DNA of 63,584 nt, filler included, from Reclinomonas americana ATCC 50394 (taxonomy: Eukaryota), in NCBI GenBank assembly GCA_048213135.1. It is 14 parts of 14 records of this genome, joined end to end, with 100 filler letters (N's around TTAATTAATTAA, not from the genome) between each part and the next. Parts side by side here need not be neighbours in the genome. Positions count along the whole stretch, not along the records: positions 19,202 to 26,475 come from AFZH01019654.1; positions 26,576 to 32,195 come from AFZH01019655.1; 12 more parts are not named here. One strand, given 5' to 3'. Every line of letters begins with the position of its first letter. Within the stretch, counting starts at the first letter, position 1. Position numbers and translations under genes: made by a program. Below the pieces are notes generated by a model that worked only from the letters and a program-made list of their open reading frames with translations, searched no databases and had not been told where the DNA came from. This document shows, piece by piece, positions 1 through 63,584 of the stretch.

Positions 1-1
1 C

Positions 2-409
2 GGTCTGGCGGAGACGCTGCGCAATGAGCTGCTGCCACACAACATTCGTGTGCATCTGCTGTGCCCGTGCGACACGGACACGCCGGGCTTTGCGGAGGAG
101 AATCGCACCAAGCCGGTGGAGTGTGTGGAGATTAGCAAGCAGGGCTCGGTGGTGTCGGCCGACGCCATTGCCGCCGGTCTCATGGCCGGTCTCGACCGCG
201 GCGACTTCTTCATTGGCGGCGACTTTGGTTCGCAGGTGCTCTTTGCGCTCGGCAACGGTGCCGCCAACCCGCGCTCCGGATTCGGGCTGCTGGAGGTTTT
301 GCTGCTGCCGCTGCTGGCGGTGGCCGGCTGGTTCGTGCGCCACACCAACGACACGATCGTGAAGAAATTCTTCAAGAAGCCACAGGCGGCACCGCGCGCT
401 CGCAAGTAG
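2..409 (+). CDS. KDSR: 3-ketodihydrosphingosine reductase (KDSR/TSC10, SDR family), 3' end
   Basis: Frame from nt 2 reads GLAETLRNELLPHNIRVHLLCPCDTDTPGFAEENRTKP, matching the KDSR P.DT.TPGF..EN.TKP motif, followed by a C-terminal hydrophobic segment; 5' part lies outside the window. Confidence 0.85.
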   Translation, partial: GLAETLRNELLPHNIRVHLLCPCDTDTPGFAEENRTKPVECVEISKQGSVVSADAIAAGLMAGLDRGDFFIGGDFGSQVLFALGNGAANPRSGFGLLEVLLLPLLAVAGWFVRHTNDTIVKKFFKKPQAAPRARK

Positions 410-507
410 ACCCCTCCTAATTTGAATGAAATCTGTGCTCCCGTTCTTTGGAGAAAAATACGAGTTGTCCTTCACAACACAGAGAACCGCTCTCCCACGT
501 CGTGCGG

Positions 508-1644
508 TCAGTCGCGCATGGCAACGTCGCCGTCGCCACCACCGGCCAGCGCCTCGTGAATCGCCGTATCCATCTTGACCACGCACTGTGTGGTCTCGCG
601 CCCGTCCTTGTTCACCGACTGTCGCACCTCTGTGCAAACAACCACGTCAGCGAAACATGAAATGCACTGTCGTGCCACGACGCACCAAGGGCAAAGTCAT
701 CCTGCGTGTCCATGGGCTTGATGGCGGCAATGCCCTCCTTGACGAGGAACGACAGCTGGAACATGCGTTCGACGGCCTCGGGGAACGAGTGGCCCTGCAG
801 AATGTCGTGCCGCACGGTGAGTGATCGCTGGTGCGACAACGCGTCCAGCTCCTTGCGCATCCTCGTGACACGCAGAGTGGTGGGATCCGCCGTCTCCTTG
901 GCGGAGGCGGCCGACGGATCCACTTGCGAGATCTTGGTCACCGGAGCATCGCGCAACGCTCGTCGCTCCGTGTGCTTGCGCTCCTTCAGCGGATTCTCAA
1001 TCGAGCCATACCTGCACGCGCAGAGAGCGAGAGAGAGCATGGGCACCCGCGCAGCGCCTGTCCCTCCGAGACACACACACACACACGCAACAGGAACTCG
1101 ATGCGTGGTACTGTGGGATACAGATGGCACACCGACTGGCCGAGAGTCATCCACGAGATGCCGGCGGCCTCCGGGTCATCGCCAGTGCGCTTGTACTCTC
1201 GCGCAAACTGCTGGCACACCTCGCCCGCGTCAATCGCATCGGGATCCGTGCGCAAGTGCTTGGCCTGGTGCACACCAGCCGACGAGATCTTCTTGATCCA
1301 CGCCGAGTCTTGCGCCGCCTCTCGCGGGTGACTCACTGTGCACGCGCGCAAGAGATGAACAACACCGAGTCACACAAGAGACAGGCACAGATGCGCGCAT
1401 GAGGAACCTTGCTGGAAGATCTTGTCGCCCTGTTTCAACAGATCCGACGCCTTCTCATTGCCAGGCAAACGCAGTGCCTCCTTTGCATCTGATGGTGTTG
1501 TTGTTGTTGTCAGCGTGTTACAAAAGTGTCACACACACACACACGCACACACAAGCACGCACCATCCGTTCTCTTGGTGAGTGCCTCGTACTCCTTGCGC
1601 GTCTTCAAGCGCAGTGCAAGCTGTTGTGTCTCTTCGGCGTCCAT
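508..1644 (-). CDS. NSE4: Smc5/6 complex kleisin subunit Nse4 (NSMCE4/EID family), spliced
   Basis: Exons give MDAEETQQLALRLKTRKEY..., HPREAAQDSAWIKKIS (Nse3-binding-like) and HSFPEAVERMFQLSFLVKEG (Nse4_C SF.Q.VENLF..SFL..DG); GT-AG introns; last exon ends at TGA 508-510. Confidence 0.75.
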
Positions 1645-1840
1645 GTGCGAGGCAAACCTACGTATGAATGTGAAGGTGCGCGGGAATGACGTCACGCTCT
1701 GTCCACTGTCCCTCATCGCATCAGCTCTCGCGCCGAGCACACTTGCCTCGCTCTCTCTGCATCTCTTTGTGCGTGTGTGTGTGTGTGTGCACCTTGCGCC
1801 TCTGCGTGTGTGGTTTTTGTGTGTGTGTGTGTCTGGGGAG

Positions 1841-3170
1841 ATGGCCACCGAGGAACAAGTGTTTGTGAACGCGCTGCAGCTGCGTCGCGATCAGCGCAAC
1901 GCCATATTAGCGCGCACCGATGAGTTTGTCAAGGCTGCAGTCGAGTTCCTGGGCGACGCGGAAAACGTTGCGCGAGGGGCGGAGAGAAGCGATGCCTGGT
2001 TCGGTCCTCTCTCACTTGCTCACCTCTCTTCCCTCCTTTGTGTGTGTGTGATGCATCAGGTTGCCGAGGTGCGCAGCGCATATCGCGATGCGGTGGGTGC
2101 ATATCATCAGCAGTTGGCGTTGCATCGGCAGCGCGAAGTGCACGACGATCGACTGACGCGCGCGGCGTTGCGGACGGCGCCGGAGGAGCGCTCGGCGTCG
2201 GAGCGCATCTTTGTGGCCACGCACCAGCGACACGCAGAGTGGCGCGAGCTGCTGGCGAACAAGGAGCGCGAACTGGAGGAGCGACAGGAGACGACGCCGT
2301 ATCAGCGGCTGACGGTGGAGGAGCGCGATGCGGTGCGCCGGTTAGGCGAGTGGCGGCTGGAGGAGCGTAAGCGGGAGGATAGGCGGGTGGCCGACACGAG
2401 ATTGCGGCAGAGATTGATTGGTGGTGGTCCCGGATCGTACACGATGAGTACCGGAAACAGTGGTGCTGGTTCGACGCAAATGTGGACCGCGTCGTCGCCC
2501 ATGCAGTCCGGTGTCTATGTACCACCACCACTGCCGCCACCGCCACCGCTTTCGTTGGCCATGTCGGCGACCGCTGTCACCAGCACGACGCCGCAGGCGG
2601 TGGCCGGTATTACTCCACGCCGGGCGGCCTCGGTGTCGCACATTCAGCGATTACAGTCGGACCCGGGTTTCTCTGGTCACGATGCCATGAACGGGCACGG
2701 ATCGCTACAGCTGACGCCCCATCAGCAACAACAACACTATCAGCACTACCAGCAACAGTACCAGCAGCAGCAGCAGCTGCAGCAGCCGCAGGGTGCCTCT
2801 GTCGATCCTCTCCGTTTGCGATGTGTGGCCGAGACGTTTAGCACGCGGTTACCGTCGGCCGACTACTCACGGTTGCAGCTGTTGTTGGAAAAGGTGCGTC
2901 GACCTTCTCCGCACTCCCTCCCTTCCTTCCTCTCACACAATTTTTGTCACGCAGGGTGTTATTGGCGACGTGTTGGACATGTACCTGCGTGGTGAGGCTC
3001 CACCAGCAATACAAGCGCCGCCATCCAAGGGATCCGCGGCCATGGTAGCCATGGCCAACGGGTCATCGTCATCGTCGTCGTCGTCATCGTCATCTGCACA
3101 GCGCGGCGCGTGGAATGGCGTGACGCACCAGCCGGCCTCCAAGACGCTCACCGACCACTTCTTTCGCTGA
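1841..3170 (+). CDS. Hypothetical protein with coiled-coil, Pro-rich and poly-Q segments, spliced
   Basis: ATG 1841 (MATEEQVFVNALQLRRDQ), two GT-AG introns (~1999-2059, ~2894-2954), long open exons; no family recognised. Confidence 0.6.
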
Positions 3171-3296
3171 CAGCAGAGTTGGAGATGCCTCAATTTAGTG
3201 ACACGCTGTATGTGTATCCGTCCACGAGGGATAGCTGCAGGGATGGATGTCGCTCGCCCACCCATAAAACAAACGGCGACAGATTTTCACTTATGC

Positions 3297-3911
3297 TCAT
3301 CGCCGCCGTTCGGTGCTGGGCGTGCGCTTGGGGCCCTGCAAGACGTGATCGAGCAACGCGTCAAAGGGCAGCGGACTTCGATCAGCCGTTGTGATCACCG
3401 TCGGTGCTGCTGACTCGGGTGAGATGATTGTCGTCGTCGTCGTCGGTGGCGGCGGCGACAGTGGTGGCTTGCGACTGGCCGGTAACCGCACCGGCGACTT
3501 GTGTTGCTGCTGCTGCTGCTTATGCTCCAACACATGCTTGATCGACGCCAGCACGCGTCGTTCCACCTCTGGCGACAGCGGTGCACCCACCGCCGCGGTC
3601 GCACGCAACGGTGTCGACGAGGGCGACAAGAATGCCTGCCGCGATCGCCGTGGCGTGTGCGACAGCTGCTGCATCAGTGCCAGCAGCACACGCTCTTGCT
3701 GCTCCAGCAGTGCACGCCACTTGTGCGATGACGACGACGACGACAGCGCAGTCGCCGCCAGCTCGCGGTTCAGTCGCCACGCTTCGCGCGCGAAATCTGT
3801 TGGCACACCACCATTGTCTGCTGCCGACAAGTCGCCACCTCCACTGCCGTTGCCGCCATAGTCGTCGCTGTACAGTAAACTGTCGTCGAAGAGGCGAGAC
3901 TCGTCTCCCAT
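3297..3911 (-). CDS. Hypothetical protein with a short coiled coil
   Basis: Single open frame MGDESRLFDDSLLY...LLEQQERVLLALMQQL...STERRR*; no family recognised. Confidence 0.5.
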   Translation of the reverse strand: MGDESRLFDDSLLYSDDYGGNGSGGGDLSAADNGGVPTDFAREAWRLNRELAATALSSSSSSHKWRALLEQQERVLLALMQQLSHTPRRSRQAFLSPSSTPLRATAAVGAPLSPEVERRVLASIKHVLEHKQQQQQHKSPVRLPASRKPPLSPPPPTTTTTIISPESAAPTVITTADRSPLPFDALLDHVLQGPKRTPSTERRR

Positions 3912-3968
3912 CTCGCCCAACGCGCGAAAATCACCCGTCCAACCAATCAACACCGACGACGGAATTAA

Positions 3969-6900
3969 ATGCTGCCTCTGGTGGCGGAGCAGCAACGGGA
4001 TCCGCTCGCTGCTGAGCAACCGCCAAATGAAGAGGTGGATCATGCGGTGCTGCTGCAGCCAGTGGAGGGATTGCTCCGCACGCAGGTCGGGAGAGTGAGG
4101 AAGAGAAAGTGAGCGCGATCACACAGTCTTTTCTCAATCCTCTCGTGTGTGTGCGTGGGCAGATCTGGAGGCTGATTCACACGGCCGCTGGTGCAGTGGG
4201 CGGGTCCACGTCGCGGGCGGCGTTTGCGTCGCGTCGCTTTGAGACTTCTGTGCGCATTTGCATCGTTGTTGATCATCAATCATCCTGCTTCTGCTCATTT
4301 GTGTCGAGCAGGTCTCGCTGCTGAAGGGTCTCCCGCAGCGCCGCATCTCGCAGGCGGTCAGTCAGTGGTGGTTCAACTCCTCCAAGGGCATGGTGTACGT
4401 TGAGTAGCGTGGAGTGCACAGATCGCTCACCCCGAATTGTGTATCTCATCTCAGTTGGTGCGCAGGATTGGTTGTACCTGACGACCGTGGCGTTGTCGGT
4501 GGTGGTGTACGTGTACTGCACGTACAACACCGATTCGTTGACGTTGCGTGTGTGCGTTTGGTGGTCACACGGGTGACGGGGTGTGTGCTGACAGAGTGGA
4601 ATGGACCAGATCATTGTGGCTGAGAATCTTGGAGTTGTACATTGCGACAGTGTTTGTGGCCGACTTTGTGTTGCATGCACTCATCGCCCGTCGCTTGTGC
4701 GTGGCGTGCTCCCGCTAGTTATCAATGTGTGCGCAGCATTCATCGCCTTTGTGCAGGCGACTGTTCTTGCTGAGCGTTACCGGCATTGGGGATTTCATCA
4801 CACTGTGGCCAGTGTTGCGTCGTAACTCGTTTATTGTTGCGTGGGGTGACAGTGTCCAATGCGTGTGTGTGCTGACGGCACAGGGTGCTGGTGTGGACAA
4901 CCGATGTGAGCGGCATTTGGGGTCTGCTGTGGCGACTGACCAGCGTCCCGCGGATTGTGCGATTCTCTCGCCTGCAGCGAGTGTTCCACAGAAGAGGCCT
5001 GGATATCGAGAGCTGTTGCGTCTTCCTGACTCTTCGGGAGTGACCACGTCTATAGTGTCACCCACTGACGTGCGCTTCTCGACACGCAGCCATCACTCTG
5101 CAGGTGCAAGTGCTGGCCTTCACCGTCGTCTGCATTCTCTTCATTGCTGCTGGTGCCTTTCAGGCCGGTTCGTTTGCGGGATTGTGTGTGTATGTCTCCA
5201 GCTTCCTCCTGTGCTGCTTACGTGAATACGACTGGCAGTGGAGATTTTCTGGGACGGCATTATCGTCACATTTCTACAAGCGGTGTACTTTGCGGTGGTG
5301 ACCATCGCCACAGTCGGTTATGGTGACATCTCGCCGGAGGTTTCTCAGCCCGTTTACCATCTCCGTGTTGTAGTGGTGGAGCGTGTCGACTAATATGTGT
5401 GCGTCGTTGGCGGCAGACCAATGTCGGACGCGTCCTCGTGGTGTTGTTCCTCCTAACCGTCATCATCATCATTCCGCTGGAGACGAACCGCTTGTTTTCC
5501 ATCATCTCCGAGACCAATCGTTGCGTGCCACGACCAAGTCGAATGCTCTGTTTTTCATTCTTGTGTGATTGACTGAGAGACGCGAATACAGGTTACCGCC
5601 GCAAAGCGGTAATACGGCGCGGTCATCAGCATGTATTGGTCACGGGGGATATCGGCACCGCCAACATTGTGCGCTTCACACGCGAGTTCTTCCACTCGGC
5701 ACACGGCACACAGCGCCTGCAATTGGTGTTCCTCGCTACTGTGAATCCGTCGACGGAGACGGAAGTTGTTGCGTGTGCGCGTGCAATCGCTGTCGTCGTC
5801 TCTCATCTCGCAGGAGTTAACTGAGCTGTTGGATTCTTGGCTAGCTTTTCTTCACGCATCCGCACGGAAACCTGATGCAGTACGTGCTGGGATCTGCTGT
5901 TTCGCCGGTCGATCTGCGTCGCGGTGCAACAGCAGACGCGGTAGCGGCATTCGTGTTTGTGGATCGACTGTCACCGAGGCTCGCCGACAGTGATGCGATG
6001 AACTTTCTCCGCGTCGCCGCCATTCGCAGTACCAACGACATTTGCCCCATATTTGCGCAAGTGACCTTGCCGCAAAACAGGGTGCGCTTGAGAGCCGGAG
6101 ATTTCCGTTCTCCCGCACTCCCGTACTCATGTGTTTGTCGCAGAAACACCTGTTGGCGGCAGGCGCCACTCAAGTCGTGTGCATCAACAGTCTCAAAATG
6201 GTTCCTTCCAGTTTCAAACGCCACCGATATGTATTTATTGCGATGCTTACTCGTGCTCCTTCATCTTGCAGAGCATTCTTGCTCGCAGCTGCCTGTGCCC
6301 GGGCTTTTGTGCATTTGTCAGCAATCTGATGAAATTCGACACCCCGTTCAGCCACTTGGACGGCGACAGCTGGGAGGAGGAGTATGGTTGCGTGTTGTTC
6401 GCTCGCTGTCGCTGCTCTGTCGTCGTCTCCTCATGCTGCTGGTGCTGTCACACAGCGCACGGTTACGCTCACGAGATTTACACCACCTCATGGCCGAAAT
6501 CCATGCACGGAGTCAGCTACGGCGATGCAGCATCGGTGCGTCATCCTTGCGTAATCTGCACATTCATACGTGCGCTTACGTGCGTGATTACGCACTGACT
6601 GCGACTCTTTGACGACAGTACCTTTACGCCAAGTACGCTGCCATTCTCCTGGCAGTCACCGGCAGCATTCGCGACCCGCAGAAGAATTACGTTGCCTACG
6701 TGCGTCGACAACGAAGCGCACCACTTGCCACCACACGGCTTATGAGCATCTCACTCACTCTTTGCATGTAGCGCACAATGGTTGCACCGCCTTCTACTCT
6801 CGTGTTGGAAGCCGGTTACAGATGCACGCTGATTGCTGCGGATGCCTCTGTCGCGCTGAGCATCGCGTTCGACAGCCACTTTGAATCCGTGAAGGGGAAT

Positions 6901-9900
6901 CATCGCCGCGCCTCTCTCACCCTAAACCGTACACCACCAAGTGCGTGTCGAGACGAGTACCCATCCCCCTGTGTGATCGTTCACTCATCACGTACATGCG
7001 AACAGTTTCATCCGAGTCGACCCTGTCTCGGGAGAGTCGTGGCGGTTCTTTCGTTCTGCCACCAGCGCCGGTCACTCGATCGCTGCAAGACGATCCAGAG
7101 CTGCTTCTGGCTGTTCGGTCATCTGAGCACCACGTTGCTGGTATGCAGCATGTTTTCCTTGCTTCTTTCGCTTTCTCCGGCGCACTGACTTTCCTCTGCC
7201 GTAGCGGTGGAAAAGGAGCAGATTCGCAGGTCGGCCGAGCATTTGAACGAGGCGGCCAAGCTCAGCGTACCGTTGCGTCAGTCGACATCTCTCCATACTT
7301 TCGCGCATGTCTCACCTCTTCGTGAAATAGCGTGCATCTTCTTGCTGCACGATATGCGCTCTTGCCACGCATTCGGTCTCTGAAGGAAAGTGTGGTGGAA
7401 TTCATGCCGCTGGAGATGATGGATCACATTCTGGTGCGGTGTTTGGAGGAAGTGAACGAGAGTCATAGATGATTGACTGACTGTACCCAGTTGTGCGGTC
7501 CGCTCGCCAACGTGGTCCACTTTGTGCTGCCACTGCGGTCGTTCACCCTCGGTTCTCTGGACGCACTCGTCGACATTGTTGTGCTCACTCCGCACCTTCC
7601 AACTGGTTCGCCTCTGAGCATCCTTTCGTGTGCGTAGCCTGTTGCTCACCGTCGCCACGCGTCCTGCAGCTGACGAGTGGGCGCCATTGTCGGTGCTTCC
7701 CAAGTTGCATGTGGTGGTGGGCGATCCGCGCGGTGAGTGGCACTGCGTGCTTAGCTTGAGCACTGCCTGTTGATCTCCTTCTTTTCTGTCGTTAGAACGC
7801 ACGGATTTGCAGCGATGCAACGCGAGAGTGGCCAAGTCGATTGTTGTTGCGTCACTCTGCCAAGTAGTGGTGAAGAAGAGCGCAATTGGCGATCTCCTCC
7901 TTCTCACCGCTGTGTGCATGCACAGATTTTGACGAGCACGCACTTATCGGGAGACTCGTCGTCTGTGTTGGAAGCCGGCGTCGATGATCACGACACCATC
8001 TTGACGCAGCTGCAGCTGGTTCAGTCGTACTCGCTCGAGAAGTTTGTGCTGGCCGACATTGGTGCGAACCGAGGAAGACAAGTCGTGACGTGTGTGTGTG
8101 TGTGTGTGTATTTCTGTTTCTCACGGCGTTTTTACTTGTAGGTCATGTTTCCAGTCTGAAGTTCTTGAGACCAACCGTGCACGTCACAGTGGAAAAAGCG
8201 AATGCTGCCTTGCCGTTGCGTTTGCCTTGCGTTGCGCGTGCTAATCGCGATTGTTGCAATCATGTCTCTTACCCTTGTCGACAGTCTCGGCAAAGCCCAG
8301 AACAAGGTGCTGCCGGTACTGGCCGCCGGCAGAGCCTACGTGAGCGACACCCTCGACAATCTCATGTGCATGGTGCGTGTTTCTGTGACTCCGTTTCGTG
8401 CCCAGTGCATTTCTGACTCACCGCTTCGTTGCAGTCGTACTACACACCGGCGGTGCTGCCGCTCATCGAGCACATGGCCGGTCTTGTGGACGCCTGCATC
8501 CACGACTTCTCCATCCCGCAGGGCAACATGTACAGTTTCCCGTGTCCTGAGGGGCTCGTTGTTGCGTCGCAATGTTGCGCAGTGAGTTGCGTGGGGTCTG
8601 ACTGACTTCTTCTTGGTGAACAGGACCGGTCGTTCCGCCACGTATTCGATACCATGATGCAGGTGTACGGCATCCTCGTCGTTGCGTTGTATCGACGAAA
8701 GGACGGATGCCAACTGCCGTACGTCTTCACTTGCCCGCCGAAGAATACCGTTGCGATTCAGCATGAGTGTGTGCGCACACGGCGGTTGATATGTTGGACT
8801 CACGTGTCACCGCTCTGCTCTTGGCATGCAGGTTGTACACCAGCAAGATCACCTCATGGTCCTGTCGCGACTTCCACCATCCGCACTCGACTTGTCGCTT
8901 GTCGACGGTAACGCGGGCTGTGGTGACCCAGGTGCGCCATTTGTCCGCCGGTGCGCAAGTGTACGCGATGTGGCTGCTCCGTCACCAGCCGCGCGCCTTC
9001 TTCGACGGCGTCACACGGACAAGATGTTTGCCGGTTTAGATTACGTGAGTGATGACACAGCGTTGCGGGAAAGTGGTGCGTCTGCTTCCCGCTGTGCGAC
9101 TCCGGTGCGAGCGTCTGGTGGAGCACAGCAACGGTTTGCAAAACGTCGTTTTGTACGGAGAGACAGTAGAGGGACTCATCATTCGCTCGTTGTATTCGTG
9201 TAGGCAATCGGGTACGCAGTCGTCCCAGTCGACGCCAAGTCATGCCCACGCACGGCGGACCATGTCCGACACAGATGTGAGCGAGCGCCCTTCCACGCCA
9301 ACCGTGGCGTCCCGAGCAAGCGCGGTCGGCCCTCCTCCTCTCAGCAGCGTGACATCGCCGACCAAGTCGATGGAGACGACGGCACCGATGCTGATGCCGA
9401 CACTGCACCGATCACGGGATGTGCTGATTGGTGGCGGTGCCAGCGGCCACACTGTGCGTGTTCGGCGTCCCCTCGGTGCTCCAGTTCCGTTATTTCCCCT
9501 CTCTTCACGCTGCGTGTAACGTGCTCACCTTCTCTGTGACGACAGCTGCACGGCGCAGCGATGACGTCTGCCCTCGAGGAAGCCGATGACTGTGGCTGTG
9601 GAACTGGCCATGTGGAAGTACCCCTGCCGCATGACCCGGCGTACGAGACGTGGCTGGGTGTGGTCTCTCCGACAAAAGGCGACGGATGTGCGTCTGCGGC
9701 GGCGGACGAGGCGGAGACAGTGCCGAAGCGGGCGCCCAGCCCGCTGCAGCTACCGCGTACCGAGTCACTGCCTGCGTCTTCACCGGTGCTCTTTTCGACG
9801 CCGCACAGCTCGCCCCTTCTTGCGAGAAGGCGCCAGAGTCGCGCTCTGGCCGCCGACGGCTCATCGTCATCGCCACCGTCGACACCGGAAGTAGTTACAA

Positions 9901-10037
9901 CGCCTGCTGCCAGTGCTGCTGATGCAACAACTCCACGCTTTGTAGTGGTGCATGTCGAAGACTTTGATATTGATGGTGCGCTACAATATGCACCTCCGAA
10001 CTCGAACGGCGACGGTGACAAGGAAGGCAGCAGCTGA
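3969..10037 (+). CDS. Slo/BK-family potassium channel (voltage sensor, pore, two RCK domains), paralog 1, highly spliced
   Basis: S4 RLTSVPRIVRFSRLQRVFHRR; pore ATVGYGDISP at ~5310; RCK motifs HVLVTG, YVLGS, SILARSCLCPGF..FVSNL, HILLCG and AAGRAY..DTLDNLMCM/SYYTP; many GT-AG introns. Confidence 0.88.
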
Positions 10038-10297
10038 AGCACGTCGTTGTCACGAAGGAGAGCGCCCGCTCACTGTGCGTCGGTGATGACGCGGTGGTGG
10101 TGGTAGAAGAGCATTGTTAATGTATATCAGTAATTTGCGATGATGTGGCGCAACTCATCGCAGCGCTTTCAATTATGTTCGATTTCATCATCCTCCGTTC
10201 TTCTGTGAGCGAAAGAGTGCTGACTCGCGACAACACGCCACGTGTGTGTGCACCTGGGAAGGGCAGAGGCCTGTGAGCCGAGTCGCGCGCGCCTCTA

Positions 10298-13200
10298 ATG
10301 CGGCAGCAACCGTTGATCAGCTCGCGTCGAGCGTTGACGAATCAGGTGTGTGTGCAAGCGTGTGGGTGCGTGAGAGAGAGAGAGAGAGAGGGATGGAGAA
10401 TGTGTGCATGTGCGTGCGTGCATTCATGTGATTGTGGGAAAGAAGCACACGTGTGTGTGAGAGAGATGACGGAGAGAGTATCAGCCTGGATGAATCACAC
10501 TTTTTTCTCTCCCAATCCCTCGCCCTCTGCTCCCCACTCTGGCTTGTTCTCTGGATCACCACCTCCCTTTCCCTCTCACAAAACACGTCAATGCACACCT
10601 CACACATCAATGTTGCGACAATGCAAGATTTGGCAAGTTGTGCGCTTTGCCGCTGGAGGAGTCGGAGGCCAGGCGAACCGCAGCTATGCTGGGCGTCGAG
10701 TCGACACATCGGTGCGCGTGCGCGTAGTTCCTCCTTCAAAAGCGGCCATTTCTTTTTGTTCTCAAAATGCGTGTCTCGCCAACAGGTCGCTCTTCTCGAC
10801 CTCCGACCCACCAGCTTTCAGGTGCGGCTGCGCAGGTTCATGGCGCATTCCACGTTTGGGTTCATCTATGTTGCGTGGTGCTTGGGTACTGTCGACGCGC
10901 CTGCTGCGAGGCTTGACACAGGCTGGTCACAGGATATCGTTTTGATGGCGCTGGCGCTGTGGGCTGTCATCCAGTACGTGTGGTCTACGTATGAGCCCGG
11001 CTACTATGAGTTTCGCAGTACCTCTGTGTGAAAGAGAGACGTCAAGTGAGCCGTGTTTTCGCTGTGAATCTCACCTCCACATTGCAGCATTACGTGGGTG
11101 CGGATTGTTGAAGTCTTCCTGGTGTGCATCTTCGGCTCCGACGTGGTGTTGCAGTTCTACACTGCAAGGCGGCGGTTCGTGTGCATGTATGTGAGTCGCA
11201 CACTGTGGTTGACACGCGCACTGAGTCACCATGGCACAGCTGGTGGTACTTGTCGACTCGAGGACTTGCCGACATTCTCAGCATTGTGCCCAGGTATATC
11301 TCACGCGCGCCTCTACACAATCCCCGCTCTTGCCCTAACACTCGTGAACACAGTGTGGTGTTCTTTGCTACGGGAAATCGCTCCGTTCAGCTGTACTTCC
11401 TGCGCGTGCTCCGCCTCCTGCGTTTGATGCGCCTGTTCCGCTTGAGCCGACGCCGCACGTTCTACACACGTCGCGATTGGTCCCAAAAATGTTTCGTGTG
11501 TTGCATCACGCTCACCTCATCTGTTGTGACAGCAGCGTTGTTGCTTATATTTCTACCCGCTTGCCGCGCACGTTGCAGCTGTGGCCGACGAACTTCTCAA
11601 GTTCGTCTTTGTGATCTTTTGCCTCATTTTCATCACCGCCGGTCTGATCCAGACAGGTTCGCGCAAAGGCCTTGACTTCTCTCTTAATGCCCAAGCTAAT
11701 GATTTGCTTACATGTGTATGCGTGTGTCACCTGTGCAGTCGAGGACGCTTTCGATGGCACGAAGATGACCTTCCTCCAGGCCGTGTACTTTATCGTCGTC
11801 ACTATTACGACTGTCGGCTACGGTGACTTTACGCCCACGGTTTGTCCCAACCCCCGTGTTGCAAGAAGCGTGCTGCTCTGGTCTGTCTCTCACGGCCATC
11901 TACGTATGGCATGCGGACAGACGGAGCTCGGTCAAGCAATCATCATTGTCTTCATTCTGACGGCCATTTCGCTGCTGCCGGTGTTGACCTCGCAGCTGTT
12001 GAATGTCATGGCTCTTACCAACAGTTACGCATTTAGCGTTCCATAGTGCACCTCTCTCTCTCTCTTCCCTTACCTGTGTATGTTTGTGTGTGCGCACGCT
12101 CGCGGNNNNNNNNNNNNNNNNNNNNNNNNNNNNNNNNNNNNNNNNNNNNTTAATTAATTAANNNNNNNNNNNNNNNNNNNNNNNNNNNNNNNNNNNNNNN
12201 NNNNNTGAGTTCGCGAGACGAGCGCGCCTGATGGCCATGCTACTCACTGTCGCGAAAATCACACAGAATGTGCTGGCACGCAGCTGCTTGGTTCCTGGGT
12301 TTGCCGTCTTCCTCAACAATCTCATGCGCAACGAGCTTCCGTTCAAGTCGTTCACCATGGAAGAGTGGCCTGCCGAATACTGTTGCGTCCATATGACACC
12401 GTCGTGGATACACACTGGCGACTCACCGCTGCGTCTCGGCAGGTCACGGCGCCGCGCATGAAATCTACACCACCGTGTTGCCAAAGACCATGGAGGGCGT
12501 CACTTTTGCCGAGGCTGCAGCTGTTGCGTGTGTGCGCTCTTGAGTGCAAAGTTCCTCTGTCTCATATTCGTGTGTGCCAGTACGTGTATGACAAGTTCAA
12601 CGCCATTCTGTTCGGCGTGAAAGGCTCCATTCAGGATCCGCGCACTGGCGTCGTGGCCGAGGTACGCGCTGTGATGCACTTGCAGTTTCACGAATTCAAT
12701 GGTCACCTGTGTGTGTGTGTGTCCTTGCTGCAGCGCTCGTTGATTGCACCACCACCCAAGCTAATTGTGCGAGCTGGGTTCAAGGCCGTGCTTATCGCGC
12801 CCGATGTGACGATTGCTTTGCAGTTGGCTTTCGATTCCGATGCTGAGTGGCTGGCCAGTACGACTACTCGCGTCCGTGCTCTCGCCAGAAAACTGCGACA
12901 TGTCACAGCGGATTTGGAGCGGAGACGACAACCAGATCGAGAACGGCGGCAGTCTCTTATTCGTCGACCGTCACTCGACCGGTTGCGGGAGGATGCCAGC
13001 GGGGCGTCTGCAGTTTTGCAAACGTCAATGTCGGCTCCACCCCCACTGCCGCCACCGCCTTTGCCACCAAGTGACGGTCGGCCTTCGCTTGTGTCACTGG
13101 TGTGTCAACGGTGTGCTCCTCCCTACTGTACACCCGGTGCTCATAGTTCATTGCCAGCTGTCGGAGGACAACCTGAGTGTGCAGAGTCTACAGTCTCGCG

Positions 13201-15332
13201 AGCCGAGCGAAATCACAGGTTGGACTTTCCCGTGCCTGTGCGCGTACTCACAAGCTCATTTCGTGCTGAACGTGTGGACTCGCAGATGCCAACCGCCCAC
13301 AGTACCTTCAGGTCGCCCACATGTTGCAGCGACATGCCAAGTTTGCCTCGAGGTACGCTACCGCGAATGCGTGAGATGTTTGTCCCAAGTTGCACGTACT
13401 TACTGTCTGTTGACAACAACCGAGCAGCGCCGAGTCGGTGCTTTCACGGTATTACATTGGATGTCAAACGCGGTCTCTGGAGAGTGCCATTCTCGATCGA
13501 GTACCTGCCGACATCTCTGGACACATTGTGGTGCGCCTTTTCTATTCCTCAGCATGCATGTCGTCTTGCTTTGTTCTGAAACGATACGACCAGGTGTGTG
13601 GCCCGTTTGCTGATCTGACCTTCTTTGTCATGCCATTGCGAGCACGGTACCTGGGGTCCGCCGAGTCTCTCATGGACATTGTGGTTCTGTATGACCGCGC
13701 TCCTACAGGTCAGCCTCGCTGTTCTCCACAGAGTATGCGTGCGCGTTGTTTTGCTCACATGTTGTGTGTGCGCGCGCGCAGCCGACGAGTGGGCACCGCT
13801 GTCCGCGTTCGAGCGCGTGTGGGTTGTGGTCGGCGACGCTCGCGGTAAGTGTGACGTGGTCACTCGTTGTTGTGCCCGTGAAGAGTGCCCACGTCGAAAT
13901 GTGTGCGATGCAGAGCTTGTACACTTGGATCGATGCAATTCACGCTCCGCGCGCACTGTCGTGGTTCGTCGATGCTGTGCTGCCACTCGGTTGTTTCACT
14001 GAACCAGCAATGCTAATTGGTGTGTGCATCAGATTCTCCAACACTCCAAGCGAAGCGTCAGCGACAGTGATGCCGCGGACACGACGCTTGACGATTACAT
14101 GGCCATCATGATTCAGCTGCAGGCGGTACAGTCGTACTCCAACAAGGTGTCTGTAATAACTGACATTGGTGAGGACCTATGCAGTGCGTTGTGCTCTCTC
14201 CTGCCACTTGCCTCGCTAACAATGGGTGCACAGTTCACGAGTCGAGTTTGGTGTTTCTGCGCCCGCGCTCGCGCCTGGCCAACACTGCTGAAGAGTTTTG
14301 TGTGCATTCACTGCGCGTCTGCGTGCGCATGCATGACTCGCACTCATCTTTACTGCGAACGCCCTCAGTTACACGTATGCACTGCCGGTGGTGGCCTCGG
14401 GTCGCGCGTACACGAACGACACGCTGGACAACTTGTTGTGCATGGTGTGTCTGTCACCATGCGTTTCTGTTTTTTGGTCGTTTATTCTGACCCTGCGCTC
14501 CCTCAGTCGTACTACACACCCGCTCTCCCGGGACTTGTGGAGCATCTGGTCGGCGCTGTGGACTCGGGCATGCGAGAATTCTCCATTCCGCAGGGTCAAG
14601 TGTACTCCATGATTTGCCCCGCATCCCTCGCCGTTGCGTGGTGCCGTTTGTGTACACAAGCTGGTGAATTGTCCTCACGTCCAGTGCAGGGTCGTGAGTT
14701 CCGCGACGTGTTCTCCAATTTGCTGCACGGCTTTGGCATCCTCGTGCTGTCGCTGTACAGACATCCGTCGGTGAAGGGTGCCGACTTGCCGTACGTGTAC
14801 ACTTGCCCGCCACCACATGCGGTGAGTGCGCATGCGACCGTCTTGCTTGTTCGAGCAGTTTTTTTCGCGACTCACCGTCTTCACGCAGGAGGTGAACGCG
14901 CTGGACAAGTTCATTGTGCTCTCGCAGCGTGATCCGGCCACCATTCAGCTCGGCGACATGAACTTCGACGCCATGTCAATAGCGACGCCGGCTGCCAGTC
15001 TTGCCAACACTGTGCACGTCGACTGGAACTCACCGTCGCCACCGGGGTCGGTCGTGCGACCATTTTTAGCCGGGTTCGCATGCACAGACTTCTTTGTTGG
15101 TTGGTTGCTAGTCGCGTAACTTACCTCTTCCCCGGTCAGTCGAGATGCGACGAGCGTGGAGCTGCCGGGAAGCCCCGACGTCGAGATGAGCAACTTACCG
15201 ACAGCGTCGCGAATGTCGTCTGTGCGGGTACTGGCGAATGGAGTGGTGCGTGGAACAGAAACTCTCCCGAGTGCTTTGCTGATACTGACTCACGCTTTCC
15301 TGCAGACGGTGATTGGAAGATCGCCCGGGTAA
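10298..15332 (+). CDS. Slo/BK-family potassium channel, paralog 2 (tandem duplicate; spans gap 12106-12205)
   Basis: S4 FLRVLRLLRLMRLFRL; pore TTVGYGDFTP at ~11810; RCK motifs ARSCLVPGFAVFLNNL and GRAYTNDTLDNLLCM/SYYTP; shares intron positions with paralog 1. Confidence 0.88.
12106..12205. other. Assembly gap linker (N-TTAATTAATTAA-N); first of 13
   Basis: Same 100-nt linker also at 19102, 26476, 32196, 34013, 38146, 39837, 45013, 47063, 52798, 55238, 58519 and 60947. Confidence 0.97.
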
Positions 15333-15471
15333 GATGATGTAAATAAAAAAGTCCTGTTAGTGTCAATCGTGTCTGCGTTTGTTATTATTAGGAGAGGCGT
15401 GGAGATCAGAGAGTGAGACGGGAACGCCGGCCACTGCCTTCTGTGTGTGTGAGTGAGCGAGTGAGACTTGG

Positions 15472-15964
15472 ATGGCGTCGAGATCCAACTCGGCCAAGAG
15501 CAATGGATCCAGCAATGCCTATCTCGTCAAGGGTGGGACGCGCACACACACTCACTCACTTGCAACGAAGCTCACACACACCTGTGTTGTTTCTCTCTCT
15601 GTGCTCTGTGTGTATCTCTCTTCCTCCTCTCTCTTGTGTGTGTGCGTGTGTGAATCAGTGGTGCTGCTTGGCGACAAGGCCGTCGGCAAGAGCTCATTGT
15701 TGTTGAGATACACGCGGAATGAGTTTAATCTGGAGTCACGCATGACCATTGGCGTGGAGTTCTCCACCAAGGAGGTGGTGTTGGCGAGTGGCTTGCGAGT
15801 GTCGGTGCAGCTGTGGGATACCGCTGGACAGGAGAGGTTTCGCTCAATCAGTCAATTGTTGCGTCGCACACACACAACGAAGCACGCATGCTTTCCTTGA
15901 GAGAGCACAGTGTTGCTGGAGCTCGTCCTCCTCCCCTTCTTCTTCTTCTTCTTCTTCTTCTTCT

Positions 15965-16011
<47 letters not shown>

Positions 16012-16554
16012 GTCCTCGTCCGTTCATTCGCTGTATGTGTGTGTGTCGCACAGTTATTACAATGGAGCCAAGGGCGCGATGTTGGTGTACGACATATCAA
16101 ACGCGGAGACCTTTGTCAACGTGCAGTACTGGCTGGAGGAGCTCAAGGCCAAGAGCTCACAAATGCCCGTGTGCCTCCTGGTCGGCAACAAGGTCTTTTC
16201 CCATTCGTCGTACTCGATCGCTTGTTTCTCTTCTTGTTGCTCACTCCCATGCACACACAGAACGACCTGGAGCACCTGCGCGAAGTACCTACGTCGGAGG
16301 GAGCGGCACTGGCACGACGCGAGGGCTTCATGTTTATCGAGGCCTCGGCGCTGGCAAGTGCCAATGTGGAGCTGGCGTTTACCCACCTCCTGGAGGAGGT
16401 GATGTCGAGAGAGACCACGCGGAAACTGAATCGCAGCGGTGACAGCGATGCCGGTGACGAGGGCGCACAAGGCGGCGCAGAGACACCGACCAGGGTCGAC
16501 TTGTCGCGACGTAACACACTCGAAATACCAAGGCCCAAAAAGCCATGTTGTTGA
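15472..16554 (+). CDS. Rab-family small GTPase, Rab11-like
   Basis: Spliced product has GDKAVGKS, TIGVEF, LWDTAGQERF, GNKND, EASA and a C-terminal CC prenylation motif; three GT-AG introns. Confidence 0.92.
15936..16010. repeat. (TTC)n microsatellite in Rab intron 2
   Basis: Long TTC run seen directly. Confidence 0.95.
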
Positions 16555-16671
16555 CCGAAGAATAGGAAGTACGCACGCTCAAGAGGGGGAAGGGGCACCT
16601 AGTGTATCTGGCTGTATGATCGCCTTGCGTCCTGCAGATCATCGTTTTCATTGATTAGATCGCTGACTAAA

Positions 16672-18497
16672 ATGGCAACGCAGCAACACCCCTCGCCCTC
16701 ATCGCCCTCGTCTGAGGCGGAGGACGATGTGAGTCTTGGCCCACTGCCAGCCTCGTGCTTGCAATACGTCTTTGCGTTCCTCGTGGTCGAGGACTTGGAG
16801 CGACAGTGGACCACCAGTCGAGCATTCTGCAAAGCGTTTGGTGCGACTACAGAGAGCACACATCTCTGTGTGTGCGTATGGACTCTCGCTCTCTCTAATG
16901 CAGCCCTCCCTCTCCCACACAGAGCGATTTGTCGGCTGTGTCCGCATTCGCGGATTTCAGGCGGCTGCAGTGCTGGCGCGCGGACTCGACTTGTTCCCCC
17001 GTCTGTGCAACATTGAGCTGAAGGATGCCGATCTGCCGGCGCAAGGCGCAGCGGCGGTGATCTGTCGAGTGTTGCGTGAGCGGCCTCTGCTCACGCACTT
17101 GTCGTTGAAACGTGCGCCATTGTGTCACAAGAGAGGCGAGTTGTCTCCCGTCGGCTGATGGCTGCTTGCTGCGTGCAGACGTGGAGCTGCAGGACGAGTT
17201 CATGGCGTCGATTGCGGAGGGCCTGGCGGCGAACACGAGTCTGGTGGTGTTGCGACTGGAGAGTTGCGCGTCGCCGCACTGCTGCGAGAGTGCAAGCGGA
17301 ACACTGACGACGCTTTTTTTTCTTTGCCATACGCACAGGCAACCGCATTGGCTGCGATGGCGCCGAGGTGTTGGCCACCAGCCTCGAGCAGCATCCGTGC
17401 CTGAGAGTGCTCTCGTTGCAGGGCAATCGCGTTGGTGAGCGCGGGGTGGCGGCCCTGGGCAAGTGCGTGCTGGCGCGTGTGCACAGTGTCAATCTGCAGT
17501 CGAATCGTTTGGGTGCTGGTGGTGCCGCCAACATTGCTGCGTCTCTTGCGCAACACGCGCGAGGTTCATTACGTTCCATCAATCTGTGTGGATGCCGTCT
17601 GGAGGATGCCGGCGTGGAGCACTTGGCGGCTGCGCTGCGCGTCAACAGCACACTCACCTCGTTGAATGTGCAATCGAATCGCCTCACGGACGCCTCGGCG
17701 CTGGTGCTCTCCGACGCCCTCTGCAGCAACCAGGCGGTGCGAAAGCTGGACCTCTTCTGGAACGGCATCACGGCGGAGGGCGCGCGGCACTTGGCGCACC
17801 TGCTCACGCGACCCGGCTCGTGTCTCGAGTATTTGAATCTGGCACGGAACAAGATCGGGCCACTCGGTGCGCGGGCACTGGCCGAGGCGCTAGTGGACAA
17901 GCACTGCGTCCTCCAGGTGCTGCATTTGGCCTCCAATGACATTGGCGCCGGCGAAGGCTGTGAGGCGCTGTGCGACGCCCTGCGCGCCAACCCCGTTCTG
18001 CAGCACCTGCACGTTCCCGGCAATCGATGTATGTTGTCTCTTACTGTCGGGCCGCTGAAAAGAAGCAGCTCAACTCGTGATCTCGCGCAGTCGGCGACCA
18101 GGGAATGCTTCAGGTGGCCGAGGCTCTGACGCACAACACGCATCTCGAGTCAATCAGTCTGCAGTCGAACAGCATCAGCGACGAGTGCGCGGAGCAGGTG
18201 GCGACCACGTGGACAAGTGCCACGGGTGAGGTCGTTGCCGGCGATGGACTCGTGCTGCACTTGCGGCGTCTGCGGTTGCAGAGTGCGTATCCATCCACAC
18301 CGCGCCCCACTCCCTTTCACCTCCTCATCACCACCTCACCTCTCGGTCGCGCAGGCAACCAGCTGACGCCTGTCGGAGTGGATCTGATTGCTCGAGCGTG
18401 CAACGCGCCGACTTCACGCTGCTCCTTCGATCTCGACCCCGCAGCGGCGACGTCGTTCGGTGCCGATGCCATCGACGCGACAGACGACCACGAATAA
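16672..18497 (+). CDS. F-box-like plus RNI-type leucine-rich repeat protein
   Basis: N-terminal LGPLPASCLQYVFAFL...SRAF resembles an F-box; many LxxLxLxxNxIgxxG repeats (NSTLTSLNVQSNRL, LEYLNLARNKIG). Confidence 0.8.
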
Positions 18498-18788
18498 TAA
18501 TTGTAGTAGAATTATCACCGATAGAACGAGGAATCGGGAAGAGGGAGGAGAGTCTGCGCTTCAATTATAGGTCACGGGAGCAGCAGTGAGCAAGGAAGGG
18601 GGAAAATGAGAGTCGAGCAAAGGGCAGTCTGGCTAACAAAATACACACATACAACACGCACAACAGTCGCAAGAAGGAGGTGAGTGTCATTGCCACGCAC
18701 AAAAATCCTGTACATCAAGGTCTATCAGAGGGAAGGGGAGGGGGAGAAAGTCAAGGATGAAACTAGAGCCACACACACACAACAACAA

Positions 18789-19060
18789 CTAGACCGGCAC
18801 GGGTGGCGGGGGGACATAGTCCGCACGTCGACTCAATCTCATCACAATCTCATACAGCGTGGAGGTCAGCGAAGACAACGGCACGGAGACCATGAGTCGC
18901 GGGAAGAGGCCCTTGGCTAACGCAATGGCGCCTTCCCTTTGCACGACCCGTTTGAGAATGGCGAAGACATTGGTGCCGCCATACGTCCCTATTCGTGTTT
19001 GCAGGCGAGACTTGGCGAGGTCCAGAGGATTCGTCAGCACTGCCATAGACACAGACTGGC
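18789..19060 (-). CDS. Mitochondrial carrier (SLC25) protein, 3' fragment
   Basis: TNPLDLAKSRLQT is the Px[DE]xx[KR]x[RK]LQ signature; followed by KGLFPRL...LYE; 5' part lost in gap 19102-19201. Confidence 0.85.
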
Positions 19061-19240
19061 TGTGAGTCGTCTGTGGAGGGGGTGCGTATATGGGCGCACG
19101 CNNNNNNNNNNNNNNNNNNNNNNNNNNNNNNNNNNNNNNNNNNNNTTAATTAATTAANNNNNNNNNNNNNNNNNNNNNNNNNNNNNNNNNNNNNNNNNNN
19201 NCGTACGGTACCGAACGGACGGACGTAGTACGGTACGTAC

Positions 19241-19241
<1 letters not shown>

Positions 19242-19290
<49 letters not shown>
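19242..19290. repeat. (CA)n microsatellite
   Basis: CA run seen directly, next to an assembly gap. Confidence 0.95.
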
Positions 19291-19292
<2 letters not shown>

Positions 19293-19299
19293 CACGCAA

Positions 19300-19492
19300 C
19301 ATGGTACACGCCGGGAAACGCCTGCTCAAACTGCTTCTCAATGTGCCGCTTGATGATGCCAATGGGATGCGCGGGCAGTCGGTGCAGTGAGCGACCGACT
19401 TTGGCCTGCACGGAGGCTGGAATGTTGCAGGTGATGGTGCTGGCAGTGGATGCGTTGGACAGCCATGCCCGCGAGATGCGTGTGCTCCACAT
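19300..19492 (-). CDS. FARS2: Mitochondrial phenylalanyl-tRNA synthetase, first exon
   Basis: MWSTRISRAWLS presequence then NIPASVQAKVGRSLHRLPAHPIGIIKRHIE, like the organellar PheRS N-terminus (N....I..KVGRNLH....HP...IK); remainder in the gap. Confidence 0.72.
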
Positions 19493-19552
19493 GGTGTGCA
19501 CGACAACAAAGGAAGGACAAAAAACTTGGCGATACACATAAAATGCCGACGT

Positions 19553-21574
19553 TCACTCAACAGCAATGCAGTGTCGCATATCAAACTGCACCACGCGTGG
19601 ACGAAGCGACAAGCGACGTCCAGCGGTGCTGGCTGTGGGTGGCGAAGGCGCGTTACTGACCACCTGGTCAATGTCGAAACCAAAGGAGCAATCCTTGCGC
19701 GTCAACACAATCGGTGGCAACGACGTCGCCGACGACAGCGAAGACGACGACGGAACCACTGGTGGAGTTGGCGGCTGCTGCTGCTGTTGTTGTTGTTGCT
19801 GCTGTTGTTGCCGCTGCTGCTGCTGTTTCAGTCGCGCGACGGCGGCCGGGCTGCGAGGCCACGACGCCGCACTGCGAACGAGAATGCCGGTTTTTGGAGG
19901 ATCGGGAAGCGGTGGCATAGCCATCGAGGTCATTGCCGCTGCTCCACTAGCAGCACCTCTCCTCGCTCCACCTTCACCGTCGACTGAGCCGTGCGCCTCG
20001 CTAGAGGTCACGGAGCTTGTGGCGGCAGAAGAAGCAGACGTGTTGTGCGAATCGGTTCGTGCTGCAGTTGCCGTCTCTGCTTCCTGGTACGCGCCATCGT
20101 CTGCGTCCTCGGTCGACATGGCATCCTCCGAGAACGACGACGTCCCTGACTCGGTGGACGACAGGGACGGCGATCGCCGCACCAGCAGATTCAACTTGCC
20201 GCCACCATCGAGAACGGCCAGATCCTGCGGCGACAGCGAACACATGCCGCCAATCAACGACGCCAACAGTGGCGACGGTAATCGGCGGGTGGGCGATCCG
20301 GATGCAGCAGCCAGACCGCTGTCCACCGACGGTGATCGCGTGGCGTGCGGAAGCGAGGCCGAGCGACGCGATCGTCTGTGAGCACCACCGCACACGGTCA
20401 TGATTGTCAGCGCACATCGAGGAGTTGGAACTGCAGGATGCACATCCTACTCGGTCTTCGTTTCTTTCCCTACGACTGTCCCTCTTTCCTCCCGTCCTCC
20501 CCCTCCCCCACCCAGCGGCATGACAAACCTGGGTGGTGACTTGACACCTTCGATAAGCGGCGACGACCCTCCAGCCGTCGGCGCAGGCGCCGTCTCCGGC
20601 GATCGCACCCTCCGACGCTCCCGGTCCGCATCCTCACCCGACGACGACGACATGGCACCACTGCTCGGCGACGACGACGACGCCGACCAGGCGGCATGAC
20701 TGCCGCCACCGACGGCGGCAGTTGCGGTCGACACTTGCAATTGACCAAACGAAACTCGCGGACCCACCGTCGGTCTCCGCACCCCGATGCCCCCGCCCGC
20801 ATTCGTCCCAAAGATGAGCTCGTCGCCACCCCCTAACCGACCATCGTCGTCATCGTCATCATCATCATCGTCGTCATCGTCATCATTCCCACGAGGCTGA
20901 TCACCACCAACACCGCCATGACGATTCGTTGACAGGGGTCCAAACGTCGGCGGCGACAGCAGCGCCGGTGGCGACGACGAATCCGACAGCATCGACAATG
21001 GTGTAGTCGGCGACGACATGGACGACACCGTGGTGCTGCCGGAGCCCGCCGACTTGATGCGTAATTGGACACTGGCCACGGTGTTGCCACCACTCGACGA
21101 TAGCGACGACGGCGTGGAGTTCACCGTCGGCGTCGTAACCGCAGTGCCAGTGCTGGCACGACGAGCACCCACAATACCACCACTGTTACTGCCACTGCTA
21201 TTGCTGTTGCTGTTGCTGAGTGCGTTGTGGTGGCGGCGCGACATGACGCTGGCCGAACTGCCGGCACGTTTCAGACCGCGAGACACAACTGGTGGTGGCT
21301 GCTGTTGTGTGTCACTGGCAGCCTTCAGTCCCCCTCCCCCTGCTCCTGCTCCTGCTCCTGCTCCATGTGGTAATGAGGGCAACATGGAGTCGATGCCCCA
21401 CACAAGCTGCGCCGTGACCAGCATCGCGTCGCTGCTCTGTGGTGTGCTTGCGTGATTGGCCACTTGGTACTTGCGTGCTGTGCGGCGGCGACTTCCTCCT
21501 CCTCCGCCGCCGCCTCCGCCACCTCCGCTGCTGCTGCGACCAGAGGTGGCCGACACACTTGTGCGGCACCCCAT
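19553..21574 (-). CDS. Low-complexity Ser/Gln/Asp-rich protein with N-terminal MGC motif
   Basis: ORFs 20447-21574 and 19553-20443 join in frame via a GT-AG intron at ~20378-20529. Confidence 0.55.
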
Positions 21575-21815
21575 CAGTCAATCAATAAATCACAGACAAA
21601 TGTTTAATGGACAGACGTGCGGACTATCATGCTCGCAGGTGAACGTTACGACTGCAACGTTTTTTCTGGTTTTGTGGTGGGAGAAGAACAGAAGCGCGCC
21701 ACATCCTCTCTCTCTGTGTGTCTGTGTTTGTTTGCTGTGTTGTGTTTTTGTGTGTTGCGTCCGTTTGTGACTGTGAGAGAAGACAAGAGAGATTGTATAA
21801 ATTTTTCGAGAAGCA

Positions 21816-24800
21816 ATGACCGAGGTGGAATCGACCTTGTTTGGCAACGTGATCGTGCTGTCGCGCGCTGGCACCGAGGGTGCGGCGTTTCCGCTGGAGG
21901 ACCGCGAGTGCACGTTTGGCCGGTACGCTTGTTGTCTGTGTGCGTGTGTATGTGTGAGTGTGAGTGTTTGTTGACGACTTGGCGGGCTGCAGTGGCCCAT
22001 CGAGCGACATTCGCATTCAGCTGTCGACCGTGTCGCGGCAACATGCGCGCATCTATGTTGACGAGAAGGAACAAGTTGCGGCGCATGCTGCCCGTTTGCG
22101 GCGGGGCAGCACAGACTGACCAAAACACGCACACAGGTGTGGATTGAGAACTGCAGCTCCACGCAAGAGACCATTGTCAACGACGAGGTGATTCAAGGCC
22201 CAGTGCTGCTGAGCAACCTGGATGTCATCACCATCGCCGATCGCATGTTCCGCTTTGAAGGTGTGTCCCCACTGCTGACCGCCGCTACTCGCTTGCGCAT
22301 CGCCTCACGCCCATCTCAGCTGCACTCAAGAGCAAGTTGACGCCTGGTTCTGGCAAGAAGCTGGCAGTCGCCAAGCGCTCTCCATTCGCCGACAGCACCA
22401 ACATTGCGGCAAAGAGCGTGCACCCGGTGAATCGCATGGCCAGCGACGACACCCTGACCATGCCGCCGAAGAAGAGCCCGGCTCCCTCCAAGGCTCCTGC
22501 GGCCGAGGACCGCGAGAACGCCCGACCGGCCTCTGCCAAGAAGTCGGTAAGTGATGTCGCAAGCATGCCAGCTCACGTCCCCCGACCCATTCTCAAATGT
22601 TGTTGTGTGTCTCGCGAAGTTGGCCACTCCGTTGCGACAGGCGCTCGCGAATCGCCGCCGAGTCATTGAGGGTCACGACAGCAGCGTCGACATGTCGAAG
22701 AGTTGCGTCGCTGCCTCCCCACGCTTTGTGTCCGTGTTCACTGGCTCACGCACTGTGTGTGCGTGTGTGTGTGTAGGTTCCCAGGAGGAAGATTTTGACA
22801 AGCCAGAGCCGATGGTTGAGGAAGTGGCCGTCGTTGAGCCCGTGCCGCAGGCCGTGGCTCCAGTGCCAGTGCCAGAGTCGGTGATGGAGGAGAAGGAACA
22901 GGAGAAGGAGGAGGAGGAGGAAAAGTTTGTCGTTGAGCGCGTTCCGCCTCCCTCTCGCCTGATGACCCCGCTGCGCCGCGACATTGAGGCGCGACGCTTG
23001 CCGAGCGCTCAAAAGTCACGCGCGGTTGCCGCCTTTGTGGCACCGCAGTTCGAGGAGCGCGAGGCCGACCTGTTGCCGGTGGACGAGGACAATGACGATG
23101 ACGACGAGGAAATGGACCTCGTGCCCATTGCGGCAACGGCCAAGCCGCTGATGGAGGAGGACACGAACGGTGCGGCCTCTCATCTCATGTCTACGAGTCT
23201 TATTTTTTGATGCTCATCGTGTTCACTCAACCAGATTTCTCGTCGGTCATTCGACGCCTGTCCATGGACCTCGACGGCAGCTTTGCCGCCAATGAGGGTG
23301 CGTGTGTGTGCATTGCCTTGTCAACGAGTTGTGTTCCTGCACTCACAAGCATGCGCTGTAGAAATCGAGTCTGTGCGCGTGGAGGCCCCCAAGAGCCTGT
23401 TTGCCAAGATCAAGAAGCGTCGCATGACCGCCTCGGCCCTGCCCACTGCCTCTGTCACTCCGTCGGCATCCATCAAGAAGCCGAAGAAGTCGGCGGCCAG
23501 CACCGACCGCAAGAAGGCGAAGAAAGTGAAGAAGATCAAGCGCAGCAAGTCCGCCGCCGGCGCCGCCGACGAGGAAGACGAGGAGGCCGTGGCCGGTGCG
23601 TTATCAATGATAACGAACCGTCTCTTCCTCTACTGACTCACCTGTTAACGTCTGTTGTGTGCAGTTGGCGACGACTCCTTCACCCAGCGCGTGATCAATG
23701 CCAACCCCTCGTGCAGCATCACCCCGATGAAGCGATCATCGGAGAAGCAGCCGCCGCCAGAGTCGATTCTGCTCCGTTCTGCTGCCTCGGCTGCCGCCGC
23801 AGCCGCCATCATCACCCCTGGTCGCTTCAGTGAGAGTGGCAAGACGCCGCGGGAGCGCCGCAAGAGCGTGCAGTGGTCGGAGCGCCTCGAGCGCACCTCG
23901 CCGACTGTCCCCTGCGGCCGTCTCTCCGCCGTCTCCATCCTCGACGAGTCGGGCAACAGCCGCCTCTCGGTGGGTCAGCTGAGCTCCAGCGCTCCCGACC
24001 AGTCCATGGTTTGTAAGAATCGATGCTGCGCTGTGCTTCTATTGATCTGACATGACGGTGCGCAGGCGACGCCTGGACACTTTGTCGAGGGCGAGATTCC
24101 GGAAACCGACGAGCATGACTCCGAGGTGGAGGACGAGGAAGACGCTGAGCAGGCGACTGACGGTCCGACGGCCATGGAGACGGAAAGGTATACCAACGTG
24201 TCGTGTATGCATGTGGTGGTGGTTCTTTAAGTGTCCTCAATTCCACGGGCCTGCCACAGCGTGGAACCCCAGCGCCGCCTCAACACGCCGTTCAAGAATG
24301 AGCTGATGGCCGCGGCTACCAGCAAGACGCAGAGTCGGTACGTGTGTTTGTCGCAAGAGCAGAGTACGAGAGACTCGGTTTTCCTCACACGCTGCTTTCT
24401 CAGTGCCAAGCGCCTGCAAACTCCACTGAAGAATGAGCTGTTGGCTCTGGTGGCTCGCAAGCAGACAACAGTTGTCGCGACCGCCGAGCCCACCGCTGCC
24501 CCGTCGCCCGCGCCCCAGGCAGCAAAGGAGGAGGAGATCAAGTGAGTTGTCACCCATTACACGAATGCTTTGCTTTGTCTGCTCACTGCTTCCATCAGGC
24601 CACGACGGCTGCAGACGCCTCTGAAGAACGAGTTGGCCAATGCTGTGGCCAACAAGCGCAAAGCTGTTGTGCCGGCTCCTGCGGAAGCCGTCATGTGAGT
24701 GTTCTCTCTGCGACTCTCCCTCCCTCTCGCTTCAACGTACTCACTCGAAAATGACAGCAGCCAGCCACGCCTGCAGACTCCCATGAAGAAGGAGATCGCC

Positions 24801-27398
24801 GATAAGGCGGCCATGCGACAGCAGCAGCGCGAAGCCAAGCAGCAGCAGCGCCTGACCACTCCGGTCAAGGCGGAGCTGCAGGCCAAGGCAGCGGCGTTGG
24901 GTGAGAAGAAGCGTGCCCAGCAGGAGCCTGTGCAGCGACTTGCCACCCCCATGAAGCGAGAGATTGTGGCTGCCTCCGGACGCGTGCAGCAGAGCATTGC
25001 AGAGAAGCAGCAGGCGGCCGAGTTTCGTCGTGCACGGAACGCCTGAGATCCACGCGTGTTTCTTGTTCTCACTGCGTGCTTGTTGTTAGTCACCGTCTGC
25101 AGACTCCGCTGAAGCAGGAGCTGGCGAAGAAGAGCGCCGAAGTCAACAAGCAGCTGGCCGAGAAGAAGTTGCCGAACAAGCACATTGGCACGCCGCTCAA
25201 GTCGGAGCTCAAGAGTCGCAGCCAGGAAGTGCGCGAGGCACTGGACGAGAAGCGCATGTGCGTGTGTGTTTGACAGCGAAACTGCGTTCTTGCCCATCAA
25301 CTCTCTGACACAAATGGCACACTGCGCAGTGACGGCAAGCACATGTCGACACCACTGAAGCGCGAGCTCATCCAGCGCAGCGAGCAGTTTGTCGGCGAGA
25401 CGACGTACGTGACTTCCACGGCCAAGACCCTGGCGACGCCGCTGAAGCGCGAGATTGCCGAGTCGAGCAACCGCATGCGCGAGAATCGGTGAGTGTGTCC
25501 GTGGCTCCTCTTATCTAAATGCTTTTTTGCGCTCACGTGGTTTATTCGTGTGCGTGCAGGCCACAACCGGCACCGAAGGTTCTTTCCACCCCTGTGCGCT
25601 CGGAGCTGGTCGCATCGGCTCAGGCTCGTGCCATGGCCCGCCGACCAGTCACCGCTCTGCCGTCGCCGCTGCGCGAGGAGTTGAAGCGCGGCCAGTTTGC
25701 TCTCGCACCAGCGCCAAAGGTGAGAATGTGATGACGTGGCTTTTCCCGTGGAAACTCAAAGAAACCCAATGCACAGCCACAGGAAGCTGTGCAGGAGAAG
25801 GTGGAGGAAGAGGTCGCCGTTGTGCCATCGTCGCCCGAGGCTGCGAGCAACCAAGAGAATGAGGTCGCGGCTGACGATGAGGACGGTGAGGTGTTCTTCC
25901 GAGTCCGCAACAAGCGCAACTATGCGGATGTTGGTGAGTAACCGTCACTGTGTCTGCTGTTCATCGGTGTTTACTAATTCCTGCTTGCAGAGGAGGATCT
26001 GGACGACATCATGTCGCCGCCTGTCAAGAGCCCCGGCCGCAAGCGCCGTCGTCTGGGCACGCCGTCGGCCAAGTCGGCACCTGTCGCAATCAGAACAGCG
26101 CAGGGCAAGGTTCCGTCTGCATTCCCACTCCCCGCTCTTGTATCGCGCACCTGTCGCTGACGTACTGTTCTACGCAGCGCCTGACTGCACGCCGACGCAA
26201 GCTGGACGCTGCACCGGTGGCGGTGCCGCTGGCCAAGTTCGATCCCAGCCTGTTTGAGAATCTGCGCAATGGCGCCGCAGCGTCGGCTCGCGCCGCCTGG
26301 GTGCAGTCGCAAATGTCAAACGGCAGCAACGTGTTGCGTGAACTGGTTATAATGTGTTCAGTTCCCCCTTCCAGTGATGCTCACCCCCGTGCACAGAGAA
26401 CCGCGCTCCGCGGCCTTTACATTTGCCGAGCTGAAGGCTCTGAAGGCGGCAGCCGATGCCGCCGCCATGGCGCCANNNNNNNNNNNNNNNNNNNNNNNNN
26501 NNNNNNNNNNNNNNNNNNNTTAATTAATTAANNNNNNNNNNNNNNNNNNNNNNNNNNNNNNNNNNNNNNNNNNNNCGGCCCGCAGATGGCTCGCAAGTCG
26601 GCCACCCCACTGAAGAGCACCACCCCGCTGAAGAGCGCCACCCCACTGAAGAGCGCCACCCCACTGAAGAGCACCACCCCGCTGAAGAGTGCCACCCCGC
26701 TGAAGAGTGCGTCGACACCGACTCGTCCACCATCGACCAGCAAGCGCACTCGCGTCGCTCGCGGTGTGCAACAGACTGTTCCCTCGGTGGTCGTGGTGCC
26801 CCTCGGCTCCCACGCGCGCCTGCTGACGCCAATGGCCGACGATGCGTTCCAGGTGGAGTTTGACGAGCCCCCAATGCCACAGCCGGTGTTCGAGGCCGCC
26901 GAGCCGGAGCCGGTGGCTGAGGAGAAGCCGGCTCGCAAGGGTCGCCGCGCAACCATCTCCACCAAGAAGCAGGAGCAACCGGAGGAGGTGGAAGACGAGG
27001 AGGTGGAGCCGGCACCACGCAAGCGCGGAGGTCGCCGTGCCACTCAAGTGCCCGAGGAGCCGGAGGCGGTCAAGCCCAAGAGCCGTCGTGGCGCCGCTCG
27101 CCAGCCAGTGGTGGAGGAGGAGGAGGAGGTGGAGCCTGTCGCCGAGCCGATTGAGATTGTCGAGGAGCCACCGAAGAAGCGCGGCACCAAGGTCAGCGTG
27201 TATGTGTGTGTCTTCCATGCCCACTACTCTTTCTGACGCGCATGCTCCTTGTGCCACCAGCGCTCTGCGGTCGCTGAGCCCGAGCCAGTCGAAGTGACAG
27301 AAGAGCCCGCATCCAAGCGCGCCTCTCGACGCCGCACCGTGGCTCCCGCCGAGGTGCCCGCACCTGCCGCACGAAGCACTCGCTCCCGTCGCGCATAA
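21816..27398 (+). CDS. Ki-67-like protein: N-terminal FHA domain, PP1-docking motif, TP-rich internal repeats (spans gap 26476-26575)
   Basis: Exons 21816-21922, 21993-22074 and 22137-22260 encode VIVLSRAGTEGAAFPLEDRECTFGRGPSSDIRIQLSTVSRQHARI...IENCSSTQETIVNDEVIQGPVLLSNLDVITIADRMFRFE; RRKSVQW at ~23856; repeated RLxTP[LM]KxE[LI]. Confidence 0.8.
26595..26712 (+). repeat. 18-bp coding tandem repeat, about 6 copies of KS[AT]TPL
   Basis: AAGAGCGCCACCCCACTG-type units seen directly in frame. Confidence 0.9.
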
Positions 27399-27922
27399 TC
27401 AACTTTCATCAACCAACAATCAGCCTCACAATCATCACACTCTCTCTGTTGTTTCATCCGGTGTCTGTCTCTGTTCTCTCTCTCCCTCTGCCTCTCGCTG
27501 GTCGTTTTTTTCTCCTCGAAAGCAGACAACATCGCAATCCGCGCCCCCCAACGAGCGCCAATACACACACTCATCATGAACATTACGACAATTGTACAAT
27601 GAATGAGAAGCTTCTCGCAGTGCAAGAAACTTTCTCATTTCTCTCTCACACACTCACACTCACACACGCACGCACGTCTGATGTGCATCACTGCACAACA
27701 CACGCTCTCTCTCAGTACTCCATGTCTGGCGGCATCTCAGTGGTCAAGTTGTAAATCAAAATGGGATCGCCATTCTCGCATGTGGGCGCCTCCGCCTGCT
27801 TGAATGAGCAGACCAGTGCTGCGCATGCGCCGTCGCCAACAGTCTCTTCCACTTCGCTTCCAAAGTCCATGATGTTGGTGAGTGGACAGTCGCGGACAGT
27901 TTCCGCGCGCGTGACGTGTCGG

Positions 27923-27930
27923 TTTCCCGC
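27923..27930 (+). promoter_or_regulatory. E2F-type site TTTCCCGC just upstream of the RAD51C ATG
   Basis: Exact TTTSSCGC match about 30 nt before the start, with TTTCCGCGC and TGACGTG nearby; function inferred. Confidence 0.45.
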
Positions 27931-27957
27931 ATTGAAGTTTGCTTTCGAAGCACTTTG

Positions 27958-29795
27958 ATGGAGCTGTCGGTGCTTGACTTGGCGCCTCAAGTGCGCGCGC
28001 GTCTGCAGGCAGCAGGGTTTCAGAGTGTGGAGGATCTGCGGTGTGTGTCCACTTTGCTCTCTGCGCTCTCTCTGTGTGCACTCTGACTGTCGTGTGTTGC
28101 AGCAATGTCAGTGCGCGAGATGTGGCGAAAGGTGTGTGTGAGAGAAGAACAAGAAGAGAGAGAAGAGCAAGAAAGAGAGAAGAAGAAGGAGAGGAAGAAA
28201 GAGAGAAGAAGATGAACAAGAAGAAGGGTGGGGGGAGGAGGAGGAGGAGGAGGAGGAGAAAAAGAAGAGAGAGTAGAGCAAGAAAGAGAGAAGAAGAAGG
28301 AGACGAGAAGAAGGCGAGGAGAAGAGAGAGAGAGATCAACACTCACTGTTGCCTGTCACTGTCTCTGTTCTATGGGTGTGCAGAGTCGGGCGTCAACATG
28401 CGACAGGCGCAGAGTGTGGTGAGTGCGGTGGCGACTGTGCTTGGCACGGTGACAGCAGCCGCTGCTCCATCGGCTGCGCCGGAGAGTGGAAGTGGGTCGG
28501 CGTTGTTTGGCACCAGTGCGTTGGAGTTGTTTGAGGTGAGCTCGTGGAGAGAGAAGGAGACAATGCATTGATGATGATGATTTTCGTCGCGTGTGTCAGA
28601 GGCAAAAGAGCCGCAACCCCATCATCACCTTCTGCAAGGAGCTTGATGATATGCTCGGTGGCGGCGTGCAGTTGGCCAGTGTCACTGAATTCTGTTGCGT
28701 GGTGCTTCGCTCTCTATTTCTCTGTCTTTCTGAGCATCGCTCATGGTGAAGAAGGCGGCATCCCTGGCATTGGCAAGACGCAGCTGGCCATTCAGCTGGC
28801 TGTCAACGTGTGCATTCCGGCCGCCTTTGGCGGCGTCGAGGGAGAGGCCGTGTACATTGGTTTGTGTACATGGGCGCGTTTGTGTTGGTGTGGCAGTTGT
28901 CTAAACGTGGCGATGCAGACACCGAGGGCAGCTTCACTGTCGACCGCTGCGAGGAGATGGCGACGGTCGTGGTGAAGCACTTGCGCAGTGTTCGTGCACG
29001 ATCACCGCAAATCCAGGTGCGTCGCTTCCATCCCTTGCTTTCTTGTCGTTCTCGCGTGCTGATCGGCGCCGCGCCAGATCACGGACGAGGAGTTTGAGAG
29101 CAAGTGCAACGTCGACCACATCCTCGGCAGCATCCACTACTTTCGCGTGCACGACCATGCCGAACAGGTACGCACACACGCGGGAGTCTCTTCCCCCTGC
29201 TCACTGTTTCCTTGTCTCACCACCTTGGCGACCCAGATTGCCACCATCAACACCCTGGCGCATTTCATCGCCACCCGTGCACCGCGCGTCAAGCTGGTGG
29301 TGCTCGACTCCATCACCTTTCACTTTCGACACGAGTTCTCCAACTTTTCCGCACGCTCGCGTCTCCTGCACGGCATTGCACAGTCGCTCTCCGAGTTGGC
29401 CAACGAGCGCGAACTGGCCGCCGTCATTATCAATCAGGTGGCGTCGCTCTATTACTCTGCAGCTTCACCCACCTCTGTGCCTCACCCTCATCATTGCACG
29501 TCTCCCGCAGGTCACCACACGCTTCCTCTCCGCCACATCGGCACCGTATCTCGCTCCCGCCTTGGGTGAGAGCTGGGCGCACGCCACCACGCACCGTGTG
29601 GTGCTCTCCTTTGCGGAGGGCGCGCACGACGACGAGGGTGGCGTGCTCGCTTCCGCGAGCGTGCGCACAAGGCGGGCCGAGTTGCACAAGAGCCCCTCGC
29701 AGGCCGCCGGTGTCGCCAGATACGTGGTCACCAGTGATGGAATTCGCGGTGTCTCCTCAGCTGCCGCTAGAAGAGAAGGCAGTGGTGGGTCATGA
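27958..29795 (+). CDS. RAD51C: DNA repair protein RAD51 paralog C
   Basis: Spliced product [16 protein letters not shown]...[65 protein letters not shown] and [10 protein letters not shown], all RAD51C-diagnostic. Confidence 0.93.
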
Positions 29796-29837
29796 TGTAC
29801 AAAGAAGAAGGCATTCATGAAGATCCTGTTATTGTTA

Positions 29838-31908
29838 TTATTGCTGTGCACGCTTCCGTATCGCCGTCACGCCGTCGCGCATGGGCAGCAGAATGACGTC
29901 GCATGCACCGGCTTCGGCTTCGGCAAGCAGGCGCCGGTTGAATGCCCGCAAGTAGACGGCGCGCTTCTTGTCGTTGCTGTTGGACCACGGCGGCCACGTG
30001 TTTATCGACTCGTCGACGACGAGGCCACGGAACAGCGTGTTGTCGAACACGGCCAGACCACCGTCACGCAGCAGCGGTGTGCGCAGCAAGGCGTCCAAAT
30101 AATCGCCGTACGACTGCTTGTCGGCGTCCACAAAGGCAAAGTCGAACGACGGTCCCGTGTACGACTTGACGAATGCGCGTGCGTCTGTGTGATGCACGTC
30201 CACCTGGCAGCGCGGACCGACCACCACGTTCAGCTCGCGCAACGACTGGCGCACGATTTCTGCATGCTCCGCCGACGACTCGAGCGCCACGAGCGCACTC
30301 TCGGCACCCTCCAGCGCACTGGCCATCCACAACGTCGAGTAGCCGGTGAAGGAGCCAACCTCCAGCACCCGTCGCGCGCCAATCGACAGGCACAGGAAGC
30401 GCAACAGACCGCCCACGATGGGCCCACACATCTGCGCGCAGTCGATGAGCAATCCTGCATGTGTCTCTCATCTATATCACACCACCACCTCATCGTACCA
30501 TGTGAGCCTCGTCAGGGTATGCCGCGACGGTGCGCTTCTCCACCTTATCCAACAGAGGCCGGAGGTACGCGGGTGCCGAACTGTGCAGCTGCGCGTACAT
30601 TTCCAACCTGCGCGGCTGTCAACAAATGCTAATGCAACACGAGACCGCGCGCATCGACAATCACACCGGTGTACGTCGCTGGCGAGGTTTCGTGTGGCGT
30701 GCTTGCCACAGTCGACCGTCCTCGCCGGAGGAGAAGCGGGAGAGTCCTGCGACGACATGAACCGCGTCGAAAAGTTCGCGTTCCACGGACTTGGCGCCTT
30801 GTTGCGATCTGCATCGCTCTCAGCACGCACGCACGCACGCCAGCGGATGAGAGTGCACGACGAGTCACGTACCATCAAACACAAAATTCTCGCCGTGGAA
30901 CAGGGATCGCACCGAGCGACCCGATCGTCGCACCCAGTGCAGGTAATTGTCAATGCCACCGTCGAGGCGCCGCACATCAGAGAACCCCTACATAACACTC
31001 GTCAGCCTCCTTCTCCTCCTTTTCTGTTCGCCTGTACAACGCAACCATCTCCTTCAAGTAGGCACCGGCCTTGATGCACCGAATGCCGCCAGTGCAATAC
31101 ATGTACACTGGCTTGTCGCGCGGCAACGCCGCCGCCAGTCGCGGCAACGCATGCGTAAACGTCTCCCGAAACGTGTCCGTCTGCAACGGCGTGGCGTTCT
31201 CAAACCGGCCAGTCTCCGACTCATACCTGCATTCGCATCAACAAAAGAGGCCACCACGGACGTAACAAACCCCCCTGCAAACGCACCAGTTGCGAACATC
31301 CAGCACCACCGGTCGCTGCTGCGGCTGCTCCAGTGCATAATGCCACTCCTCTGGAGGCAGCGCGCGTCCACACAAGTCGTCCAAGTTGGCCGGAATCGCT
31401 CTCGAGCTCAACAACCGCTGATTCACCACATGCGTCGCCTCCAGCCCATCATTGACCAGCCGCTGCTTCAAGCGCACCACCAACGAGCGGAACGGAAGCT
31501 CCTCTTCTCCACACTGCTCCCATTCATCGTCATCACTCAGCACGCATGCATGCAAAGCACATAAGTCATTGTATCATTTACCTGCTCGCCCAGTCGCACC
31601 ACTGCCTGCTCACAGCGCACCCACTCCCGCAAGAGCGCGCTCACTGCCGACACGTGCTCCACAGGCACACACAACTGCGCATTGACGCCCTCGTGCATCG
31701 AGAGGAACACGCGACCGACGGCCGAGTGTGCGCCGAGCGCGCGCGTCCACTGTGCACGCACGCCCTCTGCACGCTCCTCATATGATGATGATGATTCTTG
31801 TGAGGCAGTGCACGGGAGGAGAGGTGTGTAGTGGTAAAACGTGAAGAGCTGGTGAGTGGCGGGGAGGGCGCTCAGGTGGCGACGAGCAAGGAGCGCAGTC
31901 GCCAGCAT
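29838..31908 (-). CDS. Fusion of TrhO/UPF0176 (rhodanese-type tRNA U34 hydroxylase-like) with a class-3 (CCoAOMT/TrmR-like) O-methyltransferase
   Basis: FYHY, GRVFLS.EGVNAQ, VLDVRNWYESETGRF, MYCTGGIRCIKA, LDGGI and FHGENFVFDDR (TrhO), then LEMYAQLHSS, MCGPIVG, RRVLEVGSFTGYS, FDFAFVDADK and VFDNTLFRG (OMT3); joined in frame by GT-AG introns. Confidence 0.82.
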
Positions 31909-32329
31909 ATGAAAGAGAAACTGTGGGACAACTTGGCTCTCATAGGCTCCTCCCTTTCTACACTCTCGTGCAGTTGAATTAACATGGGAGAGGGAGGCGC
32001 ATATGAGGAGGAGAGGAGAAAAAACGAGAGGAAAAAGTGAGGGAGACAACTGCACTGTGCAGCTGCAAGTCTCTCTCGATTGCTGCGCGGGAAAATGGTA
32101 AAGGAAAAAGCAGCGAACTGGTAAAGGGTGGAGAGTGTGTGTCTGGGCGTAACAAACAAAAGAACAAAAGAACAAAAAAAGCGGCGGGGCGGAGGNNNNN
32201 NNNNNNNNNNNNNNNNNNNNNNNNNNNNNNNNNNNNNNNTTAATTAATTAANNNNNNNNNNNNNNNNNNNNNNNNNNNNNNNNNNNNNNNNNNNNGGGGA
32301 AGGGGGAGGGGGGAGGGGGGAAGGTAGGC

Positions 32330-33350
32330 AGAAACACATAGGCAAGCAGAAACAAGCATAGGAATTGGGAAAGCTGCGAAACTGACAGCTTTCTCAGGAG
32401 TGAGTGACGAGTGTGCTACCACTTGCTGATCAGCGCAGTAAGAAAGGACGCCAGAAACGAGCAGAGAGGGATTGAATGTACAAAGCTGACAGCTCGCCTA
32501 TACCCCTGTTTCTCTCTCGAATGAATGAAGAGTGTGCAGAAAGTGGGAGGCAAGCAAAACAAGCAGAGTGAACGAACGCTGACGAACGCCGCTGACGGCT
32601 GGCCTCTCTCTTCCGAGTGAGTACAAAGTGTGCTTACCACTTGTCGATTGGTGAGGATGGAGGTGCAGGAAGTGAGGTAGGTAGAGACAAGCAGAGTGAG
32701 ATGATGAGAAGCTGACAGCCTTCTCTAGAACGAGCGACGAGTGTGCTTAAGACTTGTTGATCTGAGCGGATGGAAGCGCAGGGAAAGTGAGAAAGGCTGA
32801 AACAAGCAAAGAGGGATTACGAGGAGAGGTAACGAAGTTGTGACTTGCTTCTGCCTCTCTCTCACTCTCGATTGTGTGAAAAGTGGGAAGCGCAGAAAAA
32901 AGAGGCAAGGAAATCAAGCAGAGCAGGATTATGAGGACGGCAAAGAAGAGAACTCTCTGTTGAATGAGTGAAAAGTGTGCTACCGCTTGCCAATCAGTGC
33001 AGTAAACGGAGACAGGCAGAAACAAGTGGAGTGGGAATATGGGGAGAGGAAACAAAGCAGTTGACTTCACGCTGTTTCTCTCTCACGATTGTGTGGAGTG
33101 TGCAGAAAGAGGTGGTGAAGCAGGCAGCTCTCTCTCAAAAATGAGTAACAGTGTGCTTTGCACTCGTCAATCAGCGCAGATAAAAAGAGGCAGGCAGAAA
33201 CAAGTGGAGTGGGGATATAGAGAGAGCGACGACGCTGACAGCTTGCCTCTGCCTCTCTCTCTCTCTCTTGAATGTGTGACATGTGGGAAGCGCAGAGAAA
33301 GGAGGCAAAAGTAATCAAACAGAGCATGACTGACAGCTCGCTGCTGTCTC
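32330..33350. repeat. Degenerate ~100-200 bp repeat array, probably intronic to the exchanger gene
   Basis: Recurring GCAGAAACAAG, GCTGACAGC, AGTGTGCT(T)ACC(A/G)CTTG and ATCAGCGCAG motifs. Confidence 0.6.
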
Positions 33351-33374
33351 TCCTATCTGCCTCCCCTCTCTGCA

Positions 33375-35399
33375 GCAGTACGCAACATCGGATCCGAGAA
33401 GACGGCAACAACCACGAGGCCGATGGTGAGCAGCAGGATGATCTTCGTCCAAATGCGGCCTGCGGGGGTGCACTTGAGCAAGAGAGAGCATGGAGGAGGG
33501 AGAGAGGGGAAGCAAGGGAAGGAAGGAGAGTGAGCAAGGAGAAAGGAGAGAAAGGGAGGCGAGAACGAGGGAAGATAGGAGAGAGGGAGAGGGAAAGGAA
33601 GAGGAGAATAAAGAGGGAAGAGAAAAGAAACTTGGCGCAAGAGAGAGACAGAAAAGAGGGAAAACAGCTCAAAGCACAGAAGGCACAGAGAGAGAGAAGG
33701 GGGGAGGGAGAGAAAGTGGGAAAGAGAGAGAGACTGAGAAATGAAAGGGGGAAGAGAAAAGAGAGATACGGCTCCTGGCACAGAAAGGGGTGGGGAGCGG
33801 AAGTGAGGGAGGGCGAGAGCGAAGGTGGACGGGAGAGAGAGAAGAAGAAGAAGAAGAAGGAGGAAGAGAGAGAGAGAGAGAGAGAGAGGGTGAGAAAGAT
33901 GATAAAGTTCAACCACGCAACACTTGCTCTGCACCACCGGTCCACCCTCCTCCTCGTCCGACTCGGATTCCACAGACTGAATGGACGCTGGCGGCGGAGC
34001 CTCCTCGGGCACNNNNNNNNNNNNNNNNNNNNNNNNNNNNNNNNNNNNNNNNNNNNTTAATTAATTAANNNNNNNNNNNNNNNNNNNNNNNNNNNNNNNN
34101 NNNNNNNNNNNNGGTCGCAGCCGCTCCCGACTGCACACGCAATGTGTGAGTTTGATGGAAGAAACAGAGTGGCAGGAAGAAGAAACACACAGACCTTGGC
34201 CTTCGAGCGCCACTTGTCAAAGACCTTGCGTTCCACCAGGCGCTCACGCTCTGCCGTCTTGGACGAAAGTCCCTTGATCACGCGGAACATGACCGAGCTC
34301 TGCCCGCAATCGTGTCAGCACACAAGACAGCGGAAGTTGGCGGCGTTGACACTCACAGTGTGCAGCAGGGCGGCAATCTTACGTCGGTGCTCCTCCTCGG
34401 CCTTGGCCTGCGCAATAAGCTTCTCCTGGTAGCCTGCGAGAGAGTGAAAGAGTGAGAAATGAGGCACGGTGAAGGTCGGCTTTCAAGCGAGCGCAACTCG
34501 AGTTCAGCACTTGGTACACAGAGTAGGCGATGAGGGCGACAAAGGCCACGATGAATGTCGCCAGTGCCCAGTTCTTCTCGTGCTTTGCGACATTCTGCTT
34601 TTCCTCATCGGTCTTGGCTTGCAGGTACTGTAAAGGCGACGAGTGGGTGGTGTGCGCGAGGGATGACTCACAAACAATGGCCTGGTACCTCAAAAGCAAC
34701 ACCTGTGCATCGAGAAACATGAGTCTTTAGATCATGAAGCATGACTGCGCTGAGCGCCACGAACCTTGGATGAGGAAGTAGATGCTGTGGGGAATCAAAA
34801 TGAATGAGAAAAAAAGCAACAGTATCAAATCAATTCATACTCGCAGACCAGGAAGTGGCCATGGCAATCATCGCTGTGATCTTGACATCGCGGTCGACGG
34901 TCGCTCCCGTTCCGCGCAGGCCTGTGGCAGCCGATGAGACACGTGAGACTCTCGCACTGGCGATGGAGGGAATGAGGTGGCACGCAACTCCATCCGCGAG
35001 TGAGCTTCTTGTCGATGCTGATGCCCTTCTCGTCCAGATCGCAGCGCGCGAGGATGAGACTGTGGCGCGATGCAGTGAGGTCGGAAGGGGGTATGGGGGG
35101 AAGGAGGGAGAAGGGAGAGGGAGGAGAGGGAGGGGGGAGGAAGAGAAGAGAGGGAGGCAAGAAAAGGCACTGAGAAGAGAATGGAGAGAGGGGAAAGAGT
35201 AGGGGAGAACGGGGACGAAGAGAGAGGAGGAGAAAGGGAGGAGAGAGATATGAGAAGACACAGAGAAAGAGTGACACATCCAAACACAGGCGCCTTGCTT
35301 TAACATGACAGTGTGAAGCTTGAGATCAGGTCCTGATGCAAGAGATATCGAGGCACGGAGAGAAACACGGAGGGAAGAGAGAGCATGTGTGTGTGGAAA

Positions 35400-35435
<36 letters not shown>

Positions 35436-36345
35436 TTACATCAAGTGCAGTGGATGCAGAAACGTGACGGTGTGAAGCCGGCGACCAGGTCCTGGCGTCA
35501 GAGAGATAGAGGCACGCAGAGAACGTGTACCAAGTCGCCTGTGTCTTGCCTGTCTCTGCAACGCATCTGCCTCCGCTGCCCTTGAAATGTGAATCTCCCC
35601 CTCTTCGTCTCTCCGTGCCTACCTCTCTCTACCACATACACTCTCGCTCTCTCACTCTCTTTCCCTCTGTATCCCTCAAGCTCTCTGCCTGCTCATCTCT
35701 GCATGCCACAATCACCTGCACGAGTACGAAATGGTGAGCAGCATGATCGTGCTACCGGCCAGAGTTCCCACTCCGACAGCCTGAGCAACCAACAATGAAC
35801 AAGCGAGCAGAGGCCAAGCCCAAGACAACAAAGGCGCACACCAGCTGCTCCTGCGCATCCTCGCGCGTGCCAGTGGCTCCCGAGAAGAGAATGATGGCCG
35901 CGTCAGGCACCGCACCAAGCACCGGAAGCAGGAAACCTCCAATGAATCTAAAGGCGCACTGTTTGAGAGAGACACAGAAAGACAGAGAGACACATAGTGA
36001 TCGAGCAGCAAGTCACGCAACCCAGGCTGCAATCACGAATGAACGAGTGAGAATGAATGAGTGAGAATACGTACAAAGTGATTATTGTTGTGATTGATCA
36101 ATGCACGCACGCACCGAATCCCACACATCGAGCAACATCTCTGATCCATCGCCGATGAGTTTCGCGCCAAACGCCAACAGAGCACCGTAGCCAATGAGGA
36201 GAAGAATGTTGCCGAGCACAGAGGAGGCACACGGCCACACGGTTTCACACGAGTTGCCAGTGATATCGGCGCATGTGGGCGTCACTGCAAAGGCCAGAGC
36301 GAGCAGGGCCGCACAGGCGGCTATCAGACGCACTCGCGACTTCAT
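33375..36345 (-). CDS. NCL/EF-CAX-type cation/Ca2+ exchanger (3' end missing; spans gap 34013-34112)
   Basis: Signal peptide, then WPCASSVLGNILLLIGYG, DGSEMLL, IGGFLLPVLGAVPDAAIILFSG, VGVGTLAGSTIMLLT and AVFSDPM; these match the NCL family alpha-repeat motifs. Confidence 0.85.
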
Positions 36346-36429
36346 GAGTGCGAGAGTGCGAGAGTGGGAGAGAGAGAAACAAGAAGCTGTATCAATCAAT
36401 ACGCGGACATGCGGACGATTGTATTCTGT

Positions 36430-37030
36430 GCGTTCTCTCTGCCTTTGTAACGCTCTGTGTTCACTGTATGGTGTGCGTCGGAGGTCACTTGAGTATCATG
36501 CACTCGAGTTGTGAGTAACCAATGAGAAACGGGGGAATATCAGTGAATACCGCGACGTCGAAGCTGGTTCTGTGCCTCCTTCCTGTCTGCGCAACGCTCT
36601 GTGTTCACTGTATGGTGTGCGTCGCGGCACAGGTCACTTGAGTATCTTGCACTCGAGTCGTGAGAAACCAATGAGAAACGGGGGAATATCGAAATCCAAG
36701 CTTGCAAGAATACTGCGACGTCGATCGACGTTTGTTCATATGTGTTCTCTCTCTCTTTGCAATGCTCTGTGGTCCCTATGCAGTGTGAGTCGCAAGTCAC
36801 TTTGAGATACATAGTCGCCCCGTGAGGATCCGATGAGAAACGGGGGAATATCGATATCCAAGAATACGGCGACGTCGATATTCGTTCCGTGCAGTCTCTC
36901 TGTCGCTGCAGCGCTCTGTAATCATTGCATGGTGGTGTCTGGCACGAGTCACTATTGCCATACACACTCGCCCAGTGATTACGTGGAGAAACCTGGGAAT
37001 ATCAATGAAACGGCTTCGATGTTCGTACCA
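36430..37030. repeat. Four diverged ~150-160 bp tandem units upstream of the exchanger gene
   Basis: GAGAAACGGGGGAATATC at 36524, 36673 and 36835, with a variant at 36986; units also share GCTCTGT and GTCACT motifs. Confidence 0.85.
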
Positions 37031-37169
37031 CGCACCGCACGAGGATCGACCGAGAAACAACGAGAAACAAGTGAGCTATCAATGAACACGCTCGACGCTG
37101 CAATGTACTCTCCCCTCATCTTCACGTCGCTCTATGGTCTCTCTATGTGGCTTACTTTCCATTGCTGGC

Positions 37170-38245
37170 TCATGACGATTTCGCTGCCTTTTGCGCGGCA
37201 TCGCTGTCGGCCTTGGCTTTCCGCACGTGCTTCACGATGCGATCGGCAATCTCCTCGGCGTTGAAGTTCTTGCCAAAGTAGTCGATGAAGCGGCCGTCGG
37301 GGCCCATGAAGTACATGATGATCGAGTGGTCGATGAGGAAGTCCTGTGTGTACGTGGTGAGAAAACGGGAGAACTGGGGAATCAACAGGGAGGCTCAACA
37401 TTGGTCTTCACGTCTTCGTCGGCGGGGATGCTAAAGTAGACGCGATAGGCCTTGGTGACGCTCTTCAGTTCCTCCATGGTGCCGGTGAGACCGACCATGC
37501 GCGGGTGATAACCTGCACACGAGTGTCACCACCACTCGTCTCGCGCACCATCGGATTGCGAGGAAGGACGCAACGAGTGACGTAGTCCTTGACGCGTTCG
37601 GGGGTGTCGCGCACGGGGTCCACGCTGATAAACACCGGCTGCACCACGGGTCCAATGGTGGCATCCACGCGGTCAATGACATGTCGCATCTTGTTCATTT
37701 CGGCGGGGCAAATGTCGGGGCATGCCGCTGGGGAAGGAGAAGGGGGGAGGGAGAGGAAAGAGGGGAAGGGGTTAGGGGGGAAGAGAAAGGAGAAGGCGAT
37801 GGGGGAGGATGGAAAGGGAAAGACGGAAGGGGGAAGAGAGGGAAAGGGTTACTAAAGGGGAAGAGAAAGGGGGAGGAAGCGGGAATAGACGGAGAAGGGG
37901 AAGAAGGAAGGAGAAGACGCAAGGGGAAGACGCAAGGGGAAGACGATGGGGAGAAGACGATGGGGGGAAGACGATGGGGGGAAGACCGAAGGGGGAAGAG
38001 AAAGGAGCAGGCGATGGGAGAGGAAGACCGAAGGGGGAAGACTGAAGGGGGAAGACTGAAGGGGGAAGCAAAGGGGGAAGACTGAAGGGGGAAGACTGAA
38101 GGGGGAAGCGAAGGGGGAAGCGAAGGGAGAAGCGAAGGGGGAAGCNNNNNNNNNNNNNNNNNNNNNNNNNNNNNNNNNNNNNNNNNNNNTTAATTAATTA
38201 ANNNNNNNNNNNNNNNNNNNNNNNNNNNNNNNNNNNNNNNNNNNN

Positions 38246-38316
<71 letters not shown>

Positions 38317-38486
38317 AAGAGACAACAGACCTTCCACGATGACTCCGAGGGAGGAGGAGGAGGTGGCGGAGGTGATGAGTCAGGCGAGGAGGCAGATGAA
38401 GACCATGCACATTGCATGCCGTTGAGTGGCGCCCACGGAGAGCGACGAGCCACGCAGAGAGAACGAGTCACTTGTCGCAGCAGCAT
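37170..38486 (-). CDS. SCO1: Cytochrome c oxidase copper chaperone SCO1/2 (spans gap 38146-38245)
   Basis: [29 protein letters not shown] and [18 protein letters not shown]; presequence-like first exon [10 protein letters not shown]. Confidence 0.92.
37920..38145. repeat. Purine-rich ~13-14 bp minisatellite (GGGGGAAGACTGAA variants) in a SCO1 intron
   Basis: Tandem units seen directly, running into a gap. Confidence 0.85.
38246..38313. repeat. (GA)n microsatellite
   Basis: Seen directly at a gap edge. Confidence 0.95.
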
Positions 38487-38618
38487 CTCTTGATTGAATC
38501 GCGTGCGAATGATGCAGCAGGGAGGACGCAGGATGATGCGGACAGGCAACCCTTACGTTGTTTATAATCAGTGGGTTGTCAATAAAAGAAAGGAAGGGAG
38601 GTGAGAGTGCAAGAGTTT

Positions 38619-39600
38619 TTAAAGGGCGCCTGGTGTGTTACCGAGCTGCTCGTGGAACTGGCGATACACGGTAATGTCGTCGACGTTGTCGAATGCGCGT
38701 TTTCTGGGCGTGGCGGAGCCGCTGGCGCCACTGGCGGAGGAGGCCACGGAGGGCCGGTTGCCGGGTGGACCCGAGATGCCGACGGCGTAGGAGAGGCGGT
38801 CAAAGGCGTTGCGGCGGGAGATGGAGAGGTTTTCGAGTTTGCGCAGGTTGGTGAAGAGCTCTGTGGCGCCCAGTGGGTCCACGCTGCAGCCTGTGCGTAA
38901 TGTGAGCCGCCGATGAAGAACAACTTGCGTGAGGAGGCAGCGTACGTGCCGTCAATGTAGAGCTCTTGCAGCTCGGTCAACTGCGCAATCCAGTGCGCGC
39001 CCTCGTTGCCGAGAGTGTTGTTGCTGATGGTGAGGATGCGCAACGCTCGCATGGACTGCGAAAGAGCGCGTGCGCCGTCCTCCGTTATCCGATTGTCTGC
39101 CGAGTGGTGTGAGCGAGCGACAGCAAAGAAGGATGACACGCAAAGACACACCAGAAATGTCGAGGTACGCCAGTGTGTCGCCGAGCTTCTCGGCAATGGC
39201 CGAGGCGCCCTCATCGCGCACCTCGTTGCCGCGGATGCTGAGGCGCTCCAGTCGCCTCAGGTTGTCGACAATGAGCCGCACGCCGGCCACGCCGATTCCG
39301 TTCTCGTCCAGCTCGAGAATGCGCAGGCCGCGCAGGTTGGCGCAAATGACTCGCACGCCCTCCACGCCCACGTCGCACACGTTGAGGCGGAGGACTTGCA
39401 GGGAGCGGCACAGCTCGGCAATGTGACGTGTGCCGCCTGCACAAAGGAAAGGGTGAGTGGGTGGGTGGGTGTGGGAGGGTGGGTGGTGAGGGAGCGAGCG
39501 CACCAACGTGCAGGAGGTTGTGTGAGGCGTCGAGGGTCTCTAATCGCGGTGCCAGGCGCTCGCACAGGGGTCGGAGGCCGTCGGCGGAGAGCTCGTTGCC
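38619..39600 (-). CDS. RNI-type leucine-rich repeat protein, 3' part
   Basis: LRILELDENGIG, LERLSIRGNEV, LRILTISNNTLG and LQELYID repeats across GT-AG introns; 5' end probably in the gap. Confidence 0.8.
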
Positions 39601-40755
39601 TGGGGGGAGAGAGGGTGAGAGGGAGGGAGGGGGAGGGGGGGAGGAAGGAGAGAGGGAGGGAGAGGGAGGGACGGGGAGAGAATGAGAGTGAGGAAGGGAG
39701 TGTATGTGTGTGCGTGCGTGTGTGTGTGTGTAATAGTGTGCGCAAGTGAGTGTCCATGCGTGTGTGTGTGTGTGTGTGAGTGTGTGTGTGTGTGAGTGAG
39801 TGAGTGTGTGTGTGTGTGTGTGTGTGTTGTGTGTGCNNNNNNNNNNNNNNNNNNNNNNNNNNNNNNNNNNNNNNNNNNNNTTAATTAATTAANNNNNNNN
39901 NNNNNNNNNNNNNNNNNNNNNNNNNNNNNNNNNNNNTTGTTGTTGCTCTACGAGCTGACATTTTTTCTCGCTTTTTTTCGTGATGTCTGAGTTTCTGGTG
40001 CTCACTGAAGATGGTGATCATCATGCAGCTGTGTTGCTGTTTGGATTAGTAAAGTTGTTGTTGTTCTTGCTGCAGCGAGCGTGCTTGACTTCACTTGTCC
40101 GATCGCAATATCGACAGCAATACGCCGATCCCAGTCACCGTCGCCACCACCTCCGCGACGCACAACTCTTGCAGATGCACTTCGAACAGACTCTCGTATC
40201 CCCCCTGTGCATATCATATCTGTCCCTCCTGTCTCTCCTCCACCACTGAATATTGAATCGATGTCCGATTGCAATATTTCACTCTCTCTCCCTCTCCCCT
40301 CCTCCCTTCCCCCCTCCCCTCCCCACCCTTCCCCTCCCCCTCCCCCACCACCACCACCCACCCTCCCCCACTCACCCACCACCCCACAACCACCGGGCCC
40401 TCCACGCCCCCTCCTCCCCTCGAGCTCACCTTCATGCAAGTGCGCGCAAATTTGAAACCGGACCAATGCTTTCCGTGTCCGACTCCCTCTCCCTCCCTCC
40501 CCCCTTCCCTCCCTCCCTCCATCCCTGCCACACCTCGCGATTCGCATGCATCAGAGCAGCCACATACTGCACAACTTCAGCCGATTTTGTGCAGTCAAGC
40601 GCGCGGACACCCGCGAATTCACGCCGAAATCGAGCGGGCCCGCACGCGAAATCGAGATCCACACCGCAATTTGAGTCGTGAGTCGGCAAGCATGAACGCC
40701 AATGCAGTGTGTGTCTCCCTGCTGAGACAAGACCACCACCTAACTCCAACAAACC

Positions 40756-41820
40756 ATGTGCCCCAAGTTGACTCCTGCTGAGCGACAACGACGCGAGAAG
40801 GTGCGACAGGCACTGAAGAAGCGCAAGCGCGGCCTGCAAAAGAAATGTGTTGCGTCTCTCTGCTCCCTCTTCCACACACACACACTCTCTCTGTGTGTGC
40901 TGACATTATAACCTCGCGTACAGACAGAGCTGGTCGACAAGTGCGGTGTGGAACTGCTGTTGATGATGAAGGATTACGGCGGTCGTCTCTTCATGTACTC
41001 GTCGAACAGTGATCCTCGTCGGTGCGCACTCTCTCTCTCTCGCCCTCTCTCACTTTCCCGCGCACTGTAAAGCTCACAAACACATGCGCGCAGGTTAATC
41101 CACGAGGTGCTGCAGGCGCCACCGGGTGTCGTGTTTCCGTTTGATGGTCGTGTGCGGCCGACTCGCCGACACACCGCCGCGGCGATTGGCGAGGATGCAG
41201 AGGAGGAGGAGGAGGGGCAAGAGGAGGAAGAAGAGGAGGAGGAAGACGAGGAGGAGGAGGAGGCGAGCGAGGAGACGGAGGAAAGCGGGGGCTGGGAGCA
41301 ATGTGGCGAACCAATGGCGACGAGGAGTAGCCGTCTGCGTGCGCCGCCTGCTCCTCCGACTCGCATGGCGCAGTTGGATGGCAGTCTTGTGGTCACTGTG
41401 GTGCCGTTGAAAGCCGAGTCGCCGCCTGCGCCGCCACAACCACAACCGTTAATGTCGTCGTACATGCCGGCGGCTGGATGGGCACCACCACACCTGCCGC
41501 TCGCCCTGCCGCCGCTGCCGCAATCGTCGGGACTTCTGCCGCCACTTCCTCTCCTGTCGTTGCCTCCGCCGCCACTGCCATCTCAGTCACAAGAGTTGGG
41601 GTATCCGTCGTCGGCGAATGCACCAAACTTCTCGTCGGTGTTCGCTCCGTGCGCCTGCCACAGCAGCGGGGACTCGCTGGCATCTTCACTCATGTCGTCG
41701 CCGCTGTCCTCCACCGCGGACAGCATTGTGAACGATGACGGCGTGGTGATGGAGTTTAGCGATTGCTGGCCACCAGTTGACGGCGCCATGTACAGCAGCT
41801 CGTCAACAACATTAATGTAG
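40756..41820 (+). CDS. Divergent MADS-box transcription factor
   Basis: Spliced MCPKLTPAERQRREKVRQALKKRKRGLQKKC|TELVDKCGVELLLMMKDYGGRLFMYSS aligns with MADS RQVTFSKRK.GL.KKA.EL..LC..E..L....GKL..YSS; acidic and Pro-rich tail. Confidence 0.72.
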
Positions 41821-41859
41821 TACCACATTATTATTATTGTACGTGGCGTGGAGGAGCCC

Positions 41860-42925
41860 TCCCGCCTTTCTCTTCTTTTTCTTTTTCATCTATCGTGCCG
41901 CCTTGTACACCTGAGAGGTCAGTTGCACACTGTTGTGTGTACATGTGGATATATATGCCCCCGCGGCTGTCTTGCTATTCTTCCTCTTCTGTCGTGCCAC
42001 CGTGGACACCGAGAGGCCACTTGCACAATCATTGTATGTGGCATGTAGTTGCCATCCCACCCGTCTTGCTCTCCTTTGTCTTCTTCGTCTGTCGTGCCCC
42101 CGCGCTTGCCTTACTCTTGCCCTTCCCTCTTCTTTTCGTCTGTCGTGTCGTCGTGGACACACTGAGACGTGAGTTGCATAGTATTATTGTTGTGTGCTCT
42201 CTCTTCTTTTCTTCATCTGTCGTGCCGTCGTGGACACACACAGAAGTCTGTTGCACATTGTTGTGTGTGGATATGCCGTTTCGCCTGCGCACAATTATTG
42301 TATGTGGCGTGGAGATCCTGTCTTGCTCTTCTTCCTCCTCTGCCGTCGCACAATTATTGTACGTAGCGTGGCCGCCTTCCTCTTCTTTTCTTCATCTATC
42401 GTGCCCACGCCTGCCTTGCTCTTTTTCCTCTTCTGCCGTGCCACCGTATACACACTGAGAGGTCAGCTGCACAGTATTATATCGTGGCGTGGAGATGCCC
42501 GCATACCTGTCTTGCTCTCATTCGTCTTCTTCGTCTGTCGTGCCCCCGCGCCTGCCTTACTCTTCCCTCTTATTGTTATTCTTGTGCGTGGTGTGGAGAT
42601 GCCCTTCCCCCTGTCGTGCCCTTCCCTCTTCTTCTTCATCTGTCGTACCGTCGTGGACACAGTGAAAGATCTGATGCACAATACGTGGTGTGGAGATAGA
42701 TGCCCTCTCGCTTTCTCTTTTTCTTCATCTGTCGTGCCGTCGTGTACTCAGTGCACTGAGGGGTCTGCTGCACTGCATCATTATTGTACGCAGTCCTCCT
42801 GCCTGCCTTGCTCTTCGTCTGTCGTGCCGTCGTGAGCACTGAGAGGTCTGTTACACATTGTTATTATTGTATGTGACGTGGGGATGCCCTCCAGCTCTTC
42901 CCTCTTCTTTTCTTCGTCTGTCGCA
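41860..42925. repeat. Degenerate modular repeat array between convergent MADS and DTW genes
   Basis: About 10 copies of TCTTC[AG]TCTGTCGTGCC, often followed by GTCGTGGACAC..TGAGAGGTC..GCAC and ATTATTGTA..TGGCGTGGAGATGCCC modules. Confidence 0.8.
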
Positions 42926-43034
42926 CCGCCGCGGTTGACAGGTCTGCAGCACAGACCCTCGCAGCTTCCTCCCCTTCTCTCTATGGTAGTTCTCTCTGAC
43001 CCACTCCTTGTTGGGTCACCTCGAGTCAGCGCAG

Positions 43035-44027
43035 TCATCGCTCCTCGCTTCCCTCTCCCGCATTGCCGCCTTCCTCGTCGCCATCATCATCCTCGTCGAC
43101 CTTGTAGTGCGTGAATCTATTCTGCAGCTCCGTCAACAAGTGGAACGGGCGCAGCAACAACTATGCGCGCACACAAGTCAGGAGGGAGTACACGGCGCTC
43201 GCCCTCTTCCCGCACTCCCCACTCACCGGCTCCACCACCGCATCCTCGTCAAGAATGCGCAGTGCGACAGCCACCGCCTCAATCGTGGACCTATGACCCG
43301 CCGTCGGCTGCTTGCGATAATGAAAGCGCGACTCGGGCAACATCTCCGCCGCCGGCAGCTTCACCGCCTGCACCCCGGACTCGGCAAACAGCGCCCCACC
43401 TCGCGTGTACAGATTGCGCGCCTGCGTCCACGTTCCATCCAGCACAATCAGCGTCCGCGCAAAGGGTTGCTCCGATGATGATGAAGAAGATGAGGATGCT
43501 TCGCTGGGATCCGTGGTGGACTCTTGCAGTGCACGTGAGCTGGGCACTTCGCTAATGTCGACCGCCCTTGCGGTCGGGAAGAGAAGGAGAGTGTGCGGAG
43601 AGGCGAGCGCAGTCGTCAGCTCATCATCAATGTGGGCGTGGAATGATCGCCGATTGATGACCACACACGCCTCCGGTTGCAAGCACGACTGAATGAGGGG
43701 CAGTGTGCGGAGTGGGCGCTTGAGCTCGCGAGGCTGTTGTCATGCGAGATGAGCAACCTTTGTGAGAGAGAGATGCCTGTTCCGCTGTTGACGCAACATG
43801 CTGTATGACCAACACGCGAGTCAGTGGGCGGTATCGTTGCGCCGGCAGTGCAGCACACAGGCACACAGTCGCCGGTCGACTGCAAGTGAGTGAATGAGCA
43901 CAAAAATCGAACACACACACACACTTGCGCGCAACAAGCAGTGGTGGTACCTGCACTGTGCACACACTGCGCGTCGGCGTGCCCTCGCAGTGCTGCTGTC
44001 GTCATCGCCCTCGCTGGTACTTGCCAT
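43035..44027 (-). CDS. DTWD2: DTW-domain tRNA-uridine aminocarboxypropyltransferase
   Basis: C..C.RP..VCLC, IQH, LLFP, LIVLDGTWTQAR and RKQP....STIEAVA motifs. Confidence 0.88.
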
Positions 44028-44385
44028 CTTCCTGTCGACCGTTACCTTAATATGCCCCTTATTCGTTGTCCCACATAATCAATCAATTGCTCTTGCGTTC
44101 GTCGTCGGCCTCCGCTTTCGCTCATCATTGCTCTCCACGTTCACAGATTGCCTCTCTAAAACGCACAGATGCACGCGCGTGCTTGAATATAATGGCATGC
44201 GTTGCGCTGCGGTATTTTATATGCAGCTGCACAGCCAGATTCTCGGCTGAAGATTCGGAGGCGACGGTTGCATGATTGGCTCTGTGCTGTTTCGCTGTTG
44301 TGCGCGTGTTGTGTGCGCAGTGATTGGGCGATCAACTCTTTTGTGTGTGTTTTTCCTCACACGCGTCGTCGACGTTTCGTGACTC

Positions 44386-45158
44386 ATGCTGGCGCCCTCC
44401 GGAACAAGCAGCTGGCGATCCACCAACAACGCCACCACCACCAAAGACAACAACAATAACACCAAAGGAGCATCGTTGTTGCCACAAAAGCAACCGCGTG
44501 GAGTCGGATGGGAGCGCTTCTGTGGCCACCTTGCCCACCAGCGACCGACAGTGAGTGAACGTCGTCTTTTCTCGTCGCAAGCACGAAAGAACATTGAAAC
44601 CAATCATCGTTGTGTGTGTGCGTGTGTGCAGTTGGGTCCTGTGTGGCTCCAATGGCTGCTTGCTGTGTTTGCGCGAGTGCAGCTGCTGGCAGTGGTGTTG
44701 AGCCCGCTGCTGTTCAGTCTCGGAGGAGCAGCGTCCACAGCAGCTTCTCAGTCGCTGACCACAAGAGCGCTACAATACCTGTACTATGTAGCCTCGTGGA
44801 CGCCATCGGTGCGTGTATATGTGAATGTCGCCGCAGGTCGACAACTGAGTACTGATTGTGGTGTGGATTTTTGCTATATGCAGACAATGGGTTCCGGACT
44901 GATGCTGTCAGTGTCGATTGCCGTGTGCATTACAATCGCGTTGGTAATTGCGCAGCTGGCGTTTGCGTATCGCCGATTGCGGCTTGTTCCGTTGCTGCAA
45001 TCGTCGCGCAATNNNNNNNNNNNNNNNNNNNNNNNNNNNNNNNNNNNNNNNNNNNNTTAATTAATTAANNNNNNNNNNNNNNNNNNNNNNNNNNNNNNNN
45101 NNNNNNNNNNNNTCTCCTCTCTCTCTCTCTCTCTCTCTTCTTCTCTCTCTCTCTCTTC

Positions 45159-45209
<51 letters not shown>

Positions 45210-48200
45210 TCCCCCCGGTTCCTCTCTCCCTCTCCCTATTCCTTTCCCCCGGTTCCTCTCTTTCTCTCCCTTCCCCCCTTTCCCTCTCCCTCACACTGCC
45301 GCAGAATCGCACTGGTGCATCAAGGCTGGGGCCAGTGTCACGTGCTGCTCTCGTCCCTGTGGAAGCACCTCTCCAGCGACGCAGTTGACAGTTGTGTGTG
45401 CCTCTACATTCCGCTGCAGTCTCCCTTGTCTCACACACACACACATTCGGCTTCAGCCGACAAGGTCTTCTCGCTGGCCATGTCGTTGCGCGAGACGCAG
45501 GCCGGGGTCAGCCGTCAGATTTACGAGCTGGTCGCCTCGTACCCCAACAATGCCGACGTTATCACCATTCTGGCTCAGTTCACCACCGACATTGTGCACG
45601 ACGAGACACTCGGAAGGCAACTCGACGAGATCGCCGACGAGCTCACTGTGGAGCGAGAGGCAAATATGGGAGAGCGCGAAGACGTGGCTCACCTGACGGA
45701 GATGGCGGAGACTCTCAAGGTTCTCATTTGTTGTGTTCCATGGCCAGCGCTAGCCGCCTTCCTATTCACTTTTTCGTGCCCCATGCAGCACCTGCAAGGT
45801 GTCATGCAGTTGGAGCACCATGTCAACGACAACCACGCCGAGGGCGCCGAGAGCAGCGACGACGGTTCGACAACTGACTCTGACAATCTCTCGGCGACGG
45901 CCGCGTCCACCGATGGTGACCAGCAGTCGCGCGCCGCCTACGCACTGGCGGCCGAATCTACGGATTCAGGCAGAGTGCGAGGCTTCTTGTCGCCCGTCAG
46001 CCGCCGACCGAAGGCTCCGTTCAGTCCCCGACCGTTTGCGGAAGAGGAAAAACAAAGTGGCATTCTCGCCAATGCAATAGCCGAGCGCGAGGTGTGTGTT
46101 TGTGTGCGCGCGCGATGAAAGTCTGTGCTGCGCCCGACTGATTCTCACCGTACGCTCTACAGTTGAGTCGCAAAAAGTGCGCCATTGACAAGACGCCGGC
46201 ACTTCGGTTTGCTACTGAATCCTCGTCTGCTCGCCTGACGGCCGGTATCCAGCGCCATGCCAGCGCGCGAAGTGCGACGAGTGCAGCCGGCAGGAAATCC
46301 GAGTGCGGCGATGCGTCCTCCGCTGGATCGTGAGTGATCTGCCACTCGCCACCGCTTCATCGTCGCTCAAGTTTATCGATTCACAAAATTATCCTCCTCC
46401 TCCTCCTCTCCTCGTGCAGACCGACTGGCTCGAGTGTGTCGGGACTGTCGAGCTCCACCTCTGGTTTCAGTGCCACCTCCAGCGCCATGTCAGCGTATCG
46501 CGATCTCATTCGCGGCGACAAGGTGCTCTCTCCACGCGCGATACAACAATGTTCTTGGTGTTTGCACACTAATTCGTTGTTGACGAACAGGATCCAGTTT
46601 CCGTACGCGCAACCTGGGGAGCGGTCGTGTTTACCTTGTTCACGCTGGCCGCTGTCTCCACGTGCTACGTCTTTGTCCTGCAGACCACCGACGACATGAC
46701 GGTGCTGACCGTGCGGACGGATGCTCTCATGGCGGTCCAGTTGCGTGGTTCACCATTGTTTGCCTGACTGTCGGATGCTGTACCGACTCAGAGTTTTTGC
46801 TTTTGTGTGCAGAGTCGGTCTCACGGGATCCCTGTACGCATCTCGTTCACTTCAGCGCACCGCCACGCTTTCTACTGCAGCTGATAAGGATCAGGCGGTT
46901 GCGACACTGCGGCATCAGCTCATAGCCAATGCAACAATGGCGGCAAGTGGACTGCGAAGTGTGACCACCGCCTCGATTGACGAGCTGGTGCATTTGTCGG
47001 GTTTGGTTGAACTCAAGGTGCTCTCGAGTCAGCCGACTGGCGGCTCTGTGGTGTACTCGGAGNNNNNNNNNNNNNNNNNNNNNNNNNNNNNNNNNNNNNN
47101 NNNNNNTTAATTAATTAANNNNNNNNNNNNNNNNNNNNNNNNNNNNNNNNNNNNNNNNNNNNAGCGTGCCGGCGTTGGACGCTGCCGTGGCCGCAGCTGA
47201 TACGTCGATGGTGAGAGCACGAGACTGCCACTGTTGTCCTTCTTTTCCTTTCTCTGCCTATTCCCGTTCACCTCCTTCGTCTACGACATCCTTATTCTTT
47301 CTCCCATTCGTCTCTTTCCCATTTCCTTCTCCTCCCCTTCCCCACTCCAATGGTGAGAGCACGAGGCTCCTGCTTCTGTTGTCGTCGTTGTCATTCTCCA
47401 TTTTCTGCCTACGTCTTCGACATCTTTCTTCTTTCTCCCATTCGTCTCCTTCCCATTTCCTTCTCCTCCCTGCAGTCATATTCGCACAAATCGACGGACC
47501 TGCTGCTGTCGGCTGGCATGGCTGCTCCTGATTACTTTTTCATGGCGGCCAACACGGCCAAGGTCATTGCACCGGCGCTGCGCGACGCGACAAGTTACCA
47601 CGTGGTGGATTCAAAGGACGCTGTCACCGCGGGTCAGCGACTGTTGTGGATCCAGTGTGGGGCCGCCGTGGGGTGCGTTGTGCTTTGTTCTTTCGCCGAC
47701 TTGCCGACGTACTAACAATCCTCTCGTCTCTTGCAGAGCCCTGCTGCTGTTCTTCCTGGCAGTCTTTGTGCCCAGCATTCGCATGTTGTTTAGGAAAACG
47801 CGTACTGGCGTGGAGGCCTTGCTCACATTGCCGAAGAAGAATGTGCGGAGTATGGCGCAGGATACGCGAGCCAAGTTGATTGATTACATGCAACACCACA
47901 GCGATGGCGCGATGGTACGTTTTGCACGTTGCGCAATCGACTGTTCCTGCCTCACGCCTCGTTCATGCAGCCTTCGACACTCGCTACTCGACAACGGTAC
48001 TCGCCTGCCGCGTGCTCTCGGCTGGACTGGCAGTTCCTGTCATCTGTGTCCTTTCGCATGTTTGTCACGGTCTCGGTGGCTGCGATTGTCATGATTTTGT
48101 TGTGGTACGTCGGTAGCAGGGCAGCAACCACACGGCAGCGCAGTGTGTGCTTATCGCCAGCTTGTCGCAGTGTGACGGCACTTATTGCGATTCGCGAGTC

Positions 48201-51200
48201 CGGCAAGTACGTGACAATCATGAGAGCGGCACGAGATCGGCAGGTGGCCATGAGCATGGCTGTGCAAGCAGCGGGTGACTTGTTGGACGGAACTGCACTG
48301 CAGGCGACACCGGCCGAAGTCGCCCAACTCATCGAGTCGTCGGCTGCACTGGTGTGTGTCTCTCTGTATGCAGCAGACTCCTTCTATTGTGCTGAACCAT
48401 TATCTGTGCGCAGCTCGTCAGTGCACACCAGCAAGCCGCACGGGATTTGATGGGCACGCGATGGAGTGCGGATGCGGACCTTCAACAGTCTCGCATGCTC
48501 TTTGAAGACCGCTGTCCGGTGTCCAATGCCGACCAGACTCTCTCGCTGGTGCACTGCTGGTCAATTAGCACCGTGGTATGTCGACCTCACCGCCTGTCTC
48601 TGGTGAAATCAGTTGCTGACGCGTGCGTGTAGATTTCACGCAGTGCAGAGCAGGCCGTTCGGCTGTCAACACTGGCCTACCAGACGCCCTCGGCTGCAGA
48701 CTTGAGTTCGCTGGCATTCCTTCGTGCCGCCATGTCGGAGACAGAGTCGTACTTTGATGCCAGCGCACAGCTGCTGGCGTCGACATATGTTGCCTACCGC
48801 GACAAGCTTCTTGTGGCCACTCAGGTATGCTGATAGTGTTGTAAACGTCTTTGCCATCTCTTTGCCTTCTTGCTTTTCACGTTGTGTATGGGGAAAAGGT
48901 TCTGTTCGGCTTTGCCATTTGTGCCGTGTGCCTGCTGTCGTGGCTGTGGGTGTGGCCGCTGCTGCGCGTGTGTGATGAAGAGGTGAGTGGCAAAGGGTGT
49001 TTTTTTCTTCTTGACATGCGCCTCCTCACAAAACATCACCGCCGTGTTGCAGTCGTCCTTCCTCAAGTCGCTCATCTTGTTCATGCCGATGGACCTGCTG
49101 ACGTCGGACGAAACGCTCCAGCAGTACCTCTTGTCGGGTCAGATGATTGACTCGATGGACGTTCAGCGTGCGGCGAAGGAGTCGCAAGAGAAGATCAAGA
49201 CCGTGTTGCAGTCGTCGGGTTTGTCGAGTGCTTCGTCTTGTCGCGGAGAATGTCACCGTCCCTCACGTTCCTCCGTACCGAATGCAGACAAGGCCATTGC
49301 GATCACCACCGACCAGTTGCGTTATTCGGCTGTGGTGCACTCATTGCGATTCTTACATCTAACGTGGATGGAGCGACGTGCGCAGTGGCATCATCGAGTC
49401 TGTGAATCGCAGCTTTACCAGAGTACTCGGTTACTCACAAGAGGAGGCCCTGGTGCGTGATTGCTGTCGTGGCGTACGATCTTTACAGTAGTTGTTACTC
49501 ACCTGCTGCTGGCACAAACAGGGAGCCAACATCAAGATGGTTTGTGAAAAGCATCGCTGCCTCCGTTCGTGCTAAGCATACACTCATGAGCGTGCATGCA
49601 CAGGTGGTTCCACCAGAGATTCGCGACCGCCACGATCAGCTCATTCAGGTATGCAGAGCCATCATTATATCACGCACACGCCCGTACTCAGGAATGAAAT
49701 GTATGCAGGACTATCTCGAGCGCGGTACGAGTCGCCTGGTTGGTCGCTCTCTCGAGGCCCTCGCGTGCCATCGAGACGGCTCTCGTGTCCCCGGTAATTC
49801 TGGCTTTTTGCGCGCATGCTGGCCATGTGCTGCCACTGGTCTCACGTGTGTGTGCGCTGCGCAGTCATTGTCACTGTCACCGAGGGACGCATCCGAGGCA
49901 AGCGATTCTTCGCCGCCACCATGCACGACCGGACGGCGGAGTGTGAGGAGGTTGCTCGGCGTGAGAGCGTAACCAAAAGAGTGCGTCTTCCCGTTTCATA
50001 CGTGTTGTCTCCCCAGTCTGTCGCTCATTCGGTCCACAGAACGAGACTGTGCTGTGGGGCATCAAGGTTTTAAAGGAGATCACTGTGCGCCAGTCTTACC
50101 TACCCTGATGCTGACACCGTCTCCGCCACCTCTTGCAGGACGGTTGGGTTATCACTGACGAGTTCGGCATCATCGAGCAAGTGCACCCCAACGTGCTGGC
50201 GACTTTCGGTTACTCTCCATCTGATGTTGCGTGTCTTATGTGTCTATTTACACTTGGGCACTTGCACGCTCGCCATCTCACCGTTTATCCTGCAGCCGGT
50301 CGTCGGCCAGAATGTCAAAGTGCTGGTGCCTGAACCACACGCATCGCTACACGACGAGGTGATTGAGAATGCATGTCGTGCAAACCGATGCACTGCGAAC
50401 TGACACTGTTCTTTTTCTCCCCATCATGCGTGCAGTACATTCGACAGTGCGTCCGATCAAGAGAGATTGCACCTGAAGAGAAACTGCGTCACTCATGACA
50501 ACGCTGTGCCACAGGTACAAGGAAAATGGTCGGGGAAAGGCGTTGGCCTCCAAGTTGCGCTCGTGTTGGACCCATGTGCAATGGAGTTGCCGACATCTCA
50601 CTCTCGTCATGCAGGGGTCGCGAGGTGTTTGCGCTGCACAAGTCTGGCCGCACATTCCACGTGTTTGTGTACCTGGTCGACATTGTTATCGGCAACAAAC
50701 GGTGGTTTGTGGGGTTTGCCCGAAGTTTCGTTGCCACGCATGACTGTTTGTTTTTTTCTCGGTGGTTCCGGCGAGTTAACCCTCCGCCTGACAGACACGG
50801 TGGCGGAGAACGAGCAGCGTGAAAAGATGGAGACACAGAACGACGAACTGCGCGGCATCCTGGCTACAGCACCCGATGCTGTCCTGGTATGCGACCGGCA
50901 TGGACTGGTGAAGCACGGTAACCCAGCTGTCACTCGTCTGCTTGGCTACTCGGTGGAGGAATTGGTCAATGCCGAGGACGGTGGTGGTGCGTGATTGCGC
51001 CACTTGCGAGGCCCTCACCTCCTTCACCCACTCACCTCGTCGGTGCGCAGCTGATGTCACGCTGCAGGCCATTCTCCGCGGGGCTGTCGGCGGCAACTCA
51101 CACAGTCCGTCGTTGGCCGACATTGCGTCCAGTCTGTCGGGCGAAGCCGACAATCTTGTGTTGCAGACCAAGAGTGGTGCCAAGTTCTGTCACTCCCCTC

Positions 51201-52377
51201 CTCTGTGTCACTGTGCTTCTGTCAGTCACTCACTTTCATCACCCAACAGGGTCACTGCGTCGGTTCACCTACGCGAGGTGGTGTTGCAGGGTGTCGCGCA
51301 CTGGATATGTCGTATTGGCGAACCGTCGCCACTGGACGCCCAGCTCCAGGAGTGCTCAATGACCGCGGGCGTGCTGCGCAAGGTGAGCTCCGTTGATTGC
51401 AGCTCGCTCATATGCATCACCCACTCTGCTGACACCAATCTCTCTTCGTTCCCAGATGCTAAATGTCAGCTTCCCGAAACCGGTTTTGGCGAAGGTGACG
51501 GAAATCATGGCGCACCCCGATCGACTCACCGACTCGCTCGTCGACTTCCATCCCGATCTCTCGTGGTACGCTGTTTGCACGCTGTGCATTGAGTGTGTTG
51601 TCACTGTTGCTCATCTCCGACTGCGCAGTCTGTTTATCAAGTTTTGCGGCCTGGCAAAAGTCACTGGCGATGGTACGTGGTGGTGTGTGTATGTGTGTGG
51701 TGTCGTCACTCGTGTAACTCATCATCGCTTTTCACAACAAGCAGATCAAGGACCACTGGTCGGTCACCACCAGATCCACGTCCTGGGCGATCTGTTTGCT
51801 CTTATGGACACACTGTGCAAGAAGACGCACCTGGAGCGCATCAAGACCATTGGTGCGTTGATTTACAAAAACATCAGCAGCCACGCTCGCCGCTGCGCTT
51901 CTTTCTTTGACAGGGATCGCGACACAGGAACCGCATACATGCTGGTGGCTGGCATGTACCGACCGCGACCGGATCATGCAGCCGCGGCCATCGACTTTGC
52001 TCTGTCGGCCATTGACACTGTCAAGGCGTACGCGCAGCGCAGAGGGCTGTCGGTGACCATCAAATGCGGAGTCAACAGTGGCCCTGCAACAGCCGGCATT
52101 GTCGGCATCTTGACGCGATCCTTTGACATTTACGGTGGTGCGTGCACGTGGCAGTGTGCTGCAGCTGCCTCCTCTTTTCTTTGTTGTCTCACGAACGCTT
52201 CGAGCAGACACCATCAATACCGCGTCTCGCATGTCCGCGTCCGCCCCCTACGATTCATGCCAAGTGTCGGAAGACACACACCAGCGAACGCGAGGCATGT
52301 ACGTGGTGGAGACGAGTCAGACCGAGGCCAAGGGCATCGGCCTCATGACGACGTACCTCCCAAGAAAAAGAAAATGA
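44386..52377 (+). CDS. Large multi-TM protein with TmcB-like helical region, several PAS domains and a C-terminal class III nucleotide cyclase domain (spans two gaps)
   Basis: TM segments; YELVASYPNNADVITILAQF; PAS motifs (PEIRDRHD..I..YL, A.HRDG...P, DAVLVCDRHGLV..GNP...LLGYS); cyclase ERIKTIGTAYM, GVNSGPATAGIVG, FDIYGDTINTASRM, KGIG.MTTY. Start position tentative. Confidence 0.8.
45113..45205. repeat. (CT)n microsatellite
   Basis: Seen directly at a gap edge. Confidence 0.9.
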
Positions 52378-52433
52378 TAAAGTCGTACCAAATGTGTCCT
52401 GCCTCCCACCCAATCAACAACAACGCCAGCTAG

Positions 52434-52797
52434 ATGGAGAGCGACGCCGAGTTCCTTGCACGCATTGGCCTGCGCTCTGCCCCTGCAGTGAGTTCGTGTG
52501 CGTGTGTGTGCTCGTGCACACCCGCGTTGACAGTGCGTGAGCAGCAGCAGGCTTCCGCTCCACCTCCACCTCCTTCGCTTCAGTCGTCGGCACCGGTGCG
52601 CACCGTATACGAGGGAGTCGGGCAAGCACCGCGGCTCACACGCGATCAAGTGGATCCTCGCAAGTTTGTGCAAGATGATCCGGTGCGAGAGTTGCAAGTC
52701 ACTGGCGACGGTCGTTTCTCCGCCGACAGCGTTCACGCTGCTGCGCAGTGTGCGTCGCCACCATCACCACCACCTGCACTAAGCTTCTGCTCTCTTT
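52434..52797 (+). CDS. Hypothetical protein, 5' fragment
   Basis: ATG MESDAEFLARIGL with a GTGAGT donor, running into a gap. Confidence 0.35.
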
Positions 52798-52974
52798 NNN
52801 NNNNNNNNNNNNNNNNNNNNNNNNNNNNNNNNNNNNNNNNNTTAATTAATTAANNNNNNNNNNNNNNNNNNNNNNNNNNNNNNNNNNNNNNNNNNNNGAG
52901 AAAAATATGTGCAGTCTTCAGCTTGAATTGTTCACGGCGTTGGTGGTCTGCGCATGGCGTCGCGGAGGAGAAAG

Positions 52975-55170
52975 TCAGCACAGAGCGCAACGTGAACGTT
53001 TTTTTTTCTCGGTTGAACTTACGCACCGACCAAATTCCGCGCTGTCGGCATACTCGCCTCGCCCTTCGCCTTCGTCGTCGTCCAGATCTGCACGGCAGCA
53101 CGTGAAAAAACAAGAGACGCCAATATCAAAATGCCGAGCACTACAAACCTCTGTAAGCGTAGTCGGCGAGTGTGTCGTGTCGTGCTGCTGCGGTCATTGT
53201 TCCCGTCATCACTTGTCTCGAGGCAAAGTCCGCTGAACGACGGATGGTGACCTCGGCTTGTGGCATTGTCTGCGTAAACGCCAGTCGCGACGACTGCGTC
53301 TGGGACATAGTGGAACCACTGGGACCGCCGCCAGACTCGGCCACTGCCGGGGAGCGCTCGTGTGAGTGATGCTGTGATGCCTGTCTCACATGACGCAGGC
53401 AGGAATCAGTGACGCACTCCACACAGCCGGCTGATAGTCGACAGTGTTGGGCCGGGTGATGTGAGACGATGAGCCCGACGAAAGCTGCGACACGTTGCCG
53501 CTGGCCAGCGGCAGCAGCGCTTTGACGGTGCGACCAAGCGCGCCCATATTGTCCTCGTTGAGAGTGATGCGCTGCTCCAGGATCGAGACCGTCTGTGTCA
53601 ACACGTCCAGCTGTCGAATAATGTGCTCCAAATTCACTGCATTGCGCCGTCGTGAGACCAGACGAACAGCGAGGCACGGCGAGGAGAAGGGAGTATGCGT
53701 ACCGGCAAGTGATTCGGGCAGCACGCTCAAATCCAGTGGCGGCGACCGGTACACGCGCCTGTCGCCACCATCGCGGTCGGCGGCCGATCTGCCCTGCGAC
53801 TCCGCAGCGGCACTGCCACCAGCAGCACCGGCGGCGGTGTGTGGTCGTGAGGGCGTGGATGAGCTGGTACGCATAAACAACACAAAAAGCGCGACAGGTG
53901 AGTAGGAGCAGAGTGCGAGTTTGCAGTACGCGGTTTGTGGCACCTTTCGCCGGCGTGAGGTGCAGGTGAGCTTCGAGGCCGTTTCGGTGTGCTTCCGCTT
54001 GCACGTCCCGCGGCGCTCCCAGGTCGGACTGTAGTGGCAAGGATACATATAAAATCAGCACGAGGCCAAACTAACAAACCGGCCACTCGCAACGCAGACG
54101 TACGGTTCGAGTCGGTGGTTCGCGGTGGCGCCGGGGTTGACAGAGCAGCGGCTGTTGCCGCGGCAGCCGAGAGTGCGGTGGCGGAGACTGTCGCCGAAGG
54201 CGCACCGCTGGCCGAGGCCAGTGAAAACACTGCGGCGCGCGATGTCAGCAAGAGTCAGTCACACACACCAATGCACCACCGCAGCCACACGCCACCTTGT
54301 GACCGATCTTCCAACAACGCGTCAAAGTTTGTCTTCCACACAAGCACCTGGCTGTCGGCACCTCCCGTGGCGAAAAAGTCGCCGGCAGGAGAGAACGCAC
54401 ACGCGTTCACTGGACCCTCGTGGGCCTGGATGGTATAGTACAACACGCCCTCGCGCAAATCCCAGATCTGTGCTTGTCAGGCACTCCGCGTGTGAGCGTT
54501 GATTGAGAGGAAACGAAAAACAACAAGAAACAAAAAGGGACCTTGATGGTGGAGTCGCTGGAGACGGAGAGCATAAAGTTGCCGGTCGGGTGCACGGCAA
54601 GGTCGTTGATCACATCGGTGTGTGCGTCGTAGTGCTGCAGCAGCTTGTTGGTGCGAATATCCCAAATGTTGATGGTCCGATCGGCACCGGCGGCCGCAAT
54701 GCACGTGCCGTCCGGCAAAAACGTGGCCTTGTGTAGCGTTCTGTCTCGAAGGAAAGCAATGAGCTGACCATGCACGTTGACCACAAAGAGAGGGAGGGAG
54801 AAAGACAGCCAGACCCAGTGTGCTCGAAGAAGGTATGGACACACTCGCCACTCGTCTCATCCCACAGGCGCACAGTCTTGTCGTCTCCGCCCGACACGAT
54901 GAGGCGGCAGTCGGGACTGAACTCGGCACTCCGCACCCAGTTCATGTGGCCCGTCAACGACACACTGAACTTGTGCCGCGGCACACTCCACACCTACCAA
55001 CGCCGCAGGAGACATGAGTCGACAGAGAGCGGGCGGACTGGAGGCGGAGTGCACGCAACCTTGATGCTCTTGTCATCCGAAGCCGTCAACAGCTTCTTGC
55101 CGTCGGCCGCGAAGCGCACGCACCGAATCGGTGCAGTGTGAGCGCGCAGAATGGTCGACTCACCCTTGCT
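52975..55170 (-). CDS. POC1: Centriolar WD40 protein POC1 (5' end in gap; 3' end approximate)
   Basis: WD40 repeats ([53 protein letters not shown]) and the POC1 C-terminal motif [27 protein letters not shown]. Confidence 0.93.
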
Positions 55171-55439
55171 GCACGTGGTGCGTGACAACTTTTCAACACG
55201 AAAGACACACACACGCACACACACCTATGCACACATANNNNNNNNNNNNNNNNNNNNNNNNNNNNNNNNNNNNNNNNNNNNTTAATTAATTAANNNNNNN
55301 NNNNNNNNNNNNNNNNNNNNNNNNNNNNNNNNNNNNNACACACGCAGTCGCGGCCTACCACACCGACGAAGGGAGGATTTGACCATCTAGTGGGACAGAC
55401 AAGATTTGGCGCGAATCCATGAACTTCTCTCTTCTTTCA

Positions 55440-58400
55440 TTACTTCTTCTCGGCCAACAGCTGCAACAGCTGGTCGAAACGAGTCTCCAGCCGGTCCAGA
55501 CGCTCTTGCATCTGTTGCTTCTCGGCTACACATACACGCATGACAAGTGAGAACGCCTGCCAAAAACTCAACAACACATATTTCGGGCATGTACCTTGCA
55601 ACTCGTCGATCGTACGCCGGTGTTCCTCGATAATGAACCGATTCTCTTCGATAACTTGCTGCTGTTCCTGCAGCGCCTGTACCAGCACTGCCGACAGGTG
55701 GCTGTACTTGACAGCAAGCAGTGGTTCCGGTTGCGAGTTGTCTGCTGCCGCCATCTCGGCCAGCATATCGCGAATGCGAGCAGACTCCGGGATCTCCGTC
55801 ACGAGCTCTGGCATGACGTCGCGCACCTGTTGCGCCAACAGGCCGACTTCAGTGTGCCCCATCTTGCCCAGTCGGAGTGCCTACATCAACCAGAGGAAAA
55901 ACGAGTGGGCGGCCGTGCACACGAACGAGACAAGCAGCAAGTCAACACCAGCGTACCTCGGCAGTCTCATTCCACTCGAAAGCCACGGCGTTCAGGCGAG
56001 CCACACGCGCCATGGCGGGACCGGCAAGCGGGATGCGGGGCAACGTGCTTCGCGTGCTGGACGTGGCGCGTGTGCCATTTGAGGTCTCCCAAGCGACCGA
56101 CAGCGAGACCACGTCGCGCTTCAGGCGCATGTCAGACGGGAATGTGACGGCCGACGTCATCGGGTCGATCGTCGTGTTTCCGCTGTGATACAGTGTGACT
56201 GTTTGCTGAGTACCGAGTCCGTAGTCCACAGTCACATCGCTGCTCGACAATGCTGTGGTCTGCGCGTCCGAATCATCGGCGGGTCAGACTCGCTGGTGCT
56301 ACCATCAAGAACACCACTAGACAAAAAGACAGTTTCTGACGCACCCCTCCGACAATGAGGTCCTGCAATGTCGTGGTGCCACCCGCGTTAATGTTGCCGG
56401 CCACAATCAGAAGCTTGGTGTTGTCGGAGACCTGGAAGCAAACAAGTACGCAACGTGAGCAACTGAGGCGGAGCAACAACAACAATGACGCTTGCTCACC
56501 GTCAAATTGCCCGCAATATCCACATCCTGCTGCACTGACACACTGCCACCGACGGCCAAGTTCACATTGGCGTTGAGCTGATGGACGCACAATGCATGTC
56601 AGGTGTGAGACTAAAGGAGTTTGTATATATAGACAACGACAAACGCAACAGTGACATCGGCGGAGAACGTCGACTGCCCGCTGACCAGCAGCGTTCCAGC
56701 AAGATTAAGCGACGAACTATTGTTTGTCAGCGACACGGAGCCCGCAAAGGTACCGGAGCCGCTGACGGTGAGCGGGCCACCAACATCCAATGAATTGGTG
56801 CCGGTGATAATGACAGAACCACCGAAGCGTGAGGTGCCAGACGCCACACTCAGCTCGCCGACGCCCGTAACCTAATGCGAACGCACAACAAATCGGGGCA
56901 CACACTTGATGTGAGTCACCAAGTTTCTCTTCCCCAACACCAGGGCATAGAATGCCAAAAAAGAGACGAACCGAAAGGTTGCCGCCCATAGTAAGCGTGT
57001 TGGTTCCACTCAGAGTTACGCTGTTGTTGAACGTAGTGGCTCCAGTGACAGCCAGCGGCCCAGACGCAGTCAGCGAGCTACCACTTGCCACAGTAACGTT
57101 GCCGTTCAAAGTACTCGTGCCACCGACAGTCAGATTGTTCGAATTGTTGAGCACCAGGTTCGTGTCGACGCCGCCGACCACAGAAATTGCGCCAGTGAAT
57201 GTACTGGCACCCGTGACCTGCAGCGTACCACCCACCGCAAGATTCTTGCTAGCCGCAATCTGAAACAACATCCAACAATTTCTTGGTCAGTTGCGATCTC
57301 TAAATTGACTGCGCGACGTGTGAACGACTCACGGTCACATTGTCGTTCAAGTTGGTGACGCCGCTGACAGTGAGAGTGCCACCCACAGTCGCGTTGTTGC
57401 TCAGCGTTGCTGCCCCTGTCACCTACTCACCGAGAAGTGGTCAGGCAACCTTACAAACGACCCAGAAAATAGACAGAACACACCGCAATGCTGGATTGAA
57501 GTGTGGCAGCTCCAGTGACGTTGATGGTGCCGCCGATGGTTGCGTTGCCGCCCACATTGATCGACTTGCTGCCAGAGATCTGCGTGTCCACGTTCCCAAG
57601 TCAGCAAACCCCTCCCGGCACACCACCCGAAAATGAGCAATCCCACTCACAGTCACATCGTCAGCAAATGTCGACGTGCCGGTGACAGCCAGTGTCGTGC
57701 CGATCGACGCCGTTGTCGTCGTCGTCAGTGATCCAGTCTACAACATCATTCAAAATCAGCACAACTTCGATCTTCCATCCTCGACACAAAGCGAGCAAAC
57801 GCAACAGCAAGCAGGCCAGTGACAGTCGCTCCACCACTCGCAGTCAGAGGACCCGTGACACTCGCCGATCCACTCACAGTCAGGTTGTTGGTGACCTGCA
57901 CAGACAAGTAAGTACCGATGTATACGAGCATCCAGAGCAAACATTCCACTCCACTAACCCCGACAGTCGATCCGAATGTCGCCGCCCCACCCACAGCCAA
58001 CGTGGCAGGCGACGTGATGCTGACGTTGCCATCCAGACGCGTCGTGCCGCCCACAACAAGCTTCGCGCCAAGTGTGGCATCTCCAGTCAGCGATGTGGTG
58101 CCAGCCACCGACAGTGACGAGCTTGAGTCGATGGTGACGTTGCCGCTCAGCGTCGATACACCATCCACCTTCAGCGATCCTTGCGAGCGCAGTGTCTTGG
58201 CAGCACCAGTCAACTGTTGTCGACAAATGCACAGTGAGCACTTGAATGAACCGAGTGCGCAATGCACAACAATGATAAACTCACCGTCAGGTTGCCAGCG
58301 AATGTCGCGTCACCCGTGAACTGCAATGCACAAAGAAGGGAGACATACACCACCTGTAAGCATACACATTGGACTACACATAGAGACGCATAAGTCACAC

Positions 58401-61400
58401 ACGCAACGGCCGACGTTCCAGTGACACCAAGAGTGCCGCCGACAGTGGCGTTGCCGTTCAACGCAGCGAGTCCAGAGACCTGCATATCGAACACGTCAGG
58501 AAAAATTCATAGGCACGANNNNNNNNNNNNNNNNNNNNNNNNNNNNNNNNNNNNNNNNNNNNTTAATTAATTAANNNNNNNNNNNNNNNNNNNNNNNNNN
58601 NNNNNNNNNNNNNNNNNNTCGCCCGTGAACTGCAATGCGAAAAGAACGGAGACCACCAACACATCTGTAAGCATACACATTGGACTACACATAGAGACGC
58701 ACAAGTCACACACGCAACGGCCGACGTTCCAGTGACACCAAGAGTGCCGCCGACAGTGGCGCTCGCGCTCAAAGACGCCGCTCCGGTAACCTGCTCGTTT
58801 CCATGAGATATTTGCAAACAAAGACGTAATTTTGCAGAAAGTAAACAAACCACAATGCTTGACTGGAGCGTGGCAGCTCCAGTGACATTGAGTGTGCCGC
58901 TGATGGTTGCATTGCCGCCCACATTGATCGACTTGCTGCCAGAGATCTGCGTGTCCACGTTCCCAAGTCAGCAAACCCCTCCCGGTACACCACCCGAAAA
59001 TGAGCAATCCCACTCACAGTCACATCGTCAGCAAATGTCGACGTGCCGGTGACAGCCAGTGTCGTGCCGATCGACGCCGTTGTCGTCGTCGTCAGCGATC
59101 CAGTCTACAACACCATTCAAAATCAGCACAATTTCGATCTTTCATCCTCGACACACAGCGAGCGGACGCAACAGCAAGCAGGCCAGTGACAGTCGCTCCA
59201 CCACTCGCAGTCAGAGGACCCGTGACACTCGCCGACCCACTCACAGTCAGGTTGTTGGTGACCTGCACAGACAAGTAAGTACCGAAGCAAACGGGCATCC
59301 AGAGCGAACATTCCTGGAAACTCCACTAACCCCGACAGTCGATCCGAATGTCGCCGCCCCACCCACAGCCAACGTGGCAGGCGACGTGATGCTGACGTTG
59401 CCATCCAGACGAGTTGTGTTGCCCACAACAAGCTTGCCGCCAAGTGTGGCATCTCCAGTCAGCGACGATGTGCCAGCCACCGACAGTGACGAGCCAGAGT
59501 CGATAGTTACGTTGCCGCTCAGCGTCGATACACCATCCACCTTCAGCGATCCTTGCGAGCGCAGCGTCTTGGCAGCGCCAGTCAACTGTTGTCGACAAGT
59601 GCACAGTGAGCACTTGAATGAACCGATTACACAATGCACAACAATGATAAACTCACCGTCAGGTTGCCAGCGAATGTCGCGTCACCCGTGAACTGCAATG
59701 CGAAAAGAACGGAGACATACACCACCTGTAAGCATACACAAACCGACTACACATAGAGACACCTAGATCATGGACGAAACGGCCGACGTTCCAGTGACGC
59801 CAAGAGTGCCGCCGACAGCGGCGTTGCCGTTCAACGCAGCAAGTCCAGAGACCTGCGTATCGAACACGTCAGCAAAAAGTTCACAGGAACGATGATCACC
59901 ACCACCACGCTGTCGCACCGTGATGGTCGTCAATGTTGACCCGCCAGTGACGTTGAGTGTGCCGCTGACGGTCGCATTGCCGCCCACATTGATCGACTTG
60001 CTGCCAGAGATCTGCGTGTCCACGTTCCCAAGTCAGCAAACCCCTCCCGGCACACCACCCGAAAATGAGCAATCCCACTCACAGTCACATCGTCAGCAAA
60101 TGTCGACGTGCCGGTGACAGCCAGTGTCGTGCCGATCGACGCCGTTGTCGTCGTCGTCAGTGATCCAGTCTACAACACCATTCAAAATCAGCACAACTTC
60201 GATCTTCCATCCTCGACACAAAGCGAGCAAACGCAACAGCAAGCAGGCCAGTGACAGTCGCTCCACCACTCGCAGTCAGAGGACCCGTGACACTCGCCGA
60301 TCCACTCACAGTCAGGTTGTTGGTGACCTGCACAAACAAGTGAGCGCCGAAGCACACGGGAACGGATTACACTCCATTCCACTAACCCCGACAGTCGATC
60401 CGAATGTCGCCGCCCCACCCACAGCCAACGTGGCAGGCGACGTGATGCTGACGTTGCCATCCAGACGCGTTGTGTCGCCCACAACAAGCTTGCCGCCAAG
60501 TGTGGCATCTCCAGTCAGCGACGATGTGCCAGCCACCGACAGTGACGAGCCAGAGTCGATGGTGACGTTGCCGCTCAGCGTCGACACACCATCCACCTTC
60601 AGTGACCCTTGCGAGCGCAGCGTCTTGGCAGCACCAGTCAACTGTTGTCGACAAATGCACAGTGAGCACTTGAATGAACCGAGTGCGCAATGCACAACAA
60701 TGATAAACTCACCGTCAGGTTGCCAGCGAATGTTGCGTCACCCGTGAACTGCAATGCACAAAGAAGGGAGACATACACCACCTGTAAGCATACACATTGG
60801 ACTACACATAGAGACGCATAAGTCACACACGCAACGGCCGACGTTCCAGTGACACCAAGAGTGCCGCCGACAGTGGCGTTGCCGTTCAACGCAGCGAGTC
60901 CAGAGACCTGCATATCGAACACGTCAGCAAAAGTTTACAGGCACAANNNNNNNNNNNNNNNNNNNNNNNNNNNNNNNNNNNNNNNNNNNNTTAATTAATT
61001 AANNNNNNNNNNNNNNNNNNNNNNNNNNNNNNNNNNNNNNNNNNNNTGAACCGAGTGCGCAATGCACAACAATGATAAACTCACCGTCAGGTTGCCAGCG
61101 AATGTTGCATCGCCCGTGAACTGCAATGCGAAAAGAAGGGAGACATACACCACCTGTAAGCATACACATTCGACTACACATAGAGACGCATAAGTCACAC
61201 ACGCAACGGCCGACGTTCCAGTGACACCAAGAGTGCCGCCGACAGTGGCGTTGCCGTTCAACGCAGCGAGTCCAGAGACCTGCATATCGAACACGTCAGC
61301 AAAAGTTTACAGGCACAATGATCACCACCACCACGCTGTCGCACCGTGATGGTCGTCAATGTTGATCCGCCAGTGACATTGAGTGTGCCGCTGATGGTAG

Positions 61401-63584
61401 CATTGCCGCCCACATTGATCGACTTGCTGCCAGAGATCTGCGTGTCCATGTTCCCCAAAGTCAGCAAACCCCTCCCGGCACACCACCCGAAAATGAGCAA
61501 TCCCACTCACAGTCACATCGTCAGCAAATGTCGACGTGCCGGTGACAGCCAGTGTCGTGCCGATCGACGCCGTTGTCGTCGTCGTCAGCGATCCAGTCTA
61601 CAACACCATTCAAAATCAGCACAACTTCGATCTTCCATCCTCGACGCACAGCGAGCAGACGCAACAGCAAGCAGGCCAGTGACAGTCGCTCCACCACTCG
61701 CAGTCAGAGGACCCGTGACACTCGCCGATCCACTCACAGTCAGGTTGTTACCGCCATTGATCTGTGCAAATGGTACGACGGATGAGTACCGCCACAAGTG
61801 AGCACCATCGCATGCCACTTACCGCGACAGTCGATCCAAACGAAGCCGCCCCGCCGACGGTCAATGTCGCTGGTGACGTGACCGTAACATTGCCATCGAG
61901 ACGAGTAGTTCCTCCCACCGTGAGCCTATTCACAACCGCGACGTCGCCTGTCAATGTCGATGCACCGGCAACGGTGAGAGTGGCACCCATGTCCAAGGTG
62001 ACGTTGCCACTAAGTGTTGAGGCGCCATCCACTTTCAGAGCGCCACCAGCTCGCAGGGTTTTCACAGCATTCGTCAGCTGTAACGTGCGCACATGTCAGC
62101 AACGCAAGTGTAGGAGACAAGTAAAAAACAGGCACGGTCGGAACAGACCGTCACATCGCCGCCAAAAGTTGCGTCCGTCGAGAACTATGCACAAACAGAG
62201 GTGAGTTTTGGAACGAGGGCAGAGGTAGATCTACTCGACGACAGCATTGCCAAGTATGCACGCAACGGTAGCTGCACCGGACACAGACAGCGTACCGCCG
62301 CCGGTAATCTACGACAAAACCGACAGGCATTGTTCAACAATTGCGCACAAAGAGCACAAGGAAATGGAATCGAGCGAACCGACACGTTGCCACCCAGTGT
62401 TGATGTGCCGCCAACTGTGAGGTTGGCCGGCACGCTCAGAGACGCACCAGCACCCAAGCTGACTCCTCCATTGAAAGTCGCCAAGCCACCGACTGTAAGC
62501 GTACTGGCACCAGTGATGCTCACATTGCCTCCAAAGCTCGAGCTTCCAGTAGCCACAGAGAATTGACCAGTGCCAGTGATCTGCAACCATTTGTCGTTCA
62601 GCAACTACAGCCACACGGCAGGAAGCACAAGGTGGAAAAAACTAACCGCCACATTCCCGCTCGTGGAGAACGAGTTCGAACCGGCAATGATGACAGGTCC
62701 GGAGAACGTTGATGTGCCGGATACACCAAAAGTGCCTGACACAGTGAGGTTGGCCGAGTTGCCGACAGTGACGTTTCCATTCAAGTTCGTCGTTCCGCCG
62801 ACAGTGAGGGTTTTGGTTCCGGCCACAATCACGTCGCTAATAATGTTGCCCGAGAAGCTCACAGCGCCGACAAATGTACTTGCGCCAGTAATCGACAGTG
62901 TGCCACCCACATCGAGGTTGCGGTTCGAGCCAATCTACAGAGCACCATCATCATCAGTCACAAAAGAAATGCCGATATCAACATTCAGTCACAGCATGCA
63001 ACGCGACGCACCGACACATTGCCGTTGAAGGACGAGGTGTTGGCCACGGAAAACATGCCGCCGACCTGCAAGTCGCTGTCCAGTGTGGCAACGCCGACCA
63101 CCTAATCGCAACACATCACGCATCAGCGGGAAAACCCCCTCGTACGTCCACATGGACAAGCAATTGTTGTTTGCGAGTGCACTCACCGACAGCGTAGAGC
63201 TCAGCTTCGTGGCCGCAGTCACGTTCAACTTCGCACTGAGTATCGTGTCGCCACCGACGGTCAGCGTCTTATTGCCAGAAATGGTGACATTCTCGAAGAA
63301 GGTGCTGGCGCCGGTGACACCCAATGTGCCGCCAACTGTCAAGGCGTTACCGAGCGTCAAGTTGGTCGTGGCAGCACTCTGTAAACGAAAACATTAGGAG
63401 TAAATCAATCACATGTAGCATGCAATCGTCTCAAACCGTAATGTTGCCGTTGAAAATCGCAGTGCCAGCCACAGTCAGAGCGCCGTCAATGCGAGTAGCA
63501 CCAGTGACCGCCAGATTGTTAGAGGCCGCAATGGTCACCGTGTTGGAGAAGACGCTGGTTCCGGTGACGCTCAGCGTGGCCGGA
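55440..63584 (-). CDS. Giant Gly/Thr/Val/Ser/Asn beta-repeat fibre-like protein with C-terminal peptidase S74 (ICA) chaperone domain and coiled coil; 5' end outside window
   Basis: Dozens of LTVGG.T.L.GNVT / TLNVTGA.TF repeats over spliced exons; C-terminus PSDMRLKRDV...VARLNAVAFEWN...EVGLLAQQV..VMPELV...LAVKYSHLSAVLVQALQEQQ plus a heptad tail. Confidence 0.85.
57480..61750. repeat. About four near-identical ~1.1-1.4 kb exon+intron blocks tandemly repeated inside the fibre gene
   Basis: GCCAGAGATCTGCGTGTCC recurs at ~57571, 58937, 60003 and 61429; the TLRSQGSLKVDG exon recurs at ~58180, 59550 and 60600; intron sequence is also shared. Confidence 0.9.

Follow-up and report, generated by a model that had tools for sequence, protein, structure and literature searches.

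A Reclinomonas americana gene for a Ki-67-like protein with an N-terminal FHA domain and a long, CDK-site-rich disordered region

Introduction

Ki-67 was, to our knowledge, long regarded as a protein restricted to vertebrates. The Pfam family PP1_bind covers both Ki-67 and RepoMan, the latter of which has, as far as we know, no FHA domain. The PP1-binding module that RepoMan (CDCA2) and vertebrate Ki-67 have in common is described in the part of PMC8354752 available to us. In the available portions of a June 2026 preprint (Haider et al. 2026, bioRxiv 10.64898/2026.06.18.733134), Ki-67 homologues found via InterPro's entry for the Ki-67 FHA are listed from Capsaspora, Monosiga, Thecamonas, Dictyostelium, Hondaea and fungi, and also from Ciona and Drosophila. 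Given the first six of these, the statement that Ki-67 is usually described from animals, made in an initial reading of the present locus from its sequence alone (the sequence-only reading), is outdated. The same portions of the preprint describe proteins with an N-terminal Ki-67-type FHA domain, a mostly disordered and charged chain, a regex-level PP1 motif (in 'most' homologues), internal repeats and S/T-P sites whose phosphorylation would reverse the charge, and the protein studied here has this set of features, the PP1 motif at the level of a chance match.

The window analysed, by which we mean the whole stretch of 63,584 nucleotides from Reclinomonas americana ATCC 50394, contains a gene that, in our judgement, probably encodes a Ki-67-like family member in a non-vertebrate eukaryote whose genome is compact and intron-rich. 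Among its closest known counterparts is vertebrate Ki-67 (MKI67; human FHA structures 1R21 and 2AFF; teleost proteins P0003-P0122), which has the same FHA subtype at its N-terminus. Both proteins form a long, disordered chain of basic character with abundant S/T-P, CDK sites in internal repeats and a positive patch in the N-terminal third.

Results

The gene model and its assembly gap

The gene is real and intron-rich (Table 1). All 20 introns of the model are bounded by GT-AG, 19 of them being 57-72 nt long and one 238 nt, and the frame stays free of stops for 1337 codons. The coding sequence has a GC3 of 0.77, compared with a GC content of 0.54 in the introns, and of the 19 introns tested, 18 would bring in a stop or shift the frame if retained. 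The protein is at least 1337 aa long and is shorter than human Ki-67, for which the available part of PMC13144362 gives domain coordinates reaching aa 3256.

Table 1. Positions of the features of the Ki-67-like gene, counted along the window.
Feature	Position	Strand	Details
Whole gene model	21816..27398	+	22 exons: 20 before the gap, 2 after it
Ki-67-type FHA domain	21816..22260	+	aa 1-104; exon 1 21816-21922, exon 2 21993-22074, exon 3 22137-22260
Lysine-rich positive patch	23388..23567	+	aa 339-398, with a net charge of +19 over 60 aa; about 75 aa upstream of KSVQW
KSVQW	23862..23876	+	aa 474-478, inside RRKSVQW; single match to [RK]-x(0,1)-[VI]-{P}-[FW]
Twelve TP[LFMV][KR]xE[LI] units	24260..25719	+	aa 572-906, exons 10-16; spacing 23-46 aa, mostly 25-33
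Exon 18	25991..26109	+	NLS-like RKRRR (aa 986) between SP/TP sites
Assembly gap inside gene	26476..26575	.	44 N + TTAATTAATTAA + 44 N
Tandem repeat	26601..26707	+	18-nt period, 5.9 copies; [AT]TPLKS encoded six times
C-terminal part	26898..27395	+	basic units in alternation with acidic V/E/P spacers
Basic unit RKGRR	26934-26948	+	
Basic unit KRGGRR	27021-27038	+	
Stop codon TAA	27396-27398	+	

The C-terminal 250 aa of the model are encoded past the gap. The window consists of 14 contigs chained by 13 identical 100-nt N/linker blocks, and this construction, together with an ATG at 26586, 10 nt past the gap, speaks for a model in which two genes have been fused, the FHA/TPLK-repeat gene stopping within the gap and the ORF beyond it being a separate gene or belonging to a misplaced contig. 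Against this, exon 20 (26397-26475) reaches the gap without a stop, the same strand can be read from the very first base on the far side, and the ORF there begins with TPLKS copies bearing the TPLK core of the units before the gap. The 18-nt tandem repeat adjoining the gap may, plausibly, have caused the assembly to break there. A fusion of two genes is, on balance, quite improbable, and the C-terminal 250 aa are likely, but not proven, to be continuous with the FHA gene.

The FHA domain

The FHA string quoted in the sequence-only reading is found letter for letter, but only once exons 1-3 are spliced, and the human residues that it gave are those of PDB chains 2aff and 1r21 in the parts that HMMER aligned. 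Over such aligned parts, identity to the FHA domain of human Ki-67, counted by hand, is 13/24 in exon 2 and 22/39 in exon 3. Both exons match Pfam FHA (E 5.6e-5 and 6e-4, respectively), and when single exons were searched against the PDB (177,635 distinct sequences, E<=10), the two human Ki-67 FHA sequences were the sole matches for exon 2 (27 aa; E 0.0075) as well as for exon 3 (41 aa; E 7e-6); exon 1 alone gave no match in this search. In the reverse direction, the fish FHA domain (P0003 residues 1-97) scored 117.8 bits against human Ki-67 and 74.1 bits against the window, compared with 32.7 bits for the best of the 39 other PDB sequences found, which include MDC1, GarA/OdhI, Rad53, CEP170, EmbR, CHFR, Kanadaptin, KIF13B and Dun1. 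A profile of teleost Ki-67 FHA domains gave 72.7 bits on the window, and identity to the individual teleost domains is 43-51% over about 96 aa. Homology of the window FHA domain to that of Ki-67, at a level that other solved FHA families do not reach, is well supported by these alignments.

The sequence-only reading had proposed either a deep homologue or a convergent protein, and it is the first half of that proposal that stands for the FHA domain, because an identity of 43-51% over about 96 aa makes convergence of the domain very unlikely. The wider notion that the likeness is one of convergence or chance, and that the protein is unrelated to Ki-67, can draw only on how widespread FHA folds are in general. 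The gap between 74.1 bits and the 32.7 bits or less of other PDB FHA domains, the identity extending from end to end, and the fact that exons 2 and 3, each independently, match only Ki-67 all contradict it; the PDB-exclusive exon matches and the bit-score gap effectively refute it, and we give it almost no credence.

Exon 3 was also compared with 1.84 billion representatives, of which three proteins, P0001, P0002 and P0003, matched at E<=0.001. P0003 is a fish Ki-67, carrying Pfam FHA and PP1_bind, with near relatives that bear the name Ki-67. P0001 is a repetitive protein, the match of which we rejected as spurious; no other representative exceeded 36 bits for this exon, and word-based searches were likewise blank, so that the window protein is absent from the collections searched. 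P0002, a 77-aa unnamed fragment with ENA as its source, is the best true match (36 bits, 22/42 identical). The similarity begins at exon 3's own Q|VW start, and a shared intron position is therefore suggested. P0002 differs from the window protein in being a fragment only and in continuing into TPKK-type repeats.

The phosphothreonine-binding residues G-R, S-x-x-H and V-N are kept in the window domain. In the alignments, however, the conserved Asn of the S-T-N loop is replaced by Gln, as it also is in P0002, and this substitution may alter the binding of phosphopeptides.

The disordered region and its repeats

The region after the FHA domain is long and charged, with a composition of the disordered type, as the sequence-only reading had it, and is of low complexity. 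From aa 105 to the end, K/R/D/E make up 32% of residues, disorder-promoting residues 67% and aromatic ones 2.2%; for the whole protein the pI is 9.09 and 31% of residues are charged. AlphaFold2 gave the 205-aa exon beyond the gap a mean pLDDT of 54.9 and a pTM of 0.14. The TP repeats of that reading are likewise borne out by 35 [ST]P sites, compared with 17.2 +/- 3.7 in shuffled sequences, and by 23 full CDK-consensus sites, [ST]Px[KR], compared with 2.9 +/- 1.7 (maximum 10 in 2000 shuffles). The density of one [ST]P per 38 aa may be set beside the median of one per 27.8 aa in teleost Ki-67 and the one per 35 aa given for human Ki-67 in the available text of 10.64898/2026.06.18.733134. With about 35 S/T-P sites phosphorylated, the computed net charge changes from +15 to about -55.

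Twelve short CDK-site units are spread over seven exons, and exons 10-15, each of a length divisible by 3, are all of phase 2-2. The repeats of vertebrate Ki-67, in contrast, lie in a single exon, according to the part of PMC8354752 available to us, and the two sets differ in sequence as well: no exon matched Pfam K167R (PF08065) at E<=1, and a profile of the window's units scored at best -1.1 bits on 20 fish Ki-67 proteins, where shuffled sequences reached 2.2 bits. The R/K ratio of the window protein is 1.00, compared with 0.42-0.77 in 120 teleost Ki-67 proteins, and a low ratio is among the family traits listed in the accessible portions of 10.64898/2026.06.18.733134. The lysine-rich patch matches Pfam HMG14_17 weakly (E 0.016), failing the cut-off, and its likeness to the human charged patch at aa 496-681 (as given in the available part of PMC13144362) is one of analogy only. 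Two basic runs, RKRRR in exon 18 and RRRK at aa 1014 in exon 19, are candidate nuclear-targeting signals, judging from the motif.

The PP1 motif

The sequence-only reading had placed an RVxF-type PP1 motif after the FHA domain. RRKSVQW is indeed present, but at least one match to the RVxF-type expression is found in 49% of shuffled disordered regions, and KSVQW is therefore no more than would be expected by chance. The Pfam PP1_bind model (PF15276), which comprises the RVxF motif and its conserved flank, and which P0003 matches at E 1.8e-12 as a positive control, was matched by none of the exons at E<=1, so that the window protein differs in this respect from vertebrate Ki-67 and from RepoMan (CDCA2) alike. 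A profile of 43 distinct teleost PP1 regions scored below 0 on the N part of the protein and 2.6 bits on the C part, the latter without a real alignment. Recruitment of PP1 via KSVQW is thus possible but unsupported. Much as in Ki-67, the FHA domain is followed by a positive patch, CDK-site repeats and a C-terminal part with basic and acidic blocks, but the PP1 element that the sequence-only reading included in this order is at chance level and the repeats are not K167R.

These differences bear on an alternative in which homology to Ki-67 is confined to the FHA domain, a Ki-67-type domain having been joined to a lineage-specific disordered region with another job, such as that of a nucleolar or ribosome-biogenesis scaffold or of some other CDK-regulated adaptor, without a chromosome-periphery role or PP1 recruitment. 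The absence of PP1_bind and K167R from the Pfam matches, the chance-level KSVQW, the repeats unrelated in sequence to those of vertebrates and the R/K ratio outside the teleost range all favour it. In the same direction point two statements in the available portions of 10.64898/2026.06.18.733134, namely that there is no sequence conservation beyond the FHA domain and that NIFK binding is predicted to be absent in some distant homologues, for example that of Capsaspora. Nevertheless, the arrangement of the protein and its overall properties (the N-terminal FHA domain, the internal repeats, a basic pI, the density of S/T-P and a charge that phosphorylation would reverse) fit the description of the family in those same portions, and the C-terminal similarity to fish Ki-67 considered below, although weak, is consistent. 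We regard homology of the FHA domain only as unlikely, though deserving serious weight, and prefer to read the gene as that of a Ki-67-like family member.

The C-terminal part

The sequence-only reading also described a basic C-terminus, which is true of the last 27 aa (net +8) but hardly of the last 130 aa, where acidic and basic blocks alternate to a net charge of only +2. Here the window protein resembles fish Ki-67, in which [KR][KR]G(G)R[KR] units likewise stand between acidic spacers. The expression [KR][KR]G{1,2}R[KR], which we picked after viewing both sequences, is present in 116 of the 120 teleost Ki-67 proteins that served as the comparators, and 590 of its 591 copies there fall within the final 40% of the chain. 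In the window protein it occurs twice, 0.90 and 0.92 of the way along, and two or more copies were found in 0 of 5000 shuffles; looser copies of the unit occur at aa 1257 and aa 1287. When the C part was compared with P0003 by BLASTP, the E was 0.003, and a profile of the C-terminal unit scored 6.0 bits, where the best of 500 local shuffles reached 4.8.

The similarity of the C-terminal stretch to the corresponding part of fish Ki-67 is thus a weak one. In vertebrate MKI67 this end of the protein carries the LR domain, which binds DNA or chromatin. We put forward, tentatively and as the less probable outcome, that conservation with vertebrate Ki-67 may extend past the FHA domain, the V/E/P spacer and P-x-[KR][KR]-G-(G)-R-[KR] constituting an inherited chromatin-anchoring motif; as noted above, the accessible text of 10.64898/2026.06.18.733134 gives no sequence conservation outside the FHA domain.

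Discussion

If the protein behaves as its likeness to vertebrate Ki-67, which localises to nucleoli and to the periphery of mitotic chromosomes, would lead one to expect, the RKRRR and RRRK runs would carry it into the nucleus, where the FHA domain would dock on a phosphothreonine-bearing partner, for example a nucleolar protein resembling NIFK. The basic tail, together with the C-terminal [KR][KR]G(G)R[KR] units, would anchor the Ki-67-like protein to DNA or chromatin, leaving the long disordered middle to extend outwards as a brush. Phosphorylation of the S/T-P sites by mitotic CDK would then flip the net charge to the extent computed above, and this flip may switch the behaviour of the protein at the chromosome or nucleolar surface.

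That Ki-67 occurs in distant eukaryotes is of help in dating when the machinery of the chromosome periphery and the nucleolar rim arose. That argument has already been published in the June 2026 preprint (10.64898/2026.06.18.733134), and because non-vertebrate relatives of Ki-67 were described in 2026, the present gene is a further example rather than a discovery. What the locus adds is one more lineage with a well-preserved Ki-67 FHA domain, 43-51% identical to those of fish. It would also exemplify a disordered middle assembled from CDK-site units via exon duplication, and it gives a lead, in that the C-terminal basic motif may be conserved in sequence and is a candidate chromatin anchor. 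Were that motif inherited, the combination of a phospho-reader, a CDK-switched brush and a basic anchor would predate the vertebrates, and possibly the animals, with the brush rebuilt in this lineage through tandem duplication of phase 2-2 exons, each bearing a TPLK CDK site.

Gene model of the locus

No single open reading frame runs across the gene, and several exons are needed. By reading the three forward frames together with the sequence itself, we obtained a model of 20 exons before the gap that interrupts the gene and two after it, coding for 1087 and 250 amino acids, respectively, and thus for a protein of at least 1337 amino acids, with no in-frame stop over the 1337 codons. All 20 introns have GT-AG borders, 19 of them being 57–72 nt long and one 238 nt, and retention of the intron would lead to a stop or a frameshift in 18 of the 19 introns tested. 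The GC3 of the coding sequence is 0.77 and the GC content of the introns 0.54; all that the base composition and the short introns of even size indicate is a eukaryotic source genome that is compact and not that of a vertebrate.

The gap is one of 13 identical blocks containing a six-frame stop linker (see table). It follows that the window consists of 14 contigs (~1.6–12 kb) joined in a row, and that neither their order nor their orientation is certain from one join to the next. Exon 20 is open up to the edge of the gap; the sequence beyond it reads open on the same strand from base one, beginning with copies of TPLKS, the TPLK core of which is common to the upstream units. On these sequence features, the two parts probably belong to one gene.

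Elsewhere in the window, two open reading frames with TPR_TmcB and cyclase matches could both belong to a single large cyclase gene with multiple exons, extending over several contig joins, and another has a weak potassium channel match. Directly upstream of the gene, on the opposite strand, lies an ATG-initiated frame that could represent a neighbouring gene with divergent transcription or, alternatively, GC-rich sequence that does not code for protein. Rfam found no RNA families in the window.

Coordinates of the gene, its protein features and other features of the window (aa, position in the protein)
Feature	Position	Description
Gene studied	21816–27398 (+)	
Exon 2/3 boundary	22137	between Q and VW
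KSVQW	23862–23876	within RRKSVQW, exon 8
Gap in gene	26476–26575	44 N, TTAATTAATTAA, 44 N
Identical 100-nt blocks (n = 13)	12106–12205, 19102–19201, 26476–26575, 32196–32295, 34013–34112, 38146–38245, 39837–39936, 45013–45112, 47063–47162, 52798–52897, 55238–55337, 58519–58618, 60947–61046	44 N, TTAATTAATTAA, 44 N
Lysine-rich patch	aa 339–398	net +19 per 60 aa
Twelve TP[LFMV][KR]xE[LI] units	aa 572–906, exons 10–16	spacing 23–46 aa
NLS-like runs	aa 986, aa 1014	RKRRR, RRRK
Six [AT]TPLKS copies	just after gap	18-nt tandem repeat
Two [KR][KR]G{1,2}R[KR] copies	aa 1207, aa 1236	of 1337 aa
Open reading frame	5845–6612 (+)	weak Slo-like RCK match, E 2.9e-4, below Pfam cut-off
Open reading frame	20447–21574 (-)	375 aa; very low complexity, with poly-G, poly-D and S-rich runs
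Open reading frames	45069–46118 (+), 51387–52433 (+)	Pfam TPR_TmcB (E 4.9e-6, just under cut-off), adenylate/guanylate cyclase catalytic domain (E 4.5e-19)

The FHA domain is of the Ki-67 type

The sequence-only reading had proposed an N-terminal FHA domain closely following that of human Ki-67. Its FHA string was reproduced exactly once exons 1–3 were spliced, and the human residues it gave agree with PDB chains 2aff and 1r21 within the HMMER-aligned parts, where identity to human Ki-67, counted by hand, is 13/24 in exon 2 and 22/39 in exon 3. Pfam assigned a generic FHA domain to exon 2 (E 5.6e-5) and exon 3 (E 6e-4). Against 177,635 distinct PDB sequences at E ≤ 10, exon 2 and exon 3 each gave two matches, in each case both human Ki-67 FHA entries, and exon 1 alone gave none. 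As a control for the presence and detectability of other FHA domains, residues 1–97 of P0003, a Ki-67 of the fish Coregonus (2148 aa, Pfam FHA and PP1_bind), retrieved 41 distinct PDB sequences at E ≤ 10; human Ki-67 scored 117.8 bits, and the other 39 sequences, including MDC1, GarA/OdhI, Rad53, CEP170, EmbR, CHFR, Kanadaptin, KIF13B and Dun1, scored at most 32.7 bits. The spliced window FHA scored 74.1 bits with the same fish query, in an alignment spanning residues 3–97, and 72.7 bits with a teleost Ki-67 profile built from 77 distinct N-termini; its identity to teleost FHA domains is 43–51% over ~96 aa.

In a full scan by HMMER, covering 1.84 billion representatives, exon 3 returned three proteins at E ≤ 0.001, one of them P0003. 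The top row, P0001 (84.2 bits, E 4.5e-20), is a highly repetitive protein of 4490 aa with no aligned stretch; its score is a sum over many weak repeat matches, and we therefore treated it as spurious, a false positive of the kind to which short queries are prone. P0002 is an unnamed 77-aa fragment of ENA source, the similarity of which begins exactly at the exon 2/3 boundary of the window gene. Gln replaces the conserved Asn of the S-T-N loop in the window FHA and likewise in P0002, which, together with the point where the similarity begins, hints at a relative whose intron is in the same place. In P0003 itself, two near-identical Ki-67 FHA domains are found, at the N-terminus and at ~aa 1036–1117, which looks like an assembly or annotation duplication in that record.

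Of the 696 candidates from a search seeded by the P0003 FHA, 656 proteins passed E ≤ 0.001; every one of the 120 matches listed comes from a teleost, the majority under the name Ki-67. Neither exon 3 nor exon 8 gave a match at E ≤ 0.01 in word-based protein searches with longer targets, so that no close orthologue and no annotated protein of the source genome was recovered, and the ESM Atlas, queried with exon 3, gave only generic FHA clusters without taxa. With these word-based searches blank and no true representative above 36 bits in the exon 3 scan, the window protein itself is absent from the collections searched.

PP1 motif and repeats compared with vertebrate Ki-67

An RVxF-type PP1 motif had also been proposed. 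The string RRKSVQW is indeed present, and KSVQW is the one match to an RVxF-type expression in the disordered region after the FHA (aa 105 to the end); an above-chance motif was not borne out, because 49% of shuffled regions also match. Neither PP1_bind nor K167R of Pfam matched any exon at E ≤ 1, and the control P0003 matched PP1_bind at E 1.8e-12. A KRKRV[ST]F-type site occurs in 77 of the 120 fish matches listed. With a PP1-region profile from the 43 distinct contexts of this site, the window protein gave no real alignment, and RVPPPSRLMTPLRRD (aa 232–257), considered as the counterpart of the LPPxSPL part of this region, was rejected on its negative profile score. Exon 8, which carries the motif, did not match the Ki-67 or RepoMan PP1 complexes in the PDB; the matches it did give, to uL29, a potassium channel with ‘RRKSLQW’ and a GST, were at chance level.

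Twenty of the 120 fish proteins listed (every sixth) were searched with a profile of the 12 window units; the best domain scored -1.1 bits, compared with a local-shuffle maximum of 2.2, and any domain was reported in six of the 20. The units are spread over exons 10–16, in contrast to the vertebrate Ki-67 repeat region, which lies in a single exon according to Remnant et al. (2021; PMC8354752).

The disordered middle and its CDK sites

The whole protein has a pI of 9.09 and a net charge of +15, and 31% of its residues are charged; in the part that follows the FHA, disorder-promoting residues make up 67% and aromatic residues 2.2%. For the 205-aa post-gap exon, modelled with AlphaFold2 from a single sequence, the mean pLDDT was 54.9 and the pTM 0.14, with almost no secondary structure, a prediction that is weak evidence of disorder. 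The protein carries 35 [ST]P sites (17.2 ± 3.7 in shuffles), a density of one per 38 aa, and 23 full CDK-consensus [ST]Px[KR] sites, compared with 2.9 ± 1.7 and a maximum of 10 in 2000 shuffles; full phosphorylation was computed to bring the net charge to about -55. Each of exons 10–15 is of phase 2-2 and has a length divisible by three, as would be expected had they arisen by tandem exon duplication. A Pfam match of the TPLKS tandem to DUF963 (E 5e-6) was rejected as a family assignment, being a low-complexity match. The R/K ratio is 1.00, against 0.42–0.77 among the 120 teleost matches listed, and a low ratio is given as a common trait of Ki-67 homologues in a preprint (Haider et al. 2026; 10.64898/2026.06.18.733134); the difference from the teleosts may be explained by the high GC3.

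Basic units at the C-terminus

BLASTP of the post-gap exon against P0003 aligned ‘EKPARKGRRAT...PRKRGGRRATQVPE’ to ‘EKPKRGGRKT...KPKRGGRRTKQDPE’ (E 0.003, a single comparison). The motif [KR][KR]G{1,2}R[KR], picked after both sequences had been inspected and with comparators that are all teleost, is found in 116 of the 120 teleost Ki-67 matches listed (median five copies), with 590 of 591 copies in the last 40% of the protein. Shuffles of the window protein contained a mean of 0.014 copies, and none of 5000 contained two or more. A profile of 381 distinct fish units from the matches listed scored 6.0 bits at aa 1195–1231, the maximum in 500 local shuffles being 4.8; its whole-sequence score was not above shuffles, 390 of 500 reaching it. 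We regard this sequence similarity to fish Ki-67 as a weak positive, a lead rather than a finding. A limited literature search (Ki-67, LR domain, AT-hook) found no printed description of the motif.

Relationship to described Ki-67 homologues

Human Ki-67 is laid out as FHA, PP1 motif, charged patch (496–681), repeats (1003–2929) and LR domain (2930–3256) (PMC13144362), and, according to Remnant et al., conservation of the RVxF motif extends to every Ki-67 orthologue; the passages of PMC11164224 consulted add nothing on evolution. Haider et al. report that the Ki-67 FHA has an InterPro entry of its own, with >2000 eukaryotic proteins, and that homologues occur in Capsaspora, Monosiga, Thecamonas, Dictyostelium, Hondaea, several fungi and many invertebrates. 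These authors give as common to them an N-terminal FHA, disorder, charge, a PP1 motif at the level of a regular expression, S/T-P sites and repeats, and report no sequence conservation among them outside the FHA.

On its sequence, then, the locus is that of a Ki-67-like protein in the broad sense, and not of a vertebrate-type MKI67, because matches to PP1_bind and K167R are absent. This kind of protein has already been described, so the window protein is a further member; for Ciona and Drosophila Ki-67, GFP fusions have been expressed. By analogy, we infer a mechanism in which the FHA would act as a phospho-reader, the long middle would form a CDK-switched brush and the basic C-terminus would serve as a chromatin anchor.
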